Assembly: GCA_963695645.1 (NCBI GenBank)
Contig: CAVOHC010000004.1
Span: forward strand, 150,948-214,947
Length of the DNA stretch: 64,000 nt
Direction of reading: 5' to 3'
DNA from: an uncultured Actinomycetota bacterium
GTDB taxonomy: Bacteria > Actinomycetota > Actinomycetes > Streptosporangiales > Streptosporangiaceae
Shown here: piece after piece, positions 1 through 64,000 of the stretch
Position numbering within the stretch: position 1 is the stretch's first letter
Layout of the letters: every line of letters begins with the position of its first letter
Notes under the pieces: generated by a model
Seen by the model: only the letters and a program-made list of their open reading frames with translations
Told to the model about the DNA's origin: nothing
Databases searched by the model: none
Made by a program: the position numbers and the translations under genes

Positions 1-2203
1 GCTTTCCCGCCGAATGATAGACGGACGCCAGGTTGCCCTTCGCGGTCAGCGTGTCACGGTGATCTGGGCCCTGGGTCCGCTCCCGGTCGGCGATGGTCTG
101 CTGGTAGAGGGCGATCGCTTCCTTGAACCGCCGTGCGGCGTGGCAGGCGGATGCCAGGTTAGCGCGCGAGGTCATGGTGTCCGGGTGATCGCGGCCTAGC
201 ACGAGCTCCCGGTCCGCGAGGGCGCGCTTGTATATCGGGATCGCGTCCTTCAGCCGGTCCGCCGAGCGGTAGGCGTAGGCGACGCCGGCGCGCGAGGCGA
301 TGGTGTCCGGATGATCCGCGCCAAGCACGCGCTCCCGGTCGGCGAGGGTGCGCTCGTAGAGCGTTATCGCTTCTGGCAGCCGGCCTGCCGACTGGAGCGC
401 GGCGGCCAGGTCGCCACGGGCGGTGAACGTTTTCGGATGGTCCAGCCCGAGCGCCAGCTCCCGGTCGGCGAGGGTGCGCTCGAAGACGTTGATCGCGTCG
501 GACAGGCGGCCGGCTGACCGGTACGCGGCGGCCAGGTCGCTGCGTGCCGTCAGCGTGTCGGGATGGTCGGGGCCGAGCACCCATTCCCGCCCGGCTAGGG
601 TGCGCTCGTAGAGCGGGATCGCGTCCGACAGCCGGCCCGCGGCCAGGCACACGTGAGCGAGGTTGCTACGGGCCGTCAGCGTCTCCGGGTGGCCGGGACC
701 GAGGATCCGCTCTCGTTCGGCGAGGTTCTGCGCGTGCATCCCGATCGCCTCTTCCAGCCGGCCTGCGGTCTCGTAGGCGGCGGCGAGGTGGTCGTGGGTC
801 AGCAGGGTCTGGGCATGAACGGGACCGAGAATACGGCCGCTCGTGTCGGCCATCATCTGCCAGTAGCTGATGGCCGGCCCGGTGAGCCTGGCACCGTCCA
901 GGCTGCGCCCGGCCCGCAGCAGCACCGGATGGCCTTCTGGCTCCCACAGCAGTTCGGCGGCAGCCTGATGCAGGCTGGCTGTGCACTCTCGCAGGGCCTG
1001 GGCCAGCAGCGGGCTGGTCTCGCGCTGCGGCCACGCCTGGGCAAGCGCGTCAGCTGCGGCCTTGCTGGTTTGTGCAACCACCGCAGGCGGCAGGACCTGC
1101 CGGATCGTTGCCTGGACAAGGCGATGCATCCGGACGGTGTACGCGGAGCTGGCCGGGTCGATGGTCACCAGCGCCGAACGGGCAAGATTCTGCAGGGCGG
1201 CGCGGGCGCTAGCCTCGTCGGCCGCCGTCCCGGCGTGCTGCCGCCCGGTGATGTAGTCGCATGCGGCCCGGCTGGTCAGGACCGCGCCGGGGATGCCGCC
1301 AGAGCCGAGCACCGCGGTCAGCGCCAGGGCAGGGCGCGCCATCCCGGCCGGCGGCATCTGGTCGGCTTGATCGAGGGCCAGGGACCAGGCCGCGGCGGTG
1401 GTCATCCCGAAGCCGTCCGCCGCGCTGAGATTAATGCGCTGCTTCCGGTCAGCGAACTGGATCCGGTAATTCCGGCAGTCGGACCCGGATTCGGCGATCG
1501 TGTCCGCGGCCATGGTCAGCGCCAGCGGAAGGCACGCGAGATCCTCGACCAGATCAAGGGCCTCGATCCGCTGGTGGGGATCGTCGTACAGTTTCGCGGT
1601 CAGGTAGCCCAGCGCTTCGCGGCGGCTGAAGGCTCCGACCTGAAGGATCTTCCGGCCAGGAGCGCGCATCGACGCAGCCTGCAGCCGAGTGGTGATCAGC
1701 ACCCTTCCGGCAGCGCCCTGCGGCCACAGCCCCGCAAGGTCGGCCGGGTCGGCCAGATCATCGAGGACGACCAGCCACGGCCGGCTGGTCTCGGCCAGCC
1801 AGGTCAGGAACCTGGCCGCCACGGCGTCCTGAGCGTCTCCCCGGTCGCCAGCGCCGATCCCGGCGAGCGCCTCGGCGTAGCCAGTCATGATGGCGTCCCG
1901 GCTTACTGCCGGCACCCAGACCAGCAGGTCCGTGGCTTCGGCCTGCCAGACGGAGTGCGCGAACGCGACGGCCAGCTGCGTCTTTCCGGTGCCGCCCGCG
2001 CTGGCCAGCGACTGCCCGTCGATCACCTCGGGGCGGGTGAGCACGGCCGTCTCGCCCGCTGCGAGGTTGCTTATCGTGCCTAACCCGGTCTCCGGCCGCG
2101 GGGTGTAGCAGGCGGCCGGCGGCGGCACCGTGCCCGACTGCAGCGGCCAGCTGCCCGAAGTCGGCGCCTCGCCAGCCCATCTGTTGCTGATTTGGCTGCT
2201 CAT
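1..2203 (-). CDS. STAND NTPase with a short N-terminal region, NB-ARC and TPR repeats (3' end runs off the window start)
   Basis: Absent from the ORF track because no stop codon lies inside the window. My reverse-strand translation from the ATG at 2203-2201 reads MSSQISNRWAGEAPTSGSWPLQSG...VIDGQSLASAGGTGKTQLAVAFAH (Walker A near 1981-1996), then RPWLVVLDDLADP (Walker B) and GRVLITTR. From about 900 down to 1 there are repeated ~42-aa units such as DHPDTLTARSDLAAAYRSAGRLSDAINVFERTLADRELALG (TPR_10/12-like). The Walker A, a mid-gene check (ALDQADQMPP at ~1350-1380) and the TPR units are all in one frame. The + ORF 653..2083 is its antisense shadow. Confidence 0.85.
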   Translation of the reverse strand, partial: MSSQISNRWAGEAPTSGSWPLQSGTVPPPAACYTPRPETGLGTISNLAAGETAVLTRPEVIDGQSLASAGGTGKTQLAVAFAHSVWQAEATDLLVWVPAVSRDAIMTGYAEALAGIGAGDRGDAQDAVAARFLTWLAETSRPWLVVLDDLADPADLAGLWPQGAAGRVLITTRLQAASMRAPGRKILQVGAFSRREALGYLTAKLYDDPHQRIEALDLVEDLACLPLALTMAADTIAESGSDCRNYRIQFADRKQRINLSAADGFGMTTAAAWSLALDQADQMPPAGMARPALALTAVLGSGGIPGAVLTSRAACDYITGRQHAGTAADEASARAALQNLARSALVTIDPASSAYTVRMHRLVQATIRQVLPPAVVAQTSKAAADALAQAWPQRETSPLLAQALRECTASLHQAAAELLWEPEGHPVLLRAGRSLDGARLTGPAISYWQMMADTSGRILGPVHAQTLLTHDHLAAAYETAGRLEEAIGMHAQNLAERERILGPGHPETLTARSNLAHVCLAAGRLSDAIPLYERTLAGREWVLGPDHPDTLTARSDLAAAYRSAGRLSDAINVFERTLADRELALGLDHPKTFTARGDLAAALQSAGRLPEAITLYERTLADRERVLGADHPDTIASRAGVAYAYRSADRLKDAIPIYKRALADRELVLGRDHPDTMTSRANLASACHAARRFKEAIALYQQTIADRERTQGPDHRDTLTAKGNLASVYHSAGK

Positions 2204-2553
2204 GCTGGTGGGGCCGGTGATAATCGTCCGCCGGGCACCCAGACCTCCCTCGCCGCGCTCCGCTCAGTGGCAGCATCACACTACGACGAATATGTCGAGC
2301 GATAAGCGGTATTCCCGAGCCGACCGGATTCAGTTTCCTCCCTGGTGAGGGGCCTGGGCTAGCGGCAGGATGCTGCCAGGCCGTCGGCCGGGGCGATCGT
2401 GGCCCGCCGGGCAGCGATGCTGAGTTAGCTCGGCCGGTCCGGGGCGTCCCCGGCCGGCTGCGCGGGTACGGCGCCGACTAGAGAGCGACCGTTGACGGGT
2501 CGTCCGGATCAGGAATAGTGTCCGGCTTCCTCCAAACTCGCAAAGGGGTAGCG

Positions 2554-3570
2554 ATGCTCGGCTTCGGTGTCACGTTCATGGCTGATCCGCCCGTCTCTGA
2601 GGTGGTGGACAAGACCGCGCTCGCTGAGGAGAACGGGTTCAGCCATGCCTGGCTGTGGGACAGTCACGTTCTCTGGCAGGAGGTTTACCCGATCTTCACG
2701 CTGATGGCGGCGGAGACGACGGGCATTCACGTCGGGCCGTGCGTGACCAACCCGGTGACCAGGGACCCGACGGTGACGGCGTCGGCCATGGCGACGCTGA
2801 ACGAGATTTCAGGCGGCCGGATGGAGGTCGGCATCGGCCGCGGCGACTCGGCGCAGCGGGTACTCGGGCGTGGTCCGGTGCCGGTCGCGGCGCTCGAGCG
2901 GGCCTGTGTGGTCATCCGCGACCTGGCCGAGGGCCGCGAGGTGGACATCGACGGCACGCTGGTCCAGCTGAAGTGGTCGCAGGGCCACCGGCTGCCGATC
3001 TGGGTCGCCGCCTACGGGCCGCGCGCGCTGCGCTGCGCAGGCCGCGTAGCCGACGGCGTCATCCTCCAGCTCGCCGACCCGTTCATCATCGAATGGGCGC
3101 TCCGCTACCTGCGCGAGGGCGCTAGCGAGGCTGGCCGCAGCGAGGCTGACATCAAGGTGATGGCCGCCGCCCCTGCCTACCTCACCGACGACCTGCACCA
3201 TGCCAGGGAGCAAGTGCGGTGGTTCCCCGCGCTGGTGTCTAATCACGTCGTCGATCTGGTCAGCCGGTACCAGGACGCTGAGCTGCCGGGCGCGCTGACC
3301 GACTACATCGCGGCGCGCGAGCGTTACGACTACGCTCACCATGGCCGGGCCGGGTCCGGCAACGCGGATTTCGTCACCGATGAAGTGGTAGACAGGTTCT
3401 GCGTTATCGGCACGCCTGAGCAGGTGCGGGACCGGCTCACACAGCTGATGGATCTGGGTGTTGACCAGTTCAACATCTACTCGATGATCGATGACCCGGG
3501 CGCGCTGATCCGCGGTTTCGGCAGCGAGATCATCCCCGCTTTCAGCCGGCCAGTAGCGGCCGGAGGTTAA
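2554..3570 (+). CDS. LLM-class (luciferase-like) F420/flavin-dependent oxidoreductase
   Basis: ORF 2518..3570. MLGFGVTFMADPP...ENGFSHAWLWDSHVLWQEVYP...GGRMEVGIGRGDS...IWVAAYGPRAL is typical of luciferase-like monooxygenase-family oxidoreductases. The ATG at 2554 follows aaagggg; the alternative start is GTG 2518. Confidence 0.8.
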   Translation: MLGFGVTFMADPPVSEVVDKTALAEENGFSHAWLWDSHVLWQEVYPIFTLMAAETTGIHVGPCVTNPVTRDPTVTASAMATLNEISGGRMEVGIGRGDSAQRVLGRGPVPVAALERACVVIRDLAEGREVDIDGTLVQLKWSQGHRLPIWVAAYGPRALRCAGRVADGVILQLADPFIIEWALRYLREGASEAGRSEADIKVMAAAPAYLTDDLHHAREQVRWFPALVSNHVVDLVSRYQDAELPGALTDYIAARERYDYAHHGRAGSGNADFVTDEVVDRFCVIGTPEQVRDRLTQLMDLGVDQFNIYSMIDDPGALIRGFGSEIIPAFSRPVAAGG

Positions 3571-3635
3571 CCCGCGCAAGCTGGCCGGACACCTGCGACA
3601 CGCGCTGCCGGCTGCGGATAGGCGGCGGACTGCCT

Positions 3636-4040
3636 TTAGGGGTGCCGCCTGGACTGGCGGTCGCGCAGCCTGTCCTCGTCGAGGGCCAGGCTCAGCAGCC
3701 AGCCGACAACGCCGATGATGATCGCTCCCCAGAACGCGGGCCAGAACCCGGTGATGCGGAACGGCAGCGACAGCTTCCCCGCGACCCAGCTTGTGAGCCA
3801 GAGCAGGAGCGCGTTGACGACGAGCGCGATCAGGCCAAGAGTGAGTACGTAAAACAGGCAGCCAACCGTCTTCACGATCGGCTTCAGGACCGCGTTGACG
3901 ATGCCGAAGATCAACGCGACGACGATGAGCGTTCCCACCCGCGAGCCAGCGCTGCCGGCGCGCAGTTCGATGCCGGGAACCAGTGCCGTCGCGAGGAACA
4001 GGGCGCAGGCGGTGATCAGCACCCGGATTACGACCCTCAT
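3636..4040 (-). CDS. Small polytopic membrane protein, DUF360 / phage-holin-4_2-like
   Basis: 134 aa with about four hydrophobic helices. LVVALIFGIVNAVLKPIVKTVGCLFYVLTLGLIALVVNALLLWLTSWV matches the DUF360 pattern. ATG at 4040. Confidence 0.65.
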   Translation of the reverse strand: MRVVIRVLITACALFLATALVPGIELRAGSAGSRVGTLIVVALIFGIVNAVLKPIVKTVGCLFYVLTLGLIALVVNALLLWLTSWVAGKLSLPFRITGFWPAFWGAIIIGVVGWLLSLALDEDRLRDRQSRRHP

Positions 4041-4107
4041 GACCCCATCTTTTCACTGCATCCCGGACAGTAAGTACATACCGTCCTGCTCAGGGTTGGC
4101 TGGGGCG

Positions 4108-4290
4108 TGCCGCGCCTTTCCGGGCCGCACCCTGGGCCTGCCCCGGGCCTTGCCCCCGGCCCAGCCCGGGCCGCACCCTGGGCCTGCTCCGGGCCGTGCC
4201 CCGGCCCTGCCCCCGGCCCTGCGCCCGGCCTCCGGCCTACGCCCGGCCTCCGGCCTACGCCCGGCCCCCGGGCCGCGCAGCCGTCCAGGT
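4108..4290. repeat. GC-rich degenerate low-complexity tract with short duplications
   Basis: ccgggccgcaccctgggcctgc occurs at 4120-4141 and 4166-4187. The 18-bp unit gcccggcctccggcctac is tandem at 4223-4240 and 4241-4258. The tract reads as Pro/Gly/Ala-rich in every frame and no convincing gene covers it. Confidence 0.6.
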
Positions 4291-5312
4291 ACCCCCGGAT
4301 TCATGGATGGCGTCAAGACGGGGCTGCTGGCGATGATGTCTACGACGCCGGACATCAGGCATCAATAGCTGAAGAAAACAGATAAGACTTGCCAGTGCCG
4401 GAATGCGAATAGCGATGATTCACGCTTACCGGCATGTCGCTGGACGGCGCTATAAGCGGCATGGAACTATAAGCGGCCGGGGAAACGACTGCCGTCATCA
4501 GTTATCGGGACCGATCACGGCCGCGGGGGAGTAGTAATGGGATTCGCCTGGGTATCAGCAAATGCAAGTGACTTCGTAATGCCGCAGATGTGGGAGCGCG
4601 CGGCTTTCTCGCCCCGGCACCGTAAACCGCCGCGCTGGTCGCGTCGGCTGCGGGCAGTAGCCGGGCTTGCCCGGCGGGCGTCCGGGGTTCCCGGCACCCT
4701 GCGCCGGACCAGCCGGGTCATCGGCTAGCCGGCCTGGCCGAGGACACGGGCTCGAAGTCGGGGAAACGGACGGAGATTAGCTACCCGGCCCAGGGGATTG
4801 CGATCCTCGCGGGGCGGGCAGGGGGTTCGCGGCCCGGGACCGGGCAGGGAGCGGCTCGGGCCCGCGCGGGACCCGGGCTAGCGGCGCGGCTGGCGGTTCC
4901 GGCTTGGCGGTTCCGCGCTGACGGTCGGCTTTCTGCGCGAGCGGATCGACGGGAGAGCGGGTCAGCAGACTGCGGAGCCAGCTGCAAAGCCTGGCGGACC
5001 GGCCGGAACCGTGTGACCGCTAGCTACTTCCGGCCCGAGCACAACCGTGCGCGGCTGAGATAATGCCGCAATGGTGGAGCATTAGCTGGACATCCTGACG
5101 GTTCGGCTGCTGCGTGATGCGGCCAGCACGTCACTCTTGACGGAGATCGCGACGAACAGCAGGCCCGTCAGCGCACCAGCAACGGCGGCGAGCGCTTCAC
5201 CGAAGCCGAGCCAAATTCCGGTCGTGTACCCCACCGGACGACCTCCCAGATCAGCCCGTGACCACCATCGACCATTGGCGACGGAACGCCGCAAGTGAGC
5301 GCAGGCGGGTCG

Positions 5313-5567
5313 CTACTTCCACCGGAAGTGCACGAATAGCCGACCGAAGTTCTTGGAATCCTTTTCGACGCGGTGGTACAGCGCTTTGATGTCCTTACGC
5401 TCCAAAAACCTCAGCACGTGCTTCTTGAGCTGGCCAGATCCCTTCCCCGGGATGATCTCTACCAGCGGCGCCTTCTTCCGGACCGCCTCGTCGATGATGT
5501 CTTGCAGCGCGCGATCGATGTCCTGGCCGCGATTATAGATGTCGTGCAGGTCGAGCTTGAGCTTCAT
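5313..5567 (-). CDS. Stand-alone Smr (small MutS-related) domain protein, 84 aa
   Basis: MKLKLDLHDIYNRGQDIDRALQDIIDEAVRKKAPLVEIIPGKGSGQLKKHVLRFLER...; the LDLHG-type start and the IIPGKGSG motif are characteristic of Smr domains. GC is about 53% by hand count over 5341-5400, well below the neighbourhood. Confidence 0.75.
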   Translation of the reverse strand: MKLKLDLHDIYNRGQDIDRALQDIIDEAVRKKAPLVEIIPGKGSGQLKKHVLRFLERKDIKALYHRVEKDSKNFGRLFVHFRWK

Positions 5568-5659
5568 CTGGCCGTCTCCGATCGGCTAATGCGTCCACGC
5601 TACGCTGAGCGCCGGTGCTAGTCGGCGGCCTGCCGTCTGCCAGGCGAAATGGAGATCTA

Positions 5660-6061
5660 ATGCTTTTCGGGGACGAGCACGTCAGGCGCTACGTTGCGAC
5701 TGATGGCGAGGAAGGGTACCACTGGCAGGGCACGACCATCCTGATCCTCACGACGACCGGCCGGCGGACCGGCGAGCAGCGGCGGAACCCGCTGATCTTC
5801 CGCGAGCACGATGGCACTTACTTGGTTGTGGCGTCCAAGGGCGGCTCCGACGCGCCGCCCGCCTGGTATCTCAACTTGCAGGCCAGCCCCGAGGTGACCG
5901 TACAGGTGCGGGGCGAGAAATTCGCTGCCCGGGCCCGCACGGCGACGCCGCAGGAGAAGCCGGCCCTCTGGCGGGAGATGACCGAGGTCTGGCCCGCGTA
6001 CGACGAGTATCAGCGCAAGACCGAGCGGGAGATCCCGGTCGTTGTGCTCGAGCGATCCTGA
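5660..6061 (+). CDS. Deazaflavin (F420H2)-dependent nitroreductase-family oxidoreductase (DUF385/Ddn-like)
   Basis: Starts at M16 of ORF 5615..6061. ILTTTGRRTGEQRRNPLIFREHDGTYLVVASKGGSDAPPAWYLNLQASPEVTVQV...ERS is the family signature. Confidence 0.8.
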   Translation: MLFGDEHVRRYVATDGEEGYHWQGTTILILTTTGRRTGEQRRNPLIFREHDGTYLVVASKGGSDAPPAWYLNLQASPEVTVQVRGEKFAARARTATPQEKPALWREMTEVWPAYDEYQRKTEREIPVVVLERS

Positions 6062-6294
6062 CGCCAGCCTGTCCGGCTGCAGTGGCCATCCGGCCGTACC
6101 GCCCGCGGGTGGGACGGCAAGCCCGCGGCGGGACGGCAGTCTCGATCCCGGTAGCTATGAATCAATCAAAGGCCGCGATAGTGTGCCCACCAGGAAATAT
6201 CTGGGCTAGACCTGCCGCCGCCGTCTCATTCGCCTGCTGGGCAGACCCGCCCGGCCCCCGGCCCCCGGGCCCCTGCCCCCCAGGGAGAACGTTC

Positions 6295-7735
6295 ATGCGC
6301 TTGTTGATGCCTGTGGTAGCCGCTGCAGGCTCGGTCACCCTCACCCTCGCCATGACCAGCGCGGCCGCAATCGCGCCGGCCGCTGCCACCGGTCCCGTGG
6401 CCGCGTCATCGGCCTCGGCGGTGGTCATCCGGCCGGACGTGATTCACGTGGCCGGCGCGCTGAAGTCACCACCCACCACGGCCTTCTGTGAGAAGCATTA
6501 CCAGATCGCCTGCTATCTGCCCAAGCAGATCCAGCGGGCATTCGGCCTTCCCGCGCTGTACCGTCATACGGTCCGTGGACGGCGCCTCAACGGCCACGGC
6601 CAGACGATCGTCATCGTCGACTCGTTCGGTTCCCCGACGGTCAGGCACGACCTGAAGGTCTTCGATAAGCGTGCAGCGCTCCCTGCGCCGCCGTCACTGC
6701 GGGTGATCCAGCCGGCCGGTACGGTCGCGCCCTACAAGCCCACCTCTGACCGGGTGGGCTGGGCAGGCGAGACCGACCTGGATGTCGAGTACGCGCACAC
6801 GATCGCCCCGGGCGCGGGCATCCTGCTGGTCGAGACCCCGACGGCGGAGAACGAGGGCACGACCGGATTCCCGCAGATCGTGAAGGCCGAAGAGTACGTG
6901 GTCAACCATCACCTTGGCGGTGTGATCAGCCAGAGCTTCAGCGCGACCGAGCAGACGTTCCCGTCCAGGCGGTCCCTGCTCAACCTGCGCGGCGCCTACA
7001 CTGACGCGGCGCGGAAGGGCGTGACCGTGCTGGCGGCATCGGGCGACAGCGGCGCGGCGGACGTGCGGTACAACGGGAGCACCTACTACCTGCGCCCGGT
7101 CACCTCGTGGCCGGACAGTGACCCGCTGGTGACCGGCATCGGCGGGGTCCAGCTGCACCTGAACGCGGCAGGCCAGCCTACCAGTCCGCCGACCGCGTGG
7201 AACGACACCTACAACATCCCGACCAACAGGTTCATTTCCGGTAGCGATGGCCCGAACCCGCTGGCTGGCGGCGGCGGCAAATCAGTGGTCTTCAGCCGCC
7301 CCGGCTATCAGGCCGGCGTGCGGAGCGTCGTCGGGCGCAGCCGCGGTGTGCCCGACATCTCGATGAGCGCTGCCTGCAACGGCGCTGCCGACATGTACCA
7401 GAGCTTCGCGGGCCAGCCGGCGCTGGTACCCGACCTGCGGGACGAGCGAGGCGACCCCCGAGTTCGCGGGCATCGTGGCCCTGGCCGACCAGGTGGCGGG
7501 GCACCCGATAGGCCTGATCAACCCTTACCTCTACCAGTTGCTGGCCGGCCACAAGCCCGGCATCGCGGATATCACCAGCGGAAACAACACGGTGTCGTTC
7601 CTCCAGGGGGGCAAGCTTCACACCGTCCACGGGTTCGACGCGCTCGCCGGATACGACCTGGCATCGGGGGTAGGCACCGTGAACAGCAGGTTCTTCGTCT
7701 TCGAACTTGCCGGTGCGGCAAGCCACCGTGGCTAG
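6295..7735 (+). pseudogene. Secreted S53 (sedolisin/kumamolisin-type) serine peptidase with a reading-frame break near 7423
   Basis: The ATG at 6295 (M72 of ORF 6082..7920, after gggaga) gives the signal-like MRLLMPVVAAAGSVTLTLAMTSAAA. Family motifs present are GETDLDVEYAHTIAPGAGI and AASGDSGAAD. The nucleophile motif WYPTCGTSEATPEFAGIVALADQ and the true C-terminus (ORF 7475..7735) are in the next frame. After codon GCG 7420-7422, a single nucleotide separates the two frames. Confidence 0.7.
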
Positions 7736-7989
7736 CCGGGATCGGCGTCGGCTGGCGCCAGCTAAGCGAGCTGCGGGGCAGCCCTGCGAGTCCCGGCGTG
7801 GCCACGCTGTGCCATCTGCCGGGGCCTGAAACGACCCGCGACGGCGCGACGGCGCAGGCATTCCGGCCGGGAAACCCGGTGCCCAGGGGACCGATCCGTT
7901 CGCTGGAGCGCCCCGAATAGTGGGTATGAGCACAAGCGATATGCGCGCATCGCAACAACGCCCGCGCGCAGGACAAGGCAATCTCGGCC

Positions 7990-8319
7990 GTGCTGACCGC
8001 TCCGGGCGCCCGGATCCTTACCGCGCACTCGACCGTCGGCGGCACCGGCACGGTCGTCGTCGCTGTCAGCCAGCAGAAGCTGATCTTCACGGCCAGCGGT
8101 CTGCCGCCGCTGTCCGCCGCCAAGGTATATCAGCTCTGGCTGATGGGACCGCCGCGGACCCGGTCGGCCGGGCTGATTCCGCTGGCCGCCGAGGGCCGTA
8201 CTGCGCCGCTGCTCGCCGCCGGCCTGCGTGCCGGCGATCAAGTAGGGGTGACCGTCGAGCCCGCAGGCGGCACTTCCCAGCCGACCACCACGCCGATCCT
8301 GGTCATGCCCGTGCCGTAA
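7990..8319 (+). CDS. RskA-type anti-sigma-K factor C-terminal (extracytoplasmic) domain only; probable gene remnant
   Basis: AVLTAPGARILTAHSTVGGTGTVVVAVSQQKLIFTASGLPPLSAAKVYQLWLMGP...VGVTVEPAGGTSQPTTTPILV matches the RskA C-terminal domain. In this frame a TGA lies at about 7925, so the N-terminal anti-sigma and transmembrane parts are absent. Confidence 0.5.
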   Translation: MLTAPGARILTAHSTVGGTGTVVVAVSQQKLIFTASGLPPLSAAKVYQLWLMGPPRTRSAGLIPLAAEGRTAPLLAAGLRAGDQVGVTVEPAGGTSQPTTTPILVMPVP

Positions 8320-8391
8320 CCGCGTCGGGCGGCGTCCCGGCCGGGCTGCGCGCTACGCTGCGATGGTGCGCGCGGCGACGGGCCAGGCGCC

Positions 8392-9180
8392 GTGATCTGT
8401 GTTCTCGGCGATGCCCATCTCGATGTCGTGGTTGCCCTCGCCGGACCAGTTGCGGAGGAGACCGACACCGACGCGTCCATCTCGGCCGCCGTCGGCGGCC
8501 AGGCCGCTAATGTCGCGGCGTGGGTGGCCGAGCTTGGCGGCAGTGCGCGGCTGATCGCGGCACGCGGTACTGACCTGGCGGCCGGCCTGGTGGCCGGAGA
8601 GCTCGCGCGCCGCGGGGTGCACCTTGTCGGGCCGGTGATCGACGGGCGTACCGGCGTGGTCGTCTCGCTGTCAGCGGGGGGCCGCGCCCGGTCGATGCTC
8701 ACTGACCGCGGGGTCGGCCCGCGACTGACGGCCAGTCATGTCGACCGCGAGTGGGTAGTGGGCTGCGAATGGCTGCACCTCCCCGCCTACAGCCTGGTCG
8801 CCGAGCCGGTGCGCGATGCGGCTCTCGCCGCGGCCGTGGTGGCGACCCGGCTGAGCGTCGACCTGTCCTCGACCGCGGCGCTGCTTGGCTATGGTGTCGG
8901 GCGGTTCCGGCGGCTGATCGCGCGCCTGGGCCCCGAGGTGGTGTTCGGCAACGAGGCCGAGGCGGACCTGATCGGGGACCTGCCCGGGGCCCAGCTCGTG
9001 GTTAAGCTGGGGGCGCGTGGCGTGCGCGAGGGCGGGACGGTCTACCCGGCGCTGCCCACGCGGCCGGCCGACGCGACCGGTGCCGGCGACGCCTTCGCGG
9101 CGGGCTATCTGGTCGGCGGCATTCACCTCGGCCTGGCGGCTGCGGCGCGCGCCGTCGCGAAGATGGGGGCAATGCCATGA
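8392..9180 (+). CDS. PfkB-family carbohydrate/nucleoside kinase (pseudouridine-kinase context)
   Basis: GGQAANVAAWVAELG...VVFGNEAEADLI...ADATGAGDAFAAGYLVG are PfkB motifs. Its stop overlaps the psuG start (ATGA at 9177-9180). Confidence 0.75.
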   Translation: MICVLGDAHLDVVVALAGPVAEETDTDASISAAVGGQAANVAAWVAELGGSARLIAARGTDLAAGLVAGELARRGVHLVGPVIDGRTGVVVSLSAGGRARSMLTDRGVGPRLTASHVDREWVVGCEWLHLPAYSLVAEPVRDAALAAAVVATRLSVDLSSTAALLGYGVGRFRRLIARLGPEVVFGNEAEADLIGDLPGAQLVVKLGARGVREGGTVYPALPTRPADATGAGDAFAAGYLVGGIHLGLAAAARAVAKMGAMP

Positions 9181-10082
9181 CGTTCGCGCCGCGGATCGCC
9201 GCCGAGCTCGCTGCTGCCCTGGACCGGGGGGATCCTGTCGTCGCGCTGGAGACGACGTTGGTCTCGCATGGTTTCTCGGGCGGACGCGGGCTTGACGCGG
9301 CGCGAGCGGCGGAGGACAGGGTCCGCGCGGCGGGTGCCACCCCGGCCACGATCGGGATCATTGACGGAACGGTCCGGATCGGGCTGGACGCGGCCGAGCT
9401 TGAACGATTCGCGGCTGCTGGTACCCATGCCCGCAAGGTAGGGGCACGCGACATCGCGGCCTGCGTCGTCCAGAACGGGCTCGGGGCCACCACCGTCGGC
9501 GGGACGCTGGCGGTCTGCCGGGCAGCCGGCATCCGGTTCCTTAGCACCGGCGGCATCGGCGGGGTCCATCGCGGGTATGCCCACAACCTGGACATTTCTG
9601 GCGACCTGCTGCAGATCGCGCGCACCGCGGCGATGGTGGTCTCATCGGGCGCGAAGTCGATCCTGGATGTCAGCGCCACCACTGAGCTGCTGGAGACCCT
9701 CGGCGTTCCCGTCCTTGGCTGGCGGACCGCCACGCTGCCGATGTTCTACAGCGCCGCCGGTGGACCGGCGGTGTCGGCCGTGGTGACGAGCAGCGGGGAA
9801 GCCGCAAGGGTCGCCGCCGCGCACTGGCAGCTGAACTCGTCGGGCGGGCTGCTGCTCGCCCAGCAGCCCGCCGCTGAGCTGGATGTCGAGCCTATCCTGG
9901 CCGAGGCCGTCGACCGCGTGCGCGGCACGGGTGTCACCGGGCAGGCCATCACCCCGGCGGTCCTTGCCCTCGTCGAGGAGTTGACTGCTGGCCGCAGCGT
10001 CGACGTCAACCAGCGGCTCATCGCCGACAACGCGGCGCTGGCAGCCGGTGTGGCAGTCGCCTACGCGGACCTCATGTCATGA
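9177..10082 (+). CDS. psuG: Pseudouridine-5'-phosphate glycosidase
   Basis: VVALETTLVSHGF...ATIGIIDGTVRIGL...VGGTLAVCRAAGIRFLSTGGIGGVHRG...DISGDLLQIARTAAMVVSSGAKSILD is a strong match to the PsuG/IndA-like family. It is coupled to the upstream PfkB kinase. Confidence 0.9.
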   Translation: MTFAPRIAAELAAALDRGDPVVALETTLVSHGFSGGRGLDAARAAEDRVRAAGATPATIGIIDGTVRIGLDAAELERFAAAGTHARKVGARDIAACVVQNGLGATTVGGTLAVCRAAGIRFLSTGGIGGVHRGYAHNLDISGDLLQIARTAAMVVSSGAKSILDVSATTELLETLGVPVLGWRTATLPMFYSAAGGPAVSAVVTSSGEAARVAAAHWQLNSSGGLLLAQQPAAELDVEPILAEAVDRVRGTGVTGQAITPAVLALVEELTAGRSVDVNQRLIADNAALAAGVAVAYADLMS

Positions 10083-10199
10083 ACTGAGCGTGTTTACTCC
10101 ATCACGTTGGGTAAGAGCCTACTGCGCCCTTCGGCAGCACGGGGATGATCGCTGTCGCGCAACCGCCTTTCGTGGTCGGGCGCAGGATCGGGGGATCAC

Positions 10200-10940
10200 A
10201 TGACTAGCGGACCTCAGCCGGGCACACCAGGACAGTGGGGTGGCGGCGGCCCTGAGGGCGTCGAGCCCGGACAGCAGCAGTGGGGCGGCGGAGCTGAAGG
10301 CGCCGCGCCGGGGCCGCAGCAGTGGGGCGCCGGGGCGCAGGGTGCCGCGCCTGGGTCCCAGGGCGGCGCGTCCCAGGGCCATGCCTCCCAGGGCGGCGGG
10401 CCCGGAGAGCAATGGGGCAGCCTACCCCAGGTCGGTGCGGCATCGCCGGTTCCGAGGCGCGAGACGAAGGTGACACCACGCCGCGTCATCCAGTACATCA
10501 TCGACGACATCCTGGTCGGGATCGTGCCCGGTCTCGTCTGGTGGCTCGTCGGCGACCGTGGGCACGGCGTCTGGCACGCCATCGGGTGGCTGATCGCGGT
10601 CGTCGTCGCGGTGCTGATCATGATCTGGTACTGGGTCCTCAGGCCGTACGGCCACCGTGGCCAGACGTTCGGCATGCAGTGGCTCGGTTTGCGGATCATC
10701 AGCAAGGATGGCGATCGCGCCAACAAGATGCAGCTGGTGATCAGGTGGATCCTGCTGATCATCGACACGCTGTTCCTCGGGCTGGTCGGGCTGATCACGA
10801 TTCTCTGCTCGCATTACCGCCAGCGGGTGGGCGACCACGCAGCGAAGACCCTGGTGGTGCGGGCCCACTGGCAGATGAGCCGGGCAGAAGGAGCCGCCAC
10901 CGGCACGGCGCATGCCCCCGTGCCTGATCGCATGCCGTAG
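10200..10940 (+). CDS. RDD-family membrane protein with a repetitive Gly/Gln/Trp-rich N-terminus
   Basis: The N-terminus carries QQWGGGAEGAAPGPQQWGAGAQGAAPGSQGG repeats. It is followed by RRVIQYIIDDILVGIV...GQTFGMQWLGLRIISKDG...VGDHAAKTLVV, which is RDD-domain topology. Confidence 0.75.
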   Translation: MTSGPQPGTPGQWGGGGPEGVEPGQQQWGGGAEGAAPGPQQWGAGAQGAAPGSQGGASQGHASQGGGPGEQWGSLPQVGAASPVPRRETKVTPRRVIQYIIDDILVGIVPGLVWWLVGDRGHGVWHAIGWLIAVVVAVLIMIWYWVLRPYGHRGQTFGMQWLGLRIISKDGDRANKMQLVIRWILLIIDTLFLGLVGLITILCSHYRQRVGDHAAKTLVVRAHWQMSRAEGAATGTAHAPVPDRMP

Positions 10941-11146
10941 CAGGCGATGTCCGCTGCGGGCGGGGCAGCACGGCGGCCTGCTGCCCGGCGGGCCGCCCAC
11001 CTATGCACCCGGCTGGCCGAGCTGATCCTGCTCATCACCGGGATCGGCGTCACGATCGGTTCAGGGTGCCCCGGCTTCTTCTATAACGCGATTGCGTTCT
11101 ATAACGCGATCGTGCCGGCACCCGTGCCGGGGGCCGGGCACGCCGG

Positions 11147-12286
11147 TTACCAAAGACGGAGCAGGGCGCCAAGAACACGGGCGGCCTGACCGCCGCTTTC
11201 TTCGGCGATGGCGAGTGCGGTGGGTACGTCAAGGTCGCTGGCCAGAGCCGCGCGAATGGCCATGACGGCCGCGTCCGCCGAACCCGGCGTGACGGGAGCT
11301 GTCCGCCCGGCAGCGGTCTGCAACCGCTCCAGCCGGGCCGCAGCGGTTTCGAGCCCGGCAGGGTCGTAGTCCCAGTCCTGGTCCCAGCGGCGGTCCAGGA
11401 TCAGCAGCCGGACGGCCGCCGGCGGGTAGCTGGCCAGGAGTTCCCTGACCAGGACGAGGTTGCCGGCGGACTTGGCCATCTTCGCTCCGCCGATCCTGAC
11501 CACGCCGACCTGCAGCCGTGCCCGGGCAAACGGCGAAACGCCGGTCAGGGCCTCGGCCAGGGCGGCCTGGTAGGCGTGGTGCGGGAAGCGGAGGTCAGCG
11601 CCGCCCGCCTGGACGTCGACGGTCGGGCCGAACATGTGCAGCGCCATCGCGGCGCACTCCGCATGCCAGCCCGGATGTCCAGCTCCCCACGGGCTGGCCC
11701 ATGCCGGGGCCTCGGGGCCAGACGCCTGCCACAGGAGTACGTCGGCCGGATTCTCCTTGGCGGCGTCCGGCTGGTCGCCGTACTCGGCCGCGAGCCGCAG
11801 CGCCGCGGCTGTGTCCAGTCCGGCGGCGAGCGGGACGCCAGCGCCGCGGAAATAGACCTGGCCGCCACGCTCGTACGCCGCGCCGCGCGCCAGCAATCCG
11901 GCCGCGAGCTCGATCGCCTGGCCCACGTAGGCGTGCGACCGGGGCCCGATCGCGGGCGGCCGGACTCCGAGCGCCGCCATGTCCTGGTCGAAGTAGAACT
12001 GCTGGATGGCGGCGAACCGGTCATAGGGTGCCCCGGCCCGGCTCGCGGCAGCTAGCAGTACGTCATCGGCATCCGTAACGTTGCGGCACATGATCACTTC
12101 GGTGCCGCCCGCGTGCAGCACGCTGGCGAGCGTGTCGATCCAGACGAATGTCGCGGCGTGGCCAACGTGGGTGACGTCGTAGGGCGTGATCCCGCACGCA
12201 TACAGCCGGGCCCGCCCGACCAGGGGGAGCGGCTTCCCCCCCAGCGACATGACCGGCGGCAGGTTCCTGACCAGCATCTGATCCAT
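11147..12286 (-). CDS. MshC-like class-I aminoacyl-tRNA-synthetase-fold cysteine ligase
   Basis: LYACGITPYDVTHVGHAAT (HIGH-type), NVTDADDVL, GHPGWHAECAAMA, DVQAGGADLRFPHH, KMAKSAGNLV (KMSKS-type) and the tail LASDLDVPTALAI run collinear with mycothiol ligase MshC. At 379 aa it is shorter than typical MshC, so a paralogue cannot be excluded. Confidence 0.7.
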   Translation of the reverse strand: MDQMLVRNLPPVMSLGGKPLPLVGRARLYACGITPYDVTHVGHAATFVWIDTLASVLHAGGTEVIMCRNVTDADDVLLAAASRAGAPYDRFAAIQQFYFDQDMAALGVRPPAIGPRSHAYVGQAIELAAGLLARGAAYERGGQVYFRGAGVPLAAGLDTAAALRLAAEYGDQPDAAKENPADVLLWQASGPEAPAWASPWGAGHPGWHAECAAMALHMFGPTVDVQAGGADLRFPHHAYQAALAEALTGVSPFARARLQVGVVRIGGAKMAKSAGNLVLVRELLASYPPAAVRLLILDRRWDQDWDYDPAGLETAAARLERLQTAAGRTAPVTPGSADAAVMAIRAALASDLDVPTALAIAEESGGQAARVLGALLRLW

Positions 12287-12368
12287 TGGCTCACTCCTTG
12301 CGGCGGCGTTCCGCCAGCAACACTCGGTTCCCTGGCCGAGGGTAGCCGAGGCGACCTCCGCCGGTCCC

Positions 12369-12457
12369 GCGCCCGAGTGAGCGGGCGCGCCAGGACGGGC
12401 GCCCGAGCGAGGGAGCGGGCCAGGCGGGCGCCCGAGTGAGCGGGCGGGTCAAGGAAC
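12369..12457. repeat. Tandem repeat of about 30 bp, 3 copies, intergenic
   Basis: gcgcccgag(t/c)gagcgggcg... starts at 12369, 12399 and 12428. It lies between the M20 peptidase stop (12475) and the MshC-like start (12286). Confidence 0.7.
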
Positions 12458-12474
12458 CGGGCCGGCGGCCCCGG

Positions 12475-13626
12475 TCAGCCGGGTGGGTCTGGCGGCCCGG
12501 CAGCTGCCTGGCGAATCCGGCCGATCAGCGCCGCGAGCAGGGCCGCCCGGTCCGGCATCTGCCGGACGTCGGCGTGCTCGCTGCGGGCATGCGGCCGGCC
12601 GCCGACAGCGCCGAGCCCGTCCAGGGTGGGCACGCCGAGCGCGGCGGTGAGATTGCCGTCCGATCCGCCGCCTGACCGTACCCCCTCAGGGGGCACGATG
12701 CCGATGTCTCCGGCGGCGGTGCGGACCAGGCTGTACAGCCCAAGCGCCGCGCTCGGTTCCAGCGGATAGCGGTTGATGCCGCCAGTGACCGTAACAGCCG
12801 CGTCCGCCAGGTGCGGCTTGAGCAGCCGGATCTGCTCGTCGACGCGCTCCAGTTCGGCGGCTGTCCAGGCCCGGACGTCCACCGTCGCGCGGGCGAGTTC
12901 AGGCACGGTATTCATGGTCGTCCCGGCGGCCAGCACGGTTGGCGTGACCGTCGTCTGGGCGCCCTGGTCGGCCAGCGCGGCCAGCGCGAGCACCTGGTGG
13001 GCGAGTTCGATGCCGGCATTGATGCCAAGCTGCGGCTCGAGCCCGGCATGGGCGGCACGGCCGCCGATACTGATCTGGTAGCCGCCGACCCCCTTGCGGG
13101 CGATTTTCACGGCGCCGCCGTCCGCGCCCGGCTCGCAGACCAGGACGGCTCCGGCGGGCCGGGCCTGATCCTCGATCAGGCTCCGTGATGATGCGGAACC
13201 CAGCTCCTCGTCGCTGGTAAGAAGCAGCGACACGGAGTCCTTGTCATCGAGCAGCGCGATTGCCGCAAGCGCCTGCACGATGCCCGCCTTCATGTCGAAC
13301 ACGCCGGGACCTGAGGCGATGCCATCGGTCACCGTGTACTGCCAGTGCGCCAGCGTGCCGAGCGGCCACACGGTGTCAAAGTGGCCAAGGATGAGAACCG
13401 GCCGCTGCGCGGCCGCCGGCCAGAGCAGGTGCGGGCGCCCGTCGACGGTCAGCCGCTCCGCGGGCCGCCCGAACGCTTCCGTGCCCATATCGTCGAGGAG
13501 CGCGGCGCACCGCGACACTGCGGTGGCCTCCGCCGAGGGTGACTCGCAGTTCACCAGCTCGGCCAGGCACTCCCGCATCCAGGAGCTGCGGGCCGCCGCG
13601 GCGGCCCGCAGCTGCTCAGCTCGCAT
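12475..13626 (-). CDS. M20-family metallopeptidase (carboxypeptidase G2 / ArgE-DapE-like)
   Basis: LILGHFDTVWP, GPGVFDMKAGIV, LLLTSDEELGS, VLVCEP and GGSDGN are M20 motifs. The ATG at 13626 (M42 of ORF 12475..13749) is the likely start. Confidence 0.8.
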   Translation of the reverse strand: MRAEQLRAAAAARSSWMRECLAELVNCESPSAEATAVSRCAALLDDMGTEAFGRPAERLTVDGRPHLLWPAAAQRPVLILGHFDTVWPLGTLAHWQYTVTDGIASGPGVFDMKAGIVQALAAIALLDDKDSVSLLLTSDEELGSASSRSLIEDQARPAGAVLVCEPGADGGAVKIARKGVGGYQISIGGRAAHAGLEPQLGINAGIELAHQVLALAALADQGAQTTVTPTVLAAGTTMNTVPELARATVDVRAWTAAELERVDEQIRLLKPHLADAAVTVTGGINRYPLEPSAALGLYSLVRTAAGDIGIVPPEGVRSGGGSDGNLTAALGVPTLDGLGAVGGRPHARSEHADVRQMPDRAALLAALIGRIRQAAAGPPDPPG

Positions 13627-13974
13627 GGCCGGGCCGGTCCGCGCCCGCTGGCGCCTGCTGGGCGGCGGCGGGAGACGGCAGCTCGCCGCCCTCGCAGCAA
13701 GGCAGGACGAAGAAGCAGCGGGCGCAGATCCATTTCGAGCCGTTCCCATACGGGCGAAGATCGGCCTGGGCGCACTGCGGGCAGCTGTCGCCAGGGACCT
13801 GGCAGGTGGTCACGTTCCTACGGTAGGGCAGCCTGTCCGGCCGGCCCACTGCGACGCGCGCCCTGCCGTCTCGCGGATCGCACGGCCATCGCAAACGATC
13901 GTCTGGACCAGGAATCGCCGCCAACTGCCGGGGCCGGCCGGCGAAACGGTTGCGCGGCCCTCCAGACTGCTCTC

Positions 13975-15351
13975 ATGGGATTCGATCTGCCTGGCCTTCT
14001 CGCCGCCCGGCGTGGGGAGGGATATGAGCTGCATGCCCGCCTGCTCAACCCCCAGTTGCCCCGCATGCTGCATGCGATCGGCTTCGACAAGGTGTATGAG
14101 CGAGGCGAGGGTGCCTATCTGTTCGATCGCGAAGGCAACAGATACGCCGACTTCCTGACGGGCTTCGGCGTCTTCGGGGTGGGACGCAATCACCCGGTCG
14201 TGCGCCGCGCTCTGGCGGACGTCCTCGATGGCGAACTGGCCGACCTGGTCCAGTTCGACTGCGCGCTGCTGCCTGGCCTGCTCGCCGAGCGGCTGCTCGC
14301 CAAGGCGCCCGGGCTTGACCGGGTGTATTTCTGCAACAGCGGGACCGAGGCGGTCGAGGCGGCGCTCAAGTTCGCCAGGTACGCGACGGGCCGGCGCCGG
14401 ATCGTCTACTGCGATCACGCCTTCCACGGGCTCACCGTCGGGTCGCTGTCGATCAACGGCAGCGCGGAGTTCCGGCGCGGCTTCGACCCGCTGCTGCCGG
14501 ACTCCATGATCACCTTTGGCAGCCTCGACGCGCTGGAAGCCGAGCTCCGCAAGGGTGATGTCGCCGCCCTCATCGTCGAGCCAATCCAGGGCAAGGGAGT
14601 TCACGTGGCGCCCCCCGGGTTCCTGGCCGGAGCCCGCAAGCTGCTGCACGATCACGGCGCGCTGCTCATCTGCGACGAGGTCCAGACCGGGCTCGGCCGG
14701 ACCGGGCGTTTCTTCGGCTACCAGCACGACGACGTCGAGCCCGACATCGTCACGGTCGCCAAGGCGCTGTCCGGCGGGTTCGTCCCCGTTGGCGCCACGC
14801 TGGCCAAGGACTGGATCTTCGGCAAGGTCTACTCGTCGATGGACCGGGTCCTCGTTCACGACTCCACGTTCGCCGCCAACGCCGCCGCGATGGCAGCCGG
14901 GCTGGCATCGCTGGCCGTCATCGAGGACGAGCAGCTGGTCAGCAACGCCGAGCGGACCGGCAACGCGCTGCGGGCCGCGGTCACCGAGCTCGTCGAGAAG
15001 TATGAGCTGCTCGCCGAGGTGCGCGGCCGCGGGCTGATGATCGGCCTGGAGTTCAGCAAGCCTCGCTCGCTCAAGCTGCGGGCCGGCTGGAGCATGCTGC
15101 AGACCGCCAGGCGCGGCCTGTTCGCGCAGATGGTCGTCGGCACGCTGTTCCGCAGGCACCGCATTCTCACCCAGGTGGCAGGCGACTACATGGAGGTGGT
15201 CAAGCTGCTGCCGCCGCTGACGATCGGTGCCACCGAAGTGGCACTGTTCCGGGACGCCTTCGCCGAGGTGATGGAGGAGGCGCACCAGGGCGGGGGCCTG
15301 ATGTGGGACTTCGGCCGCACTCTCGTCAAGCAGGCGGTGAGCCGCTCGTAG
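13975..15351 (+). CDS. Class-III PLP-dependent aminotransferase
   Basis: GFGVFGVGRNHP, FCNSGTEAVEAALKFAR, EPIQGKGV, LLICDEVQTGLGRTG and IVTVAKALSGG (with the PLP lysine) are present. Confidence 0.85.
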   Translation: MGFDLPGLLAARRGEGYELHARLLNPQLPRMLHAIGFDKVYERGEGAYLFDREGNRYADFLTGFGVFGVGRNHPVVRRALADVLDGELADLVQFDCALLPGLLAERLLAKAPGLDRVYFCNSGTEAVEAALKFARYATGRRRIVYCDHAFHGLTVGSLSINGSAEFRRGFDPLLPDSMITFGSLDALEAELRKGDVAALIVEPIQGKGVHVAPPGFLAGARKLLHDHGALLICDEVQTGLGRTGRFFGYQHDDVEPDIVTVAKALSGGFVPVGATLAKDWIFGKVYSSMDRVLVHDSTFAANAAAMAAGLASLAVIEDEQLVSNAERTGNALRAAVTELVEKYELLAEVRGRGLMIGLEFSKPRSLKLRAGWSMLQTARRGLFAQMVVGTLFRRHRILTQVAGDYMEVVKLLPPLTIGATEVALFRDAFAEVMEEAHQGGGLMWDFGRTLVKQAVSRS

Positions 15352-15768
15352 CTACCGGTCTGGCTGGAGGATGATGACCGGGATCTGCCGTGTCGTCTTC
15401 CTTTCGTAGTCGGCAAAACCCGGATTGGCCTCCTTGTGCGCCGTCCAGATCCGGTCCCGCTCCTGCAGGCCGGCCACCCTGGCCGTAGCCGCTACGGTCT
15501 CGGTACCAATCTCGACGCGGACCTGCGGATTGGCGAGCAGGTTGTAGTACCAGTCCGGATTGGTCGGGGCGCCCGCCTTCGAGGCGAACACCGCGAGGTC
15601 GTCCCCGACCGCCCGATACATCACCGGGTTCACCCGCTCCTGGCCGCTCTTCGCCCCCACTGTGTGCAGGAGCAGCAGCGGGGCACCGGCGAACGGGCCG
15701 CCGACGCGGCCGCCGTTGGCCCGGAACTCCGCGATGATCTTGCCGTTGAAGTCAGTGGGCTCAGTCAT
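15352..15768 (-). CDS. Deazaflavin-dependent nitroreductase-family oxidoreductase (DUF385), second copy
   Basis: NGKIIAEFRANGGRVGGPFAGAPLLLLHTVGAKSGQERVNPVMY...ASKAGAPTNPDWYYNL matches the family. A gagagga RBS precedes the ATG at 15768. Confidence 0.8.
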   Translation of the reverse strand: MTEPTDFNGKIIAEFRANGGRVGGPFAGAPLLLLHTVGAKSGQERVNPVMYRAVGDDLAVFASKAGAPTNPDWYYNLLANPQVRVEIGTETVAATARVAGLQERDRIWTAHKEANPGFADYERKTTRQIPVIILQPDR

Positions 15769-15873
15769 TCCCGTTCCTCTCAGGTCCTCGGATCGCGCGG
15801 CCGCGGCGGGCTGGCGAAACTGCCTGGCAGCCCGTTTGGTGATGCTACCGGCGGCGCATTATGAACGCATGCC

Positions 15874-18609
15874 TCAGCTGACTCCCGTTCCGGAGAGCCG
15901 GACGTGCAGCGTGTGGGTGCCGAGCAGGTCGGTCCAGCTCAGCTGGTAGCTGCCGGTGGTCGCACCGGCCCTGGCCGGGGTAAAGGTGACCGGGATCCGC
16001 AGCTCGTTGCCCGGGCTGAGCGGCAGCCCGCGCGGGATCCGGTAGATCGCTGCGAACGGCGATCTGGGGGGCGCCGCTATGGTCACCGTGGCGGGCAGGT
16101 TGCCGGAGTTGGTGATCTCGATGGTGGCCGTCGCGCGGCGGCCGAGCCGCACCTTGCCGAGCGTCACCCGGGGCCGGGCCGCCGCGACCTTGCTGACCGG
16201 CGGCAGCGCGGCGCCCGCCAGCCGCACCGTTACCCTGATCCCGCTGCTTTCCGCGATGGTGACCGAGCTCGCGGCGGGTCCGGCGCGCCGCGGCGCATAG
16301 GTGACCTGCACGACGATCGATTGCCCGGGCCGGATCGGGGTACCGGGCCCGGGCAGGCCGACGGCTGTGAACGGGCCGGCGGGCCCGGTGACCGACGTGA
16401 CGGTCTCGGTGGCGGTGCCGCCGTTGGTGATGTCGGCGGTCATGGGCACGGCGGTGCCGACCGGTACCTCGCCGGTCGCGTGCTCGTTGGAATATCTGAA
16501 CGACAGCACGCTGGGCTGTGCATAGAGCCCGGGCTCGGTACCGTCGCCGGACAGCGGCACCTGCGTCCCGCCGTACCGTGCGGACGGGCTAATGAACGAG
16601 AGCACGCCTGTCGTGCCGCCCCGGGCCGTCGGCCGGAATGTCACCGGGGCGCGCAGCGAGTCACCTGCCTTGAGCGTGACGGGGAACCTCACCGGCGCTG
16701 CCTTACCGCCGCCAGCGGCCATCCTCACCCGGCCCAGCGTGAAAGGGTCCGGCGAGCGGTCGCCATGGGCGGCAACGGCGGACACGGTGACCCGAGTCGA
16801 TGCGGTGAGCGTAATGGTGCGTTTCGCGGCCGAGCCGAGGCTGGTCCCGCCGAACGTGACGGGCTCGGCCCTGCCGAGCGGCGCCCTGGTGCGCCTGGCG
16901 AAGCAGATCACCTGGCCGCTGGTGCCCACGTACACGTGGCTACTGCTGGTAGCCGGGATCGTGAACTTGGTGGCCGTACCGATCGGTGCCGACCAGATCG
17001 GCCGCATCACGCAGGGCCGTGCGCAGCGAGCGGACGGCACGGCCCGGAACGCGTCAAGCGTGCCTGTCGTGCCGCTGCCGCTAGCGGGCATGGCGGTCCT
17101 GACCACCCACACGACGGCAGACCTGGAGCCGGGCCCGTCCGAGGTGACTACTGGCGATCCTGATCCGAAACTGAACCGCAGCGTGGTGTTGGCCACGTCG
17201 GCCAGTCTCGGCCTGCCCGCCTTACTAACCCTGAGCTTCAGCGCGCGCAGGTAGTCGTTCATGCCCACGTAGTACACGTAATCGGCGGAGCGGCGGGAGT
17301 CGCTGGCAGTCACTGTGGTGGTGTCGCCGAAAACCGCAGGGTGACCCCACTGGCCCCCGAACGGCCCGGTCTTGCTCACGTACGCGTCGCCCCCGCCGGG
17401 GGCCCGCATCCGGCCGCCCAGGCCGTCCCGGTCGAGCAGGAATACCCGGCCGTCCTTGCCGGCCTGTACGAGCAGGCGCGGGAATGCCTTGCTCCCGAAC
17501 GGGAGCCCCACCGGCCCGCCGGATCCGAAGTCGATGTCTGCGGCGTCGAGTGCCGGCGCGTCCCGCGGGCTGAAGAAGTCCCTGGCCACCAGCCGTCCGC
17601 CAGGCAGTACCGCCAGGCGCACCACCGACTCGGCAAGCTGACCGGGCGGTGCGGTGCCCTTTCCCGGCGCGGGGGATACGCCGTTGCCCGACGCCAGGAA
17701 GATCCGTCCTGGACCGTCCGACATCAGGCCGCCTCCGGACTGCCATATGCCGGCCTGCTCGTCGGTCAGCCCGGCCTCATCGGTCCACAGCCGGACCGCC
17801 CGCGTCGAGACGTCCACACCCGCCACGAAACCGGCATAGGGCCGGTCGTCACAGTGCGAGGCGAAACCAGCGTAGACCCGGCCGCCCAGCAATAGCAGGC
17901 CAGTCCGCTGCCATTGATCGAAAGCGTCGAATCTCAGCTGCCGGTCATTGAGCGGGCTGCCGCCTATCGGGACCCGCTCGGTGATACGCCCGGTATGCGC
18001 GTTGATGCCGAACATGCTGAAGACGGGCTTGGTGGGAGACTGCCTGACGATCTCGGCGATCAGGTACACCGCTCCGGTCCGGGGGTCGTAAACCGGGGTG
18101 CTGGTGATCCCGACCGTCGGCACCAGGTCGGTGCAGTTGGTGGTCGCCGCTGACCAGGGCGTGCCGAGGTGATCTGACCATTTCACGCGGCCGGTCGCCG
18201 CGTTCAGCCCGTACACCCAATCCCGCTCGGTCGCCACGATCACGGTATTGCCGACGATCAGCGGCTGGGCGTACACCTGCCCTCTTACCCTCCTGGAGAA
18301 CACCCGACCGAAGTCACCGCCGCGCAGCGCCGCTGGACTCAGGCCGGGTTCATCGGGGTCCCAGCCGGTACGCAGGTTGTCCTGGGAGGCGGTCACGTCG
18401 CCAAGGGCGGCCGCGGCCGTCGTGGCGGGGGCCGCGGCGGGCCGGGTGCTGGCGGGGGCCGCGGTGACTGTGGCGCTGGCGGGGGCCGCGGTGACCGCGG
18501 CGCTGGCGGGGGCCGTGGTGACTGTGGCGCTGGCGGGGGCCGCGGTGACCGCGGCGCTGGCGGGGATCGCGGTGACCGCGGCGCTGGCGGGGATCGCGGC
18601 GACCGTCAT
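15874..18609 (-). CDS. Large PQQ-like beta-propeller protein with three C-terminal choice-of-anchor-D / Ig-like domains; start uncertain
   Basis: The propeller part reads VYAQPLIVGNTVIVATERDWVYGLNAATGRVKWS and continues through later blades. The C-terminus has three units such as VTFGGTSLGSAAKRTITLTAS... and VTLGKVRLGRRATATIEITNSGNLPATVTIAAP...PVTFTP. I place the start at the ATG at 18609 (MTVAAIPAS...). The track ORF runs to 19092 only by reading through the 15-bp repeat array. Confidence 0.7.
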   Translation of the reverse strand: MTVAAIPASAAVTAIPASAAVTAAPASATVTTAPASAAVTAAPASATVTAAPASTRPAAAPATTAAAALGDVTASQDNLRTGWDPDEPGLSPAALRGGDFGRVFSRRVRGQVYAQPLIVGNTVIVATERDWVYGLNAATGRVKWSDHLGTPWSAATTNCTDLVPTVGITSTPVYDPRTGAVYLIAEIVRQSPTKPVFSMFGINAHTGRITERVPIGGSPLNDRQLRFDAFDQWQRTGLLLLGGRVYAGFASHCDDRPYAGFVAGVDVSTRAVRLWTDEAGLTDEQAGIWQSGGGLMSDGPGRIFLASGNGVSPAPGKGTAPPGQLAESVVRLAVLPGGRLVARDFFSPRDAPALDAADIDFGSGGPVGLPFGSKAFPRLLVQAGKDGRVFLLDRDGLGGRMRAPGGGDAYVSKTGPFGGQWGHPAVFGDTTTVTASDSRRSADYVYYVGMNDYLRALKLRVSKAGRPRLADVANTTLRFSFGSGSPVVTSDGPGSRSAVVWVVRTAMPASGSGTTGTLDAFRAVPSARCARPCVMRPIWSAPIGTATKFTIPATSSSHVYVGTSGQVICFARRTRAPLGRAEPVTFGGTSLGSAAKRTITLTASTRVTVSAVAAHGDRSPDPFTLGRVRMAAGGGKAAPVRFPVTLKAGDSLRAPVTFRPTARGGTTGVLSFISPSARYGGTQVPLSGDGTEPGLYAQPSVLSFRYSNEHATGEVPVGTAVPMTADITNGGTATETVTSVTGPAGPFTAVGLPGPGTPIRPGQSIVVQVTYAPRRAGPAASSVTIAESSGIRVTVRLAGAALPPVSKVAAARPRVTLGKVRLGRRATATIEITNSGNLPATVTIAAPPRSPFAAIYRIPRGLPLSPGNELRIPVTFTPARAGATTGSYQLSWTDLLGTHTLHVRLSGTGVS
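18448..18609. repeat. 27-bp tandem repeat, about 6 copies, coding for the N-terminus of the propeller protein
   Basis: Units gctggcgggggccgcggtgac(t/c)g(t/c)ggc lie at 18448, 18475, 18502, 18529, 18556 and 18583. On the minus strand they encode (I/A)PASA(A/T)VT(A/T) nonapeptides directly after the putative ATG. Confidence 0.9.
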
Positions 18610-18628
18610 CCCTAATCTGACAGCGATT

Positions 18629-18928
18629 GAGCAGAGCCGGATTGACCGGAGGCGTATTGAGCAGAGCCGTATTGAGCAGAGCCGTATTGAGCAGAGCCGT
18701 ATTGAGCAGAGCCGTATTGAGCAGAGCCGTATTGAGCAGAGCCGTATTGAGCAGAGCCGTATTGAGCAGAGCCGTATTGAGCAGAGCCGTATTGAGCGGA
18801 GCCGTATTGAGCAGAGCCGTATTGACCGGAGCCGTATTGAGCAGAACCGTATTGACCGGAGCCGTGCTGAGCAGAACCGTATTGACCGGAGCCGTGCTGA
18901 GCAGAACCGTATTGAGCAGAGCCGCCGG
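18629..18928. repeat. 15-bp tandem repeat (gagcagagccgtatt), about 20 copies
   Basis: Nine perfect copies span 18659-18793, flanked by degenerate copies (gaccggagccgtatt, gagcagaaccgtatt, gaccggagccgtgct). The unit has 8/15 G+C. The array begins 20 nt upstream (in gene orientation) of the ATG at 18609. Confidence 0.95.
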
Positions 18929-19516
18929 GCCAGATCGCTGCGAGCGGTGCGGCGGAAGAAATGACGGACAACTGAGAACTCCCGTTGCTGCATGCCGCAT
19001 CCCCCTCGATGCCGGGACCAAGCGCAGATCCCCGGTATCCACAACGAGTAATCATTACGTTGCGGATCGTATCCACATCTGAGGGGCGACATCCTGAGCT
19101 GCGGCTCGTGTCGGCGTCGGCGATGCGTTAGTGCGGCGGCTCAGGTCGGACCGGCACCTGCAGCAGGAATCGTGGATGCCGCGAGCGAGCCGCACTTCGT
19201 GAGCTGGTGCTGCAAAGTGGCGGGGATCGCTCGCGCCCACGATCAGGCAACTGGCTGGCCTGATATTCGGCTGGCTAGCGGTGGCGGTGACCGGCGCCGT
19301 CCTGCTCACAGCTGGGGCAGCGTACCAAGCGCGACTGCGCGACTTGGGCAAGCTGCGAGCCAGCGGGCGGTGCTGAGGAATGCTCGCTCCGACACTCAGA
19401 GTACGGGTGGACGTACGGTCGGTGAGCGGAGATACTTACGCCGGCGGTTGGAGGGCCAGCCGCCGGGCAGCCCGAGCACCCTGCTTGACCTTTTGGCCAC
19501 CCTCCCGGACCCGAGG

Positions 19517-19873
19517 ATGAGCTCAGAAATGCGTGATCTGGAGCGCCTGACCCGGCTGGCGATCGTTCCGCTGCCGGCCGAGATCGACATCTCCAATGAG
19601 GACGACGTCGGGGAGCAGCTGCGCGCCGCCTTCGCCCCAGGCGTCGCCGTCGTTATCGCAGATCTTGGCTTGACGGTCTTCTGCGATTGCGCTGGTGTCC
19701 GCCACCTGATGCTCGCTCATCAGATGGCGGTCTCGGCCAACGCCGAGCTGAGGGTAGTAGTCCAGTCCGCCGGCGTGCTGCGTGTCCTGGAGGTGCTGGG
19801 AGCTGACCGCGTGCTGCGGATCTTTCCGGGCCTGGGTCCGGCGCTCATGGCAGGCCCTGCTGATGCTGGCTGA
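19517..19873 (+). CDS. STAS-domain protein (anti-sigma-factor antagonist family)
   Basis: Starts at M116 of ORF 19172..19873 (ATG after ccgagg). LAIVPLPAEIDISNEDDVGEQL...VVIADLGLTVFCDCAGVRHLMLAH...LRVVVQSAGVLRVLEVLGADRVLRIF is the STAS/SpoIIAA fold pattern. Confidence 0.75.
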   Translation: MSSEMRDLERLTRLAIVPLPAEIDISNEDDVGEQLRAAFAPGVAVVIADLGLTVFCDCAGVRHLMLAHQMAVSANAELRVVVQSAGVLRVLEVLGADRVLRIFPGLGPALMAGPADAG

Positions 19874-19999
19874 GTCGGGGAGGCTGCCAACGGGGCCGAG
19901 GCGACGGGAGGCGGCCCGGCTTGTCCGGCCGGCGGTATCGGGGCTGTCCCGCGGTCGGGCTGCCCGGCGGCTGGCGCGCCGGTTGGGCTGTCCCGCCGG

Positions 20000-21844
20000 T
20001 CAGGCTGGCGCGGGAATCGAGGCGGCGAGAGTGTCCAGGATCTGCTGCCCGTACCTAGCCAGCTTGCTGTCGCCAACGCCGTTAACCGCGGCCAGTTCGG
20101 CGAGCGTCGACGGCAGCTCAGCGGCGATCTGCCGCAGGGTGGCATCGTGGAAGATCACGTAGGCGGGCATGCCCTGCTCCTTGGCGGCCGTCGCGCGCCA
20201 GGCCCGCAGCCGTTCGAACACGGGCGCAGCCGCGGCGGGCAGGTCAGGCGCCTCGGCGCGGCGGGACTTGGCGGCCCGCGCGGGCCGATCAGGCTCCCGC
20301 CGTAGCATCACCTGGCGCTTCCGGCTCAGCACCGGGTAGCTCGCGTCCGTGAGCACTAGCGTGCCGTACTCGCCCTCCACGGCCAGCAGGCCCTGCGCCA
20401 GCAACTGGCGCACCACGCCACGCCATGCCGAGTCGTCGAGTTCCGTGCCGACACCGAAGACCGTAAGGGAATCGTGGCCGTACTGGACGACCTTGGGCGT
20501 GGACTTGCCGCGCAGGATGTCAATCAGCTGGCCCGCGCCGAATTTCTGATGCCGCTCGCGCAGCAGCCGGAACACCGCCGACAGGAGCTTTTGCGCCGCG
20601 ACCGTGCCGTCCCAGGCCTGCGGCGGCGAGATGCACGTGTCGCAGTTGCCGCACGGGGCGGCGGGCTGGCCGAAGTAGCCGAGGAGCTGCGCCCGGCGGC
20701 ACTCGATCGTCTCGCATAGCGCCAGCATGGCATCGAGGTGAAGGGCGAGCCGGCGCCGGTGCGCCTGGTCGCCATCCGAACTCTCGATCATCTTGCGTTG
20801 CTGCACGACATCCTGGAGCCCGTAGGCAAGCCAGGCGGTGGCAGGCAGGCCGTCACGTCCTGCCCGGCCGGTCTCCTGGTAGTAGCCCTCAACGGACTTG
20901 GGCAGGTCGAGGTGCGCGACGAGCCGCACATCGGGTTTGTCGATGCCCATGCCGAACGCGATCGTGGCTACCATGATCACGCCGTCCTCGCGCAAGAACC
21001 GTGCCTGATTTGCCGCCCGGGTCCTCGCGTCAAGGCCCGCATGGTAAGGCAGCGCCCCGATCCCGTTACTGACCAGGAAGTCAGCCGTCGCTTCCACCGA
21101 CGCCCTGGACAGGCAGTAGACGATCGCCGCGTCACCAGCGTGCTCCGTGCGGAGCAGCCGCAACAGCTGCTGCTTCGGCTCGGCCTTCGGCTCTATGCGA
21201 TAGGTGATGTTCGGGCGATCGAAACTCGCAACGAACTGACGGGCGTCCGCAAGCCGCAGCCTGGTGGCGATCTCGGCGCGCGTTGCCTTGGTGGCCGTTG
21301 CGGTCAGCGCGATACGGGGCACGTCGGGCCAGCGTTCGTGCAACACGGACAGGCCGAGATAATCAGGCCGGAAGTCGTGCCCCCACTGGGCCACGCAATG
21401 CGCCTCGTCGATGGCGAACAGCGAGATGACGCCGCTATCCAGGAGGCTGCACGTCGGCTCGGCGCGCAGTCGTTCTGGCGCCAGGTAGAGCAGGTCAAGC
21501 TCACCGGCGCGGAAGGCGGCCTCGACCTGGCGCCGCTGGAGCGGGTCCTGGGTGGAGTTGAGGAACCCGGCCCGCACGCCGAGCGCCGACAGGGCATCGA
21601 CCTGGTCCTGCATGAGGGCGATCAGCGGCGAGATGACCACGCCGACGCCAGGCCGCACCAGGGCCGGGATCTGGTAGCAGAGCGACTTGCCGCCCCCGGT
21701 CGGCATCAGCACGAGCGCGTCGCCGCCTGCCGTCACATGGTCGATGATTTCGCACTGCCCGTCCCGGAACGACTCGTAGCCGAACACCCGCTGCAGCACC
21801 AGCTGCGCGCCGGCCATTTCGGGACCGGTGCCTGGGGAGGCCAT
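20000..21844 (-). CDS. recQ: ATP-dependent DNA helicase RecQ
   Basis: [54 protein letters not shown], the zinc-binding CGNCDTC and a C-terminal HRDC-like region ([14 protein letters not shown]) are all present. Confidence 0.92.
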
Positions 21845-22046
21845 TGGCCGAGTCTAAGGCCCGCTCGTGACAGACTCCGGATATGAGGCAGGCGTTCTGG
21901 CGCCAACCGCGCTGCGGCAGTGCGGACCGATCGCCTGCCGGGCACGGCGGCAGTCCTATCCGCTCGGGCGCCGCTCACCGTGGCGGTTCTGGCTCTCGCA
22001 TCAGAGGAATCGTCGCTAGCCTCGCCCGCGGCAGCGCGCGGTCTGC

Positions 22047-22832
22047 TTGAGTCATGTGGTGAACCCGGCCGAGATCATCGCGCTCGCCGGGACTGGCGTC
22101 CTAGCCGGCGTGGCCAGCACAGTCGCGAGCCTCGCGTCGGTTGTCTCCTATCCGGTGCTGCTGGCGTTCGGGCTGCCGCCGGTCAGTGCGAACGTGACGA
22201 ACACGGTGGCGCTGGTATTCACTGGGGTCGGCGCCGCTTCCGGGTCGCGACAAGAACTGGCGGGCCAGGCCGCGCGGGTGCGGCGACTCGGCATGGTGAC
22301 GGCGGCGGGCGGGGCGGCGGGCGCGGCGCTGCTGCTCTTGTCCCCCGCGATGGCATTCCAGCTGGTCGCGCCTTGCCTCATCGGGGGTGCTTCGCTCCTG
22401 CTGCTCGTCCAGCCGATGATCACTGGCCTCACGGCTCGGCCAGACGGTGAGCGCAGCCCGATGCTGCGGGCAGCGCTGTTTGCCGTGGCGGGCTACGTCG
22501 GCTACTTCGGGGCGGCCGGCGGCATTCTTGCCCTCACTGTGCTCACCGCGATGATTGATATGCCGCTAGCCAGGATCAACGCGCTGAAAAACGTGGTCTC
22601 AGGGCTTGCGAACGCCGCGGCAAGCGTGGCATTCGCCTTGTTCGGCCCGGTTCAGTGGGCCGTCGCGGCACCGCTCGCCGCAGGCTTCCTGCTCGGCGGG
22701 TGGATCGGCCCGGCGCTGGTCCGCAGGCTACCTGCGCGAGCCCTGCGCGTGGTCATCGGCACGTGCGGCCTGGCCCTCGCGGCCACCCTCGGTGCCAGGA
22801 CCTACCGATTAGCCGGCCGCCCGGCGTCCTGA
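22047..22832 (+). CDS. TauE/SafE (DUF81) family anion exporter
   Basis: 261 aa with about 7-8 transmembrane helices. GVLAGVASTVASLASVVSYPVLLAFGLPPVSANVTNTV is typical. The TTG at 22047 is the start used by the track; in-frame GTG codons at 22056/22059 are alternatives. Confidence 0.8.
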   Translation: MSHVVNPAEIIALAGTGVLAGVASTVASLASVVSYPVLLAFGLPPVSANVTNTVALVFTGVGAASGSRQELAGQAARVRRLGMVTAAGGAAGAALLLLSPAMAFQLVAPCLIGGASLLLLVQPMITGLTARPDGERSPMLRAALFAVAGYVGYFGAAGGILALTVLTAMIDMPLARINALKNVVSGLANAAASVAFALFGPVQWAVAAPLAAGFLLGGWIGPALVRRLPARALRVVIGTCGLALAATLGARTYRLAGRPAS

Positions 22833-22839
22833 TCGACCG

Positions 22840-24675
22840 TCAGCGGCCGCCGGGTGCCGCCCAGCGGCGGATCATCGCGATGCGTGCCCGGATCTGGTCC
22901 CCGGTGGCCTGCGGCAGCGGTGGTCCCCCGCAGGCCCGCCGCAGGTCCGCATGGATCGCCCCGTGCGGCTGGCCGGTCCGGTGATGCCACGCCGCGATGA
23001 GCTGGTTGAGTTCCTTGCGTGCGGTGGCCAGCGTCTCGCGGGTGGTGGCGGACGCTGGTACCGCGCCGGTGCCGGCTGCCACGCCCGCGCCAGTGTCGGC
23101 CGCCCCAGCCGCGCCGGTGCCGGCCGCCCCGGCCGCGGCAGCGGGTCTTCCCGGGGCCCAGCCGGGACGCCCGGCGCGCGTGTTCGCGAACTGGGCGGCC
23201 TGCCGTTTGCGCAGCAGCAGCGCGACTTGCTCCGGCTCCAGCAGTCCTGGCAGGCCGAGGAACTCTTCCTCCTCGGCCGACGCGCCGAACTCGGCGCCGT
23301 CGTACAGCACCCGGTCGAAATGGGCCGATGCCTCCAGTGCCTTGAATGGAAGCTCGTCAAGATCATCGGGTGTGTTCCGCTGGCGCCGCGCCTCAGCGAG
23401 CTCACGCTCCTCAGCTGCAGCATCGTCGCGGCGGCTGAGCACATGATCGCGTTCGGCCTCCAACTCCGCGGCGTAGCCGAGCAGTGCCGGGATCGATGGC
23501 AGGAAGACCGAGGCAGTCTCACCGCGCCGCCGTGCCCGGACGAACCGGCCCACCGCCTGGGCAAAGAACAGCGCGGTGCCCACGCTCGTCGCGTAAACGC
23601 CCACGGCGAGCCGCGGGATGTCCACGCCCTCGGACACCATGCGGACCGCCACCATCCACCGGTCCCCGGACATCGCGAAACCGGCGATCTTGCGGCTGGC
23701 CGATGGATCGTCGGAGAGTACGACCACCGGCCGGACTCCGGTAATGCGGCGCAGCAGCGTGGCGTAGGCGCGCGCGTCCGCGTGATCGCCGGCGATCACC
23801 AGGCCTGCCGCGTCCGGCATGTCCCTGCGCACCTCGGTGAGCCGCCGGTCAGCGGCTTCGAGCACCCGTACGATCCACGCCCCTTCCGGGTCCAGCGCGG
23901 TCCGCCAGGCCTGCGCGAGCTGATCAGGTGTCATCGGGGCGCCCAGCGTGCCGGTGACCTCGTCGCCGGCACGCGCCCGCCAGCGCATCTCGCCGGAGTA
24001 GGCGAGGAAGATCACTGGCCGGACTACGCCGTCCTCAAGAGCCGGGCCGTACCCGTAGACGTAGTCGGATGAGCTACGCCTGCTGCCGTCCAGGCCCTCG
24101 GCGTAGGTGACGAATGGGATCGGGTTGGCATCGCTGCGGAACGGAGTGCCGGTCAGCCCGAGTCTCCGCTTGGCAGGCTCGAAGGCCTCCCGGACCGCCT
24201 CGCCCCAGGACAGCGCGTCGCCTGCGTGGTGGATCTCGTCGAAGACAACGAGCGTGCGCCGGTTCAGCGTGCGCTGCCTGTGCAGTGCAGGGTGGGCCGC
24301 CACCTGCGCGTAGGTCACAGCGACTCCGGTGAAGTCAGCCGAGGCACGTCCTTGCGCGTTGCGATAGGACGAGTCAAGCGGGATTCTCAGGGCGTGCGCT
24401 GCCTGAGACCACTGGTGCTTCAGATGCTCAGTCGGCGTGACCACGGTGACCGCGGCGATTTCGCGGCGGGCAAGCAGCTCGGCGGCGATCGTCAGGGCGT
24501 ATGCAGTCTTCCCCGCCCCTGGCGTCGCGACCAGCAGGAAGTCACGCCGTGGCTGACGAAAGTACGCGTGATACGCATCCCGTTGCCAGTCGCGCAGCGG
24601 CGGAAGCAAGTCGGGCCTGACGGGTGCGCCGGGGAGGTTTGGCTCATCATCGGGGGCGAACGCGGGGGTAGTCAC
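22840..24675 (-). CDS. Superfamily-2 helicase (ResIII/DEAD-like ATPase plus helicase C)
   Basis: LRDWQRDAYHAY...LLVATPGAGKT (motif I), LVVFDEIHHAG (motif II), GLTGTPFRSD and VRMVSEGVDIPRL are present. GTG start at 24675. Confidence 0.8.
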   Translation of the reverse strand: MTTPAFAPDDEPNLPGAPVRPDLLPPLRDWQRDAYHAYFRQPRRDFLLVATPGAGKTAYALTIAAELLARREIAAVTVVTPTEHLKHQWSQAAHALRIPLDSSYRNAQGRASADFTGVAVTYAQVAAHPALHRQRTLNRRTLVVFDEIHHAGDALSWGEAVREAFEPAKRRLGLTGTPFRSDANPIPFVTYAEGLDGSRRSSSDYVYGYGPALEDGVVRPVIFLAYSGEMRWRARAGDEVTGTLGAPMTPDQLAQAWRTALDPEGAWIVRVLEAADRRLTEVRRDMPDAAGLVIAGDHADARAYATLLRRITGVRPVVVLSDDPSASRKIAGFAMSGDRWMVAVRMVSEGVDIPRLAVGVYATSVGTALFFAQAVGRFVRARRRGETASVFLPSIPALLGYAAELEAERDHVLSRRDDAAAEERELAEARRQRNTPDDLDELPFKALEASAHFDRVLYDGAEFGASAEEEEFLGLPGLLEPEQVALLLRKRQAAQFANTRAGRPGWAPGRPAAAAGAAGTGAAGAADTGAGVAAGTGAVPASATTRETLATARKELNQLIAAWHHRTGQPHGAIHADLRRACGGPPLPQATGDQIRARIAMIRRWAAPGGR

Positions 24676-24829
24676 AGGGCCGAGAGGCTACCAGCGGCAG
24701 CCCCGGTAGCGGTCACGCCACGGGCTCAGGGCCGCACTCTCATACTGCCAGCCGGATACCGGCCATCTCTGACCGGGCGGCGTCGTTACGGGCTGTGGCA
24801 GCGCCCTGCCTAGCCCCTGGTGCACGTCG

Positions 24830-27337
24830 TCATATGTCGGCTGCCGGATCCGTGCTCCTGGTGTAGCTGCGCCGGAACTGGTTGTCAGTGACGGGCCAGC
24901 GCTCTCCGCGGCGCCCTTCCACGACCCAGTCCCCGCGCCGAGCGATCGCCCGCCCCTCCATCGTCCGGAGGACGAGAAGGTCGCTGGCCTGCCATGCGCG
25001 GAAGGTGCCCGTGCGGCGCCAGACTTCGCCGCCGAGCGGCTCGTGACTTTGGCGGAACTCCCGGTCGCGGACCGTGCGCTCATCGCCGGAGTCATCGACG
25101 ACTCGCCAGTCTCCGACATCGCCATGCAGTTCGTCACCGGACAGGCGGGTCCACGGCCGCCGGGCATGCAGCCGTCTCGCCTGGACCGTACCGACGCGGC
25201 GAAAGTCAGCCGCATCGGCTGGCCCGCCTGGCGGCACGATGGGCACGAAGCCGACGTCCTCTAGCTGTGCGAGCTGCGACCGCAGGTAATTGACGCTTCT
25301 CGTGCGCTCGTCAGCTGGAAGATCAGCCCAGGGCACCGCTCTGCTGTTCACGAGCGCATTCCCCATCTTTCCAGCGCTCGACCGGCCAACGCCGCTGCCT
25401 GCGGACCAGCCGGCCGCCAGCCGCCGCTGGTACCAGCGGGTGTGCTCCACGCTGGCGACCTGTTCCACGTCGCGATCGGTCAGCTCGATGAAGCTACCGG
25501 GCGGCACTGCACGGGCCGGGACCCATTCACGCCCGCGGGCTACCACCGCCGTCATCACCGAGCGGACCTGAAGGATGTTGTCCTGGCGGATGAACTCATC
25601 CAGGTCAGCCCACGGGCGTCCGGTGAAGGTCCTCGGCTCACCAGGCACAGCGGGGTGCCTCATCCGGTAACACTCGTGCCAGTGCCGTGCCACCCTTGTC
25701 CACGTGTCCTCGGGCTCCTCGCCGTTTACCATGAAGGTCCGCTGAAAAGGCTGCAACCGGTCGAAGATCGCGCCGTTCGTGGCCGCCCCGTCGGACGTGA
25801 GCATGTACAAGGCAATACCCGGGTGCAGTCGTGCCACCCGCCCTGCCTCGTGCATGCTGGCGTCTGTGCAGGCGTCCGCGACGACAACAGCCGCCTGGGC
25901 TGCCTCGGCCGGGGGCATGGTATCCAGCGTGGCGAGAAGGTGCTCCCGCCACGGACTTGGCTCGGCGTGCACCTGCGGCGCCGCTGCGGCGACGGAATGC
26001 GGGGACGTCGCCTGGTACTCACGCCGCAGGTCTTCCGCCCGCCGGTCCAGGAGCACCACGCGCTGCACCGGATGCGGGGCCAGGGCCTGCCGGTCGGTCT
26101 CATCCAGGCAGGCGGCATCCGGGTGCGCGGCGCGGCCGATGGACGCGGCTTGGGAAAGCTCCCGCCACTCCCAGGCGCGACGGGCAAGCTCCAGGAGGAT
26201 GGCAAGCGCCAACGTACTGTCGCCGCACAAAAGCAGGTGCCGGGCCCCGGCGGAGAAGATCTGATTAACCAGAGCGCACGCGGTCGACTCCAGCGGGCTG
26301 AGCGCGTCCTCAAGCGACCAGCCGGAGTTGCCGCTGTGCCGGCCGCGCCAGTGATCAGCATGCCTGGGGTCATCGATGCGAGCGACCAGGTGCGGCTGCC
26401 GCTCAGGGTCGGGCGGATACCGGTGCAGTACGCCGTTGGCTGCCGTCAGGATTGCGTCGTTCTCCGCAGCGTCTTGGCGCAGCGCGTATAGCTGGCGCAA
26501 GGCGCATCCGCGGCGGCCGGCCAGCACCGGGAGCAGGACTCTGGGGGAGGCCGGGTCACCGATCATGACCCGTGCGCCGGTGGCGCGGGCCTCGTCAAGC
26601 AGGGGGTGGCCGCTGTCCGGCTCGATGACCACGATGCTGCTCCGGCGGCGAGTCTGCGCTAGGCGCTGCAGCAGGGGCACCGTTAATGTATCCAATCCGG
26701 TGAGGACGGTCGCGTCCGCCACCATCCGGGCCCGCAGGCGTCCCAGCGGCTCCCGCCACAGCACCGTCGCCACCGTCAGCGCTCCCACCAGTGTCGCCGC
26801 CAGGCTGATGGCGCCCCCGAACTGCAAGGCCAGCGGTGGCGCTCCCTGGCACCCGCCATACGGGTACGGAGGCGGATTTCCGACATACAGGTCGAGCATC
26901 CAGCCGGCTACCGCGCCTTCAGTCTGCCCACCCCGGCACGGGGTCAGCGCTGAGCAGGTGAGCGCGCCTCCGATCACGACCATCACCGCGACCGTGGTCA
27001 GCCCTACCGCCGCATGCTGCTGGAGTCGGCGCGGCCACCAGTAACACAGCAGCGCCACCAGCCACGCCCCGGCCAGTGCCAGCGGCGCCTGGACGCTTCC
27101 CGGCCGCAGCCAGGCCCGCCACCAGGCCTGCGTCAGATACAGCCATCGGCTGTCTGCAGCGGAGACCCAGGCTCCCCAGGCGAGGTAGCCGGTAATAGCA
27201 GCACCGAGGACCGCCGGCGGCACCCACGCGGCCCGCCGAGTAAAGCGGAGCCTGGCGAGGCGAGTCCTTATCACGGCCTCCCCATCCACCGGCCCGTGAT
27301 ACCAATCAGTAACGTGCTTTCTAGCGGAAGCAGCCAA
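24830..27337 (-). CDS. Multi-pass membrane protein with a Rossmann-like central region, two RyR-like repeats and a small C-terminal beta domain
   Basis: 835 aa with N-terminal hydrophobic helices. IVVIEPDSGHPLLDEARATGARVMIGDP is TrkA-N-like. The RyR-like repeats are WTRVARHWHECYRMRHP...RPWADLDEFIRQDNI and VASVEHTRWYQRRLAAGWS...VPWADLPADERTRSVNYLRSQL. The C-terminal ARRGDWVVEGRRGERWPVTDNQFRRSY is PGDYG-like. The track start is TTG, so the start is uncertain. Confidence 0.5.
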   Translation of the reverse strand: MAASARKHVTDWYHGPVDGEAVIRTRLARLRFTRRAAWVPPAVLGAAITGYLAWGAWVSAADSRWLYLTQAWWRAWLRPGSVQAPLALAGAWLVALLCYWWPRRLQQHAAVGLTTVAVMVVIGGALTCSALTPCRGGQTEGAVAGWMLDLYVGNPPPYPYGGCQGAPPLALQFGGAISLAATLVGALTVATVLWREPLGRLRARMVADATVLTGLDTLTVPLLQRLAQTRRRSSIVVIEPDSGHPLLDEARATGARVMIGDPASPRVLLPVLAGRRGCALRQLYALRQDAAENDAILTAANGVLHRYPPDPERQPHLVARIDDPRHADHWRGRHSGNSGWSLEDALSPLESTACALVNQIFSAGARHLLLCGDSTLALAILLELARRAWEWRELSQAASIGRAAHPDAACLDETDRQALAPHPVQRVVLLDRRAEDLRREYQATSPHSVAAAAPQVHAEPSPWREHLLATLDTMPPAEAAQAAVVVADACTDASMHEAGRVARLHPGIALYMLTSDGAATNGAIFDRLQPFQRTFMVNGEEPEDTWTRVARHWHECYRMRHPAVPGEPRTFTGRPWADLDEFIRQDNILQVRSVMTAVVARGREWVPARAVPPGSFIELTDRDVEQVASVEHTRWYQRRLAAGWSAGSGVGRSSAGKMGNALVNSRAVPWADLPADERTRSVNYLRSQLAQLEDVGFVPIVPPGGPADAADFRRVGTVQARRLHARRPWTRLSGDELHGDVGDWRVVDDSGDERTVRDREFRQSHEPLGGEVWRRTGTFRAWQASDLLVLRTMEGRAIARRGDWVVEGRRGERWPVTDNQFRRSYTRSTDPAADI

Positions 27338-27622
27338 GCCCGCCGTTACGTCGACGGTGACACAGAACGGCGTAACCGCCTAGTCCTGTATCGGGGCCAT
27401 CGATACCCCCGGCATCGCGCGGGGGCACCGATTAGTTCGGGTCGTGGCCCCGGCGGGCAGGCGTCGGCGGCACTGCCCTGAAAGTCTCGGCGACAGATTG
27501 ATGCGGACGTGCCGCGCATGCCGTACCCTAATCCGGTGGCACCCGGGCCATGGGAGAGTACTGACCCATGAATCGGGCGGCGAGTCCAGGCGATGCCGGG
27601 TCACGTTAGCTCGTAGCAGGCT

Positions 27623-27669
27623 CTGGTTACTCGGTGTGATAACCTACGCGCACCTGGTTACTCACTGTG
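27623..27669 (+). promoter_or_regulatory. Pair of 16-nt direct repeats upstream of fxsA (candidate regulator-binding site)
   Basis: ctggttactcggtgtg (27623-27638) and ctggttactcactgtg (27654-27669) share 14/16 positions and are spaced 31 bp start to start. They are followed by an AT-rich patch (gttgcaaaaactgtctatacaga, ~27688-27710). Confidence 0.3.
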
Positions 27670-27760
27670 TTCGGGGAACCGGACAAAGTTGCAAAAACTG
27701 TCTATACAGACGCACCACATGGGTGGTGCCGGAGCCTTGGGCGAGATTGGCTGGCACGTT

Positions 27761-27940
27761 ATGCATATCACCGAGGACATCAGCAGGACGGTTCCGTCTA
27801 AACTGGCAGATCTCCGGGATGTGCCGCTGGCGGAGATGCCGACCCTGAGCGCGGTGACCCTTGATGAGGCGTTTGACGGTATTATGCCGGGCTCGAAGGC
27901 AGTTCCGGTGCCGGTCATGGCATTCGCCTCCGCCATCTAA
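27761..27940 (+). CDS. fxsA: FxSxx-COOH RiPP precursor peptide
   Basis: MHITEDISRTVPSKLADLRDVPLAEMPTLSAVTLDEAFDGIMPGSKAVPVPVMAFASAI-stop ends in F-A-S-A-I and lies 15 nt upstream of the radical SAM gene. G/C third-position bias becomes clear only from 27761. In-frame alternative starts are ATG 27719 and TTG 27689. Confidence 0.8.
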   Translation: MHITEDISRTVPSKLADLRDVPLAEMPTLSAVTLDEAFDGIMPGSKAVPVPVMAFASAI

Positions 27941-27955
27941 GCCTGCGGGCCTGAC

Positions 27956-30484
27956 ATGAGCAGGCCGTCCGTTCCGCTCAGCCACTCCGTCGCGCCTGGC
28001 CCGCTCAGCCAGTTCGTCCTCAAGGTACACAGTCGGTGCGATCTCGCCTGTGATCATTGCTACGTCTACGAGGCCGCCGACCAGAGCTGGCGTGGCCGCC
28101 CCATGGCCATTTCCGACGAGGTGATCTCGCGGACGGCGCAACGCATCGCTGAACATGCCGCTTCACACGCCCTCGGCACCGTGCAGGTGGTGCTGCACGG
28201 TGGGGAGCCCCTGCTCGCCGGCCCGGCCCGGCTGCGGCGGGTGGTCACGGAGCTTCATGCGGCGCTCCGCGCCGTATGCCGCCTTGACCTGAGGATCCAC
28301 ACCAACGGTGTGCTGCTCAACGAGGATTTCTGCGAACTGTTCGCCGAGCATGCTGTCAAGGTCGGTATCTCCATCGATGGTGACCGGGTCGCCAATGACC
28401 GGCACCGCAGATACGCAGACGGGCGCAGCAGTTACGACCAGGCGATCCGTGCTATCGGGTTGCTGCGCGCCGACCGTTTCCGGGATCTGTATGCCGGACT
28501 GCTATGCACAATCGACATCGCAAACGACCCGCTGGCGGTCTATCAGTCTTTAATGGACTTGCGCCCGCCCCGGGTCGACTTTCTCCTGCCGCACGCGACA
28601 TGGGATCATCCGCCGTTGCGCGGGCTTGCCGCAGACAGCGAGTACGCTGACTGGCTGATTGCGATTTTCGACCGCTGGCTTGCGGAGGGACGCCCGGCCC
28701 CGATCCGCACCTTCGATTCAATCATCTCCACAATGCGGGGCGGTGAAAGCTTTACTGAGGCACTAGGCCTCGGGCCAACCGGGCTTATCGTCATCGAAAC
28801 TGACGGCAGCTACGAACAAGTCGACTCGCTGAAAGCGGCGTTTGACGGCGCGCCGGATACCGGGATGAACGTCTTCGACCATGCCCTCGATGTTGTTTCT
28901 CGCCACCCTGGTATTCTTGCTCGTCAGCAAGGAATTTCCGGCCTATGCCAGACGTGCCAGAAATGCCCAGTAGTTACCAGCTGTGGTGGTGGCCTTTACA
29001 CCCACAGGCACCGGGCAGGTAACGGCTTCGCCAATCCATCGGTGTACTGCTCCGACCTGCTGAAGCTTATTTCCCATATCAGCAGCCGGCTGTGTGAGGT
29101 GCCCCCGGACGCACCGGGAATCCCGACTCACTCGATAGGCGGCCCGGAATTCCGGGCCCTGGCAGCGGGCGTCGGCGACGGCGCGGCGGTGGCACAGCTC
29201 GCCGGGGCCCAGCGGAGCCTGCTTCGCGGCTTGCTCGGTGCGGTGTACCAGGAAGGAATTACCGGGGCCGCCGTTTCAGCGGCGGTCAAGACGGACCTGC
29301 GGCGCGCCTGGTCGTTGTTGACCACACTCGACCGTGAACGACCTAAAGCCCTGCAGACGGCGCTCGGGCATCCCTATATTCGCGCCTGGGCTATGCGCTG
29401 CCTCAAGCAGTTGCGGCCCGCCGCTGCCTGGCACGGCGACCAGGATCATGCAAGAAGGGTGCCAGGGCTGACCGCCGACCTGAGGCATCTCGGCGCCATC
29501 GCTGCCGCTGCTGCTATTCACGCTGGGACTAGCGGTACCGTCAGGATCCCTGTGCTGCATGGCGCCGTGCACCTGCCCACGCTGGGCCGCCTGGCAATCG
29601 GCCCGGAGCAAGCAATCGGCCCGGAGCAAGCAATCGGCCCGGAGCAAGCAATCGGCCCGGAGCAGGCTGCCCGGTCGCCCGCAGAAGTGCTCGAAACGGC
29701 GACCGTCGACGTTGCCGGCGGGGTGGTTGCTGTACGGCTCGGTGCCAGCCGCTGGACACTGGCCAGCAGCGACCTGCTCAGCGGCGCGGCGAGTCAGGGC
29801 GCCACGTCCGAGAGCGGCAGGCCCGCCAGCTGGGAGCCCGTACGCAGGCTCAGCGCACTTGGCATCTGCGTCGCGATGGAGGACACCGATCCCTACCGCG
29901 ACTGTCACCAATGGCGGCCGGCGGCACGGCTGACCGAAGCTGAGTTCGCCCAGTGGCAGCGGCAATTCCGGTATGCCTGGCGGGAAATCGAGCGTGCGCA
30001 TGGTGCCTACGCCCCGGCGCTTGCCGCAGGCCTAACGACGCTGATGCCCCTGGCCGCTGCCCAAGACGGTGGCGATCTCAGCGCCGCCGCCAGGGACGCG
30101 TTCGGCGCCGTCGCCATGGCACTACCTGCCGATCCGGTAACCCTCGCCTTGCTGCTCATCCACGAGTTCCAGCATGTGAAACTCGGTGCGGTGCTCGATC
30201 TCTACGAGCTTTTTGATCGCGCTGATGACCGTCTCTTCCACGCCCCGTGGCGCGAGGGCAAGCACCAGATCGAAGACCTCCTGCAAGGCACCTACGCGCA
30301 CCTGGCCGTCACTGACTTTTGGCGCGCACGCCAGCACATCGCGGCCGACCAGGCAGCGGGACGGCGATTCGTGCATTGGCGCGCTCGGACCCGCGATGCG
30401 ATCGAGATCCTGGCGACTTCTGGCTCGTTGACACCGCTTGGGGCGTGGTTCGTCGATGAAATGCGCCATTCGGCAGGGCCGTAG
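27956..30484 (+). CDS. fxsB: FxsB-type radical SAM/SPASM peptide maturase fused to a C-terminal HExxH domain
   Basis: The radical SAM motif is KVHSRCDLACDHCYVY (Cx3Cx2C at 28037-28060). The SPASM-like cysteines are CQTCQKCPVVTSCGGG...YCSDL. The C-terminal domain carries LLIHEFQHVKLG (HEFQH at 30161-30175). Confidence 0.9.
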   Translation: MSRPSVPLSHSVAPGPLSQFVLKVHSRCDLACDHCYVYEAADQSWRGRPMAISDEVISRTAQRIAEHAASHALGTVQVVLHGGEPLLAGPARLRRVVTELHAALRAVCRLDLRIHTNGVLLNEDFCELFAEHAVKVGISIDGDRVANDRHRRYADGRSSYDQAIRAIGLLRADRFRDLYAGLLCTIDIANDPLAVYQSLMDLRPPRVDFLLPHATWDHPPLRGLAADSEYADWLIAIFDRWLAEGRPAPIRTFDSIISTMRGGESFTEALGLGPTGLIVIETDGSYEQVDSLKAAFDGAPDTGMNVFDHALDVVSRHPGILARQQGISGLCQTCQKCPVVTSCGGGLYTHRHRAGNGFANPSVYCSDLLKLISHISSRLCEVPPDAPGIPTHSIGGPEFRALAAGVGDGAAVAQLAGAQRSLLRGLLGAVYQEGITGAAVSAAVKTDLRRAWSLLTTLDRERPKALQTALGHPYIRAWAMRCLKQLRPAAAWHGDQDHARRVPGLTADLRHLGAIAAAAAIHAGTSGTVRIPVLHGAVHLPTLGRLAIGPEQAIGPEQAIGPEQAIGPEQAARSPAEVLETATVDVAGGVVAVRLGASRWTLASSDLLSGAASQGATSESGRPASWEPVRRLSALGICVAMEDTDPYRDCHQWRPAARLTEAEFAQWQRQFRYAWREIERAHGAYAPALAAGLTTLMPLAAAQDGGDLSAAARDAFGAVAMALPADPVTLALLLIHEFQHVKLGAVLDLYELFDRADDRLFHAPWREGKHQIEDLLQGTYAHLAVTDFWRARQHIAADQAAGRRFVHWRARTRDAIEILATSGSLTPLGAWFVDEMRHSAGP
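29594..29665 (+). repeat. In-frame 18-bp tandem repeat, 4 copies, inside fxsB (encodes AIGPEQ x4)
   Basis: gcaatcggcccggagcaa occurs three times perfectly, followed by gcaatcggcccggagcag. The protein reads LAIGPEQAIGPEQAIGPEQAIGPEQAARSP. It lies between the SPASM region and the HExxH domain. Confidence 0.95.
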
Positions 30485-30767
30485 CAAGGGGTCAGCCCAG
30501 CATCAGCCACGACAGCTGACAGAGCGCCGCGATACCTGGCAGCCGCCACAGCTGGAGTCCCCGAAGCCGAGGTCTCGCTCTTCCCGGCGGTGCCTGATTG
30601 AGAGGTCACCGCGGCATGCGCCGCCACGGGATGGGACGCCGCCCCTGGTCACATACTAAGATCTCCTATATCATCATTTCGCCACGCCGCATTGGGCGAT
30701 AATTGGCCGCTGGCCGCACTGTAGTGGCTGCTGGGACTGGCGTGGCGTGACGGGGGGGAAGGCGCCA

Positions 30768-32057
30768 ATGGTTTCGGGGCGCGACGACAGGCCGTACTTC
30801 TTCCTAAGCTACGCACGGACGCCGAAACGAGATCCATCCGACCGTGATGATCCAGATCGCTGGGTCTACAAGCTATACAAAGACCTGTGCGGCGCCATCT
30901 TACAAATGACTGACGCCCGGCCCGAAGAAGCTGGATTCATGGACCGGGAGAACAAGCTCGGTACCGAATGGTCACCAGAACTGACGGCGGCACTCGCGAG
31001 ATGCCGGGTCTTCGTCCCGCTGTACTCCCGGCGGTATTTCGAAAGTGACAATTGCGGCAGAGAATGGTTTGCTTTCGCGCGCCGCGAAATCACTCACCGG
31101 GCTCGGGGCCGCCAGCTAGTTGACGCCATTGTGCCGGCGCTCTGGACGAGAATGGATCGGCAGAAGCTCCCCCATGTCGCGCAGTCCGTCCAGTTCGAAC
31201 ATGGCTTCCTCGGTGAACGCTACTGCACTGAGGGTTTCTATGGGATCATGAAGCTGCAGAATTATCGCGCCGATTATCAGCGCGCAGTGCACAGGCTCGC
31301 CGAGCGAATCATCGCGATTGGCGACGAGAGCGTCGCATTTACTGATGAAAACGTCGTTCCCGCGATGACGCAGGCGGATTTCGAGTCGCTGCCGAGCGCC
31401 TTTGGCCCGGCTAGCGCGCGCCGGACCGCAGATGGCCAGCTTCAGATCGCGGTGCTCGCGCATGACACCTCGACGCTGCCGCCGGGGAGGGCCCGCGACT
31501 ACTACGGCGCTACGCCGAGCACCTGGAGCCCGTACCGGCCGGATTACACCCAGCCGGTGGCCGACTACGCGCTGGAGCTGGCCAAGAAGTGCCTTGACTG
31601 CAAACCCCTGGTTGGAGCTTTTGACGACGCCATGGCGAATTGGGTCAGCAATGGGCACCCGGTGCCGCCGAGTTTGTGCCTCGTCGATGCCTGGGTGAGC
31701 GTATCGGCCGCGCATCAGGAACAGCTGAGCCGGCTGGAGCAGGTCGAGGAGTCCTGGGTCAGCGTGCTGGTTCCGTGGAACAGCCAGGATTCGGGGATGC
31801 ACGAGGCCAAAGATGATCTTCGCGAGAAACTCCATGAGCACTTGGGCCGTAAGCTTGCCGGCGTCCCGAGACGATGCCAGATGGCCGCGAACGGAATCCC
31901 CACTCTCTACGATTTCGGGCAGCTCCTGCCCGAGATGACAATGATCATGCTGAAGAGATTCCGCAAAGAAGCTACTGCCCATCCGCCCGCAGGTCCCTTC
32001 ATTGAGCGCCCGCGGCTGAGGAGATCCGAACTCCAGGATTCCGGAGATGCACGATGA
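30768..32057 (+). CDS. fxsC: TIR-like protein FxsC
   Basis: The ATG at 30768 (M8 of ORF 30747..32057) follows ggggggaagg. MVSGRDDRPYFFLSYARTPKRD...WVYKLYKDL...CRVFVPLYSRRYFESDNCGREWFAF shows the TIR-like beta-A FxxSY and SxxC..E motifs. The C-terminal ~300 aa are not assignable by eye. Confidence 0.85.
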   Translation: MVSGRDDRPYFFLSYARTPKRDPSDRDDPDRWVYKLYKDLCGAILQMTDARPEEAGFMDRENKLGTEWSPELTAALARCRVFVPLYSRRYFESDNCGREWFAFARREITHRARGRQLVDAIVPALWTRMDRQKLPHVAQSVQFEHGFLGERYCTEGFYGIMKLQNYRADYQRAVHRLAERIIAIGDESVAFTDENVVPAMTQADFESLPSAFGPASARRTADGQLQIAVLAHDTSTLPPGRARDYYGATPSTWSPYRPDYTQPVADYALELAKKCLDCKPLVGAFDDAMANWVSNGHPVPPSLCLVDAWVSVSAAHQEQLSRLEQVEESWVSVLVPWNSQDSGMHEAKDDLREKLHEHLGRKLAGVPRRCQMAANGIPTLYDFGQLLPEMTMIMLKRFRKEATAHPPAGPFIERPRLRRSELQDSGDAR

Positions 32058-35000
32058 GCGACCCGAGCCGGGGCCAGATCATTACGTTCTACTCTTACAA
32101 GGGCGGTACCGGCCGTACGATGGCACTCGCCAATGTCGCGTGGATTCTCGCGAGCAACGGCAACCGGGTCCTTGCCGTTGACTGGGATTTGGAATCACCC
32201 GGACTGCACAAGTTCTTTCATCCTTTCCTAGACGAATCAACTGTGAGCGCCACGCCTGGCGTGATAGAAATAATCAATGATTATGCGTCCGCCGCTGTTG
32301 ATCCGGGAGCGCGCGACGATGATTGGCATCTGGAATACGCGCGCGTCGATCGTGATGCGGTATCTCTGGAATGGGCCTTCCCCCATGGCGGCAAACTGGA
32401 CTTTCTCTCGGCCGGCCGCCAGAACCGTGACTATTCTGCCGCCGTCTGCTCCCTTGACTGGGATAACTTCTACGACCGGCTCGGCGGCGGGCGTTTCTTT
32501 CGCGCGATGCGAGATGACATGAAGCAGAAATACGACTACGTACTGATAGACAGCCGTACCGGGCTGAGCGACGTGGCGGACATCTGCACGATCGAGCTCC
32601 CGGACGTCTTAGCGATCTGCTTCACGCTCAGTGATCAGAGCATCGAGGGCGCAGCCAACGTCGCCCGCCAGATCAGCGGACGGTACCGGGATCGAAATAT
32701 CCGGGTACTGCCCGTGCCGATGCGCATCGAGGACGGCGAGAAAGAGAAGCTTGACATCGGGCGTGCCCTGGCCCGGATGAAGTTCGAGGGCTTCCCGACA
32801 GGCATGACCCAGGAGAACTCGGCGCTGTACTGGGCGTCGGTCGAAGTGCCCTACAAGCCCTTCTATGCCTTCGAGGAGACCCTGGCGACCTTCGGTGACG
32901 ACCCAGGTTCGCCAGCGTCGCTGCTGTCCTCATTCGAGCGGATTACGAACTCGCTCACCGAGGGACGGGTGACGGCGATGCAGCCGATCGCCGAGAACCT
33001 GCGGCTGCAGTACAAGGAGGCTTTTGCCCGGCGACAGCCTGCAGCTTCCACGCAGGTCTACCTGAGCTACGTGCCGGAGGACCGCATGTGGGCCGACTGG
33101 ATCGAGGCGGTGCTGACGCGCGCCGGCTTCCGCGTGCTGCCGCGTAGCACGGTGACGACGGCGGCCGCGGGCAGTGCCGAGGTCCGGGGCAGCATCCAGG
33201 CGGAGCGCGAACTTCAGGCTGCTCCCCGGGCCATCGCCGTGCTTTCTTCCGCTTACCTGCATTCGCCCGACGCCCGATCCATCTGGAAGACCTTGTCGTC
33301 GGCCGATGCTGCCGACACGCATCGTCAGCTGGTGCCGGTCAGGGTGAGCGAAGTAAGGATCATCGAGCCGTTCACCGAGCATCCCGCCGTGGACCTGGCG
33401 CGCATGGATGCGGCCCAGGCGACCGCGAAGCTGCTGTGGGCTCTGGACCGGCCTGTTCCTCCGCTCGGCAGCACGGGAACCCAAGCCGAGGAGCCCCGGT
33501 TCCCCGGCACGATCCCGCCGATATGGAACGTCCCGGCCAGGAATGCCGACTTCACCGGGCGCGGCGCGACGCTTGAACTGCTGCGCGACAAACTCGCCGG
33601 GGGCGGCCTGGCGGTCGTCGTCGCGCAGGCGCTGTATGGGCTGGGCGGCGTCGGCAAGACCCAGCTCGCGCTGGAGTACGCGCACCGCTTCATGGCCGAC
33701 TATGACCTGGTCTGGTGGGTGCCGTCCGAGCGGGCCGAGGAGACCAGCGGGGCGCTCGCCGAGCTGGCCCGCAAGATGGGTCTGAAGGTCGGCGACAATG
33801 TGGCCGAGGCAGCGGAGGCTGCCCTGGAGGAGCTGCGCCGCGATTCCACGCCGCACTGGCTGCTGATCTTCGACAATGCCGACGACCCCAAGCAGCTCGA
33901 GCCGTACCTGCCCACCGGCTCGGGCCATGTCCTCATCACCTCGAGAAATCAGGCGTGGTCGCACTCCGCTGAGCCTCTCGAGGTGGATGTCTTCACGATG
34001 GACGAGAGTGTGGCGCACCTGCTCCGGCACGTGCCTGAACTGGACATGGCCGACGCGAAGCGAGTCGCCGACGCCCTGGGGCACCTGCCGCTGGCCGTCG
34101 AGCAGGCCAGCGCGTGGCTAGAGCAGACCGGGATGCCCGCGCGGGCCTACGTCGAGCAGCTGGCGACGCAGTCCACCCGGATCCTGGCGCTGAACCAGCC
34201 GCCGGACTACCCGATGCCGGTAGTGGCCACCTGGAACCTGTCCTTCGACCAGCTCAAAGGGCGATCGCCGGCCGCGGTGCGGCTGCTGCAGCTGTGCGCA
34301 TTCTTCTCGCCAGGGCCGATCTCCATGGACTTGCTCTACAGCGACGAGATGAACGAGTCCTTGCTGCCCTTTGACGAGACGCTGAGCGAGAAGCTGATGC
34401 TCGGCCGGGTGATCAGGGATATCAGCCGCTTCGCTTTGATCAAGGTGGACCAGGGCAGCAACTCGCTGCAGATCCACCGGCTGGTCCAGGCCGTGATCCG
34501 CTCCCAGATGAGCGACGAGGCGCAGGCCGACGCGCGGCATGAGGTACATAAGATCCTGGTCGGCGCCCGGCCCCGCCAGGGGGAGACAGACGACCCGGCG
34601 AACTGGTCCACCTATGACATCATCTGGCCGCATCTCGGTCCTTCGCAGGCTGACGAGTGCGACGATCCGCGCACCCGGCAGCTGCTCATCGACTGGGTGC
34701 GCTACCAGTGGAAGCACGGCGAGTTCGAATCTGGCCTGAGCCTGGCGAGGCGCCTGGAGAACCTGTGGATCCACCAGCTCGGGCCTGACCATCAGCAGAC
34801 GCTGCACCTGCAATTCCAGATCGCCAACGTGCTGCGTTCCCAGGGCCGCTTCAAGGACGCCCGCGACCTGGACACCTATGTCCTGGAGCGGCAGCGAGCC
34901 GTACTCGGGGTAGACCATCCGCACGCGCTGATCACCGCGAACGGGCTGGGGGCTGATCTGCGTGCGCTCGGCGACTTCCAGGACGCACTGGCCTCGGACC

Positions 35001-35992
35001 GGGAGACCTATGAGAGCTTTAAGGAGCAGTTCGGCGCGGATTACCCGCGGACATTGATCGCTGCCCATAACCTGGCGAGCTCGCTGCGGCTGGTCGGTGA
35101 CTGCTTCGCGGCGCGCCGCCTCGACGAGGAGACGCTGGACTGTCAACGGCAGGTGCTGGGCAGCGACCATCCCTATACCCTCTTGTCGGCGGCCAGCCTG
35201 GCTCACGATATGCGCGCGGCAGGCGCCTTCCGGGACTCCGTCGACCTGCTGCGCTACACATGGGAGAAATACCGGGCGGTGCTTGGCGACGACATGCTCG
35301 ACACCTTGCGGACCGCCACCAGCCTGGCCGTGTCGCTGCGCAAGGCCGGGGAGCAGTCCGAGGCGATGAATCTCGCGCAGGACACCTACGAGCGTTACAA
35401 GCGCCGCTACGGCAGCGACGCGCCAGATGCCCAATCGTGCGCGCTCAACCTGGCCTGCGACTACGCGGCGGTCGATGACATGCCCAGGGCACTGGAGCTG
35501 GTGACGGGCGTCAAGGCCGCGCTCCAGGCCAGCCTGGGCGACGAGCATCCGAACACGTTGGTCGCCGCCAACAACCTGGCGTGCTACCTGCGGGCCATTG
35601 GCCGGCTCCCGGAGGCGCTTGCGCTGACGGATGACACGCTAGGCAGGACGCAGCCACGGCTCGGAAGCCGCCACCCGCTAACCCTGTGCTGCGCAGTCAA
35701 CCTGGCTAACTGCCGCGGGGACTGCGGGGACCTCGAAGCGGCCGAAGCGCTCGAGCGCCAGGCGATTGCGCTACTGCGGGAGGTGCTCGGCCGGGACCAC
35801 CCGGACACCCTGGTCGGCGAGGCCAATCTCGCTGTCACCCTGCGCCAGGCAGGGCGGGAGAAGGATGCCGAGGAACTCAGGGCACGGATCTTCGCTGACT
35901 TCAGCCGCGTGCTGGGCGCAGGTCACCCGGACGTCGCGCAACTACACAAATGGCAGCGGATCAACCGCGATCTGGAACCGCAGCAAATCTAA
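32054..35992 (+). CDS. fxsT: FxSxx-COOH-system STAND protein: ParA/MinD-like ATPase, TIR, NB-ARC and TPR
   Basis: Its ATGA overlaps the fxsC stop. Domain motifs: (1) IITFYSYKGGTGRTMALANVAWILA...VLAVDWDLESPGL...YVLIDSRTGLSD, a deviant Walker A at 32099-32119; (2) QVYLSYVPEDRMWADWIEAVLTRAGFRV, TIR-like from ~33053; (3) GLGGVGKTQLALEYAH (33638-33661), WLLIFDNADD and HVLITSRN, NB-ARC; (4) many DHPxTLxxxxNLAxxLRxxG units up to the C-terminus, TPR. Confidence 0.88.
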   Translation: MSDPSRGQIITFYSYKGGTGRTMALANVAWILASNGNRVLAVDWDLESPGLHKFFHPFLDESTVSATPGVIEIINDYASAAVDPGARDDDWHLEYARVDRDAVSLEWAFPHGGKLDFLSAGRQNRDYSAAVCSLDWDNFYDRLGGGRFFRAMRDDMKQKYDYVLIDSRTGLSDVADICTIELPDVLAICFTLSDQSIEGAANVARQISGRYRDRNIRVLPVPMRIEDGEKEKLDIGRALARMKFEGFPTGMTQENSALYWASVEVPYKPFYAFEETLATFGDDPGSPASLLSSFERITNSLTEGRVTAMQPIAENLRLQYKEAFARRQPAASTQVYLSYVPEDRMWADWIEAVLTRAGFRVLPRSTVTTAAAGSAEVRGSIQAERELQAAPRAIAVLSSAYLHSPDARSIWKTLSSADAADTHRQLVPVRVSEVRIIEPFTEHPAVDLARMDAAQATAKLLWALDRPVPPLGSTGTQAEEPRFPGTIPPIWNVPARNADFTGRGATLELLRDKLAGGGLAVVVAQALYGLGGVGKTQLALEYAHRFMADYDLVWWVPSERAEETSGALAELARKMGLKVGDNVAEAAEAALEELRRDSTPHWLLIFDNADDPKQLEPYLPTGSGHVLITSRNQAWSHSAEPLEVDVFTMDESVAHLLRHVPELDMADAKRVADALGHLPLAVEQASAWLEQTGMPARAYVEQLATQSTRILALNQPPDYPMPVVATWNLSFDQLKGRSPAAVRLLQLCAFFSPGPISMDLLYSDEMNESLLPFDETLSEKLMLGRVIRDISRFALIKVDQGSNSLQIHRLVQAVIRSQMSDEAQADARHEVHKILVGARPRQGETDDPANWSTYDIIWPHLGPSQADECDDPRTRQLLIDWVRYQWKHGEFESGLSLARRLENLWIHQLGPDHQQTLHLQFQIANVLRSQGRFKDARDLDTYVLERQRAVLGVDHPHALITANGLGADLRALGDFQDALASDRETYESFKEQFGADYPRTLIAAHNLASSLRLVGDCFAARRLDEETLDCQRQVLGSDHPYTLLSAASLAHDMRAAGAFRDSVDLLRYTWEKYRAVLGDDMLDTLRTATSLAVSLRKAGEQSEAMNLAQDTYERYKRRYGSDAPDAQSCALNLACDYAAVDDMPRALELVTGVKAALQASLGDEHPNTLVAANNLACYLRAIGRLPEALALTDDTLGRTQPRLGSRHPLTLCCAVNLANCRGDCGDLEAAEALERQAIALLREVLGRDHPDTLVGEANLAVTLRQAGREKDAEELRARIFADFSRVLGAGHPDVAQLHKWQRINRDLEPQQI

Positions 35993-35995
35993 GAT

Positions 35996-37009
35996 CTATC
36001 CGCCGACTGGGCTCGTGCTCCTGCCGGGGCGCGATCGCCGGCCTGCCGACAACCACCGGAGGATGTCGGGAAGCACGTCTAGCGCGCCGAAATGGGCAGC
36101 CCCCGCCTGAACCACCACGGCCGCGCTGGGGATCTTGTCGGCGAGCCACCTCGCGTGGCTGACTGGGGAGAACACGTCGCTCGCGCCGTGCCAGAGCAGG
36201 ACGGGCACCGTGACAGAGGCCGGGTCAAATCCCCATGGCGAGCAAAACGCCAGCACGTCATCGATCCAGCCATAGTCCGACGTCCGCAACGCCTCGGCAT
36301 AGGTCTCTATCAGCATCGACCGGATGCCCCGGTCCGCCACCACCCGCCGGTCCGGGTCGGGCAGCTCGGCCTGGAGCCTGGCGATCAGGCTAGCGGGGTT
36401 GGCGCGGACGGCGCTGGCGACCGCCTTGGTATGGGCGACTATGTCCTCGTAGCCGTTCGCCGCCGCCGTGTACTCGATGACATTCGACCGCGCCATACCG
36501 TCGAACCAGTCAAGCCCGTCAGCGCCGTGCGGGGCGAGTCCTACCAGGACTGCCGCCTTCGTCGTCCGCTCGGGTAGCAACGCGGCACAGGCGAGAGCAT
36601 GGGGGCCGCCGCCCGATCGGCCGACGACCGAGAACTTCTCCAGCCCATAGGCATCGGCGATAGTCAGTACATCGGCTGCTACGTCCACCACCCTCCGACC
36701 GGCTAAACGGTCCGATTCCCCATAACCGGGGCGGTCGAAGGAGATCAGCCGGACGCCAAGCCGGTGCAGAACAGCGGATCGGGGACGGGGCCCTAACCGG
36801 CTTCCTGGAGTTCCATGCAGGAGGAACACGGGTCTGCCGTCGCAGTCGCCGTACGCCTGGGTGGAAAGTCGCCTGCCGTCGGCCGTTCGCACCGTGTACT
36901 TCAAGATCGTCCCTTGCCCCATTCGCGCCGCTTGGGTCATCCGGGGGGCGGCGTAGCTTCCAGCATGCCGCCGCTGGCCCGGCAACGGAAGAGACGCAGG
37001 CTCGGCCAT
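35996..37009 (-). CDS. Alpha/beta-fold hydrolase (proline iminopeptidase-like)
   Basis: PVFLLHGTPGSRLG, ISFDRPGYGESD and the nucleophile elbow VVGRSGGGPHAL are present. The start could be 37009, 36940 or 36922. It is convergent with fxsT with a 3-nt gap. Confidence 0.8.
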   Translation of the reverse strand: MAEPASLPLPGQRRHAGSYAAPRMTQAARMGQGTILKYTVRTADGRRLSTQAYGDCDGRPVFLLHGTPGSRLGPRPRSAVLHRLGVRLISFDRPGYGESDRLAGRRVVDVAADVLTIADAYGLEKFSVVGRSGGGPHALACAALLPERTTKAAVLVGLAPHGADGLDWFDGMARSNVIEYTAAANGYEDIVAHTKAVASAVRANPASLIARLQAELPDPDRRVVADRGIRSMLIETYAEALRTSDYGWIDDVLAFCSPWGFDPASVTVPVLLWHGASDVFSPVSHARWLADKIPSAAVVVQAGAAHFGALDVLPDILRWLSAGRRSRPGRSTSPVGG

Positions 37010-37087
37010 GAGAACGAGGCAGATGTTATGCGGTCAGCCTGGGCCGCGACCGGCGGCTGACGTTGCTGCCGGTCAAGCGCTCGCTCC

Positions 37088-37315
37088 TCACTGCCAATCG
37101 CGGGCGACCCGATCGATCCGCGCGCGCAGCCTCGGATCATCCATCCACAGGGCGATCATGGCGCGGATGCGGGCCGCGGACCGGATGCCGTCCCGCGTGT
37201 GAGCGGCACCGAGTGCCTGGACCTGCCGGGCCGTGGTGCGCAGCGCCAGGCGGCTTCCGTAGAACATCGGCGATTCCGCTGCCGTCCCCGCAGTTACCTT
37301 CGGCTTGTCTGGCAT
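37088..37315 (-). CDS. Small hypothetical protein (75 aa)
   Basis: An ATG-initiated ORF in an otherwise empty gap. I recognise no family and the coding signal is weak. Confidence 0.3.
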   Translation of the reverse strand: MPDKPKVTAGTAAESPMFYGSRLALRTTARQVQALGAAHTRDGIRSAARIRAMIALWMDDPRLRARIDRVARDWQ

Positions 37316-37879
37316 CGTGCACCCCCCCGGCTAGAGACACCAGGCCGATCATCGAAGCCTAACCACCGCTGGCCTGTCGAGGATTCCGCAGTGCCTGGTC
37401 AGGGCAACGAGACGGCCGCCGGAACGGCTGGTTACCGGATGGCTCGCCCCGCGGCCGGTGCAGGTCTCCCGGGCCACCCCGCTCACCTGCTCGTTCAAGG
37501 CGGGACTGCGATCCCGAACGGCAGCCTTCCCTTCTCGGGTCGATGTGATGAACGGCCGCACTTGGCCGCGCATCCCGGTCCGGCCCTCCAGGCGGCGCGC
37601 CCGCAACAGGTGAACCGCGATTTGTATCAGGCAGCCTGCTTGCCGCCTCTGAGCCTGCGAGACCGCAGTAACCCCGAACGTGCGCCCGGTGCGAGGGAGA
37701 AGCACATCACACGCACGCGTGCTGGACGCCATGACGCTGGCCGGGCCAGGAACCGGAACCGGCACGAGCCACAGGTTGAGCAGCCATTCGAGGAGAACCG
37801 GCGATGGATCGCCGGCGAGCATCCGACGGGCTCTTGCGCGATCCGCGCGCAGGCCAAGGAGAGGGGACTGGGAAGGCAG

Positions 37880-39640
37880 ATGCGGATCTTACTTATGGCG
37901 AGCGCCTATAACAGCATGACGCAGCGGGTCCACGCCGAGCTTGCCGATCGCGGGCACGAGGTGGCGGTCGAGCTGGCGCTCGGAGCGGAGTTAATGCGCG
38001 AGGGGGTCCGCCGCTGCGACCCGGATCTGGTTATCGCGCCGATGCTGACCACGGCGATCCCGGCCGATATCTGGTCGGCCCGCCCGTGTTTCATCGTGCA
38101 CCCCGGGCCCAGGGGTGACCGGGGCCCGTCCTCGCTCGACTGGGCGATCATGGGCGGCGCCGGGCGCTGGGGCGTCACGGTGCTGCAGGCGAACGCGCAG
38201 ATGGACGCCGGTGACATCTGGGCGAGCGCGGAGTTCACGATGCCCGCCTGCTCGAAGAGCTCGCTGTACCGCACTGAAGTCGCGGACGCCGCGCTGCAGG
38301 CGGTGCTGCTGGCGGTAGCCCGGTTCGCGGGGGGCCGCTACCGGCCCGAGCCGCTGGACTACAGCCGCCCCGAGGTGTCCGGTCAGTGCCGCCCGCCGTG
38401 CCGGCAGGCCGATCGCAGGATCGACTGGTCAGCAGAGCCCGCCGCCGCGGTGGCGGCGAAGCTGCGGGCGGCCGACTCCAGCCCCGGCGTCCTGGACGTC
38501 ATCGACGGCGCCGGGTACTACCTGTTCGGCGGGTACGAGGAAGACGACCTGCGCGGCGAGCCAGGGGCGATCATCGCGCGGCGCGACGGCGCGATCTGCC
38601 GGGCGACCGCAGACGGGGCGGTCTGGATCCCGCAGCTGCGCGCCCGCCCGGCGCCCGGCGGGCCGGGAACCGTCAAGCTGCCGGCCACCCTCGCGCTGCG
38701 CGGATCACTGGCGGGCGTACCGCGGGTCCGGGCGCCGCTGACCGCACCGCCGGGCCGGCGCACATACCAGCAGATCAGCTACCGCGAGGCCGACGGCGTC
38801 GGCTACCTGGAGTTCTCCTTCCCCGGCGGCGCCATGAGCACCGGCCAGTGCCACCGCCTGCTCGCCGCCTACCGGCACGCGCAGGCCCGTCCGGTGCGGG
38901 TGATCGTGCTCGGCGGCACCCGGGACTTGTTCGCCAACGGCATCCACCTGAACGTGATCGAGGCCGCCGACGATCCCGCGGAAGAGTCCTGGCGGAATAT
39001 CAACGCCATCGATGACCTGGCCGAGGCGATCCTGACCACCACCGGCAAGCTCACCGTGGCGGCGCTCGCCGGCAACGCCGCGGCCGGCGGCCTGATGCTC
39101 GCGCTCGCCGCCGACGAAGTCTGGTGCCGAGACGGCGCGGTCCTCAACCCGCACTACCGGCTGCTGGGCCTGCATGGCTCGGAATACTGGACCTACACGC
39201 TGCCCCGCCGCGTCGGCGCGGAACAGGCAGCCCGGCTCACCGAGGCATGCCTGCCGGTCAGCCCCGCCTCCGCACTGCGATGCGGCCTGGTCGACCGGGT
39301 CATCAGGGGCGACATCGCCCGATACCACGCCCAGGTAGCCGCCCTGGCCTCGCAGCTGGCCCGCAGCCCCCGATACCCGGCGCGGCTGGCCGCAAAGGCA
39401 CAACAACTGACCGCGGCGCAAAAACAGCAGCCGCTGGCCGCCTACCGCGCCGCCGAACTAGCCATCATGCACCACAACTTCTCCGGCCCGGGCGAGCCCC
39501 ACGCCCAGCTGCGCCGTGCGTTCGTCTACAAAGACAAGCCAACGCGAACGCCACCCCACCTCGCCCGCCATCCGCTCCATCCCCTTGCCCGCCCGGGGCT
39601 ATCAGGAGGACGGGAAACGATCAGCATCCTCGACCGCTAG
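37880..39640 (+). CDS. hypX: HypX/HoxX-like protein (N-terminal formyltransferase-like plus C-terminal enoyl-CoA hydratase/crotonase-like)
   Basis: The ATG at 37880 (M228 of ORF 37199..39640) follows ggaagg. MRILLMASAYNSMTQRVHAEL...CFIVHPGPRGDRGPSSLDWAIMGG...VTVLQANAQMDAGDIW forms the N-terminal domain. The crotonase part reads VIVLGGTRDLFANGIHLNVIE...AALAGNAAAGGLMLALAADEVW. Confidence 0.72.
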   Translation: MRILLMASAYNSMTQRVHAELADRGHEVAVELALGAELMREGVRRCDPDLVIAPMLTTAIPADIWSARPCFIVHPGPRGDRGPSSLDWAIMGGAGRWGVTVLQANAQMDAGDIWASAEFTMPACSKSSLYRTEVADAALQAVLLAVARFAGGRYRPEPLDYSRPEVSGQCRPPCRQADRRIDWSAEPAAAVAAKLRAADSSPGVLDVIDGAGYYLFGGYEEDDLRGEPGAIIARRDGAICRATADGAVWIPQLRARPAPGGPGTVKLPATLALRGSLAGVPRVRAPLTAPPGRRTYQQISYREADGVGYLEFSFPGGAMSTGQCHRLLAAYRHAQARPVRVIVLGGTRDLFANGIHLNVIEAADDPAEESWRNINAIDDLAEAILTTTGKLTVAALAGNAAAGGLMLALAADEVWCRDGAVLNPHYRLLGLHGSEYWTYTLPRRVGAEQAARLTEACLPVSPASALRCGLVDRVIRGDIARYHAQVAALASQLARSPRYPARLAAKAQQLTAAQKQQPLAAYRAAELAIMHHNFSGPGEPHAQLRRAFVYKDKPTRTPPHLARHPLHPLARPGLSGGRETISILDR

Positions 39641-39747
39641 CCAGTCCGGTACCGTTCGGCGAGGAGCACCCTGGCCGCCCAGCATTGTGATTGGCGCCGG
39701 AACCAGGTGATTGGCGCCGGAACCAGGAGCTAGCAATTGGCTTCGAC

Positions 39748-39993
39748 CTATGCGCCGCCGCGCCCCTTGCCGGGCAGGTTCTCGCGGGTGCCGGCCGCGC
39801 CCCACAAGACGCCTTGGCGGTGCTGGCGGCCACCACCAGCGCAGCGGCGGCAACGGCGGTGCGAATAGCCGAAGATCGCCCCGTTGTGCCGCCCCGTGCC
39901 GTTGCAGGCGGGGCAGCGACGGAACGGGTGTAGACGCAGAGATATCAGCCACGCGACGACAAGTACTACCAGAATGAGAATTAACAGTCCCAT
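39748..39993 (-). CDS. Small membrane-anchored Cys-rich (CxxC...CxxC) protein
   Basis: MGLLILILVVLVVAWLISLRLHPFRRCPACNGTGRHNG...HRRCRRCAGGG has one transmembrane helix plus a zinc-ribbon-like pair of CxxC motifs. Confidence 0.45.
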   Translation of the reverse strand: MGLLILILVVLVVAWLISLRLHPFRRCPACNGTGRHNGAIFGYSHRRCRRCAGGGRQHRQGVLWGAAGTRENLPGKGRGGA

Positions 39994-40599
39994 GGGGTCA
40001 CAGTAGTGACGGCAGGCCTGGGAGGTGTCCAGTATCGGCAGTTCTTCCCGCTTCGATGATGGCCGGCTGGCCATGGCAACTACGGCACTCCGGTCCCAAT
40101 CCCGGGGCGCCGGCTGACCGGGCAGGTGCCAGGCAGGTGCTCAGGGAAGCTGCCGAGGCGGACGGCCAAGTGGGTCGCGGCGGCCTGGTTCGGGTCCGCC
40201 GCCCCTTAGCTGCGCGCGGGATCAGTCGTCGGCTGGAGCCGCTGCACCGAAGTGCTCCTGGCTGATCGATGTCGCGAACATGCAGCGGTCCGGGGTACTG
40301 GCTGCGGGCTGGCGGGCGAACTTTGGCTTGTCGGTGTTCGCCCGGAGTGTCATCATGGCTGATAGCTGGGTATGAACTACCCTGGTGGAAGTGCCATGTG
40401 ATGGATTGATCGCTTCCTGCACGTTGTTACTAAAGCAAAAGTGGAGGTCACCGCGGTAGGAGATAGCGATTTCCGGAGGTCCTGAGCTCGCCGCCCTATT
40501 GGCGCGGCGAAGGAGCCTCAGCACGGTAGCGAGGGGACGCGTAAGGAAAGTCAGTCGTCCGCACCAGCCCCAGCATCCACTGAGAGGAGGTAAGTTGAC

Positions 40600-40815
40600 A
40601 TGGGCTTTTTAAAGACCCTTTTCAGCACGACGGGCCTTTTCATCGTGGTCTACATCCTGATCGGTGTATTCACCAACACCGCGTCTCCTCATTTGCCGAC
40701 GACGACGGGCAGTCTGGCGACGCTCCATAGCTGGGTCCAGTACTTCATCTCCATCCTCTTCTGGCCCCTCAGCTTCTGGCATCCCACCTTCACATTGGGT
40801 AAATGGGCGCCCTGA
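40600..40815 (+). CDS. Small two-TM membrane protein (71 aa)
   Basis: A strong RBS (gagaggagg) sits 7-8 nt before the ATG. The product MGFLKTLFSTTGLFIVVYILIGVF...YFISILFWPLSFW has two hydrophobic helices. Confidence 0.5.
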   Translation: MGFLKTLFSTTGLFIVVYILIGVFTNTASPHLPTTTGSLATLHSWVQYFISILFWPLSFWHPTFTLGKWAP

Positions 40816-40819
40816 CCAG

Positions 40820-40981
40820 TCAGGGGCCGCCCGCAACATCCCGATCAGTGAGTTCGCACTTGGGGGCTTGGGCGAGCTGGGCCTGGGTGAGGCCGTGGCG
40901 CTTGCGTTCTTCGGCGAGCTGGTAGCCGCTCCGGCGGGCCGTCAGTTCCGTAGGCGGCGCGGTCCCACCTGGGGTGCTCAT
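40820..40981 (-). pseudogene. Remnant of an XRE-type HTH gene
   Basis: LAEERKRHGLTQAQLAQA resembles helices 1-2 of an XRE HTH, but the recognition helix is missing and the ORF ends after about 15 more residues. Confidence 0.3.
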
Positions 40982-41067
40982 CGCCCGGTTGTTCAGGTTA
41001 GCCTCGGCGGGCATGCTCGCCGGCCCCCGCGAGCCGCACTGCGATCCCGGCCCGGTGGCGGGTCCCG

Positions 41068-42315
41068 CTAAGGCGAAAGGTCCTCCCGGCACACGGGCTC
41101 CCGCTCGCCTTGCGCTACCTGGCCGCGTGGTGGCGGATCAGCGTGGATCGCGGCGGAGCCTGGACCGGGCACGGGCGTGGCGATAAGCGCCCAGGGCTGG
41201 CCGCGCCGCCGCGTCATCGTGAGCAGCACCCGCCGCCTGCCCGACAGCCGAAGGGCACGGCGTACCTGCTCGACGTCGCCCGCAAGCCCGCGCCGACGGA
41301 TGTCGACGGCGCCCACGTCCCTCGTCCGCAGCTCAGCGGTGAGGCTCTTCAGGTGCCAGGGCAGGCTGGCTTCGACGGCGTACCACCGGCCGAAAGGCGT
41401 GGGCATCGGCTCGCTGGCGCACAGGAACGCGATGTGCTCGTCGATCTGCCAGCTGCCCAGGGCCGCGGCGAGCTGCGCGACCAGGCCAGCCCGCGTGATC
41501 GCCGGGGACGGGTCGAGCAGGAAGGGCCCTGGGTCGCGCAAGTCCGCTGGCGGCTGCGCCGCCGGGTCACCCGCTAGCGTGTGCGGACCGGGCAGGACGG
41601 TAGCGCGCCGTGCGGCGCCGCCCGGCCACCAGAGCACTGCCTCCTTGAGTTCACGGCCGACCGCGACGAACTCGATCTCCCAGCCGGGCGGCACGGTATC
41701 AACGTCGATGCCGGGCGCTGCCTTGATCGTGACGGAGGCTGCCCGGTCGGGTAGCCCGAGACACCAGGACAGCGGCGGTGCATAGGCACCCGCCCGGTGC
41801 CGAACACCTGCGCTGCGCCGAGCCGGGTCGATGAACACCGCGGCATCGCGAACCCCGACCTCGCGCGCATCAGCGACGCAGACAACGGGTGCGCCCGCGT
41901 AGACCTGCGCGTTGTGCCGGGCGAGCGCCGCGTGCACCGGGTCGATATCGGCTCCGAGCAGCTCACGGTCGGGCGCGGACAGAGCGAGCAGGTCGCCGCC
42001 GATCCCGCAGCACAAGTCGATGATCCGCGCGTCAGTCATCGCAAGCAGCCGCCGCGCCCGCCAGCGCGCGGTGTCCGCCGAGCTTGCCTGCTCAAGGCCG
42101 TCGCGGGTGAAGAGCATCTCGTCGGCGCGGCTGAACTTGGCCCGTGCCTTGGCGCGTAGTTCCACCTGGGCCATCGCCGTCGCGACAAGCTCGGCCGGGT
42201 GCCGTACGCGCAGGTCTGTCGCCACTCGGAGCTCGGTCTCGCCGTCCCGCAGCCGCCGCTCGACCTGCGCGAGCACCGCTGCCCCCGCAGGTGTCAGCAA
42301 CACGTCGGGTGTCAT
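41068..42315 (-). CDS. Class I SAM-dependent methyltransferase with a THUMP-like C-terminal region
   Basis: The ATG at 42315 is M60 of ORF 41068..42492. FTRDGLEQASSADTARWRA and the SAM motif I IIDLCCGIGGDLLAL are followed by GADIDPVHAALARHNA. Confidence 0.75.
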   Translation of the reverse strand: MTPDVLLTPAGAAVLAQVERRLRDGETELRVATDLRVRHPAELVATAMAQVELRAKARAKFSRADEMLFTRDGLEQASSADTARWRARRLLAMTDARIIDLCCGIGGDLLALSAPDRELLGADIDPVHAALARHNAQVYAGAPVVCVADAREVGVRDAAVFIDPARRSAGVRHRAGAYAPPLSWCLGLPDRAASVTIKAAPGIDVDTVPPGWEIEFVAVGRELKEAVLWWPGGAARRATVLPGPHTLAGDPAAQPPADLRDPGPFLLDPSPAITRAGLVAQLAAALGSWQIDEHIAFLCASEPMPTPFGRWYAVEASLPWHLKSLTAELRTRDVGAVDIRRRGLAGDVEQVRRALRLSGRRRVLLTMTRRRGQPWALIATPVPGPGSAAIHADPPPRGQVAQGEREPVCREDLSP

Positions 42316-42729
42316 CCCGAGCTGGCACTCCGGTGGCCGCCCGCCTGCTCGCTCACCCCGCCGACCCGGGGCGCGCGACGAACAGATCGGATCGGCCGAC
42401 GTGGCGTTGCGGCATGGAAAGCATGCTCGCACCCTCCGGAGCCTGATCCTCGAGCAGACCCCCGGCGCGGTCGTCCGGCGACCGGTCAGCAATCCGCTCG
42501 GACAGACCGCTGCGCCGGGCCATCGAGGCCAGCGACCAGTGCGTGGCGTGCTTCGGGGGGTCCTCCAGCGTGGCTGTCACGACGTCCTCGACCTTGTCCA
42601 GCAGGATCGACAGCAGCAATCCCGCCGGGCCGCCGCCCACGATCCCTGCGTGCGACCGCGCTTGATGGCGTCGGTGGTGGTGTCCGTGCTGTCAGTGCCA
42701 GCATTGTCTCGGTCGCCGGTTGCCGGCGC

Positions 42730-44187
42730 CTAGAAGGGATAAGGCGCGATGTCGCCGCGGATCGTCACCCAGCGCGTGTCGGTGAACGCGTCCAGGTTGG
42801 CGTTGCCGCCGAAGCGGGCGCCGGTACCTGATGCGCGGATGCCGCCGAACGGGCTGTTCGGCGAGTCGTCGACGGTCTGGTCGTTGATGTGCACGATCCC
42901 GGTCGGGATCTTGCGGGCGAGTTCCAGGCCGCGCATCACGTCCTTGGTCAAGATGCCGAGAGACAAGCCGTACTCCGAATCGGCAGCCAGCTTTGCGGCT
43001 TCGTCTAGGGTCGAGAATCGGACCACCGGGGCGACCGGCCCGAAAACCTCGCTGGCGTAGGCGGGCATCGCGGGTGCCACATCGGCCAGCACCGTCGGCT
43101 TGTAGAACAGGCCCTCGTAGGTGCCGCCGGCCGCCAGCCGGGCGCCGTCCTGCACGCTGCCGGTGACCAGCGCGTGCACCTTGTCGCGCTGGCGCTCGTC
43201 GATGATCGGCCCGAGGGCGACCTGGCCCGATGCCGGGTCGCCGACTGGCAGGCGGGCTGCCTTCTCGGCCAGCCGGGCTACGTAGTCCTCGTAGACCGCC
43301 TCCTGCACCAGGTGGCGGCCGGTCGTCATGCAGATCTGGCCCTGGTGCAGGAACGAGCCCCAGGCGCCGGCCGACGCGGCCGCGTCGAGGTCGGCGTCGT
43401 CGAGGACGATCAGCGCCGAGTTGCCGCCGAGTTCGAGGTGGACTCGCTTGAGGTGCTGGCCGGCCAGGGCGCCGACGCGCAGGCCGGCGGCGGTGGAGCC
43501 TGTGAACGAGATCACGCCGACGCGCGAGTCGGTGACCAGCGCCTCGCCGACGTCGGGTCCGCCAGGCAGCACGTGCAGCAGACCCTCGGGCAGGCCGGCC
43601 TCCTCGAAGACCCTGGCGAGGACGACGCCGCCGCAGACGGCGGTCCGAGGGTCGGGCTTGAGCACGACGGCATTGCCCAGGGCCAGCGCCGGGGCCACCG
43701 AGCGGATTGCGAGGATCTGTGGGAAGTTGAACGGCGAGATCACCCCGACTACGCCGACCGGAACTCGCTCGGCGAAGCTGAGTTGGGGCTGCTCGCTGGG
43801 CAGCAGGTCGCCGCAAGGGCGGCCGGGCAGCGTGGCCGCCTCGAAGATCTCCTCCGTGGCGACATGAGTCTCGAACTGTGCGGCCGGCGGGATCTTCCCG
43901 CCCTCGCGGATGCTCCAGTCCTCGATGTCGGCGGCGTTGGCCAGCCAGATGTCGCCTGCCTTGCGCAGGATCGCGGCGCGCTGAGTGTAGGGCGTGGCGG
44001 CCCAGGCACTCTGAGCCCCGGCCGCTGCGGCGGCAGCCGCCGCGACGTCGGCCGGGTTCGCCATGCCTGCCCGGCCCAACTCGGTGCCGGTCGCCGGCTC
44101 GGTGACGGGCGACTCGCCGCCGCCTGCCCGCTTCCATCCGCCAGAGAACGCCTTGCCGTGCCAGATTGACTTGTCGAGAAGAGTCAC
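42730..44187 (-). CDS. NAD(P)-dependent aldehyde dehydrogenase (benzaldehyde dehydrogenase-like)
   Basis: ISPFNFP, FTGSTAAG, LELGGNSALIVLDDADLD, GQICMTTGRHLV and the EEVFGPV-type ASEVFGPVAPV are present. The GTG at 44187 follows ggaggag. Confidence 0.9.
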   Translation of the reverse strand: MTLLDKSIWHGKAFSGGWKRAGGGESPVTEPATGTELGRAGMANPADVAAAAAAAAGAQSAWAATPYTQRAAILRKAGDIWLANAADIEDWSIREGGKIPPAAQFETHVATEEIFEAATLPGRPCGDLLPSEQPQLSFAERVPVGVVGVISPFNFPQILAIRSVAPALALGNAVVLKPDPRTAVCGGVVLARVFEEAGLPEGLLHVLPGGPDVGEALVTDSRVGVISFTGSTAAGLRVGALAGQHLKRVHLELGGNSALIVLDDADLDAAASAGAWGSFLHQGQICMTTGRHLVQEAVYEDYVARLAEKAARLPVGDPASGQVALGPIIDERQRDKVHALVTGSVQDGARLAAGGTYEGLFYKPTVLADVAPAMPAYASEVFGPVAPVVRFSTLDEAAKLAADSEYGLSLGILTKDVMRGLELARKIPTGIVHINDQTVDDSPNSPFGGIRASGTGARFGGNANLDAFTDTRWVTIRGDIAPYPF

Positions 44188-44653
44188 GTTCGCTCCTCCA
44201 TCGCTTTCAGTTCATCAGGCTGGCTCGACGGCTCTCTGGGAGTCCCGGATACCCGCTCCGAGGTGGCGGGACAGGTTATGTGCGCATGTAGCTCAGCAGT
44301 TCCTTATTCGAACATTAGAAACCTATTTGTCTGGCCAGCCCGTGTCAACGCCGGACCTGCCGACTGCCCGGTCGACATCGCACTGAATTCCTTCTCGGAT
44401 GGGCGCGAGAGGACCGACAGCGCCGCCGTCGGCGCCAATGCTGCTGCACGCGGGAAGCAGCGGCGCGGACATCGCAAGTCCCGGGATACCGATGCCGGCC
44501 GCTCGTAGGAGCTGCCGCCTGCCGAGGTCGGCGCGCTGGTGACCGGGAGGTGGAGAAGCTTCACTGGTGCCCCTGTGGTTGGTGAGCGGCTGGGAACCAA
44601 TGGAGGCAGCGTGCTAAAAGTCAACATGTCGTTCGAATATATGAAACGCTATA

Positions 44654-45214
44654 ATGATTCGTAGCCATGCAACCCTTATCCACGCAGGAAACCCCCCCGA
44701 TCGAGGAACACGCCGCCGACCGCGCCCGCTCGGAAGGCGCGGCCTTTTCCCGGTCACCGGAACGGGCCTGATGATCTTGTCGTCCTTCAGTGAGGCAAGG
44801 ATCGTCCTTGGCATCGCGGACCTTGCCCGGCCGTCCGAGCTCAAGAGCACTACGTGCCGGTATGTCGCTACGCTCGCCAAACTCGGTTACCTTCAGCAGG
44901 ATCCGGATACCAGGAAGTACTCCCTAGGCACGAAGGTCATCGACCTCGGGTTCGCGGCGCTCACGATGGAACTTACCCAGGTCGCCGCCCGGCACCTGCA
45001 GGCGCTGTCGGATGAGACCGGCTATTCCGCCAGCATGGCCGTCCTCGACGGCCCTGACATCGTCTACGTCGGCCGGAGCCGCAGCCAGCGCGGCGGCGGC
45101 CTGGCGTTCGACCTCGACCTACACGTCGGCACGAAGCTGCCGCCCGAGGTGCTGCTCGACGAACTAGCGCCGGTGGCGGTCACGATACGGCAAGGAGCGC
45201 TCCGGTGGAGATGA
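44654..45214 (+). CDS. IclR-family transcriptional regulator, C-terminally truncated
   Basis: The HTH part reads ILSSFSEARIVLGIADLARPSELKSTTCRYVATLAKLGYLQQDPDTRKYSLGTKVIDLG. The effector domain begins (LQALSDETGYSASMAVLDGPDIVYVGR...HVGTKLP), then the sequence diverges and stops. The start is uncertain (ATG 44654 or 44771). Confidence 0.55.
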   Translation: MIRSHATLIHAGNPPDRGTRRRPRPLGRRGLFPVTGTGLMILSSFSEARIVLGIADLARPSELKSTTCRYVATLAKLGYLQQDPDTRKYSLGTKVIDLGFAALTMELTQVAARHLQALSDETGYSASMAVLDGPDIVYVGRSRSQRGGGLAFDLDLHVGTKLPPEVLLDELAPVAVTIRQGALRWR

Positions 45215-46305
45215 CAGCTGCAGTTGTCCAGGTCCTCGATGGCCCTTTCGAGCTGACGAAACTGGACCTGGACCAGCCGGGTCCGGGGGAGGTACTGGTA
45301 CGGATTGCCGGGACGGGCATCTGCCATACCGACGGCCTGGCCCGGCATGGCGACCTTCCATTCCCGCTTCCCGGGGTTCTCGGGCACGAGGGCGCCGGCA
45401 CGGTCGCCGCCGTCGGCGCCGGCGTCACGGAGTTCTCCGAAGGGGATCGGGTTGTCATCGGCTGGCCGTCCTGCGGTGTGTGCCGCAACTGTCGTGCGGG
45501 TGAACCTCGCTACTGCAGCCGTCTTGGCGAAGCGCTTGCCGGTGGCCGGCGCCTGGACGGTGCGTCAGCGCTGAAGCGGCCGGACGGCTCCATTGTGTCC
45601 AGCCACTTCTTCGGCCAGTCCTCGTTCGCGACCTTCGCTCTGACCACCGCCACGGCGCTCGTCCCTGTGCCGGATGGATTGCCACTGGAGCTGATGGGGC
45701 CGCTGGCTTGCGGGATCTCCACGGGTGCCGGCGCTGTCTTCAACACCGCTCGCCCCGATCCGGGGGCGCAACTGGCGGTGTTCGGGGCCGGCACCGTCGG
45801 CCTGGCCGCGGTGATGGCCGCCCGTAACTCGCCCGCGACTCGCATCATCGCCGTTGACCGGCACGAGTCGCGGCTGCGAATGGCGCGCGAGCTCGGCGCC
45901 ACCGACATCGTCAACGTGACCGAGGATGAGCCGGTGCAGGCAGTTACGGACATCTGCGGCGGACCGGCGGACTTCGCGCTGGAATGCACAGGTGTGATCA
46001 GCGTCGTCCGCCAGGCTGCGGACACGGTGGGGATGCTCGGAACATGCATCCTTATCGGCGGCGCTCCCGCTGGTGCCGAGTTTTGCCTGGATCACATTTC
46101 TACCTTATGGGGCAAGCGCATCGTCGGGGTGCTCGGCGGCAGCGGCCGCAGCCAGGAGCTGATCACCGCCATCATGGCCCTCTACGCCCAGGGGCGGTTT
46201 CCCTTCGACCGCCTAGTCGAGTACTTCGACTTCGCCGATATCGTGACCGCACTCGATAGGTCCTATTCCGGCGAGGTCATAAAGCCGATCCTCAGAATGT
46301 CCTGA
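45205..46305 (+). CDS. Zn-dependent aryl/benzyl alcohol dehydrogenase (MDR family)
   Basis: GEVLVRIAGTGICHTDG, PGVLGHEGAGTV, CGVCRNCRAGEPRYC and the Rossmann motif VFGAGTVGLAAV are present. The GTG at 45205 lies 7 nt after aaggag. Confidence 0.85.
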   Translation: MEMTAAVVQVLDGPFELTKLDLDQPGPGEVLVRIAGTGICHTDGLARHGDLPFPLPGVLGHEGAGTVAAVGAGVTEFSEGDRVVIGWPSCGVCRNCRAGEPRYCSRLGEALAGGRRLDGASALKRPDGSIVSSHFFGQSSFATFALTTATALVPVPDGLPLELMGPLACGISTGAGAVFNTARPDPGAQLAVFGAGTVGLAAVMAARNSPATRIIAVDRHESRLRMARELGATDIVNVTEDEPVQAVTDICGGPADFALECTGVISVVRQAADTVGMLGTCILIGGAPAGAEFCLDHISTLWGKRIVGVLGGSGRSQELITAIMALYAQGRFPFDRLVEYFDFADIVTALDRSYSGEVIKPILRMS

Positions 46306-46450
46306 CGGTATGCGGACCGCACGGGACCGAGCCGAAAGGGCTGACGCCCTTCAACGGGCCCGCACCTGGGAACCGAGCCCGTTATGGGACCCGTCCAGCA
46401 GAGATCGGCGATCACGATAAGCCATTCAGGGGCGAAGCGTCTGGGCCCAG

Positions 46451-47350
46451 TCAGATCACGTCGCGCCGCTTGGTCAGGGCGATTCCGCCAGCGACGAGAG
46501 CCGCTGTGTATCCGATCATGATGACCCCGCCGACCCACCCGGGCGGGGCGTACGGGAATGCCTGCCCGGAGGTGGTCATGACCTCTGAGGCGACCGCGGG
46601 GCCGATGACCGGCGCCCCGAGCATCCAGCCCTGGTGGAAGAAGTTGTAGAGCGCGGTAAAGACGAGTTCGGTGCCGAAACTGCCCGCGTACACGGCTATC
46701 GCGCCGATGACGGAGACGATTTGGCTGCGCAGCACCGCGCCGAGACCGAGCCCGAAGACGCCCCAGGCGACGAACGCGAGCAAGTTCAGCAGCACCGAAC
46801 GGGCCACGATCCATCCGGCTAGTGACGTGCTGACGTGCTGGCTGTACAGGAACAGCGGCGTGGCCACCGCGGCGATGACCGTTCCCACCAGCCAGAACAG
46901 CGCTCCGCAGCAGGCCGCGGCGGCCAGCTTGGCCGTGATGACCGTGGTCCGGCGCGGAACGGTCACGAACGTCACGGCCGCCGTCTGGTTCGCGAACTCA
47001 CTCGTCACGACCAGCACGCCGAGGAGCAGCGCGAACAGGACGCCGATGCGCTGCCCCGAGGTCATCATGCTGGCGGTGATCGCGGCCACGCCCGCGGGAG
47101 TGTGGGCTTGCGCCGCCTGCGCGAGGGCCTGCGCCCGGTTGCCGAGGCCCTGCTGCGGGTGAAGCTGATAGTGACTGCCGAAGGCGTTAATCGTCAGCGC
47201 CATCGCCGTGAACACGATGAAGCCGGCGCTGAAGAGCCACCCGGTGCTCGTGGTGCGGATCTTCATGAACTCGGCCCTGATCAGGCGAATCAGGGTGGTC
47301 CCGGTGTCGTCAGCCTGGTCCAGGGCGGGGCTGTCAAGCAGCGCTGTCAC
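46451..47350 (-). CDS. ABC-2-type transporter permease
   Basis: 299 aa with six hydrophobic segments. LIRAEFMKIRTTSTGWLF is an ABC-2 N-terminal pattern. Its GTGA overlaps the upstream ATPase gene. Confidence 0.75.
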   Translation of the reverse strand: MTALLDSPALDQADDTGTTLIRLIRAEFMKIRTTSTGWLFSAGFIVFTAMALTINAFGSHYQLHPQQGLGNRAQALAQAAQAHTPAGVAAITASMMTSGQRIGVLFALLLGVLVVTSEFANQTAAVTFVTVPRRTTVITAKLAAAACCGALFWLVGTVIAAVATPLFLYSQHVSTSLAGWIVARSVLLNLLAFVAWGVFGLGLGAVLRSQIVSVIGAIAVYAGSFGTELVFTALYNFFHQGWMLGAPVIGPAVASEVMTTSGQAFPYAPPGWVGGVIMIGYTAALVAGGIALTKRRDVI

Positions 47351-48411
47351 CGGATCGCCGCCTTTCCCGCGGTGAGCTCGAGGAACGCGGCTTCCAGGTC
47401 AGGGAGCTGCGAGACTAGCTGGTGGATGGCGATGCCCGCCCGCAGCGCGGCGTCGCCGATCGCAACCGCGTCCGCCCCGGTGATGTACGCGTCGCCGTCG
47501 CCGGCCGGCGTTACAACCGCACCGCTGCCGAGCACGGCCGCGAGCTTCTCCAGTTCGGGAGTGCGCACCAGGGTACGGCTCAGGTATGTCATTGAACCGA
47601 TCACTGACGCCACCGTTCCCTGGGCGGCCAGCTGTCCGGCCGCCAGGATGACGAGGTCGTCTGCGAGCTGTTCCATTTCGCCGAGCAGGTGGCTGGACAC
47701 CAGGATCGTCCGGCCCTGCGTGGCCAGGGTCCTGAGCAGGTCGCGCATCCACCGGATGCCCTCCGGGTCCAGCCCGTTGGCCGGCTCGTCGAGGATCAGC
47801 ACCTGCGGGTCCCCGAGCAGCGCCGCCGCGACGCCGAGACGCTGGCGCATGCCGAGGGAGTAGCCCCGGAACGTCCGGTTACCGGCTGCGGTGAGCCCGA
47901 CAAGCTCAAGCACCTCGTCCGCCCGCGCCAGCGAGATGCCCGCGGACTGGCAGACAATACGCAAGTGATCGCGCCCGGTGCGGTCCTTATGCGCCGCGCC
48001 CGCCTCGAGGACCGCGCCAACGCGCCGGATCGGCTGATCCAGGTCGGCATAGCGGACGCCGCCGATGGTGGCCGTTCCCGCGGTCGGCTCGACCAGATCG
48101 AGCAGCATCCGCAATGTCGTCGTCTTCCCCGCACCGTTCGGGCCGAGGAACCCGGTAACCCGGCCCGGTTCTACGGTGAACGACAAGTCGTCGACGGCCC
48201 TGACGCCGTGGTATTCCTTCGTCAGCCCGCAGACATCGATCCGTCCCTGGGAAAGCAGCGCGGGCGAGACCCGCTTTCCGCCGAGCGGCCGGCCAGGGAA
48301 ACCCGGCCCCGCGCCGTCCGTGCGCGCGCGGTCCGTGCGCGTGCCGCCGCGACCAAGCCGCGCCAGCCACACCAGGCCGCCGACCACGACGACCGCGAGC
48401 AGGACAACCAT
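47347..48411 (-). CDS. ABC transporter ATP-binding protein with an N-terminal TM-helix extension
   Basis: The ATG at 48411 follows ggagagg. MVVLLAVVVVGGLVWLARLG is followed by a linker and the nucleotide-binding domain: GFLGPNGAGKTTTL (Walker A), YSLGMRQRLG (signature) and LILDEPANGLD (Walker B). Confidence 0.85.
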   Translation of the reverse strand: MVVLLAVVVVGGLVWLARLGRGGTRTDRARTDGAGPGFPGRPLGGKRVSPALLSQGRIDVCGLTKEYHGVRAVDDLSFTVEPGRVTGFLGPNGAGKTTTLRMLLDLVEPTAGTATIGGVRYADLDQPIRRVGAVLEAGAAHKDRTGRDHLRIVCQSAGISLARADEVLELVGLTAAGNRTFRGYSLGMRQRLGVAAALLGDPQVLILDEPANGLDPEGIRWMRDLLRTLATQGRTILVSSHLLGEMEQLADDLVILAAGQLAAQGTVASVIGSMTYLSRTLVRTPELEKLAAVLGSGAVVTPAGDGDAYITGADAVAIGDAALRAGIAIHQLVSQLPDLEAAFLELTAGKAAIR

Positions 48412-48773
48412 TTCACCTCTCCAGCCGCGACCGCATTCGCCGCATCGTGGGGGCCGGCTGAGTCGCGGTGGCCGGCGAGCAGCTCTCCGGGCTCTAACGC
48501 TACATAACAAGAGTTAGGGCGAGAAGGGCTTTGGGCGCATCACCCGTACCGGCCTATCCGGTCCCTGGCCCGCCGTCCTGGCCGGCGAGCCACGTTCTAG
48601 GCCATGATGCGATGAGTAGTTTAAGTAGTCACAGATTCTCACCACGCTGCCCCCGGCCAGCTTCACGTTCCGCGGCGTGCGGGGCCTGCGCCGGGCCGGC
48701 AGTCAGCCCACCGCCAGTCTCAGCCGGTTCTGACCGATGCCGTAGGCTCGCGCTTGGTGATCGAGGAGGACGG

Positions 48774-49433
48774 ATGTCTCTGCAGGTGAGGCGCCTGCGC
48801 CTGGCGACGCTGGGGGCCGGCACGGACGAGGAATGGCCGGTGCACGGGTTTCTCGTGACCTACCCCGGCGGAGCGGTCCTAGTTGACACCGGGGTCGGCG
48901 GCCCGCAGCAGGTGCTGGCCGATTGGCGCGTCGTGAACCGCTCGGTCGCCGACGCGCTCGACGAGCACAGCATGACGCCAGGCGACATCGGCCTGGTCAT
49001 CAACACGCACCTGCATTTTGACCACTGCGGGCAGAACGCCGTGTTCAAGCATGCCGCCTTCTACGTCCAGACGGCCGAGCTGGCGCGGGCCCGCCGGGAG
49101 TCACAGCAGCTGGCCGACTGGTTCGATTTCATGGATGCCCGGTTCGAGTTGCTGGACGGCGACGCCGAGATCCTGCCCGGCCTGTCGGTCGTCACGACGC
49201 CGGGTCATACCGTCGGGCATCAGAGCGTCGTGGTGAGCACCGAGAATGGCGCGGAGGTGCTGATCGGCGATGCCGCGTATAGGCCCCGGCAGTATCTGGA
49301 ACCCGATGACGGTGACCTGCCGCCGGGTCAGGCAAGCGATCCGGCCGCATGGCGCGAGTCGGTCGGCCGGGTGCACGCGCTGCGGCCCGACCGGGTGCAC
49401 TTCTGCCACGACACCGGGGTAATCCACTCCTAG
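48774..49433 (+). CDS. MBL-fold hydrolase, N-acyl-homoserine-lactonase-like
   Basis: The ATG at 48774 (M82 of ORF 48531..49433) follows gaggagga. VINTHLHFDHCGQN is the HxHxDH zinc motif, very close to the AiiA-type HLHFDHAG. TPGHTVGHQS follows. Confidence 0.75.
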   Translation: MSLQVRRLRLATLGAGTDEEWPVHGFLVTYPGGAVLVDTGVGGPQQVLADWRVVNRSVADALDEHSMTPGDIGLVINTHLHFDHCGQNAVFKHAAFYVQTAELARARRESQQLADWFDFMDARFELLDGDAEILPGLSVVTTPGHTVGHQSVVVSTENGAEVLIGDAAYRPRQYLEPDDGDLPPGQASDPAAWRESVGRVHALRPDRVHFCHDTGVIHS

Positions 49434-49620
49434 TGCGCATCCGCGCAGCGGACTCGTGGCGGCGCTTCCGCAGTGCGGCCAGCGGAATGGATCCATGAAC
49501 GGCCCGAACGACCTCTTCCCCCGACCTGAGCCATCAGGGCACACCTTCTCAGGCAGCTTCGGTGGTGGTGAAGTTGCTCATCGCTCCGTTTCCTCTTCCG
49601 CCCGTTCTTTCAGGTAGATC

Positions 49621-50061
49621 TCATAGAGTTGCCTGGTCGGCTACGCGGCGAATCCGTAGCAAGAGCGTGGCGGAGGGGGTTACCTTGCCGGAGGTATAGG
49701 TGGACAGCCGCGAGGCGGAGGTCCCGATCCGGGAGGCGAACGCCGCCCGGCTCAGCCCTGAGCGCTTAACAGCCTCCCGGATTTCGCCGGCGACAGCTGC
49801 GCGCTCGCCGGCCGCAGCTCGTTCACGGGCGCGTGACAGCACCGTCTCCATGGCTTCGGCGACGCCATAGGGGCGTGAGTGGCTGAGCACCTCTTCCACC
49901 TGGCGCGCGGTCCTACCCCAGGGATCGGCCCGGACCTCGGCAGTGATCCGGTGCCAGTCGGCGAGGTCACCCCGTTCGAGCGCGGTCTGCACGGCCTCCG
50001 TCGGCCACAGTGAAACGGGAGCGTCGGGGCTGATGGTCAGGTTCCGGAAGGCCAGGGGCAT
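49621..50061 (-). CDS. HTH (XRE-like, C-terminal) protein, putative partner of the upstream nucleotidyltransferase
   Basis: Starts at M22 of ORF 49621..50124. The C-terminal IREAVKRSGLSRAAFASRIGTSASRLSTYTSGKVTPSATLLLRI is HTH-like. The gene begins 4 nt after the upstream gene's stop. Confidence 0.55.
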   Translation of the reverse strand: MPLAFRNLTISPDAPVSLWPTEAVQTALERGDLADWHRITAEVRADPWGRTARQVEEVLSHSRPYGVAEAMETVLSRARERAAAGERAAVAGEIREAVKRSGLSRAAFASRIGTSASRLSTYTSGKVTPSATLLLRIRRVADQATL

Positions 50062-50065
50062 GGGG

Positions 50066-50797
50066 CTACACCTCTGCCTCGAGCATCTCGGCGGCCAGTT
50101 GCCGGCACACCGAGCGCACCTCATCCCAGTCGGTCCAGCGGGGCGCCAGGTTCCGGTACGCGCCGAGTTGCCCCGTCACGGATGAGTCTTTCGGGCGGGG
50201 ATCGGCGAGCTGGCGGACGAGTTGCGCCGCGACGCCCCGGCCGCCGCCGTGCTGGTCCGCGTAGTAGTCATCGATCCTGGCCAGGATTCCCGCCGCTTCA
50301 CGAAGGCCCTGACGATCGGCTAGGGCGGCGACATCCAGGTAGTCACGGGTCTGGTTCCGCCGCACGATCAGGAACCCCTTGATCCGAAGAGCCTCCTCTG
50401 CCGTGGGAACCGTCAGCACGCGTCCCGACGGCAGCCTGACATGCGTGGTCTCCAGCGGCCGGGTACGGATCGTCTGGCGCACGCCGGCCTCGATGTCCCC
50501 CAGCTGCCCCAAGATGAGTTTCCCGGGGACCACCCGGTTGGTCACCCACTCGCCTTCGGATTCAAGGGCCTCGAGCACGACGTCGAAGCGGTTCCGCAGG
50601 TCAGCGAGAACGTGATCATGATCGTAGGAGTCCCTGTGACCCGCATACAGGGCTGCAGCCGACCCCCCCACGAGCACGGCGTCGGGAACCATCTGCTGCA
50701 AACGCGACGCGGACTCCAGCACGGCCAGCAGTTCAGGACTGGCCCCGGAAAGAGAGTCACGGCGCGCTGGCTGCCGGTCCGGAAGACTTCCCGCCAT
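50066..50797 (-). CDS. AbiEii/AbiGii-like nucleotidyltransferase-fold protein (putative toxin)
   Basis: AVLVGGSAAALYAGHRDSYDHDHVL matches the GG(S/T)A...R.S.D.D nucleotidyltransferase signature of the DUF1814/AbiEii family. Length is 243 aa. Confidence 0.55.
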   Translation of the reverse strand: MAGSLPDRQPARRDSLSGASPELLAVLESASRLQQMVPDAVLVGGSAAALYAGHRDSYDHDHVLADLRNRFDVVLEALESEGEWVTNRVVPGKLILGQLGDIEAGVRQTIRTRPLETTHVRLPSGRVLTVPTAEEALRIKGFLIVRRNQTRDYLDVAALADRQGLREAAGILARIDDYYADQHGGGRGVAAQLVRQLADPRPKDSSVTGQLGAYRNLAPRWTDWDEVRSVCRQLAAEMLEAEV

Positions 50798-50848
50798 GAA
50801 ATTGATGATATCAGATGTGATAACTACATGGCGTCACCGAGCGTCGGG

Positions 50849-51367
50849 TCAAAGGGAGGACGACGGCGACGGTCCACGCTGCCGTCGCGATGGTGCTCTG
50901 CCGCCAGGCCTGTGACGTTCATGCGCCCTGCGCCCGGTCCAGACGTACAGGTAGGCCGGGATGGCGAGAATGAGCAGGCCGTCAGTCGCGTGCAGCGCTC
51001 CGAAGATCACGTGGTCGTCGGCCAGTTCGGCCAGCAGGCTCTGCAAGACCACCGTCATCAGCACCAGCAGCACGGCACCGACGATGGCGCGCGCGCCCGG
51101 CCGCGCGATCAGCGTCAGGATCAGGATGATGATCGCCGCCCCGGCCATCGCGAAGCCCAGCATCCGGTGCGGATCCAGCGCCGGGTCACCGGCCCCGTGC
51201 AGGAGCTTGAAGGCGCCCAGGCCGGCCAGGAAGATCTGGACCACTCCGGCGGCCAGGAACACCAGCAGCGCCCAGCGATAGACAGTCAGCATGACGCCGC
51301 CTGGTCGCGCCTTCGCGGCGGCACCGACGTCGTGCTCGCTGGTCACGCTCGTGTTGCTCTCGCTCAT
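50849..51367 (-). CDS. Four-TM membrane protein (DUF6220-like)
   Basis: The ATG at 51367 follows aaggag. VYRWALLVFLAAGVVQIFLAGLGAF...HRMLGFAMAGAAIIILILTLIA matches the pattern. Confidence 0.5.
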   Translation of the reverse strand: MSESNTSVTSEHDVGAAAKARPGGVMLTVYRWALLVFLAAGVVQIFLAGLGAFKLLHGAGDPALDPHRMLGFAMAGAAIIILILTLIARPGARAIVGAVLLVLMTVVLQSLLAELADDHVIFGALHATDGLLILAIPAYLYVWTGRRAHERHRPGGRAPSRRQRGPSPSSSL

Positions 51368-51473
51368 CTCAGCCGCTCCTTCATTTTGTGGGCCGCGGAT
51401 CCCAGTCAGCGCCTGGTACCGCGTGCTTGTCCGGCCCTCCGCGGCGCGGATGTTCCGGACGCTATTCACGTCG

Positions 51474-52082
51474 TCAGGGCGCTCCACGGTGAGCCCTCCA
51501 CCGGGGCCCTCGGCCACCGGTCGAAATGGTGATAGCGAGCACGCACACCGCGAGGACGGTCCACCAGAGGTGGTCCGAGGATGGCCCGCCGGCGCCGGGC
51601 GCCGGGAACGTGCGGAGCCAGCGATCGACCTGCGGCAGGAGGCTGGGCGCCATCAGCACGAGTACGACGGCGGTGGCGGCCGCCGCGCCCGGTTCTCCGG
51701 TCCGTGTCCGGGCCACGCACGCCGCGGCGAATCCGAGCAGCACGTAGCCGGCCAGCGCGAGACCGGCCGCCGCCGAGGGCAGTGCCAGCCCGCGTATGGC
51801 CGCCGCCAGCAGCACCAGCGCGCCGGCGGCGAGCGGCGCCAGCAGCGCCAGGGCGCGGATCCCGGTGCGCCGGGCGGGCCCGGTCGGCGTCACGTCGACG
51901 ACCGCGCTGGCCGGCTCGTCGAGGGTGAACGCCGCGGCGGCGGCGAGCAGCGCGAAGCAGATCGGGAGCAGCGCGGTGGCGGCGGCCGGGAACGCGGCCC
52001 CGCAGCCGCCCACCACGGCTGCCACGCCGGTGACGCCCGCGACCTCCGGCCACGCCCCGGCCCGCAGCACCGCCCCGGTCAT
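51474..52082 (-). CDS. Polytopic membrane protein (last gene of the ECF-sigma/ABC operon)
   Basis: Starts at M102 of ORF 51474..52385. Its ATGA overlaps the upstream gene. The product is Ala/Leu-rich and hydrophobic throughout. Confidence 0.5.
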   Translation of the reverse strand: MTGAVLRAGAWPEVAGVTGVAAVVGGCGAAFPAAATALLPICFALLAAAAAFTLDEPASAVVDVTPTGPARRTGIRALALLAPLAAGALVLLAAAIRGLALPSAAAGLALAGYVLLGFAAACVARTRTGEPGAAAATAVVLVLMAPSLLPQVDRWLRTFPAPGAGGPSSDHLWWTVLAVCVLAITISTGGRGPRWRAHRGAP

Positions 52083-52951
52083 CACGTGGTGACGGCGTGG
52101 GTGAGTCCGCCGGTGCCGGCCAGCACGAGCATGATCGCGGCCGCCGCCAGCGCGATCGTGAGGGCGCGGATGATGCGGGAGCGCGTCCGTCCCTCGGCTC
52201 CGCGCAGGAGCGCCACCAGGACCGCGATCGCGCACAGGGCGAGTTGCCAGCCGATGAAGAACCACGGTGACCCGCGCCAGGTCGTGACGCCGCCGGCGCT
52301 GCTGTGCAGCGTGAAGAGGGCGAACGGCGCGAACAGGCGCAGCACGGCGACGGGCGCCGAGTCCGGATGCACTAGGGTCAGCCACGTCACCAGGTTTATC
52401 CAGACGGACAGGAGCAGGAACAGCACGAGCGCGGCGCCGGGGAAGCGGACCCAGCGGCCCAGCGCGACGCCGAGCAGCGGGCCGCCGAGCGACGGGATGA
52501 CGATCTGCCCGACGAGGACGGCGACCTGCGCCGGCGGGCTGAACGCCCCGTAGACCGGCTCGCTGACCGGGTGGAGATGCAGGAACCAGAGCAGGGTCAG
52601 GCAGCCGCAGCCGAATGGCACGATCGCGACCGTGCAGAGGGCGGCGGTGCGCGCCGGCAGCGTGACCGGGGTGACGCCGGCGACCGGTTCGCTGGCGCGC
52701 ATCGACCGGGTCAGCCAGGACGCGGCCATCATGCCGAGCCCGCCGAAAAGGGTCGCCGCGATCGCGTCCACGCTGTCGATCTCGGTGACCGTGCTTCGCT
52801 GCCCGCTCCAGAGTAGGTAGGCGGTGAGCCCGGCAGCGGCGAGGAAGAGCGGGCTGAGGACGAACCGGCGCGTCTCCCGGGCGGCGAGCGCGGCGAACGT
52901 GGCCCGGCCGGCGGCCGGCTCCGGGCGGGCGGGCGCGAGCGTGGTGGTCAC
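52082..52951 (-). CDS. Polytopic membrane protein, ABC-2 permease-like
   Basis: 289 aa with about six transmembrane segments. It overlaps the upstream ATPase stop (52948-52951). Confidence 0.55.
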   Translation of the reverse strand: MTTTLAPARPEPAAGRATFAALAARETRRFVLSPLFLAAAGLTAYLLWSGQRSTVTEIDSVDAIAATLFGGLGMMAASWLTRSMRASEPVAGVTPVTLPARTAALCTVAIVPFGCGCLTLLWFLHLHPVSEPVYGAFSPPAQVAVLVGQIVIPSLGGPLLGVALGRWVRFPGAALVLFLLLSVWINLVTWLTLVHPDSAPVAVLRLFAPFALFTLHSSAGGVTTWRGSPWFFIGWQLALCAIAVLVALLRGAEGRTRSRIIRALTIALAAAAIMLVLAGTGGLTHAVTT

Positions 52952-53832
52952 GACGCCACCTCCCCGGCCGGCTTGCTGTCCGGCAGCTCGCCGCGCAGCA
53001 GCAGGAGGTACGCGTCTTCGAGGGACGGCTCGACGTGCTCGACGCCGTCCCGCGCGCGGGCGGCGACGTTGCGGTACCGGCCGGTGCCGGTCCGCCAGGA
53101 GACGGCCGCCGCCGGGTCCGGCTGGTCAGCGAGCCAGACCCGGCCCGCGGCCCGGCCGGTCAGGTCGGTGACCGGGCCGTCGTAGCGGACCCGGCCGCCG
53201 TCCAGCACGATCACGCGCTCGCACAGGGCCGCGACGTCCTCGGTCTGGTGGGTGGACAGCACCACGATCGATGTCCGCGCGATCTCCGCGAGCACCGTGC
53301 GCAGCGTGACGCGCTGTTCCGGGTCGACGCCGCTGGCCGGCTCGTCCAGGATCAGCACCGGCGGTGACCCGAGCAGCGCCTGGGCCAGCGCGACCCGCCG
53401 CCGCTGGCCGCCGGACATGGCCCGGATCCGCTTCGCGCCGAGGCCGGGCAGCCCCACCAGGCCGAGCACCCGGCGCACTTCCGCGTGCCGCGCGGCCGGC
53501 TGGGTCCACTCCTTCAGCAGCGCGATGTAGTCCACGAACGCGAACGCGGTGAAGCCGCGCGGGAAACCGATCTCCTGCGGCAGGTAGCCCAGCCGGCGGC
53601 GGATGCCGGTGCGTCCGGCCGGCACCTCCGGATCCAGGCCCAGCACGCGCACCTGCCCGTGGCTGGGCGGCAGCGCGGTGGCCAGCAGCCGCAGCAGCGT
53701 GGTCTTGCCCGCGCCGTTCGGGCCGAGCAGCCCGATCACGCCGGGTTCCAGGTCCAGGTCGACGCCGGCCAGCGCCCGGGTGGCCCCGAACGTGCGCCCG
53801 ACGCCGCGCAGGCTGATCGAAACAGCCGGCAT
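52948..53832 (-). CDS. ABC transporter ATP-binding protein
   Basis: MPAVSISLRGVGRTFG, GLLGPNGAGKTTLL, MSGGQRRRVALAQAL and LILDEPASGVD are present. I prefer the ATG at 53832 because the anti-sigma gene's TAG lies at 53835-53837. Confidence 0.85.
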   Translation of the reverse strand: MPAVSISLRGVGRTFGATRALAGVDLDLEPGVIGLLGPNGAGKTTLLRLLATALPPSHGQVRVLGLDPEVPAGRTGIRRRLGYLPQEIGFPRGFTAFAFVDYIALLKEWTQPAARHAEVRRVLGLVGLPGLGAKRIRAMSGGQRRRVALAQALLGSPPVLILDEPASGVDPEQRVTLRTVLAEIARTSIVVLSTHQTEDVAALCERVIVLDGGRVRYDGPVTDLTGRAAGRVWLADQPDPAAAVSWRTGTGRYRNVAARARDGVEHVEPSLEDAYLLLLRGELPDSKPAGEVAS

Positions 53833-53834
53833 TG

Positions 53835-54676
53835 CTACCTCCACGGCCGGAGCTGGTACAGCCGGCGCCGGCGCACCAGGAAGATGGCGAACGAAGCCGC
53901 CGCCAGCGCCAGGAAGGCCGCCTGGGCCGGGCCTGGAGCACCGCCGCCGGCGAACCGGACCGCGCCGCCAGCAGCCAGATCACCCCAAGCCAGAGGGAGC
54001 TGACCGCGACGGCCGAGCGCAGCGGGCTGACCCAGGTCGACGCGGCCAGCACCACCGCGGCGAAGCCGACCGCCGGCAGCAGCCAGGCGAACGCCGCCTC
54101 ACCCGGCACGACCAGCCCGAACAACAGCACCGCCGGCAACGCGAGCGCGAGAACCGCGATCGTGCGCAGCAAGATCAGCCGGAGCGCCGGGTAGGGCGTG
54201 ACCATCTCCGGCTCGAGCGCCGGGTCCATCCGCGGGTCGTAGCTGGACGCGACCACCAGGCACGGCACGACCGGCGCCACGGCCAGGAACAGCCACTCCC
54301 CGCGGGCATGCCCGGCCGCCGCCGCCAGCGCGGCGAACGCGAGGACCGCGGCCACCCCGGCCAGCCACACACCGCGGAACGCGCTAGCCACCGCGACCAG
54401 CCGCGCCTCGTGAGCAGGCAGGCCCGCGACCCGCAGCAGCCGCTCGAACACCGACGGCCGCGGCACTTCCACGGCGTCCCGCATGCGGTCCCACACCGCG
54501 GCGAGGTCGATCACCCCGGCCGCGGCGAGGTCGATCACGCCGGCCGCGGCGCTGACCCGCGCCCGGCACTGCCCGCACGACAGCAGGTGCTGCTCGGCCG
54601 AGGCCCCTTCGGCCAGCGAATCGGTCCGCTCGACGTAACGCCGCAGCATGCCGTCGTCCAGATGCCAGCCGGTCAT
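53835..54676 (-). pseudogene. Membrane anti-sigma factor (zf-HC2 type) with a frame break near 53922-53935
   Basis: The ATG at 54676 overlaps the sigma gene stop (ATGA). The N-terminus MTGWHLDDGMLRRYVERTD...HLLSCGQCRARV is followed by transmembrane helices. The natural C-terminus AQAAFLALAAASFAIFLVRRRRLYQLRPWR-TAG is in the adjacent frame. The track ORF 53126..55090 runs on in the wrong frame across the ATPase gene. Confidence 0.65.
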
Positions 54677-55209
54677 GACGATCCCTCCGCCAGGGCGGCC
54701 CGCAGGTGCGCCTTGGCCCGGTACAGCCTTGTCTTCACGGTGCTCACCGGCACGCGCAGCAACTGCGCCGCCTCCCTGGCGGACAGCCCGTCCAGCACCA
54801 CGGCCTGGATGACGGCGCGCATCTCCGGCGACAGCCGGGCCAGCGCCTGGCCGATATCGCCGTACTCGACCGACAGCAGCACCTGGTCTTCCGCGGCCGG
54901 CGCGGCCTCGGCCTGCCCGAACACGGCAGCGACGCTGCCGCCGGCCCGCAGGCGGCTCACCAGCCGCCGGATCGCGATCCCCCACAGCCACGCCGCGATG
55001 TCGCCGTCGCCGCGAAAGCCCTCCGGTCTCTGCCAGACGGCGACGAACGCGTCCTGGACCGCGTCCGCCACAAGGTCCCGGTCGTTGCACCGCCGGGCAA
55101 GCCGGATAGCAAGCCAGCCCGCGTGGCGCTCGTAAAGCATGCGGAAGGCGCCCATGTCACGTCCGGCCACAGCCAGAAGCAGCGCCTCGTCGCCCGGGCG
55201 GCTGTCCAT
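54673..55209 (-). CDS. ECF-type RNA polymerase sigma-70 family factor
   Basis: Region 2 reads FRMLYERHAGWLAIRLARRC..DLVADAVQDAFVAVW. Region 4 reads LSPEMRAVIQAVVLDGLSAREAAQLLRVPVSTVKTRLYRA. Confidence 0.9.
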   Translation of the reverse strand: MDSRPGDEALLLAVAGRDMGAFRMLYERHAGWLAIRLARRCNDRDLVADAVQDAFVAVWQRPEGFRGDGDIAAWLWGIAIRRLVSRLRAGGSVAAVFGQAEAAPAAEDQVLLSVEYGDIGQALARLSPEMRAVIQAVVLDGLSAREAAQLLRVPVSTVKTRLYRAKAHLRAALAEGSS

Positions 55210-55333
55210 GCCCTAACTGTCGCCCCCCCGGGCCGGAAAAGTTTCACCCCGCGACGGGGATTTCCGCCGGGCCTGCCGCGGCCGCGCTCCTGACCGTCTG
55301 ACCCCGCGCCGGGGCGTAACAAATACCGCTGGG

Positions 55334-56467
55334 TCAGGTGTCGCGGGTTATCATCCGCCACGCCCCGACGACGGACCAGACGACCATCCAGCCGACGATC
55401 ACCGAGATCATGGCCCAGGTCGGCATCGGGGGTATGCCGAGGGCTCCCCGCCCGCCGAACAGCACGCCGCCGCCGGGGCCGCCGCCGGTGGCGGGGGCGA
55501 GCCCTGCGGGGCGAAGCTGGTCCATCGCCACGCCGACGTCGAGCCGCTGGCCATTTATGAAGTCGGGGATCTCGGTGCGGGCGAAGATCGGGGTCACGAT
55601 GATCTCCAGCCCGATCAGCAGGATCGTCGACAGCGTGCGCTGCCCGGTGAGCGAGCCCAGCCCGAGCCCGACCAGGAACCCGATCCCGACCTCGAGCTCG
55701 AGCCACAGCCCGATCTTGAACATCTCGTTGGCCGGCGGTTCGAACTGCTGGTCCTCGGACCCGATGTAGCTGGCGTAGTCGGTGGCGATACCGCTTTTGG
55801 TCCCCGGCTGGATCGGGGCGGCGTTGTCGCTGATTTGGCCGGGCGGAAACGCCTGCGCCGCCTGCCGCGGATGCTGGTGTTCCCAGGTCTGCAGCTGGGC
55901 CTGGTCGAGGTACGGCGGGACCGGGATGTTGTTGTTCATGCTGACCGAGGTCGGCTGCGGAGACGCCTCGTAGCTCGAGACCAGGCAAAGCATTGTGAAC
56001 GCTACGGCGACCGCCGGGACCAGGATCGCCAGGCCAGCCGGGATGCGGGCAAGGTAGAGGGCCAGCCGGGACCGTCCGGTGACCACCAGGTAGCGGAACA
56101 CGCCGTCGTTCAGGTCCGTGGTCGCGGCGGCCGCGCCAACCACGGCGGCGATGATGAACCCGAATTCCGCGCTCAGGTTGGCGATGGCGGCGAACACGCT
56201 CGGGGCGCCGGTCGGCCCGTAGTGCGCGGGGTCGAACAGGTGGAACGCCAGCCGCAGGCCCAGGATCAGCATCGTCGGCGCGACGGTCAACACCAGCACG
56301 GTGATCATCAGGCCGCGGCGCTTGCGCAGTTCGAGGTGCCTGGTGGCGATGAGGTCCCAGGTCGGCAGCGCGGCGCCGAGCCGCCGCGAGACCGAGGTGC
56401 GGCCGGGACGGGTCAGGGATCGCCCTTCGGACAGCAGCGGCTCGGCCGCGGGGGCGGGGCTGGTCAC
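55334..56467 (-). CDS. ABC-2-type transporter permease
   Basis: 377 aa and polytopic. It overlaps the upstream ATPase stop by 4 nt. Confidence 0.65.
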   Translation of the reverse strand: MTSPAPAAEPLLSEGRSLTRPGRTSVSRRLGAALPTWDLIATRHLELRKRRGLMITVLVLTVAPTMLILGLRLAFHLFDPAHYGPTGAPSVFAAIANLSAEFGFIIAAVVGAAAATTDLNDGVFRYLVVTGRSRLALYLARIPAGLAILVPAVAVAFTMLCLVSSYEASPQPTSVSMNNNIPVPPYLDQAQLQTWEHQHPRQAAQAFPPGQISDNAAPIQPGTKSGIATDYASYIGSEDQQFEPPANEMFKIGLWLELEVGIGFLVGLGLGSLTGQRTLSTILLIGLEIIVTPIFARTEIPDFINGQRLDVGVAMDQLRPAGLAPATGGGPGGGVLFGGRGALGIPPMPTWAMISVIVGWMVVWSVVGAWRMITRDT

Positions 56468-57783
56468 GGGTTATCTCCCAGTCGGGTCGTCACGGACAGG
56501 AACCAGTCCTCCAGCGAGGCGCGGATCTCCTGGAGGCCGTACACCGAGATGCCCGCGCCGACCAGCCGCCGGTTGATGTCGGCGACCAGTTCGCGCGAGG
56601 CCCCCGGGGGCAGGGTGACCGTCAGCCCGGCATCGGTGAGGGAGGTGCCCGCGGCGATCCCCGCCTCGTCGATGAGCCGCCCGGCCCGCGCCGGGTCGGC
56701 GCAGTCCACCTGCAGAGCCGCCCCGCCCGCCCCGCGGATCAGCTCGTCGATCGGGCCCTGGCGGATGACCCGGCCGCGGTCTACGATCGCCACCGCGTCG
56801 CAGGTGCGCTCCACCTCGTCCAGCAGGTGTGACGACAGCACCACGGCCCGGCCCTCGTCCACCAGGCTTATGATCATCGCCCGCATCTCGTGCATCCCCG
56901 CCGGGTCGAGCCCGTTCATCGGCTCGTCCAGGATCAGCAGCTCGGGGTCACCGAGCAGGCAGGAGGCCACGCCGAGGCGCTGGCGCATGCCCATCGAGTA
57001 CCTGGCGACCTTGTCGTCGGCGCGTTCGGCCAGGCCGACCCGCTCCAGCGACGGGGCGATCCGCTTCGCCGCGTCACCGCCCCGGGCCGCGGCCAGCAGC
57101 CGGAGGTTGTCCCGCCCGGTCAGGTGGGGATGGAACCGGGGCTCGTCCACGATCGCCCCGACCCGGGCCAGAGCCTGGCTCCGCTCGGCCGGGAGGGGGA
57201 TGCCGAGCAGCGACATCGTGCCGCCGTCGGCCCGGGTCAGGCCGAGCAGGGTGCGGATCAGCGTCGTCTTGCCCGCGCCGTTCGGCCCGAGGTAACCGAG
57301 CGCGTACCCGCGCGGGACCCGCAGCTCGACATCGTTGACCGCGACGTTGGCTCCGAACCGCTTGGTCAGGCCGTGGGTCTCCACCGCCCATCCGTCGGCC
57401 GGGCGCTCGAAGGAGATGGCGGGGCGCGGCGCGCGGGCCGGCACGGGGCTCGCGTCACCATTCGGCGCGTGCGGCATGGCCGGCGTCGACAGCGCCGGCG
57501 GCATAGCGGGCGTGGCCGAGGCGGGGGGCGCGGCCGTCGAGGCCGGAGAGGCGGGTGCCGACGGCGGCTGCCGGCGGCCCCAGTCATCGTCGTGCTCCTT
57601 GGTGTGCCGCTCGCGGCGCATGCGGGACACGCCGAACCCCAGCGCGACGAGCCCGAGGAGCGCGAGAAGGATCCCCCCGCCGCCGAAGTGAACGCCGTGA
57701 CCCGCCGGGACGGAAGCGGCGGTCGCCCACCGGGCCGCGCCGGTTGCGTGTTGCGAGATGACTCGCGTGCCAAAGGTATTCAT
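56464..57783 (-). CDS. ABC transporter ATP-binding protein with an N-terminal TM helix and a Pro/Ala-rich linker
   Basis: ATG at 57783. GGGGILLALLGLVALGFGVS is followed by PPSAPASPASTAAPPASATPAMPP and then the nucleotide-binding domain: GYLGPNGAGKTTLI, YSMGMRQRLG and LILDEPMNGLD. Third-position G/C stays high through the extension, which supports it being translated. Confidence 0.85.
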   Translation of the reverse strand: MNTFGTRVISQHATGAARWATAASVPAGHGVHFGGGGILLALLGLVALGFGVSRMRRERHTKEHDDDWGRRQPPSAPASPASTAAPPASATPAMPPALSTPAMPHAPNGDASPVPARAPRPAISFERPADGWAVETHGLTKRFGANVAVNDVELRVPRGYALGYLGPNGAGKTTLIRTLLGLTRADGGTMSLLGIPLPAERSQALARVGAIVDEPRFHPHLTGRDNLRLLAAARGGDAAKRIAPSLERVGLAERADDKVARYSMGMRQRLGVASCLLGDPELLILDEPMNGLDPAGMHEMRAMIISLVDEGRAVVLSSHLLDEVERTCDAVAIVDRGRVIRQGPIDELIRGAGGAALQVDCADPARAGRLIDEAGIAAGTSLTDAGLTVTLPPGASRELVADINRRLVGAGISVYGLQEIRASLEDWFLSVTTRLGDNP

Positions 57784-57907
57784 CGCAGGTAATCGTGAAC
57801 GAACCGCGAGGCGCTGTCATCATGCGCGGGGATCAGCTTGGCGTCATTCCCGAGACCGACGCCGAGCCGGGCGCGAGTCGCTCGGCAGAGCTAGTCGGGT
57901 CGGCCGC

Positions 57908-58570
57908 TCACACGGCGGTGACGATCCCCGCTTGATACGCGAGGATGACCAGCTGGGTACGGTCGCGGGCATCGAGCTTGGTCAGGATCCTGCTGACGTG
58001 CGTCTTGGCCGTGGGCAGGCTCACCCTCAGGATCTCGGCCAGCTCCGCGTTGGACAGCCCCTGGGCGACCAGGCACAGCACCTCGCGTTCGCGCTCGGTG
58101 AGCTCGTCCAGCCCGCGGGGCGCCTTCGACGGGCTCCGGGTGCTGCCGGTGAAGTGGGCGATGAGCCGGCGCGTGACGCTCGGGGCCAGCAGCGCCTCGC
58201 CGCCGGCGACGGTGCGGATCGCGCTCAGCAGCTCCTCCAGCGGGCGGCTCTTCAGCGCGAAGCCGCTCGCCCCGGCCCGCAGCGCGTCGAAGACGTAGTC
58301 GTCCAGGTCGAACGTGGTGAGGATGAGCACCCGCGGCGCGTCCGGGCCAGGGCTGGAGGTGATCTGCCGGGTCGCCTCGATCCCGTCCATCGCCGGCATC
58401 CGGACGTCCATGACCACGACGTCCGGGGCGAGCCGGTGCGTAGATTCGACCGCCTGCCGCCCGTCGGCCGCCTCGCCGACGACCTCCAGGTCATCCTCGG
58501 CGTCGATCAGCGACGAGAACGCGGTGCGCAGCAGCGCCTCGTCGTCCACGACGAGGACACGAATCGTCAC
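57908..58570 (-). CDS. NarL/LuxR-family response regulator
   Basis: The receiver domain reads IRVLVVDDEALLR...VVVMDVRMPAMDG. The C-terminal LuxR HTH reads LTEREREVLCLVAQGLSNAELAEILRVSLPTAKTHVSRIL. The GTG start overlaps the kinase stop (GTGA). Confidence 0.9.
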   Translation of the reverse strand: MTIRVLVVDDEALLRTAFSSLIDAEDDLEVVGEAADGRQAVESTHRLAPDVVVMDVRMPAMDGIEATRQITSSPGPDAPRVLILTTFDLDDYVFDALRAGASGFALKSRPLEELLSAIRTVAGGEALLAPSVTRRLIAHFTGSTRSPSKAPRGLDELTEREREVLCLVAQGLSNAELAEILRVSLPTAKTHVSRILTKLDARDRTQLVILAYQAGIVTAV

Positions 58571-59870
58571 ACCGACGCCTCGAGCGGGATCTCGGCGAGC
58601 ACGCGGAAGCCGCGGCCGGCGAGCGGTCCGGCCACCAGCCAGCCGCCGAACGCGCCGATCCGCTCGCGCATACCGACGATGCCGTGGCCGGTGCCCGGGC
58701 CGGCCCTTCGCCGCCCGGCGGGCGCCGGGCCGGCCCGCCGTCGTCGGTGACCTCGAGGCGTACCCGGCCGGCCGACACAGCGAGGTCGACGCAGGCGCGG
58801 GCGCCCGGCGCGTGCTTCACCACGTTGGTTAGCGCTTCCTGGGCGACCCGGTAGAGGGTCAGCTCCAGCGCGGGGGAGAGGTGACGGTCGGTGCCCGACG
58901 TCCGCAGCTCCACCGGCGAGCCGGAGGCCCGCACGTTGTCGGCGAGCTCCTTCAGGTCGACCAGCCTCGGCGCCGGCGCCAGCGCGGCCGCTCCGACCTG
59001 CTCGTCGCGCAGCAGCCCGAGCACCACCCGCAGCTCGTCCTGGGCGGTCCGGCCGATCGTCTCGATCGATTCGAGCGCGGCGCTGGCCTCCTCCGGGCGC
59101 CGGTCCATGAGCCGCCGGCCTACCCCGGCCTGGACGGTGATCACCGCGAGCGTGTGGGCGACGACGTCATGCAGCTCGTGCGCGATGCGCACCCGCTCCT
59201 CCCGGACCTTTTGGCGGGCGCGCTCGACCTCGGCGGCCCGCTCGCGCTCGGCCTGCTCGGCCAGCCCGGCCTGGTAGCGCCGTCGAGTCGCGACGCTGTC
59301 GCCGACGAACCACCCGGCCACTAGGGGCGAGTAGCCGGCCACGGCCTCCAGGAGCAGCGGCGGGTGCGGGAAGGCGAGCGCGGAGTACAGCAGTGCCGCG
59401 CTCAGGACCGCCGCGACGGTCAGGGCCGCGCGGATGGAGGTCCGGCGCGGCAGGTTCGAGGCGGTCAGGTACACCGCCCCCCCGAGCAGGATGCCGAACG
59501 GCAGCGAGGCGGTGCCGGAGGCCATGAGCATCCCGGCTGACGCGGCGGTGACCGCGAGCACCGGTGACGGCCACCGCCGCAGCAGCACGATCAGGCAGCA
59601 CGCCAGGACCGCCAGCGGGAGCCGCTGCCCGACTACCGCCACCGGAAGCTGCGGCCCCCGCACGGAGATGCGCGCGGCCGTCATGGCCAGCGCGGCCAGC
59701 GCCGTGCACGCGGCGAGGACGGCGGTGGCCAGCCACGGGCGCCCAACGAAGGCGCGGGCGGGCGCCCGCGGCGGCCGCTGCGCCGGATAGTCAGACACAT
59801 AAAGACGGTAACCGGCGGATCCGCTGGGCGCATCAGTCCCGAGTATGACGGCGGCTACAGGCTGCTGCAT
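58567..59870 (-). pseudogene. HisKA_3-type sensor histidine kinase with a frame break near 58690-58745
   Basis: N-terminal transmembrane helices are followed by RIAHELHDVVAHTL (H-box), QEALTNVVKH (N-box) and RLEVTDDGGPA. The G-box and C-terminus GTGHGIVGMRERIGAFGGWLVAGPLAGRGFRVLAEIPLEASV-TGA occur only in the adjacent frame, ending at 58567. The track ORF 58491..59870 runs on into the regulator gene. Confidence 0.7.
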
Positions 59871-59897
59871 CTTGACAAACCGCCGCCGGGCGACAGA

Positions 59898-59937
59898 TTC
59901 TATAACTAATCAGTTCTAAAATAGGATGGTTATAGAA
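59898..59937. promoter_or_regulatory. 9-bp perfect inverted repeat in the AT-rich kinase/ArsR divergent region (candidate ArsR operator)
   Basis: ttctataac (59898-59906) and gttatagaa (59929-59937) are exact reverse complements. They sit in the AT-rich stretch attctataactaatcagttctaaaataggatggttatagaaatg, immediately before the ArsR ATG at 59938. Confidence 0.35.
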
Positions 59938-60303
59938 ATGGCGGCCGACCGGCTCAGCCTCGTCTTCGGGGCGCTCGCCGATCCGACCCGGCGGGCGATC
60001 CTGACCCGGCTGGCGAACGGCGAGGCCTCCGTGGCTGAGCTCGCCGAGCCGTTCCTGGTGTCGCAGCCGGCCATCTCCCGGCACCTGAAGGTGCTGGAGA
60101 ACGCGGGCCTGATCTCCCGTACCCGCCGCGCCACCGCGCGGCTCAGCCACCTGCAGGCCGAGCCGCTCCGGGACGTGACGGCCTGGCTGGCCCGCTACCA
60201 GCGGTTCTGGGACGGGAGCCACGAACGGCTCGACGACCTGCTCGCGGCGCTGCAGGCCGGCGACCGCGGCAGGCCGGACCATGCGAAAGGAGCGACCCGA
60301 TGA
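59938..60303 (+). CDS. ArsR/SmtB-family transcriptional regulator
   Basis: LSLVFGALADPTRRAILTRLANGEASVAELAEPFLVSQPAISRHLKVLENAGLI is the canonical ArsR winged-helix HTH. The alternative start is ATG 59926. Confidence 0.85.
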   Translation: MAADRLSLVFGALADPTRRAILTRLANGEASVAELAEPFLVSQPAISRHLKVLENAGLISRTRRATARLSHLQAEPLRDVTAWLARYQRFWDGSHERLDDLLAALQAGDRGRPDHAKGATR

Positions 60304-60812
60304 CAGACCCGAACCCGCCGCAGGTTCAGTCCGGCGGCCCTGGCGACGTCCCGGCGGGACGGCCCGCGACGCTCGACCGCCTGGACGTGCTGATCGGCCG
60401 GTGGGAGATGGAGGCCTCGTTCGGCGCCGGGTACTTCGGCCCGGGGACGCCCGCCACCACCCAGCGCGGCGGCCTGACCACCTTCGAGTGGCTGGAGGGC
60501 AGGTATTTCCTCATCCAGCGGTTCGTGGTCGACCATCCGGCCGCCCCCAGCGGCATCGCGATCATCGGGCCGGGCGGCGTGCCCGGCGCGCTCGAGCAGC
60601 ACTACTACGACTCGCGCGGCGTTGCCCGCGTGTACCAGGCCGGCCTGGACGGCGCGACCTGGAAGCTGTGGCGCGAGGCACCCGGCTTCTGGCAGCGCTA
60701 CAGCGGCGTGGTCTCCGAGGACGGCACCATGATCGCCGGCGCCTGGGAGGGGTCCACCGACGGCCGCGACTGGAAGCCCGACTTCGGCCTGACCTATATC
60801 AAGGCGACGTAG
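60300..60812 (+). CDS. Hypothetical protein (about 170 aa, DUF1579-like beta-barrel?) co-transcribed with ArsR
   Basis: Its ATGA overlaps the ArsR stop. LIGRWEMEASFG...TTFEWLEGRYFLIQRF...GTMIAGAWEGSTDGRDW is reminiscent of DUF1579/lipocalin-like proteins. The family assignment is tentative. Confidence 0.45.
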   Translation: MTDPNPPQVQSGGPGDVPAGRPATLDRLDVLIGRWEMEASFGAGYFGPGTPATTQRGGLTTFEWLEGRYFLIQRFVVDHPAAPSGIAIIGPGGVPGALEQHYYDSRGVARVYQAGLDGATWKLWREAPGFWQRYSGVVSEDGTMIAGAWEGSTDGRDWKPDFGLTYIKAT

Positions 60813-61004
60813 CCGCCCCTGGCGGGTGTCGCGCCCGGCTACGCCGCCTCGACGTGGTCGGCAAGGATGGCCTCGATCACCGCGTGTGGTGTACGGAAAT
60901 CTGAGCCGTTGTAAACGCGCCCGTGCGGGCGCATCCTTTGCGTCAGCGGGCCTGCCGGCCACCTCCTCCGGCCGGCAGGCCGCGCATCGAAAGGAGAGCG
61001 GGAA

Positions 61005-62099
61005 ATGGCCAGATTACGACTGCGCAAGGCAATGATCACCGGGGCGGCGGCGCTAGCGCTGGTGGCCGGGGGGACCGCGGCAGGCGCGGCAATCGCCGCG
61101 GGCCCGGTCGACGGCTCGGGCGTGATTCACGGCTGCTGGACAAACACCGCGATCAACGGGACGCACGTCTTCGTGTTGCAGGACGCCGGGACGACGTGCC
61201 CGAAGGGCACCACGGCCATCTCCTGGAATCAGCAGGGTCCGGCGGGCCCGGCTGGGGCTACCGGGCCAGCGGGCCCGGCTGGGCAGGCCGGGCCGAAGGG
61301 GGACACCGGCGCTCAGGGACCGGCAGGCAACGATGGTGCTCAGGGACCGGCAGGCCCGCAGGGACCGGCCGGACCGCAAGGACCGCCAGGTGCGGCCAGC
61401 CTGGACAGCCTGGCCGGAACGGTCTGCAACGTGGGCAGCCCGGACCAGGGCACGCTGCAGGTCTCCTATGGCAGCCAGGGCTCGGTGAGCCTCACCTGCG
61501 TGCCGACCACCTTGCACACCCTGACCGTCACGATCGCCGGCGGTGACGGCCACGACACCGTGACCAGCAGCCCGGCCGGCATCGACTGCAACCCGGGCAA
61601 CGCCGGGTCAGTGTGCTCCGCGTCGTTCCCGATGGGGTATGACGTCACCCTGACCGCCACGCAGGTTTCATCGGCCGGCGACACCGACGTGGTGACCAGC
61701 TGGGGCGGCGCCTCTGGCTGCCCGGCCGCGGTAGAGCCTGCTTTCAGCAATCCGCCCTGCACGGTCACGATGAACGCCGACACCAGCGTGACCGCGACCT
61801 TCGCCGGGAAGTTGACGGTAGGCAACTTTACCGGCAACGGCTTCTCTTTCGCGGATGCCAGCATCAACTTCGACAGCACCGCGATTTCGCTGCCAGGCAG
61901 CATTAATGCGGCAACTTTCGCCACGGCGGTGATTCCCTACGGGTCCGCAGTCACGATCCAGGTGCTGGGTGGAAGTACAGCCGAATTCCAGGGCTCTGCC
62001 TGCTCTCCCGCGAACGGAGCGACCGACACTGCCACTTCCTGCGCGTTCACGATGGCTCCCGGCGATGCGATTGGCAATCCGGCCATCTCCATCCGGTAG
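61005..62099 (+). CDS. Secreted collagen-like (Gly-X-Y) repeat protein with C-terminal bacterial-repeat domains
   Basis: The signal-like start is [33 protein letters not shown]. Seventeen uninterrupted G-X-Y triplets ([52 protein letters not shown]) span about 61236-61391. The following [23 protein letters not shown]...VTLTATQ...[15 protein letters not shown] is an InlB-B-repeat-like pattern. Confidence 0.8.
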
Positions 62100-62191
62100 C
62101 AGCGATCTCGCGGGCCCCGCTACCCCGCGGCGGGGCTCGCGGAATCGTCCGGCGCTAGCGCTGCCTGGCAAGTTCTGGCCACCAAACGGTC

Positions 62192-62506
62192 TCAGCCTGG
62201 CCAGTACGAGCATCTGGCGCCGGTGCGCACTGGGCGGCGTAGGTGTTCGCCGATCATGGCATCGGCCTCGGCGATGTGCTGGAGCGTACGGCGGATGGAC
62301 TTGCCGACCGCGATGCCTGCGCGTTCCCTGCCGTCGGTAAATTGGCGGGTCCGTCCCCCGAGCCCGGTGGCGGCGGCGAGTTCTGCGGTGAGCCAGTCGC
62401 GTTCGGCGCGGGCCCGGTCGGTGCGCTCCGGTTGGCGCGCCCGAGATACCACGCAACGGCGGCGCGACCCTGTTCGCGCCGCCCGTTGCCGTACCGAGCG
62501 GGCCAT
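62192..62506 (-). CDS. Hypothetical ORF, probably a C-terminal fragment of a larger conserved protein
   Basis: ERDWLTAELAAATGLGGRTRQFTDGRERAGIAVGKSIRRTLQHIAEADAMIGEHLRRPVRTGARCSYWP looks like a conserved actinobacterial C-terminal module, but the N-terminus is Arg-rich junk. I have no family name for it. Confidence 0.3.
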   Translation of the reverse strand: MARSVRQRAARTGSRRRCVVSRARQPERTDRARAERDWLTAELAAATGLGGRTRQFTDGRERAGIAVGKSIRRTLQHIAEADAMIGEHLRRPVRTGARCSYWPG

Positions 62507-62767
62507 GGGGTAGCCGGACGACTCCGAGAGGGACTTGAACCCCCATGTATATGACCTGCGGATTTATCAGGCCCGCCAGAGGGCGGCTTGCGAACCAGCC
62601 GGTCAGAGCTGCGTGGTATGTGTCCGAGGGGCGAATGCACCCAAATCCCAATGCGTTCTTACGGGTGAGTTCGTACTGGTGCCACTGGTAAGCGGGCAGT
62701 CGGGCCGGAGCGCGCGTGCGCTGCGCCTGCGGAGGCTGGCTTTGGTGCTGGGTAGTTGGGCGGCGGG

Positions 62768-64000
62768 TCAGGGTGCGGCGTTCCACAGAGCGTCGATCGG
62801 GAGGGCTCGCAGGCGGTCCCCGAACGGGAGGGTTTGCTGTCCGGTGTAAAGCACGTATCCAGCTATCAGCCGTGGGCCCAGCCGCTGCGCGAGGTGGCGC
62901 AGGCCGACCAGGTCTTCGGTGCGAACGGTCGCTCCGGCTTTCACCTCGATGGCGACCACTCGGCCATCAGCGGTTTCCAAGACGGCGTCTACCTCGACTT
63001 TGTCCTTGGTCCGGTAATGGTGCAAGCGTGCCCGTTCTTGGCACCAGGTGAGCTGGCGGGCGAGTTCCATCAGCACGAATGTCTCGACCATGGGTCCCGC
63101 TGCCCCGTCGGGTTCACCGAGGCGGCTCGCGTCCTGGCCGAGCAGGTGCGTGGCGATGCCAGTATCGACGAATGTCAGCTTGGGGGTGCCAATGGCCCGC
63201 TGGGCCTGGCCAGCTGACCAAGCAGGGATCTGCTTGATGAGGAAGACCGCCGTAAGCAGTTCGAGATAGCGGTTCAGCGTGGTCCGGGGGATGCCGGATG
63301 CTGTCGCAAGCGTCGCAGGGACTAGCAGCCCCCCGGAGCGGCCGGCGAGCAGGGCCAGCAGTCTGCGCAGGTCGCCGCGGCGCTCGATCGCAGCTAGCTC
63401 TTGCACGTCGCGTTCGATGAGGTTGGTCAGGTAGGAGTCGAAGAAGGCTGCGCGGCGGCGGGGGGACCGGCGGATCGCTTCGGGGTAGCCGCCGCGGACG
63501 ATAAGGTCGAGATAGTCGCGCTTGCGCAGGCCCGTGGTCCGGGACAGGCCTGGGCCGCGGGCGAATGCGGCGTCCACGAAGGCGTCGGGGCATTGTTCCA
63601 ATTCGCCCTGGGAGAACGGCCATAGCTCGACGATCTCCATCCGGCCCGGCAGGGCGTCGGGAAGCCCGCGCAGCGCCAGTACCTGTGCGGACCCGGTGAG
63701 CAGGAACTGTCCCGGGCGCCGGTCAGTGTCAACGGCCACCTTGATCGAGCGGAAGAGTTCCGGCGCTAGCTGTACCTCATCGATCACTAGGAGGCCGTCG
63801 TGCTCGACGAAGCCTGCCGGATCGTCGCGGGCGGCGCGCAGCGTGGCCGGATCGTCCAGGAGGCGGACCAGCGCGTTCGAGTATCTCTGCGCAACGATCC
63901 TGGCCAGGGTGCTCTTGCCCGCCTGTCGGGCACCGTTCAGTGTGACGACACGCGTATCGGTCAGAGCCTCAGTCACGAGGCTCTCCGCTTTGCGTGGCAC
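62768..64000 (-). CDS. AAA_14 / DUF4143-type ATP-binding protein (5' end at or just beyond the window edge)
   Basis: VVTLNGARQAGKSTLA (P-loop), LLVIDEVQLAPELF (Walker B) and a C-terminal DUF4143-like part (HHYRTKDKVEVDAVLE...VVAIEVKAG) are present. Confidence 0.8.
   Translation of the reverse strand: MPRKAESLVTEALTDTRVVTLNGARQAGKSTLARIVAQRYSNALVRLLDDPATLRAARDDPAGFVEHDGLLVIDEVQLAPELFRSIKVAVDTDRRPGQFLLTGSAQVLALRGLPDALPGRMEIVELWPFSQGELEQCPDAFVDAAFARGPGLSRTTGLRKRDYLDLIVRGGYPEAIRRSPRRRAAFFDSYLTNLIERDVQELAAIERRGDLRRLLALLAGRSGGLLVPATLATASGIPRTTLNRYLELLTAVFLIKQIPAWSAGQAQRAIGTPKLTFVDTGIATHLLGQDASRLGEPDGAAGPMVETFVLMELARQLTWCQERARLHHYRTKDKVEVDAVLETADGRVVAIEVKAGATVRTEDLVGLRHLAQRLGPRLIAGYVLYTGQQTLPFGDRLRALPIDALWNAAP

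Follow-up and report, generated by a model that had tools for sequence, protein, structure and literature searches.

Two in-frame minisatellites in the predicted signal-peptide-coding region of a beta-propeller protein gene from an uncultured Streptosporangiaceae bacterium

The window analysed here is a stretch of 64,000 nucleotides from an uncultured soil or peat Streptosporangiaceae bacterium. On its minus strand, a single open frame (15874..18993) encodes 1039 amino acids followed by a stop codon. A presequence of 198 residues is followed by a beta-propeller of the PQQ/BamB-like type and, towards the C-terminus, by Ig-like (ASH / choice-of-anchor D) domains, the domains being assigned by Pfam and NCBIfam. 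The neighbouring genes code for an F420H2 quinone reductase, a STAS protein and RecQ. The STAS-domain gene, of the anti-sigma-factor-antagonist type (Pfam STAS), is divergent on the plus strand (19517..19873) and serves here as context; in the shared flank its position is syntenic in the same-genus genomes G004 and G001. No tRNA is present in the 64-kb window.

Two adjacent tandem arrays lie at the 5' end of the gene, as an earlier note on this DNA had reported. The longer one (18625..18924, minus strand) comprises 20 in-frame units of 15 bp in a codon-register listing, corresponding to residues 24-123. Tandem Repeats Finder (TRF) describes it as period 15 with 19.9 copies at 18626-18924 (87% matches, score 472), and the 15-mer matches 17 times at two or fewer mismatches, where shuffling predicts 0.09. 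Perfect copies number ten, nine of them consecutive; the array lies 16 nt, rather than 20 nt, from the internal ATG 18609. In reading order the units are RLCSI, (RFCSA RLRSI)x2, RFCSI, RLRSI, RLCSI and RLRSI, followed by nine RLCSI, one RLRSI and a last RLCSI. The array is built from a higher-order repeat of 30 bp at its 5' end, a core of nine identical units and variant units at the end; substitutions in the variant units are mostly amino-acid-changing in the coding frame.

The GC content of the 15-bp unit is 8/15, the 53% given earlier, versus 69% for the genome, and the unit contains two rare codons: ATA, which makes up 3.6% of the Ile codons, and TCA, which makes up 5.4% of the Ser codons. 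The array leaves five of the six frames open and lacks the strong third-position bias of genes, both as previously described: GC3 in the minus-strand frames is 0.62, 0.43 and 0.62, whereas the mature part of the gene reaches 0.86. We found no copy of the unit elsewhere in the 5.6-Mb genome, which rules out a dispersed element. A structured RNA leader or riboswitch was rejected as well, with no Rfam match and an array RNA that folds worse than its shuffles (z = +3.5); the two arrays hold no inverted repeats of note.

The second array (18409..18605, minus strand; residues 133-195) consists of about seven units of 27 bp, as delimited by TRF, reading register and comparison with orthologues. TRF alone returns period 27 with 6.8 copies at 18423-18605 (89% matches, score 259). 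Its product is a series of (A/T)(I/A)PASA(A/T)VT units of the AIPASAAVT type, the final two being degenerate, and its GC3 reaches 0.97. The earlier note had seen such units and taken them for the N-terminus of the protein; the units are there, while the predicted N-terminus lies at ATG 18993. A spacer, AVRLGMTVA (18598..18624, minus strand; residues 124-132), separates the arrays and represents the start of the ancestral hydrophobic core (h-region). Relative to AVSLGITL of G004 and of the relative P0125, it carries a Ser to Arg change and an Ile to Met change, the latter creating the ATG at 18609-18607. Downstream, aligning presequences by eye places the likely signal-peptidase region at ...AAALG / DVTAS (18397..18414, minus strand; residues 198 / 199), where orthologues have ...AARA / (G/D/S)DVTAS. 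The frame is unbroken over 483 bp.

The predicted gene start is ATG 18993 on the minus strand, conserved among same-genus orthologues. It is fixed by these orthologues together with the gene models of the relatives P0125 and P0123, both beginning with MQQREF. A putative ribosome-binding site, GAGGGGG (19001..19007, minus strand), can be read from the sequence 7 nt upstream, and a purine-rich stretch with a GGA core occupies the same place in G004, G001 and G005. In a start-codon-anchored alignment of four same-genus loci, the 85 nt upstream of ATG 18993 are conserved; this region (18994..19080, minus strand) is a probable promoter or 5' UTR, and we found no consensus sigma-70 promoter or terminator in 18550-19550. 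ATG 19092, considered earlier as a start, was rejected: in orthologues its frame is closed upstream of the conserved MQQ start, the stretch is conserved non-coding DNA, and the ORF itself is not conserved. Automatic gene callers instead place the start of the window gene, and of its twin P0002, at the internal ATG 18609, so that the real start is cut off in both. From ATG 18993 the frame runs unbroken to 15874 and the remainder of the gene is intact.

With this start, the LCSIR frame, dismissed as coding in the earlier note, becomes the predicted coding frame, and both arrays fall inside the signal-peptide-coding part of the gene. The 15-bp array, formerly placed upstream of the start as a 5' leader, would then lie downstream of the conserved ATG and its ribosome-binding site. 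The statement that neither candidate start gives a normal signal peptide is not supported; it considered 19092 and 18609 only, and in orthologues the ATG that corresponds to 18993 precedes an ordinary one. Array-less same-genus orthologues, namely G004 (86% identical), G001 (78-79%), G005 and the metagenome loci L035 and L036, begin with MQQRE(F/Y) or MLRK and continue through ...ARRLCS(V/A)... and a hydrophobic core to AARA / DVTAS. The unique charged n-region of the window protein, residues 1-23 (MQQREF...ARR; 18925..18993, minus strand), is conserved at the protein level in G004, G005, P0125, P0123 and P0008. The 15-bp array starts exactly at ...ARR-LCS and finishes at ...LCSIAV, its flanks being collinear with the orthologues; the unit CGGCTCTGCTCAATA corresponds to the orthologue DNA CGGCTCTGCTCGGTC, present there as a single copy. 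The 15-bp array expands the R-L-C-S-(V/I) codons of the n/h boundary, and the 27-bp array nine codons of the hydrophobic core, AVPAITALL.

As a result, the presequence measures 198 aa in the window against 41-57 aa in single-copy orthologues. By inspection, the latter clearly show RR, a best 15-residue Kyte-Doolittle hydropathy of 2.07-2.17 in those of the same genus, and the AARA cleavage motif. The window presequence keeps n-region, h-region and cleavage motif in order, stretched and ending in AALG; its best hydropathy is 1.89, and it contains 33 Arg+Lys and 15 Cys. An NCBIfam scan of the protein returned no Tat-signal family. With Arg in the old hydrophobic core and a weaker core overall, export of such a protein may fail altogether.

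Copy number differs among close relatives, as the earlier note had suspected, rather than being invariant. Written as 15-bp/27-bp units, five or more relatives are x1/x1, P0125 (from ENA) and P0003 (from JGI) are x2/x2 with mature parts identical to each other, P0123 is x6/x3 with a mature part 98% identical to that of P0125, and the window is x20/x6.8. A further relative, P0002, is identical to the window over 840/840 residues of the mature part and has about 4.7 units of 27 bp instead of 6.8; its model begins at the internal Met, 3' of the 15-bp array, and is informative on the 27-bp array only. The x2, x6 and ~x4.7 values were read from protein models, not DNA. One unit of P0002, APRQRRVT, resembles the outcome of compensating +1/-1 indels, which suggests a long-read error, so part of its difference from the window may be technical. 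Apart from their repeats the x2 and x6 alleles are intact as well; a C-terminal frameshift in P0123 may stem from a sequencing error. For P0125 and P0123, gene callers start at MQQREF, and the repeats are therefore read in the RLCS frame.

Arrays at this locus are confined to one sub-lineage. None of the 8 species genomes of the genus has a 2- or 6-copy type, and one scan each of genome and metagenome contigs returned only single-copy relatives. A sister clade carries a different, 12-aa unit at the mature N-terminus in 1 to 4 copies, making the N-terminus of this protein a recurrent tolerated site. With repeats beyond chance, a continuous frame from a conserved start, unit lengths that are multiples of 3 and polymorphic copy number, the arrays classify as a coding-region VNTR (in-frame minisatellite) within a predicted translated ORF.

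The locus has many counterparts in its genome. With a period of 6-45, at least 6 copies and at least 80% match, we counted 208 comparable arrays, or 37 per Mb. Four further genomes of the same family have 40, 27.5, 22.5 and 35 arrays per Mb, versus 0 and 5 in two genomes of other families with 66-70% GC. Periods divisible by 3 account for 158 of the 208 arrays, against about 35% expected by chance. The arrays occupy all sorts of sites; their sorting into N-terminal, internal and C-terminal by one-sided GC3 is noisy at 69% GC and illustrative. At roughly 20-40 short-unit arrays per Mb, the family stands at the high end for bacteria. Why slippage products arise or survive so often in it is a question that merits its own study.

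We consider it probable that the two arrays are in-frame minisatellites in the coding sequence of a secreted protein, hypervariable products of slippage in a region of the gene that tolerates them. In this sub-lineage, two short signal-peptide-coding pieces would have been amplified by slipped-strand mispairing or unequal recombination: five codons (R-L-C-S-I) where the charged part meets the hydrophobic core, now in 20 copies, and nine codons of the core (AIPASAAVT), now in about seven. The gene would stay intact while its presequence grew from ~50 aa to 198 aa. Both unit lengths are divisible by 3, as noted before, so the frame is kept at every expansion or contraction; located downstream of the start, such units allow no on/off switching by frameshift, and a contingency locus, proposed earlier, is excluded in this strict sense. 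The arrays presumably persist because the presequence is cut off and tolerates changes in length. We infer that a slippage-prone genome generates them as by-products, close to neutral or mildly costly, and that they are not a purpose-built switch, the expected costs being ~17 ATA and 20 TCA rare codons, 33 Arg+Lys, 15 Cys and a weaker hydrophobic core. Replication slippage is a common way of mutating, and the locus illustrates it strikingly, showing no sign of a switch; copy number may have a graded effect on export or translation.

Such an effect would be central if the arrays were an adaptive rheostat, a quantitative contingency locus in which unit copy number tunes translation, through the run of rare codons, or export, through a longer charged part and a longer and weaker hydrophobic core, in a graded, heritable and quickly reversible manner. 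Copy number does outpace point substitution, with x2 and x6 alleles at 98% identity and 6.8 against ~4.7 units of 27 bp beside identical mature proteins; the rare ATA and TCA codons lie within the unit itself, and three different N-terminal units have expanded independently in the protein family. However, the genome has 208 arrays of this kind, so this locus is not singled out; the mostly amino-acid-changing variant units give no sign of selection on the peptide, and divisibility by 3 precludes on/off control. We judge the proposal unlikely. A broader form strikes us as unlikely too: the counts of RLCSI and AIPASAAVT would set, stepwise and reversibly, both synthesis, by way of the rare codons, and export, by way of the lengths of charged part and core, and Streptosporangiaceae would draw fast quantitative variation genome-wide from their hundreds of in-frame minisatellites, many of which lie at the N-termini of membrane and secreted proteins. 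Conversely, the expansions could already have destroyed export, leaving a young functional null still free of stops, whose protein is cytoplasmic or degraded. The long presequence with its charges and cysteines, the Ser to Arg change within the ancestral core, the drift of the cleavage motif from AARA to AALG, the lowered hydropathy maximum and the restriction of the arrays to one sub-lineage would all fit. Yet the mature part is undamaged over its 840 aa and has an identical counterpart in a second assembly, Arg stands directly before more than 50 uncharged residues, so that the signal peptide retains its basic layout, and the 2- and 6-copy alleles are sound apart from the possibly artefactual frameshift in P0123. 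Loss of function is an appreciable minority possibility.

To the remaining readings we give less credit than to in-frame slippage products. The arrays could be real while their 20 and 6.8 copies are artefacts of assembly or polishing: the genome is a bin of 17 contigs with long-read MAGs as relatives, PMC6868369 names tandem repeats as a known source of assembly errors, and P0002 pairs an identical mature protein with a different 27-bp array and an apparent +1/-1 indel pair. This is improbable given the orderly internal structure of the array, the frame unbroken throughout, and independent short- and long-read assemblies that give x2 twice, and x6. Translation from ATG 18609, leaving the 15-bp array as a non-coding, length-variable 5' leader or promoter-proximal repeat, is very improbable. 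That ATG is new in the lineage, lies just past the array and was picked by gene callers in both twins; the array itself reaches a GC3 of just 0.62. Actinobacteria are known to have promoter repeats of variable copy number (PMC12817950), those of M. tuberculosis sharing with the present case the phylum, short 5' units and variation hidden from short-read assemblies. But here the conserved start, ribosome-binding site and upstream region are all 5' of the array, so that it is predicted to be translated; its unit derives from coding codons in a frame continuous from 18993. Moreover, the TTAGGG abutting ATG 18609 is ancestral coding sequence and a poor ribosome-binding site, a protein beginning with MTVAAIPAS would have no charged n-region, and the array RNA folds less well than its shuffles, with nothing found by Rfam. 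Finally, we give practically no credence to a product of the repeat tract itself. The CefA model (NCBIfam NF038108), of a RiPP precursor with Cys at every fifth residue as in the RLCSI frame, reaches 30.4 bits on residues 70-113, where the cut-off is 30. It also matches an unrelated 15-bp array elsewhere in the genome (G000:C13:171472-171627, 26.6 bits) and misses the 2-copy P0125, and hence responds to the 5-residue periodicity; no maturase-like or radical-SAM domain occurs among the neighbouring genes scanned at 13.8-24.7 kb, and the tract, which arose from signal-peptide codons, spans residues 24-123 within a product of 1039 aa rather than forming a small stand-alone precursor gene. We rejected this candidate as a periodicity artefact. 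The YGSAQ-frame ORF (18612..19076) exists as described and is open for 154 aa, but orthologues lack it and among 5.8 billion sequences it matches only unrelated QYGSG low-complexity proteins; it was likewise rejected.

Among known systems, in-frame coding VNTRs such as the pe/ppe structural variants of M. tuberculosis (PMC12817950) come close, with head-to-tail units of a multiple of 3 that keep the frame, copy number differing between close strains, an apparent local slippage origin and an actinobacterial host; Subirana & Messeguer 2019 (PMC6749651) give an overview of such repeats. In contrast to these, the present arrays lie in a predicted cleaved signal peptide and not in the mature exposed part, a change in them would touch export or translation instead of surface structure, and the host is no pathogen. 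The CTCTT repeats of Neisseria opa (PMC4534519) are likewise of variable number and sit where the signal peptide of an exported protein is encoded, at the start of its gene. There, each change of the 5-nt unit shifts the frame and acts as an on/off switch, whereas units of 15 and 27 nt never shift it and would alter signal-peptide length only. Signal-peptide repeat tracts are thus known as frameshift switches; in the literature searched, we found no report of the frame-keeping version, an in-frame minisatellite merely lengthening a bacterial signal peptide.

Extended signal peptides of the ESPR (autotransporters) and YSIRK types carry conserved motifs, about 25 residues long, whose role is known. 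They too place a long N-terminal extension ahead of the charged part, hydrophobic core and cleavage site, but the extension seen here is a recent repeat of 100 residues, conserved nowhere beyond one sub-lineage. Should the arrays be no more than tolerated by-products, they would be a curiosity, useful in practice when annotating genomes and typing strains. Comparison with relatives restores the 1039-aa gene model, and many array-bearing genes in these genomes will need the same fix. The allele series 1, 2, 6, 20 further provides a natural experiment on how much signal-peptide length, charge and rare-codon load can be tolerated.

The gene under study, which lies on the minus strand with its 3' end at 15874 and codes for a predicted secreted beta-propeller/Ig-like protein, has an array-free orthologue in four other species of the genus: G004 (86% identical), G001 (78-79%), G005 and G002. 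The proteins of G004 and G005 start MQQRE(Y/F) and that of G001 starts MLRK; each then runs through a short charged segment ending ARRLCS or PRRLCS, a hydrophobic core and AARA to the mature DVTAS, an arrangement that reads as a normal signal peptide, 41-57 residues long. The orthologue furthest from the window's, G002 (59%), starts MALRDY without the RRLCS motif, and its N-terminus has a hydrophobic stretch and no array. A few codons ahead of the start, the reading frame is no longer open in G004, G001 and G005. The same start in the window is the ATG at 18993, with GAGGGGG 7 nt upstream; about 85 nt ahead of it are conserved across all four loci with this start (the window's own, G004, G001 and G005), and the public gene models of P0125 and P0123, two of the closest related proteins, also begin MQQREF. 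Because the ATG, the RBS-like GAGGGGG, the upstream DNA and the gene models agree with the orthologues, we assign the predicted coding sequence to 15874..18993 (-), 1039 aa.

The orthologues thus displace both starts considered in the earlier note: ATG 19092 falls within conserved non-coding DNA, and ATG 18609 is an internal Met, the product of an Ile to Met change. Just past the 15-bp array (18607-18620), Ser to Arg and Ile to Met substitutions turned the old core AVSLGITL into AVRLGMTV in the window's lineage, and gene callers chose the new ATG 18609 as the start both for the window's gene and for the close relative P0002. The conserved upstream stretch (18994-19080) includes a TGA(T/C)TAC block; it contains no consensus sigma-70 promoter and no match to an Rfam family, and may serve as a promoter read by a different sigma factor or as the binding site of a regulator.

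Tandem Repeats Finder (TRF) confirms the two adjacent arrays of the earlier note: 19.9 copies of period 15 at 18626-18924 (87% matches) and 6.8 copies of period 27 at 18423-18605 (89% matches). The 15-mer ATTGAGCAGAGCCGT has 17 matches at up to 2 mismatches, vs 0.09 expected; ten copies are perfect, nine of them consecutive, and none was found elsewhere in the 5.6-Mb, 69% GC genome. As had also been remarked, five of the six frames run through this array without a stop, and all lack the third-position GC (GC3) that marks real genes in the genome: on the minus strand it is 0.62, 0.43 and 0.62, vs 0.86 in the mature part of the gene. A protein from the open YGSAQ frame was considered and dropped, no relatives of it having been found.

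The frame entering from 18993 is the one described earlier as LRSIRLCS. In codon register, the 15-bp array spans residues 24-123 with 20 units in the order RLCSI, (RFCSA RLRSI) x2, RFCSI, RLRSI, RLCSI, RLRSI, RLCSI x9, RLRSI, RLCSI. The repeat unit CGG CTC TGC TCA ATA corresponds to orthologue DNA CGG CTC TGC TCG GTC (R L C S V), and the flanks are collinear with the orthologues (..GCC CGG before, CTC TGC TCA ATC GCT GTC .. after); the array is therefore five codons from the junction of charged part and hydrophobic core, amplified 20-fold in frame. Its low GC3 is explained by two G to A changes that gave the rare codons TCA and ATA (5.4% of Ser and 3.6% of Ile codons in the genome) and were then copied. 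Similarly, the 27-bp array, whose roughly 7 units cover residues 133-195 (GC3 0.97), is an amplification of nine hydrophobic-core codons, the site reading AVPAITALL in orthologues and AIPASAAVT in the window. The presequence, the signal-peptide part of the protein, comprises 198 residues in the window, with 33 Arg+Lys and 15 Cys.

By searching 5.8 billion proteins and looking up their clusters we assembled an allele series, in which the copy numbers of P0002, P0003, P0123 and P0125 are read off protein models, not DNA. Both units occur once in G004, G001, G005 and the metagenome loci L035 and L036, and twice in P0125 (ENA) and P0003 (JGI), whose mature parts are identical; P0123 has six 15-bp and three 27-bp units, and the window 20 and 6.8. 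Copy number hence varies across relatives, from x1 to x20 for the 15-bp unit, and the invariance that would have counted against the earlier note is not seen. P0123 and P0125 share 98% identity over the 545 mature residues compared. The mature part of P0002, from a different 497-kb contig (ENA), is identical to that of the window at 840/840 residues, and its model holds about 4.7 units of the 27-bp array, vs 6.8 in the window; this model starts at the internal Met, so that the 15-bp array falls outside it. Since alleles differ while mature parts are 98-100% identical, copy number appears to change faster than point substitutions accumulate.

At residues 15-22, P0002 has APRQRRVT where APASAAVT is expected, which resembles paired +1 and -1 indels separated by a few bases and looks like a long-read error of the homopolymer type. 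Part of the array difference between P0002 and the window may therefore be technical, and array lengths in long-read bins need careful reading. That the exact copy number in the window's assembly is an artefact is improbable in our estimate, and independent assemblies support the expansion as such.

A sister clade (about 67% identical) carries a different unit of 12 residues, (D/E)xTASRNNLRTG, where the signal-peptide cleavage site meets the mature N-terminus, in 1, 2, 3 or 4 copies (P0008, P0009, P0138, P0142, P0155 and P0156, all from two clusters at 90% identity). It represents an independent N-terminal VNTR within the protein family, whose N-terminal end is therefore a repeatedly hit, tolerant site. 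A third kind of length change is seen in P0005 (76% identical), where a low-complexity Gly/Asp/Arg/Ala-rich insertion (AGDRAGDTAGGRAGD...) at residues 9-40 lengthens the charged N-terminal end of this signal peptide.

Among relatives with a name, the nearest are Streptosporangiaceae assembled from peat and soil metagenomes. A TRF census of the window's genome (period 6-45, at least 6 copies, at least 80% match, non-overlapping) gave 208 arrays, or 37 per Mb. Under the same filter, sampled genomes of the same family had 40 (G001), 27.5 (G004), 22.5 (G015) and 35 (G016) arrays per Mb, and those of other families 0 (G035, 70% GC) and 5 (G033, 66% GC); a published survey, using another definition, reports more than 4 satellites per Mb in only 18 bacterial species (PMC6749651). 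The period is a multiple of 3 in 158 of the 208 arrays (76%, vs about 35% by chance), and none of the others is spanned by an open, high-GC3 frame; evidently, selection kept frame-preserving arrays in genes. Among further arrays are those at C12:1730084-1730524 (18 bp x24.5), C12:288858-289326 (18 bp x26) and C12:1008382-1009000 (71 bp x8.7, 99%). By a rough sort, several lie in N-terminal tails just ahead of membrane-spanning segments. The 24-bp x13 array at C13:219699-220007 encodes a Thr/Ala/Pro-rich N-terminal cytoplasmic tail before the membrane helix of what reads as a signal peptidase I-like protein (..IPSSSMENT).

The origin of the units in local coding sequence, the retention of frame and the variation among close relatives are all demonstrated by these comparisons. 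Changes in array length would come from slipped-strand mispairing or unequal recombination. A recent expansion from the middle of the array, with the flanking variants older, fits both the nine identical core units between variant ones and the 30-bp higher-order repeat at the 5' end. The persistence of such arrays may reflect removal of the predicted signal peptide from the mature protein and a charged N-terminal region that accommodates extra length. We find no evidence for a purpose-built mechanism. The contingency-locus reading of the earlier note fails as an on/off switch, since units of 15 and 27 nt both keep the frame, whereas the 5-nt unit in the signal-peptide-coding region of Neisseria opa shifts it and switches the gene on and off (PMC4534519). 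A graded adaptive rheostat set by copy number seems rather improbable: it has no specific support, the locus being one of 208 arrays. Somewhat less improbable, yet still unlikely, is a young loss of export function. The old hydrophobic core now has an Arg, the best hydropathy window is 1.89 vs 2.07-2.17 in same-genus single-copy orthologues, and the cleavage motif has gone from AARA to AALG; an Arg still stands directly ahead of a long uncharged stretch, retaining the basic signal-peptide layout, and the gene is intact outside the arrays. About 17 ATA and 20 TCA codons fall within 100 codons, a run that, judging from codon usage, should slow translation.

The other reading of the earlier note, a 5' leader, is contradicted by the conserved start and the coding origin of the unit; RNA of the 15-bp array shows no structure (z = +3.5) and no Rfam match. 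A RiPP identity was also rejected. The Cys-every-fifth model NF038108 (CefA) scores 30.4 bits on the repeat tract against a cut-off of 30, but it also matches an unrelated 15-bp array (C13:171472-171627, 26.6 bits) and misses the 2-copy allele, so that the match is a periodicity artefact. Any Cys-containing 5-residue repeat will draw false positives from this model in genomes rich in arrays.

The feature is a coding-region VNTR, a known kind, which differs from the usual ones in its unusual place, a predicted cleaved signal peptide, and in its unusually large effect on signal-peptide length. The revised gene model and the series of natural alleles are of use; the family-wide array richness is the more intriguing lead. 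The neighbours (a class-III aminotransferase, an F420H2-dependent quinone reductase, a divergent STAS gene and RecQ) suggest no functional link. The intergenic gap to the STAS gene (19100-19516) is about 520 nt, vs about 270 nt in G004, and the extra DNA holds an ORF of 31 aa (19281..19376) that reads like a membrane helix and may be the remnant of a small gene.

Follow-up and report, generated by a model that had tools for sequence, protein, structure and literature searches.

A cyclophane peptide cassette with TIR and STAND proteins in a soil actinomycete, possibly an intracellular conflict switch

A computational study has described modules in which FxSxx peptides are linked to TIR–AP-ATPase–TPR proteins, and named them conflict systems (Kaur, Burroughs, Iyer and Aravind, eLife 2020, PMC7159879). 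[quoted passage not shown] Both the peptide–TIR/STAND coupling and its reading as a conflict system were therefore already published in 2020. A preceding sequence-only reading of the DNA considered here held that no experiment explains why a cyclophane peptide is linked to TIR and STAND proteins, and our literature search agrees with it: no such experiment was found, and the one paper that the search turned up on FxSxx in this sense is computational.

Here we show that the window, the whole 64,000-nucleotide stretch analysed, carries a complete 'standalone' FxSxx-COOH system of a soil actinomycete. The four co-directional genes fxsA-fxsB-fxsC-fxsT lie base for base where the sequence-only reading placed them, and the Fxs A/B/C/T names it used are right, all cassette proteins except FxsA scoring above the curated bit-score cutoffs of their NCBIfam models. 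The extent it gave was correct for these four genes and too narrow at the boundaries, leaving out a conserved convergent α/β-hydrolase and an equally neighbouring, conserved membrane protein on the divergent side. The features are:

24830..27274, minus strand: up835, membrane protein of 814 aa (source-assembly gene call), divergent from fxsA
27275..27760, no strand: divergent intergenic region between up835 and fxsA, with presumed promoters
27761..27940, plus strand: fxsA, 59 aa; leader motif DLRDVPLAEM; core …PVMAFASAI-COOH, Phe55-x-Ser57-x-x
27956..30484, plus strand: fxsB, 842-aa fusion of radical SAM/SPASM, variable linker and αKG-HExxH
28004..29083, plus strand: FxsB radical SAM/SPASM cyclophane synthase domain (aa 17-376), Cx3Cx2C at 28037-28060
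29594..29664, plus strand: perfect in-frame tandem repeat, 18 nt x 3.9 (100% matches, score 142), giving (AIGPEQ)x4 in the fxsB linker
29972..30463, plus strand: FxsB αKG-HExxH β-hydroxylase-type domain (aa 673-836), HEFQH at aa 736-740 (30161-30175)
30768..32057, plus strand: fxsC, 429 aa from ATG 30768; the ORF from GTG 30747 gives 436 aa
31062..31064, plus strand: Glu99 codon of the FxsC N-terminal TIR-like domain, a catalytic-type Glu kept in the motif SDNCGREW
FxsC aa ~224-401, plus strand: C-terminal domain, flavodoxin-like α/β fold
32054..35992, plus strand: fxsT, 1312 aa, four regions
32075..32674, plus strand: FxsT ParA/MinD-like KGGVGR-variant domain (aa 8-207), Walker A KGGTGRT at 32099-32119
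33056..33433, plus strand: FxsT TIR domain (aa 335-460), without the catalytic Glu; Ile410 (33281-33283) instead
FxsT NB-ARC/STAND NTPase, plus strand: Walker A and B intact
33530..35989, plus strand: FxsT TPR array, NF040586 region (aa 493-1312)
35996..37009, minus strand: α/β-hydrolase, S33/prolyl-aminopeptidase-like, convergent; Ser132-Asp278-His306 triad intact

Wherever a contig end does not cut it, the order A-B-C-T recurs throughout 80 related loci drawn from at least 567 species genomes, with hosts among Streptosporangiaceae MAGs, Sphaerisporangium, Streptomyces, Actinacidiphila and Kitasatospora. Identical gene order in 80 independent loci puts the cassette far beyond chance. The sequence-only reading had counted a lack of fxsA-like peptides beside fxsB, fxsC and fxsT elsewhere among the findings that would tell against it. 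Such peptides are conserved: an FxS-type ORF lies directly upstream of fxsB in 78 of 78 loci (75 strict FxSxx-stop, three ending AAFQSFSSK-stop), with fxsC and fxsT downstream. The AT-richer composition it noted is real but mild. GC averages 0.69 over the window and drops to 0.59-0.62 in the intervals 27.5-28, 28.5-29 and 30.5-33 kb; GC3 is 0.72-0.75 in fxsA, fxsB, fxsC and the ParA part of fxsT, and 0.79-0.87 in the neighbours. A nearby TauE gene is absent from every related locus.

The precursor ends in VMAFASAI-stop; an alternative start (ATG 27719) would give 73 aa, and relatives are called at 59 aa. Despite a TIGR04268 score below cutoff (18.8 bits, cutoff 28, E 0.0015), we accept it as FxsA because motif and position fit. 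Positions -1, -2 and -4 show low entropy across relatives and the leader is variable, while the short, seven-residue core is nearly invariant across orders. The gap to fxsB is exactly 15 nt (27941-27955). Upstream, 27275-27760 contains no sigma-70-type consensus and no terminator, and matches no Rfam family, giving a single sub-threshold chance match.

FxsB scores 571 bits against TIGR04269 (cutoff 370), with the motif C28-x3-C32-x2-C35 set in a CDLACDHC that is invariant among relatives. The rSAM-SPASM enzymes reported as cyclophane-forming include FxsB, and MscB (IPR026335) makes a C4(Phe)-Cβ(Ser) three-residue cyclophane. We take IPR026335 to be the FxsB family, hence MscB to be an FxsB-type enzyme, and on this basis the claim that the family comprises three-residue cyclophane synthases stands. 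The C-terminal domain (aa 673-836) scores 145 bits against the aKG-HExxH model TIGR04267 (cutoff 40), and its HEFQH is intact in the window and about 22 loci, having been lost repeatedly in others. ChlBH is likewise a fused rSAM-HExxH enzyme, with hydroxylation of residues in a pre-formed cyclophane scaffold as its own feature, and related HExxH enzymes are capable of oxidative backbone cleavage. A zincin protease was considered for this domain and rejected, since the TIGR04267 match and ChlBH place it in the αKG-dependent β-hydroxylase family.

The sequence-only reading treated the two TIR domains of the cassette alike, and this does not hold. FxsC, which matches NF040588 FxsC_Nterm (212 bits, cutoff 130), TIGR04276 FxsC_Cterm (126 bits, cutoff 55) and Pfam TIR_2 (32 bits), has a catalytic-type Glu in every motif variant listed from the 80 loci, S..CG[KR]EW, and in alignment Glu99 falls on the catalytic-type Glu of the WCLMEL motif in L6/L7. 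At the corresponding column the FxsT TIR has I/V/L/A/F/T and never Glu in the 80 loci, with Asp or Glu one residue ahead of the canonical column in Streptomyces. The nearest PDB sequences are enzymatic plant TIRs for FxsC and Hydra TRR-2 and MyD88 for FxsT; these alignments have E values of 0.01-0.15, and hhalign of the two TIRs with one another is weak (E 0.08). In an AF2 model of FxsC (pLDDT 87, pTM 0.86) the best Foldseek matches are plant NLR TIRs, AbTir and SPARTA; the C-terminal domain modelled alone (pLDDT 93) has no significant neighbour in the PDB.

FxsT, joined to fxsC by an ATGA overlap at 32054-32057 read directly, matches NF040586 FxSxx_TPR at 1048 bits (cutoff 300) and the KGGVGR-variant ATPase NF047398 at 146 bits (cutoff 90). 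The 'deviant Walker A' reported earlier is present, its precise form being KGGTGRT, where the P-loop Lys is replaced by Arg, invariantly so in relatives. PADLOC lacks an FxsC model and matches only this ParA-like domain, to candidate system PDC-M28B. In Pfam, TIR_2 reaches 56 bits, NB-ARC falls just under threshold (21.8 against 23.5) and TPR_10/TPR_12 are strong; GLGGVGKT and LLVFDNAD are conserved, and judged by these motifs the STAND NTPase looks active.

Fusions of FxsC modules occur with NB-ARC-TPR proteins, with SAV_2336 proteins of vWA type and with an EACC1-type caspase. At one locus, L084, a Glu-bearing FxsC-type TIR is joined to NB-ARC-TPR and followed by FxsA (…SAFNSSI-stop) and FxsB, to all appearances a Rosetta-stone fusion linking the two proteins. 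A mobilisable plasmid of Streptomyces carries a long FxsC in a hypothetical-protein/AAA-ATPase/FxsC trio, which we infer to be a VMAP/MoxR/vWA system; the surrounding annotation shows neither FxsA nor FxsB. From such contexts FxsC is, on sequence grounds, an effector module in its own right.

The cassette's neighbours are conserved too. The hydrolase, whose stop codon is 3 nt from that of fxsT, matches Pfam Abhydrolase_1 and Hydrolase_4 (TIGR01249 weakly). In about 74 of 80 loci a hydrolase 55-93% identical adjoins the cassette, placed upstream of fxsA or, convergently, behind fxsT; across 75 sequences the motifs HGxPGSR, GRSGG, WHG..D and AAHF show conservation of 95% or more. It is likely a fifth component. 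In 69 of 80 loci the cassette has a membrane protein next to it, in several different arrangements: a double-SLATT protein in Streptomyces and a 4TM/TrkA-N/RyR-like protein in the window; four full-length loci (L026, L051, L052 and L054) have neither. The window's version, up835, has about four N-terminal TM helices followed by weak TrkA-N-like, RyR-like and PGDYG-like regions, all below the Pfam cutoff (TrkA_N E 4e-3, RyR E 2.7e-3, PGDYG E 2e-4); some homologues have precomputed PF14083/PF02026/PF02254 matches. Within the window's clade it lies beside the cassette in 20 of 25 loci, the other five being cut by contig ends, and in L021 it sits on the opposite side, still adjacent; this linkage makes it a candidate membrane partner. 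An AAC(3)-type acetyltransferase is linked in 35 of 80 loci.

Our preferred reading, to which we give slightly less than an even chance, is an intracellular, peptide-controlled TIR/STAND conflict switch acting in abortive infection or programmed cell death, not an antibiotic gene cluster. FxsB would join FxsA Phe55 to Cβ of Ser57, forming a three-residue cyclophane at the extreme C-terminus, chemistry shown for the family and extended to the window by membership. The αKG-HExxH domain probably adds a β-hydroxyl or other oxidative step to the cyclised core, which is probable here because HEFQH is intact, and the serine α/β-hydrolase probably trims the leader. The mature peptide is most likely retained in the cell, since the related loci share no exporter and the short core hardly varies across orders, and may act on the FxsT TPR/NB-ARC region as ligand or guarded 'all is well' signal. 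On a change of state the NB-ARC would oligomerise, the Glu-less, MyD88-like FxsT TIR serving as a scaffold that recruits and orders the FxsC TIR, the putative NAD+-cleaving or signal-making enzyme. The adjacent membrane protein might then read the product, or NAD+ loss, leading to membrane failure or growth arrest.

This switch is supported by the family-model matches, the cyclophane chemistry of the family, the obligate A-B-C-T linkage, the L084 fusion, the effector contexts of FxsC, the TIR asymmetry, the NB-ARC motifs, the absence of a transporter from the cassette, the recurrent membrane protein and the prior prediction of a system of this general kind (PMC7159879); rSAM- or RiPP-based anti-phage systems also provide precedents. 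Against it stand the weak TIR-TIR hhalign, the nearby Asp/Glu in Streptomyces FxsT, the sub-threshold up835 domains, the limited PADLOC match, the lack of any relative on the viral contigs searched, a syntenic chromosomal setting in Streptomyces more in keeping with vertical descent than with a mobile defence island, and the four loci without a membrane protein.

Peptide-gating in particular is open to the objection that, like Avs-type STANDs, FxsT could use its TPR array to recognise a phage protein or another foreign one. The TIRs would then be triggered, and the cyclophane peptide would be the output, a toxin or a warning/kin signal whose release or activation strengthens the response across the mycelium. 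Foreign-protein sensing is common among bacterial STAND-TPR proteins, and FxsT is comparatively poorly conserved in its TPR part: window and Streptomyces proteins share 41-50% identity there and 62-70% in the ParA part. Kaur et al. gave this as the likely role, and the enrichment in multicellular actinomycetes suits it (PMC7159879). We nevertheless think it unlikely, though a serious contender: neither an exporter nor a lysis gene accompanies the cassette as a conserved neighbour in the window or related loci, a near-invariant core is unusual for an arms-race toxin, and fxsA-fxsB precede the switch genes in a single co-directional block with no sign of separate inducible control. It is improbable that the same peptide-gated switch instead serves development and not phage defence, governing differentiation or the programmed death of hyphae in mycelial actinomycetes, with metabolic or SAM/iron-sulfur status as what the peptide signals. 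All named hosts (Streptomyces, Sphaerisporangium, Actinacidiphila, Kitasatospora) are filamentous, Streptomyces keeps the cassette at a stable, syntenic place in the chromosome, no copy turned up on viral contigs, and the sole plasmid copies are the peptide-less vWA-fused form; yet no developmental regulator is linked, caspase/EACC1 and VMAP-type systems use FxsC-type modules as well, and one of these systems, on a mobilisable plasmid, lies beside a recombinase and Tn3 transposase, as is typical of conflict systems. Quite improbable is an ordinary RiPP cluster with FxsT as AfsR-like STAND pathway regulator and FxsC, hydrolase and, in other loci, AAC(3) as tailoring enzymes, the TIR catalysing, for instance, ADP-ribosylation or base exchange of the cyclophane peptide: the tailoring-like hydrolase and acetyltransferase would suit it too, the NB-ARC region resembles AfsR (NF053617, 60 bits, far below cutoff) and the triceptide minviopeptin is ADP-ribosylated by a cluster-encoded NAD+-using enzyme, but that enzyme, MicD, has an ART fold and not a TIR, NCBIfam and Pfam searches found no SARP or other DNA-binding domain in FxsT, FxsC modules occur without FxsA or FxsB, SLATT effectors are adjacent, and there is no transporter or immunity gene.

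Four features are new in this analysis: a catalytic TIR Glu in FxsC but never in the FxsT TIR, a convergent serine α/β-hydrolase as conserved fifth gene, a membrane protein that almost always flanks the cassette, and FxsC modules fused to NB-ARC-TPR, vWA and caspase proteins.

On every point that can be tested the locus fits an Fxs (FxSxx-COOH) system, and it is almost certainly a bona fide standalone one. ORF listing and translation recovered all four co-directional genes where the sequence-only reading had placed them, together with the 15-nt gap and the ATGA overlap that it had described:

27761-27940, + strand: fxsA, 59 aa, with the C-terminal end …VPVPVMAFASAI-stop
15 nt: gap between fxsA and fxsB
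27956-30484, + strand: fxsB, 842 aa; the Cx3Cx2C motif, CDLACDHC, is at aa 28-35 (28037-28060), HEFQH at aa 736-740 (30161-30175)
30768-32057, + strand: fxsC, 429 aa
32054-35992, + strand: fxsT, 1312 aa, overlapping fxsC through ATGA

A GTG further upstream would extend FxsC to 436 aa; its homologues are 429 aa long. The naming of the genes as fxsA, fxsB, fxsC and fxsT also held up, since three of the products score far above the cutoffs of their family models. FxsB reaches 571 bits against TIGR04269 (cutoff 370) and 145 bits against the αKG-HExxH domain TIGR04267 (cutoff 40), with the HEFQH metal motif intact, and at 135 bits stays under the cutoff of 225 for the 'inactivated' FxsBH model. 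FxsC scores 212 bits against FxsC_Nterm NF040588 (cutoff 130) and 126 bits against FxsC_Cterm TIGR04276 (cutoff 55), and FxsT scores 1048 bits against FxSxx_TPR NF040586 over aa 493-1312 (cutoff 300) and 146 bits against the KGGVGR-variant ATPase NF047398 (cutoff 90). Pfam searches placed TIR_2 in both FxsC and FxsT, with a borderline NB-ARC match and many TPR_10/TPR_12 repeats. In its four proteins, gene order and domain composition the cassette agrees with the FxSxx-COOH system of NCBIfam/TIGRFAMs, with two differences: the window FxsA scores 18.8 bits against TIGR04268, under the cutoff of 28, so that its membership rests on the F-x-S-x-x-COOH motif and its position before fxsB; and many members of the system are of the 'inactivated' FxsBH form, whereas the window copy keeps HEFQH. 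No vWA, MoxR AAA+ or VMAP genes were found among the Pfam-scanned ORFs of the window, and the locus is therefore the standalone form rather than a VMAP-ternary system.

The cassette had been described as AT-richer than its flanks; its composition is indeed lower in GC (0.59-0.62, the window mean being 0.69) and in GC3 (0.72-0.75 against 0.79-0.87 in neighbouring genes), but the shift is modest. A riboswitch or other RNA element 5' of fxsA was rejected because Rfam, searched at E <= 1, returned only a chance CRISPR-DR match inside fxsA itself, and a promoter and terminator consensus scan of 27300-28000 detected nothing. Within fxsB, a perfect 18-nt tandem repeat of 3.9 copies (29594-29664, + strand), translated as (AIGPEQ)x4, falls in the weakly conserved stretch that links the SPASM domain to the HExxH domain, and looks like a recent in-frame expansion.

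To place the cassette among its relatives we used an FxsC alignment as query against a genome set in which each GTDB species is represented once, which gave at least 567 encoding stretches, and analysed the best 80 of these with 10-kb flanks each. At least 567 species-level copies of this catalogued system thus exist, the window copy among them, and its nearest relatives among the matches listed are Streptosporangiaceae-type soil MAGs. In every uncut locus of the best 80 of at least 567, fxsB lies upstream of fxsC and a full-length fxsT (ParA-like, TIR, NB-ARC and TPR regions) lies downstream. An ORF ending in F-x-S-x-x-stop stands immediately 5' of fxsB in 75 of 78 of these best-matching loci, and in the other three (the related loci L030, L037 and L043, at about 6,600-6,700 in each) the ORF ends in AAFQSFSSK-stop. 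With four residues after Ser, these variants indicate that the rule of 'two residues then stop' is not absolute, and the idea that three loci lack FxsA was rejected because the precursor is present with this ending. The sequence-only reading had made its proposal depend on fxsA-like peptides being conserved beside fxsB, fxsC and fxsT elsewhere, and they are, in 78 of 78 loci from the best 80. The last seven residues of FxsA are nearly fixed across this set, [AS][AST]F[NQSA]S[AS][IL], and the leader is variable. As the loci were picked via FxsC, they establish that a standalone FxsC is always accompanied by A, B and T; the converse, a tie of FxSxx peptides to systems of this kind, is taken from Kaur et al. 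(PMC7159879).

Two further features of these loci concern the region around fxsB. The 724-aa calls for FxsB in close relatives had suggested an N-terminal truncation, which was rejected: the alignment of FxsB runs through aa 1-840 in a single frame, which makes the short calls a start-codon artefact. A gene of the AAC(3)-type aminoglycoside N-acetyltransferase family (PF02522, 213 bits) sits between fxsB and fxsC in 35 of the best 80 of at least 567 loci, including L021, L026 and loci within L030-L080 and many Streptomyces-type cassettes. It is absent from the window, where the gap between the two genes is 283 nt (30485-30767).

The assignment of FxsB to the cyclophane-forming radical SAM maturases is borne out by reviews and later papers: enzymes of the FxsB family are three-residue cyclophane synthases, cyclophane formation on the FxS motif has been shown for the family, and its member MscB joins C4 of Phe to Cβ of Ser. 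The F-A-S motif of FxsA and the family of FxsB would fit a candidate triceptide. With MscB and ChlBH, FxsB shares the enzyme family, the Ω1-X2-X3 motif of the substrate (F-A-S) and a fused HExxH domain, which the accessible text on ChlBH describes as an αKG-dependent non-haem iron β-hydroxylase acting on the pre-formed cyclophane. The HExxH domain of FxsB is accordingly predicted by homology to be an αKG peptide β-hydroxylase; unlike the substrate of ChlBH, which is hydroxylated on Asp and His, the window FxsA core (AFASAI) has neither residue. This type of domain makes HExxH-dependent leader cleavage, as the sequence-only reading had pictured it, unlikely as a hydrolysis, although cleavage of another kind may occur, as related HExxH enzymes can cut the backbone by oxidation. 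Among the best 80 of at least 567 loci the HExxH motif disappeared on many separate occasions and the domain stayed in place. The losses reach the window's nearest relatives, with EEFQQ in L001, SEFQS in L003, QEFQR in L005 and GEFQH also among the closest, and in Streptomyces the motif is replaced by RGFRR or TGRRR. There is precedent for a triceptide being ADP-ribosylated by an enzyme of its own cluster; the reviews consulted on triceptide maturases do not address a TIR or STAND context.

The two TIR domains of the cassette appear to differ in kind. In FxsC, Glu99 lies within SDNCGREW, and S..CG[KR]EW is present in all motif variants listed from the best 80 of at least 567 loci. In sequence alignment Glu99 matches the Glu of the WCLMEL motif in flax L6/L7, which we take to be the catalytic one. 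FxsC would thus carry the catalytic Glu of enzymatic TIRs, and NAD+ cleavage is predicted. Its AF2 model (pLDDT 87, pTM 0.86) and Foldseek both confirm a TIR fold, the closest being those of the plant proteins RUN1, RPV1, L6, RPP1 and ROQ1, together with the AbTir and SPARTA TIRs. In the TIR of FxsT, by contrast, the catalytic-Glu column holds Ile410 and is non-Glu in all 18 aligned relatives (I/V/L/A/F/T), and in the PDB the nearest matches to its profile are Hydra TRR-2 and MyD88, presumably non-enzymatic adaptor TIRs. These TIR alignments are weak (E 0.01-0.15) and mutually consistent, those of the FxsT TIR with FxsC and with MyD88 agreeing; PDB searches with single TIR sequences gave marginal matches, and profile searches were slightly better and still weak. 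The C-terminal domain of FxsC is modelled with a pLDDT of 93 as a flavodoxin-like sandwich, for which Foldseek against the PDB found no significant neighbour (best E 0.06, all generic flavodoxin-like or Rossmannoid).

The FxsC module also occurs as a fusion with vWA proteins of the SAV_2336 type and with a caspase associated with EACC1. An explanation of the long FxsC homologues as FxsB-FxsC fusions was rejected, since the fusion partner in them is vWA (SAV_2336), caspase or NB-ARC-TPR. On a JGI metagenome contig (locus L084:1220-7339, P0236) a Glu-bearing FxsC-type TIR is fused directly to an FxSxx-type NB-ARC-TPR, with neither ParA-like domain nor second TIR, in company with FxsA (…SAFNSSI-stop) and then FxsB. 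On the mobilisable Streptomyces plasmid NZ_CP108204.1 the gene at 124148-128722 (locus L087) encodes a 'TIR-like protein FxsC' of 1524 aa and is preceded by genes for an AAA ATPase and for hypothetical proteins; we infer a vWA-FxsC fusion with a MoxR-like AAA partner. A recombinase and a Tn3 transposase adjoin this gene, and no FxsA or FxsB is annotated near it.

FxsT carries two nucleotide-binding regions in addition to its TIR. The ParA-like domain (family NF047398) has the Walker A sequence KGGTGRT, in which the signature Lys is present and the P-loop Lys is invariantly Arg, and which departs in this from the canonical deviant Walker A xKGGxxK[ST]. It is the most conserved part of the cassette, with 62-70% identity between the window and Streptomyces, which argues that it is not decaying. 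The NB-ARC keeps both Walker A (GLGGVGKT) and Walker B (LLVFDNAD).

Four further genes on the minus strand, on either side of the cassette, were considered:

35996-37009, - strand: α/β-hydrolase, S33-like, convergent with fxsT, the two stop codons 3 nt apart
24830-27274, - strand: up835, a membrane protein gene divergent from fxsA, 814 aa, about 4 TM helices, sub-threshold TrkA-N, RyR and PGDYG matches, no family assignment
22840-24675, - strand: 611-aa ResIII/DEAD helicase, with weak PADLOC PbeA matches and weak similarity to Dnd-restriction enzymes
15874-19092, - strand: 1072-aa ORF with a PQQ_2 (BamB-like β-propeller) match and ASH/HYDIN/DUF1573 Ig-like domains

The α/β-hydrolase flanks the cassette in about 74 of the best 80 of at least 567 loci, at 55-93% identity, in a number of actinomycete genera and lineages of MAGs. 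It follows fxsT in convergent orientation or, in a subgroup of Streptomyces, precedes fxsA. The catalytic triad Ser132/Asp278/His306 and the HGxPGSR motif are both maintained. The hydrolase is likely to be a fifth Fxs gene. It resembles S33 prolyl aminopeptidases, and FxsA is Pro-rich before its core (…VPVAAF…); the enzyme is a reasonable candidate for the leader peptidase.

The membrane protein up835 accompanies the cassette in 20 of the 25 loci of the window's clade within the best 80 of at least 567, the other five being cut by contig ends, and in L021 it has been relocated and is still adjacent. It fills the same divergent slot upstream of fxsA that a double-SLATT 2TM protein (SLATT_3 + SLATT_1) occupies in Streptomyces and Sphaerisporangium loci. 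The double-SLATT protein stands by the cassette in 49 of 55 Sphaerisporangium, Streptomyces and Actinacidiphila loci among these best 80, in three different arrangements; SLATT domains are predicted nucleotide-signal-responsive pore formers. The 611-aa helicase adjoins up835 and is not conserved in the best 80 of at least 567 loci. The 1072-aa ORF, by its PQQ_2 and Ig-like domains, is probably a surface protein unrelated to the cassette, and the other scanned ORFs of the window are ordinary metabolic genes.

The Fxs locus is a member of no validated defence family. A known validated system was rejected because PADLOC gave no meaningful match: in PADLOC-DB v2 there was neither a Thoeris nor an FxsC match, FxsT matched only the candidate PDC-M28B, via its ParA-like domain, and FxsB showed only generic rSAM similarity to viperins. 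By analogy, the locus may nonetheless work like a TIR system of the Thoeris or NLR type. In Thoeris the TIR protein ThsB makes gcADPR, which is read by the SLOG-domain effector ThsA. The Fxs locus likewise sets a Glu-bearing TIR protein (FxsC) beside a candidate nucleotide-responsive effector, and in Streptomyces loci this candidate consists of a SLATT protein together with a small protein that faintly resembles DprA/SLOG; the Fxs locus differs in having neither ThsA nor SIR2 and in adding a STAND NTPase and a RiPP module. With plant TNL resistosomes and the bacterial Avs and TIR-STAND proteins it shares the layout of TIR, NB-ARC and repeat sensor, and with plant TNLs the fold closest to that of FxsC. 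Unlike in those proteins, the fused TIR of FxsT lacks the catalytic Glu and the enzymatic-type TIR is separate, and FxsT has an extra ParA-like domain, with the P-loop Lys-to-Arg change, and an obligate RiPP linkage.

Peptide-based systems offer partial parallels. RRNPP and arbitrium-type receptors also pair a short genetically encoded peptide with a TPR protein, and the clamping of free C-termini by TPRs is well established. The Fxs output, however, is not an HTH or phosphatase, secretion and re-import machinery is lacking, and the peptide is predicted to be cross-linked by a radical SAM enzyme. Modified peptides or proteins do act in phage defence, in the HXS system (HxsA-D, with an rSAM-matured His-Xaa-Ser repeat protein) and as anti-phage lanthipeptides ('lanthiphage'). 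These differ from the Fxs system in chemistry and location, with a periplasmic block of DNA entry and with lanthionine, respectively, and neither has a TIR or STAND partner.

The linkage of the peptide to TIR and STAND proteins has been published before, along with a hypothesis of a similar kind; the system is catalogued and its chemistry is partly solved. The text of Kaur, Burroughs, Iyer and Aravind (eLife 2020; PMC7159879) describes FxSxx modules followed downstream by an 'AP-ATPase with an N-terminal TIR domain' and proposes the peptide as a toxin or signal in a conflict system. Their standalone systems have the exact MinD/ParA-TIR-AP-ATPase-TPR architecture, the taxon range and the conflict-system interpretation that apply here. 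The same text differs from our analysis in reading the HExxH domain as a peptide-releasing zincin peptidase and the ParA-like domain as inactive, and, as searched, it does not link SLATT or other membrane proteins to FxSxx peptide systems (PMC7159879). The statement in the sequence-only reading that no experiment explains the linkage agrees with our literature search, which found none.

We favour a chain of four steps, which as a whole we hold tentatively, at slightly less than an even chance. FxsB would cyclise FxsA and, as HEFQH is intact in the window, would probably oxidise it too, with the α/β-hydrolase trimming the leader. The short invariant product would stay in the cell, as suggested by the lack of a linked exporter, and act on the TPR and NB-ARC regions of FxsT as ligand or guarded reporter. 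FxsT would then oligomerise and its Glu-less TIR would serve as a scaffold for the FxsC TIR, the enzymatic one. The adjacent membrane protein would respond to the cleavage of NAD+ or to a nucleotide signal. A more specific form of this chain casts the cross-linked endogenous peptide as the ligand of the NLR-like FxsT under physiological conditions, or as its guarded 'health reporter', and is doubtful when taken as a whole. A short-lived cyclophane peptide would keep FxsT off for as long as the cell still makes it, its synthesis demanding SAM, iron-sulfur clusters, αKG/O2, translation and a peptidase. Failure of supply, or a changed state of the peptide, would let FxsT assemble, with the dead TIR templating that of FxsC, and the resulting nucleotide signal would open a membrane effector, the SLATT or TrkA-N/RyR protein.

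The main alternative keeps the same switch and reverses the place of the peptide: as the accessible text of Kaur et al. (PMC7159879) has it, the TPRs sense foreign proteins and the peptide is the output, which we consider unlikely. A developmental, non-phage role for the switch is distinctly improbable in our judgement; it draws support from the stable, syntenic chromosomal position in Streptomyces and from the viral contig collection, in which a scan for FxsC relatives and decoys found no copies. That the locus is an ordinary biosynthetic cluster of tailoring enzymes with an AfsR-like regulator is very improbable, since the NB-ARC region of FxsT does resemble AfsR (60 bits, cutoff 1430) but family models and Pfam place no SARP or other DNA-binding domain in FxsT, FxsC modules occur in peptide-less conflict systems and no transporter is linked.

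One compact operon joins RiPP chemistry, TIR/NAD+ signalling and NLR-like STAND switches. The present analysis names a likely catalytic residue, FxsC Glu99, predicts that the FxsT TIR is a scaffold, and contributes two further candidate components, a serine hydrolase and a membrane protein. Natural variants provide ready controls in the form of HExxH-dead FxsB, the TIR-NB-ARC-TPR fusion and peptide-less FxsC fusions. Were the peptide indeed a guarded health reporter, it would be the first RiPP to act as an intracellular immune second signal, and the two TIRs would represent a bacterial division of labour between adaptor TIR and enzyme TIR. If the peptide controls the STAND protein, RiPPs would, beyond their roles as antibiotics and quorum signals, be internal ligands of an immune or death switch, and this in the very bacteria from which most natural products come.

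What the first reader, a model, noticed from the sequence alone, without database searches (positions are those of the whole stretch)
32054..35992. Four-module FxsT (ParA/MinD-like, TIR, NB-ARC, TPR) with a compositional break inside one ORF
A single 1312-aa ORF joins four modules: a KGGTGRT deviant-Walker-A ATPase (about aa 8-300), a TIR-like domain (about 334-455), NB-ARC (P-loop at aa 529-536) and about 400 aa of TPR. Two different P-loop NTPase switches in one STAND protein is unusual.

By hand count the 5' region is 47-60% GC (32221-32340), whereas the TPR region is about 72% (35401-35460). This suggests that the N-terminal module was fused onto a resident-type NB-ARC/TPR scaffold. The effector-less paralogue at 1-2203 is an example of such a scaffold.
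Basis: partly seen in the sequence, partly recalled or inferred. Interest (0 to 1): 0.7.

Follow-up and report, generated by a model that had tools for sequence, protein, structure and literature searches.

The report
Ordinary FxsT receptor of Fxs operon
The 1312-residue gene is real and has the four modules described. It is the standard, already described receptor-like last gene of a peptide-modification (FxSxx-COOH) operon common in actinobacteria, and its low-GC start is a regional feature of the operon rather than the scar of a recent gene fusion.

Summary
The ORF 32054-35992 (+) is intact and has four modules: a ParA/MinD-fold variant P-loop (KGGTGRT), a TIR domain, an NB-ARC domain and a TPR array. 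It is FxsT, the last gene of a complete fxsA-B-C-T operon (27761-35992).

The architecture is not unusual. In 78 of 78 informative FxsC-anchored loci from other actinobacterial species (Streptosporangiaceae MAGs, Sphaerisporangium, Streptomyces, Actinacidiphila), the same four modules lie downstream of fxsC, in 71 of them as one ORF. The ATPase module is the best-conserved part and co-evolves with the rest (r = 0.98). Kaur et al. 2020 already described this fusion, and NCBIfam has named models for both halves.

However, the low-GC3 zone begins in fxsB, covers fxsC and ends near codon 150, inside the ATPase module. Relatives share it. The composition therefore does not indicate a fusion.

My inference from conserved residues is as follows. 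The ATPase keeps every ParA motif except an invariant Walker-A Lys-to-Arg change. The FxsT TIR has no conserved catalytic Glu, whereas the TIR-like domain of FxsC keeps an invariant one. This suggests that a peptide-sensing NLR recruits FxsC.

The parts
27761..27940 (+). fxsA, the precursor peptide. It ends ...VPVPVMAFASAI-COOH, which is the FxSxx-COOH motif. The start codon is uncertain: the ORF opens at TTG 27689, and ATG codons occur at 27719 and 27761.
   Evidence: An equivalent small ORF ending F-x-S-[AS]-[ILV]* lies just upstream of fxsB in 75 of 78 related loci.
27956..30484 (+). fxsB. It encodes a cyclophane-forming radical SAM/SPASM maturase (aa 17-376) fused to an aKG-HExxH beta-hydroxylase domain (aa 673-836).
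   Evidence: TIGR04269 scores 571 bits (cut-off 370) and TIGR04267 scores 145 bits (cut-off 40). The chemistry of such fused enzymes is taken from Morishita et al. 2024 as summarised in PMC12636437.
30747..32057 (+). fxsC. It has a TIR-like N-terminal domain with an invariant CG[RK]EW glutamate (E106) and a C-terminal alpha/beta domain of unknown fold family.
   Evidence: NF040588 scores 211 bits and TIGR04276 scores 126 bits. E106 is invariant in 77 sequences. The AF2 model matches plant NLR TIR domains in Foldseek with probability about 0.99, and the C-terminal domain has no PDB match. The CGREW segment aligns to L6 TIR CLMEL (weak E-value).
32054..35992 (+). fxsT, a single 1312-aa ORF that is translationally coupled to fxsC (ATGA overlap, GGAG 6 nt upstream).
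32075..33034 (+). FxsT module 1 (aa 8-327), a ParA/MinD-fold variant P-loop domain. The signature Lys K16 is kept and the Walker-A Lys is replaced by R21 (YSYKGGTGRT). Switch I is VDWDLE and Walker B is LIDSRTG. A family-specific C-terminal subdomain follows.
   Evidence: NF047398 scores 146 bits. The AF2 model has pLDDT 90. The best Foldseek PDB matches are Soj, MinD, ParA and McdA, with TM 0.68-0.78. The best sequence match is MinD 1g3q, SGKGGTGKT against SYKGGTGRT. 122 of 327 columns are invariant in 71 orthologues.
33056..33433 (+). FxsT module 2 (aa 335-460), a TIR domain. No Glu is conserved in helix alpha-C; positions 409-412 vary and the window has I410 and K412.
   Evidence: Pfam TIR_2 scores 55.9 bits. 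Only 9 of 127 columns are invariant, and the column counts are. The secondary structure comes from the AF2 model.
33530..34543 (+). FxsT module 3 (aa 493-830), an NB-ARC/AP-ATPase STAND core with DUF7779. The motifs are P-loop GLGGVGKT 529-536, Walker B LLIFDNADD 603-611, LITSRN 627-632, GHLPLAV 676-682 and IHRLVQ 807-812.
34544..35989 (+). FxsT module 4 (aa 831-1312), a TPR_10/TPR_12 array that is the presumed ligand sensor.
28550..32500 (+). Low-GC3 zone (about 0.52-0.83 in 50- and 100-codon windows, lowest in the middle of fxsB, in fxsC codons 1-200 and in fxsT codons 1-150). It runs from the middle of fxsB through fxsC to about codon 150 of fxsT.
2..2203 (-). NB-ARC/TPR paralogue without an N-terminal effector. 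Its C-terminus is cut by the window edge and it is 27% identical to the FxsT core.

Best explanation
Shown: this is the canonical FxsT of a standalone FxSxx-COOH system (fxsA-fxsB-fxsC-fxsT) in a Streptosporangiaceae-like actinobacterium. The arrangement of ParA/MinD-like variant P-loop, TIR, NB-ARC and TPR is the inherited, conserved architecture of this orthologous group. It is not a recent or lineage-specific fusion. The low GC at the 5' end is part of a 4-5 kb low-GC3 zone over the front of the operon. Relatives share this zone, and it ends inside the ATPase module.

Inferred mechanism (about 0.3 for the chain as a whole):
1. FxsB cross-links (cyclophane) and beta-hydroxylates the C-terminal FxSxx motif of FxsA.
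2. The FxsT TPR array senses the modified C-terminal peptide, or its absence or processing.
3. The NB-ARC module exchanges nucleotide and oligomerises.
4. The N-terminal variant P-loop domain has every ParA/MinD motif intact except an invariant Walker-A Lys-to-Arg change. It acts as a slow or non-hydrolysing nucleotide-dependent dimerisation or thresholding module.
5. The FxsT TIR has no conserved catalytic Glu. It acts as an adaptor that nucleates the TIR-like domain of FxsC, which keeps an invariant Glu. FxsC then consumes NAD+ or makes a nucleotide signal, leading to growth arrest, cell death or developmental signalling.
For: Identity.
- The family models score far above their cut-offs.
- The operon is complete, including an FxsA that ends in FASAI.

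Conservation of the architecture.
- At least 571 FxsC loci were found in species-representative genomes. Of the 80 kept plus locus L001, 71 have one ORF with all four modules, 7 have all four modules with frameshifts in long-read MAGs, and 3 are cut by contig ends.
- 47 of the 143 closest cluster representatives carry all four modules.
- The modules co-evolve, with r = 0.955-0.982.

Prior description. Kaur et al. [quoted passage not shown]

Composition.

Clues to mechanism.
- YSYKGGTGRT, VDWDLE and IDSRTGLSD are invariant or nearly so in 71 orthologues.
- The ATPase module has a Soj/MinD fold.
- The alpha-C helix of the FxsT TIR has no conserved Glu.
- FxsC E106 is invariant and aligns to the CLMEL Glu of the L6 TIR.
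- The FxsC N-terminal domain resembles plant NLR TIR domains.
- The genes are translationally coupled.
Against: - Only the 80 best of at least 571 FxsC loci were inspected. More distant Fxs systems, such as the VMAP-associated ones of Kaur et al., reportedly have a TIR-AP-ATPase without the ParA-like domain, so 'canonical' holds for the standalone clade only.
- The absence of a catalytic Glu in the FxsT TIR rests on motif register and predicted secondary structure. I made no residue-level structural superposition.
- Profile-profile comparison of the two TIR domains was uninformative.
- No experiment on any Fxs system was found in the searchable literature, so ligand, output and biological role are all inference.
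- The cause of the low-GC3 zone is unexplained.
Confidence: 0.85

Rival explanations
1. The ParA-like (and TIR) module was recently fused onto a resident NB-ARC/TPR scaffold such as the paralogue at the window start, and the GC drop is the unameliorated signature of the foreign piece.
For: - GC and GC3 are genuinely lower in the first 150 codons.
- An effector-less NB-ARC/TPR paralogue exists in the window.
- ATPase-only, ATPase+TIR and ATPase+NB-ARC+TPR variants exist elsewhere, so this module is evolutionarily mobile on long time scales.
Against: - The break lies at codon ~150 inside the module, and the low zone continues upstream over fxsC and fxsB.
- The identical architecture occurs in 78 of 78 informative loci across several genera.
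- The modules co-evolve with r = 0.98.
- The paralogue is only 27% identical to the FxsT core.
- Streptomyces orthologues with the same fusion show almost no dip.
Confidence: 0.03
2. The low-GC3 zone reflects DNA-level history that is independent of protein architecture. Either the front of the operon (fxsA to the 5' end of fxsT) was replaced by homologous recombination from a lower-GC relative in the ancestor of this clade, or the whole operon arrived by transfer and is unevenly ameliorated.
For: - The zone is strongest in the Streptosporangiaceae-MAG clade (difference -0.083) and in the window itself (about -0.19). It is weak in Streptomyces (-0.013).
- Synonymous third-position identity to relatives is lower in codons 1-150 (0.46-0.62) than elsewhere (0.54-0.76).
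Against: - Protein-level module identities show no mosaic outliers (residual sd 0.023).
- The same direction of gradient occurs in 70 of 70 loci (FxsC) and 56 of 70 loci (FxsT 5' end), including distant genera. This argues for a maintained property rather than a single event.
Confidence: 0.2
3. The GC3 dip is maintained by selection or by a local mutational regime. Possible causes are weaker mRNA structure or slower decoding around translationally coupled junctions, and effects on co-translational folding of the conserved TIR-like and P-loop domains.
For: - The gradient is family-wide in direction.
- The genes are translationally coupled.
- The lowest-GC3 segments coincide with the most conserved protein segments, namely the FxsC TIR-like domain and the N-terminal half of the FxsT P-loop domain.
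Against: - The effect is tiny in Streptomyces.
- No direct test was possible.
- TTA codons are not enriched: each fxs gene has one, at the background rate of 16 in 16,375 codons.
Confidence: 0.2
4. FxsT is a pathway regulator of the Fxs peptide rather than an immune or cell-death NLR. NB-ARC+TPR proteins such as AfsR regulate secondary metabolism, and a ParA-like domain could bind nucleoid DNA as an ATP-dimer.
For: - FxsT gives a weak hit to the AfsR model over the NB-ARC region (60.6 bits).
- The N-terminal module has a ParA/Soj fold.
- No hits to established defence systems were found. Only the candidate PDC-M28B matched.
Against: - FxsT has no SARP or HTH DNA-binding domain.
- Two TIR-type domains occur in the operon.
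- Sister architectures of the ATPase module carry TIR/SEFIR or CHAT domains, or WD40/TPR arrays with a partial STAND core. These are typical of conflict systems (Kaur et al. 2020).
Confidence: 0.12

Closest known systems
FxsT of standalone FxSxx-COOH peptide-processing systems (NCBIfam NF040586; described by Kaur, Burroughs, Iyer & Aravind 2020, eLife 9:e52696)
   Same: The operon is the same (FxsA FxSxx-COOH peptide, rSAM/SPASM-HExxH FxsB, FxsC), and so is the order MinD/ParA-like, TIR, AP-ATPase (NB-ARC), TPR. Identity is 87-94% per module to the nearest MAG orthologue (L002) and about 40-68% to Streptomyces orthologues.
   Different: Nothing architectural differs. This copy has a stronger 5' GC3 dip than its relatives, and K rather than E at TIR position 412. 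Kaur et al. called the ParA-like domain 'inactive'. Here all of its motifs except the Walker-A Lys are invariant, so 'variant' is a better word than 'degenerate'.
ParA/Soj/MinD deviant Walker-A ATPases (for example T. thermophilus Soj 1wcv, P. furiosus MinD 1g3q)
   Same: The fold matches (Foldseek TM 0.68-0.78). The signature Lys, the switch I DxD and the Walker B Asp are all present.
   Different: The Walker-A Lys is invariably Arg (KGGTGRT). The domain has a roughly 120-aa family-specific C-terminal subdomain and is fused to TIR/NB-ARC/TPR. It scores far below every ParA/MinD equivalog cut-off.
TIR-NB-ARC-TPR/LRR NLRs (plant TNLs and TNPs, bacterial STAND defence proteins such as Avs)
   Same: The logic is effector, STAND switch, repeat sensor, and the NB-ARC motifs are present.
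   Different: FxsT has an extra N-terminal P-loop module and a TIR without a conserved catalytic Glu. It is genetically coupled to a RiPP-type peptide-maturation cassette and to a second TIR-like protein (FxsC). It does not match any established defence-system model in PADLOC.
VMAP-ternary (vWA-MoxR) systems with an associated FxSxx peptide-processing module (Kaur et al. 2020)
   Same: They share the peptide, the rSAM/SPASM enzyme, the HExxH domain and a downstream TIR-AP-ATPase-TPR protein.
   Different: No vWA, MoxR or VMAP genes were found next to this operon. According to that paper, the VMAP-linked versions lack the MinD/ParA-like module.

Membership tests
FxsT (NF040586, FxSxx-COOH system TPR protein) | Full-length match to the equivalog model above its curated cut-off | tested here: met
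   The score is 1048 bits against a cut-off of 300. The match covers aa 493-1312 and profile positions 1-830 of 830.
FxsT (NF040586, FxSxx-COOH system TPR protein) | Encoded next to fxsA (FxSxx-COOH peptide), fxsB (rSAM/SPASM) and fxsC | tested here: met
   FxsA ends in FASAI*. FxsB matches TIGR04269 at 571 bits. FxsC matches NF040588 and TIGR04276. All are on the same strand, and fxsC and fxsT overlap by ATGA.
KGGVGR-motif variant AAA ATPase (NF047398) | Domain-model match above cut-off, with the KGG[VT]GR[ST] motif in place of the Walker A GK[ST] | tested here: met
   The score is 146 bits against a cut-off of 90. KGGTGRT lies at aa 16-22, and the Arg is invariant in 71 orthologues.
Canonical ParA/MinD ATPases | Deviant Walker A KGGxGK[ST] with the catalytic P-loop lysine, and a score above the equivalog cut-offs | tested here: not met
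   The P-loop Lys is replaced by Arg. The ParA_partition score is 37 bits (cut-off 180) and the minD_bact score is 25.6 bits (cut-off 213). The fold is nevertheless ParA/MinD, so the domain may work like one (dimerisation) without being a member.
Catalytic TIR NADases | TIR fold | tested here: met
   Pfam TIR_2 scores 55.9 bits against a cut-off of 28. The AF2 model shows a beta-alpha-beta TIR-like topology over aa 334-463 with pLDDT mostly 83-96.
Catalytic TIR NADases | Conserved catalytic glutamate in helix alpha-C | tested here: inconclusive
   No Glu is conserved at positions 405-418 in 71 orthologues. Position 410 is always hydrophobic, and position 412 is E in 26, K in 18, S in 6 and N in 6 sequences. 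The register was inferred from the motif and predicted helices only, with no residue-level superposition. By contrast, FxsC E106 is invariant.
STAND / NB-ARC (AP-ATPase) NTPases | P-loop, Walker B hhhhDD, GLPL-like and MHD-like motifs followed by a repeat sensor | tested here: met
   GLGGVGKT, LLIFDNADD, GHLPLAV and IHRLVQ are present and conserved. Pfam NB-ARC alone is just below its gathering score (21.8 against 23.5), but NF040586 covers the region.
VMAP-ternary (vWA-MoxR) conflict systems | Adjacent vWA, MoxR AAA+ and VMAP genes | tested here: not met
   The neighbouring genes scanned are RecQ, a ResIII/PbeA-like helicase, an 835-aa protein with no family match, an alpha/beta hydrolase and a formyltransferase-crotonase protein. 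This locus is therefore the standalone type.
Established anti-phage defence systems (PADLOC-DB 2.0) | Match of the system's proteins to a named defence-system model | tested here: not met
   Only the candidate family PDC-M28B matches, and only the ATPase part of FxsT (80 bits). FxsC has no hit, and FxsB gives generic rSAM hits to pVip.

The most novel reading that the evidence does not exclude
The Fxs operon may be a self-contained 'peptide plus NLR' signalling or suicide module of multicellular actinobacteria. In this reading, the FxsT TPR array reads the operon's own cyclophane-crosslinked, hydroxylated FxSxx-COOH peptide. FxsT uses two nucleotide checkpoints, a Lys-to-Arg ParA-like dimeriser and the NB-ARC module. 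It signals through a catalytically dead adaptor TIR that templates the active TIR-like enzyme FxsC. The same ParA-like module also appears to stand in for the STAND P-loop in WD40 and TPR proteins that keep only the C-terminal half of nSTAND1. That would make it an unrecognised alternative NLR switch.
Probability: 0.2. Interest if true: 0.7.

Novelty: already known. Interest (0 to 1): 0.2.

Why it matters
For this window the result is a clean annotation: a complete fxsABCT operon with an ordinary FxsT.

The broader point is that the Fxs system is very common. At least 571 loci occur among species-representative genomes, and the ATPase module has 2981 50%-identity clusters at E <= 1e-30. Yet no experimental study of the FxsC/FxsT part turned up in the searchable literature. 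It pairs RiPP-type peptide chemistry with an NLR-like receptor and two TIR-type domains.

The residue-level contrasts found here give concrete mutants for anyone who takes the system up. These contrasts are the invariant Arg in the Walker A motif, the FxsT TIR without a conserved Glu, and the invariant Glu of FxsC.

Tried and rejected
- Word-indexed homologue search with the ATPase module. The top 120 hits were all 210-570 aa, which at first suggested that close relatives have a separate ATPase(+TIR) gene. Inspection showed frameshifted tails, and the gene was split into three calls on a long-read metagenome contig (L001). I rejected this as an assembly and gene-calling artefact. The exhaustive representative search and the genome loci show the full-length fusion.\n- Forward-strand translation of 1-2400 for the 'paralogue' gave no ORF. 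The paralogue is on the minus strand.\n- hhalign of the FxsT TIR against the FxsC TIR-like domain was uninformative in both global and local modes.\n- phmmer of the FxsT TIR against PDB found no TIR hit.\n- Literature searches for FxsT, FxsC, KGGVGR and FxSxx returned almost only irrelevant acronyms. The relevant paper was found through a search on nSTAND, TIR, MinD, NB-ARC and 'conflict systems'.\n- TTA (bldA-type) codon enrichment in the fxs genes was checked. There is none above background.\n- A vWA-MoxR context was looked for and was absent.


Full report
**1. The observation**

ORF and modules.
- The ORF 32054..35992 (+) is one uninterrupted 1312-codon frame.
- NCBIfam NF047398 'KGGVGR-motif variant AAA ATPase' matches aa 8-207 (146 bits, cut-off 90).
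- Pfam TIR_2 matches aa 335-460 (55.9 bits, cut-off 28).
- NCBIfam NF040586 'FxSxx-COOH system tetratricopeptide repeat protein' matches aa 493-1312 end to end (1048 bits, cut-off 300). Within that span are NB-ARC (508-661), DUF7779 (736-822) and many TPR_10/TPR_12 repeats.

GC content.
- The three hand counts are exact at 46.7%, 60.0% and 71.7%. They are extreme 60-nt samples.
- Per module, GC is 60.3% (ATPase), 68.9% (TIR and linker), 67.9% (NB-ARC) and 66.9% (TPR).

Paralogue. The 'paralogue at 1-2203' is real. It lies on the minus strand, is cut by the window edge and lacks an N-terminal effector.

**2. The composition**

- Splitting GC by codon position shows two separate effects.
  - GC3 is low (0.62-0.63) only in about the first 150 codons. 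It is 0.81 or higher from codon 150 on, which is still inside the ATPase module.
  - The further rise in total GC at about codon 300 comes from GC1 and GC2, that is, from amino-acid content.
- The low-GC3 stretch does not begin at the fxsT start codon. fxsC has GC3 0.68-0.73 over its first 250 codons, and the middle of fxsB falls to 0.59-0.63.
- Over all likely genes of the window, 150-codon GC3 averages 0.834 (sd 0.074). Eight of the 15 lowest windows belong to fxsB, fxsC or the 5' end of fxsT. The zone is therefore real, but it is a property of the front of the operon, not of one protein module.
- In orthologous loci, FxsC GC3 is below the rest of FxsT in 70 of 70 cases. FxsT codons 1-150 are below the rest in 56 of 70 cases.
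- The mean drop is 0.083 in the 18 closest (Streptosporangiaceae-like MAG) loci and 0.013 in Streptomyces and other genera. In the window it is about 0.19.
I could not establish its cause.

**3. Context**

- Upstream lie three genes.
  - fxsB (27956-30484) has a radical SAM/SPASM domain (TIGR04269, 571 bits) and an aKG-HExxH domain (TIGR04267, 145 bits).
  - A small ORF ends ...MAFASAI-stop, which is an FxSxx-COOH precursor.
  - fxsC (30747-32057) has a TIR-like N-terminal domain (NF040588) and the FxsC C-terminal domain (TIGR04276).
- The fxsT ATG overlaps the fxsC stop codon (ATGA), and a GGAG lies 6 nt upstream.
- No vWA, MoxR or VMAP genes are nearby.

**4. How common the architecture is**

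- A scan of one genome per species, anchored on FxsC, found at least 571 loci. The best 80 were fetched.
- I mapped the four FxsT modules onto these 80 plus one locus obtained earlier.
  - 71 loci have all four modules in a single ORF of 1300-1366 aa directly after fxsC.
  - 7 have all four modules but with frame breaks, all in long-read MAG assemblies.
  - 3 are cut by contig ends.
  - No informative locus lacks a module.
- The organisms include Streptosporangiaceae MAGs, Sphaerisporangium, Actinacidiphila and many Streptomyces.
- The ATPase module is the most conserved part. It is 59-93% identical to the window, and 122 of 327 columns are invariant. The corresponding invariant counts are 9 of 127 for TIR, 75 of 338 for NB-ARC and 58 of 482 for TPR.
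- Pairwise identities of the modules correlate at r = 0.955-0.982, so the modules have evolved as one unit.
- The in-window paralogue is only 27% identical to the FxsT core. That is far less than the Streptomyces orthologues (49-63% in NB-ARC).
- An exhaustive HMMER search of 1.84 billion cluster representatives with the ATPase module gave 2981 clusters at E <= 1e-30. Of the 143 newly returned proteins among the 150 best, 47 have all four modules.
- The remaining representatives show the module at the N-terminus of other NLR-like proteins. These include WD40 or TPR arrays preceded by only the C-terminal half of nSTAND1, TIR/SEFIR, TIR-CHAT-AAA_16-TPR, a tandem ATPase and PAS-ATPase.
- A first, word-indexed search seemed to show only short (210-570 aa) relatives. 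These proved to be frameshifted or truncated gene calls.

**5. Literature**

- Kaur, Burroughs, Iyer and Aravind (eLife 2020, PMC7159879) describe FxSxx-type peptide-processing systems. These combine a rSAM-SPASM enzyme, an HExxH 'metallopeptidase', and a downstream AP-ATPase with an N-terminal TIR domain and C-terminal TPRs.
[quoted passage not shown] That is this protein.
- The HExxH domain has since been shown to be an aKG-dependent beta-hydroxylase that acts on a pre-installed cyclophane. This is from Morishita et al. 2024, as summarised in PMC12636437.
- I found no experimental work on FxsC or FxsT.

**6. Anatomy relevant to mechanism**

- The ATPase module.
  - The AF2 model of aa 1-480 is confident (pLDDT 90, pTM 0.80).
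  - Its first domain superposes on Soj, MinD, ParA, McdA and FlhG (TM 0.68-0.78).
  - The best sequence match in PDB is archaeal MinD, where SGKGGTGKT aligns with SYKGGTGRT. The signature lysine is kept, and the Walker-A lysine is arginine.
  - In 71 orthologues YSYKGGTGRT is essentially invariant (a single column falls just below 99%), and VDWDLE (switch I) and IDSRTGLSD (Walker B) are invariant or nearly so.
  - The domain is therefore under strong constraint. 'Variant' describes it better than 'decayed'.
- The FxsT TIR.
  - It is the least conserved module.
  - The predicted alpha-C helix (aa 405-418) has no conserved acidic residue where TIR NADases carry their catalytic Glu. Position 410 is always hydrophobic, and position 412 is E, K, S or N.
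- FxsC.
  - It has an invariant ...S.RYF.S..CG[RK]EW... motif in 77 sequences.
  - Its Glu aligns with the Glu of CLMEL in the flax L6 TIR (weak E-value of 0.4).
  - The N-terminal domain of its AF2 model resembles plant NLR TIR domains (RUN1, RPV1, RPP1, Roq1, L6; probability about 0.99, TM 0.42-0.47).
  - Its well-predicted C-terminal alpha/beta domain has no PDB neighbour.
- The NB-ARC motifs (P-loop, Walker B, GLPL-like, MHD-like IHR) are intact and conserved.
- FxsA tails are F-x-S-[AS]-[ILV]-COOH in 75 of 78 loci.

**7. Most likely mechanism (inference)**

1. FxsB modifies the FxsA C-terminus.
2. The TPR array of FxsT acts as the sensor of that C-terminal peptide. From general knowledge, TPR domains commonly clamp C-terminal peptides.
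3. The NB-ARC module drives oligomerisation.
4. The ParA-like Lys-to-Arg domain provides nucleotide-dependent dimerisation with little or no hydrolysis, and so acts as a second threshold.
5. The FxsT TIR, which lacks a conserved Glu, works as an adaptor for the FxsC TIR-like enzyme, which keeps its Glu.

I rate the identity and evolutionary conclusions at about 0.9 or higher, and this mechanistic chain at about 0.3.

**8. Verdict**

- The protein is an ordinary orthologue of a known, named and previously described architecture.
- The compositional argument for a fusion does not hold.
- Interest is low for this finding as such. The Fxs system as a whole remains an attractive, untested peptide-plus-NLR module.

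Noticed in passing
window 29594-29664 (+), inside fxsB: A perfect 18-nt tandem repeat (3.9 copies, 100% matches) encodes (AIGPEQ)x4. It lies in the linker between the rSAM/SPASM domain and the HExxH domain of FxsB. It looks like a recent slippage expansion.
   Followed up: partly
proteins P0353, P0363, P0285, P0299: In other proteins the same KGGVGR ParA-like module is followed directly by only the C-terminal third of the nSTAND1 model (profile positions about 260-379) and then by WD40 or TPR repeats. The ParA-like P-loop appears to replace the STAND P-loop domain. This may be an alternative NLR switch.
   Followed up: partly
L001 10001-13933; also L020, L023-L026, L066; proteins P0001-P0120: Long-read metagenome assemblies carry FxsT broken by frameshifts. 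Protein databases therefore hold many false 'standalone ATPase(+TIR)' entries of 210-570 aa with out-of-frame tails. This is a trap for architecture surveys.
   Followed up: yes
window 30747-32057, FxsC aa 231-410: The FxsC C-terminal domain (TIGR04276) is predicted with high confidence (pLDDT 86-96) as an alpha/beta domain. It has no significant structural neighbour in PDB.
   Followed up: partly
window 20000-27337 (-): Directly upstream of the fxs operon, on the opposite strand, lie three genes. They are RecQ (20000-21844), a ResIII/DEAD helicase that matches PADLOC PbeA models (22840-24675), and an 835-aa protein with no family match (24830-27337). This may be a defence-type neighbourhood.
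   Followed up: no
window 2-2203 (-): An NB-ARC/TPR protein passes the FxsT model cut-off (341 bits against 300). It has no N-terminal effector and no fxs neighbours; a luciferase-like monooxygenase gene is adjacent. The NF040586 equivalog model therefore also captures non-Fxs paralogues.
   Followed up: partly
window 15874-19092 (-): A 1072-aa protein carries choice-of-anchor D domains and gives a weak hit to the CefA Cys-every-fifth RiPP model (30.4 bits, at that model's 30-bit cut-off). Its first 150 codons also have low GC3 (0.62).
   Followed up: no
window 32054-35992 and PADLOC model PDC-M28B: The ATPase part of FxsT matches protein B of the phage-defence candidate system PDC-M28 (80 bits). 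Relatives of this module may already have been flagged as defence candidates.
   Followed up: no
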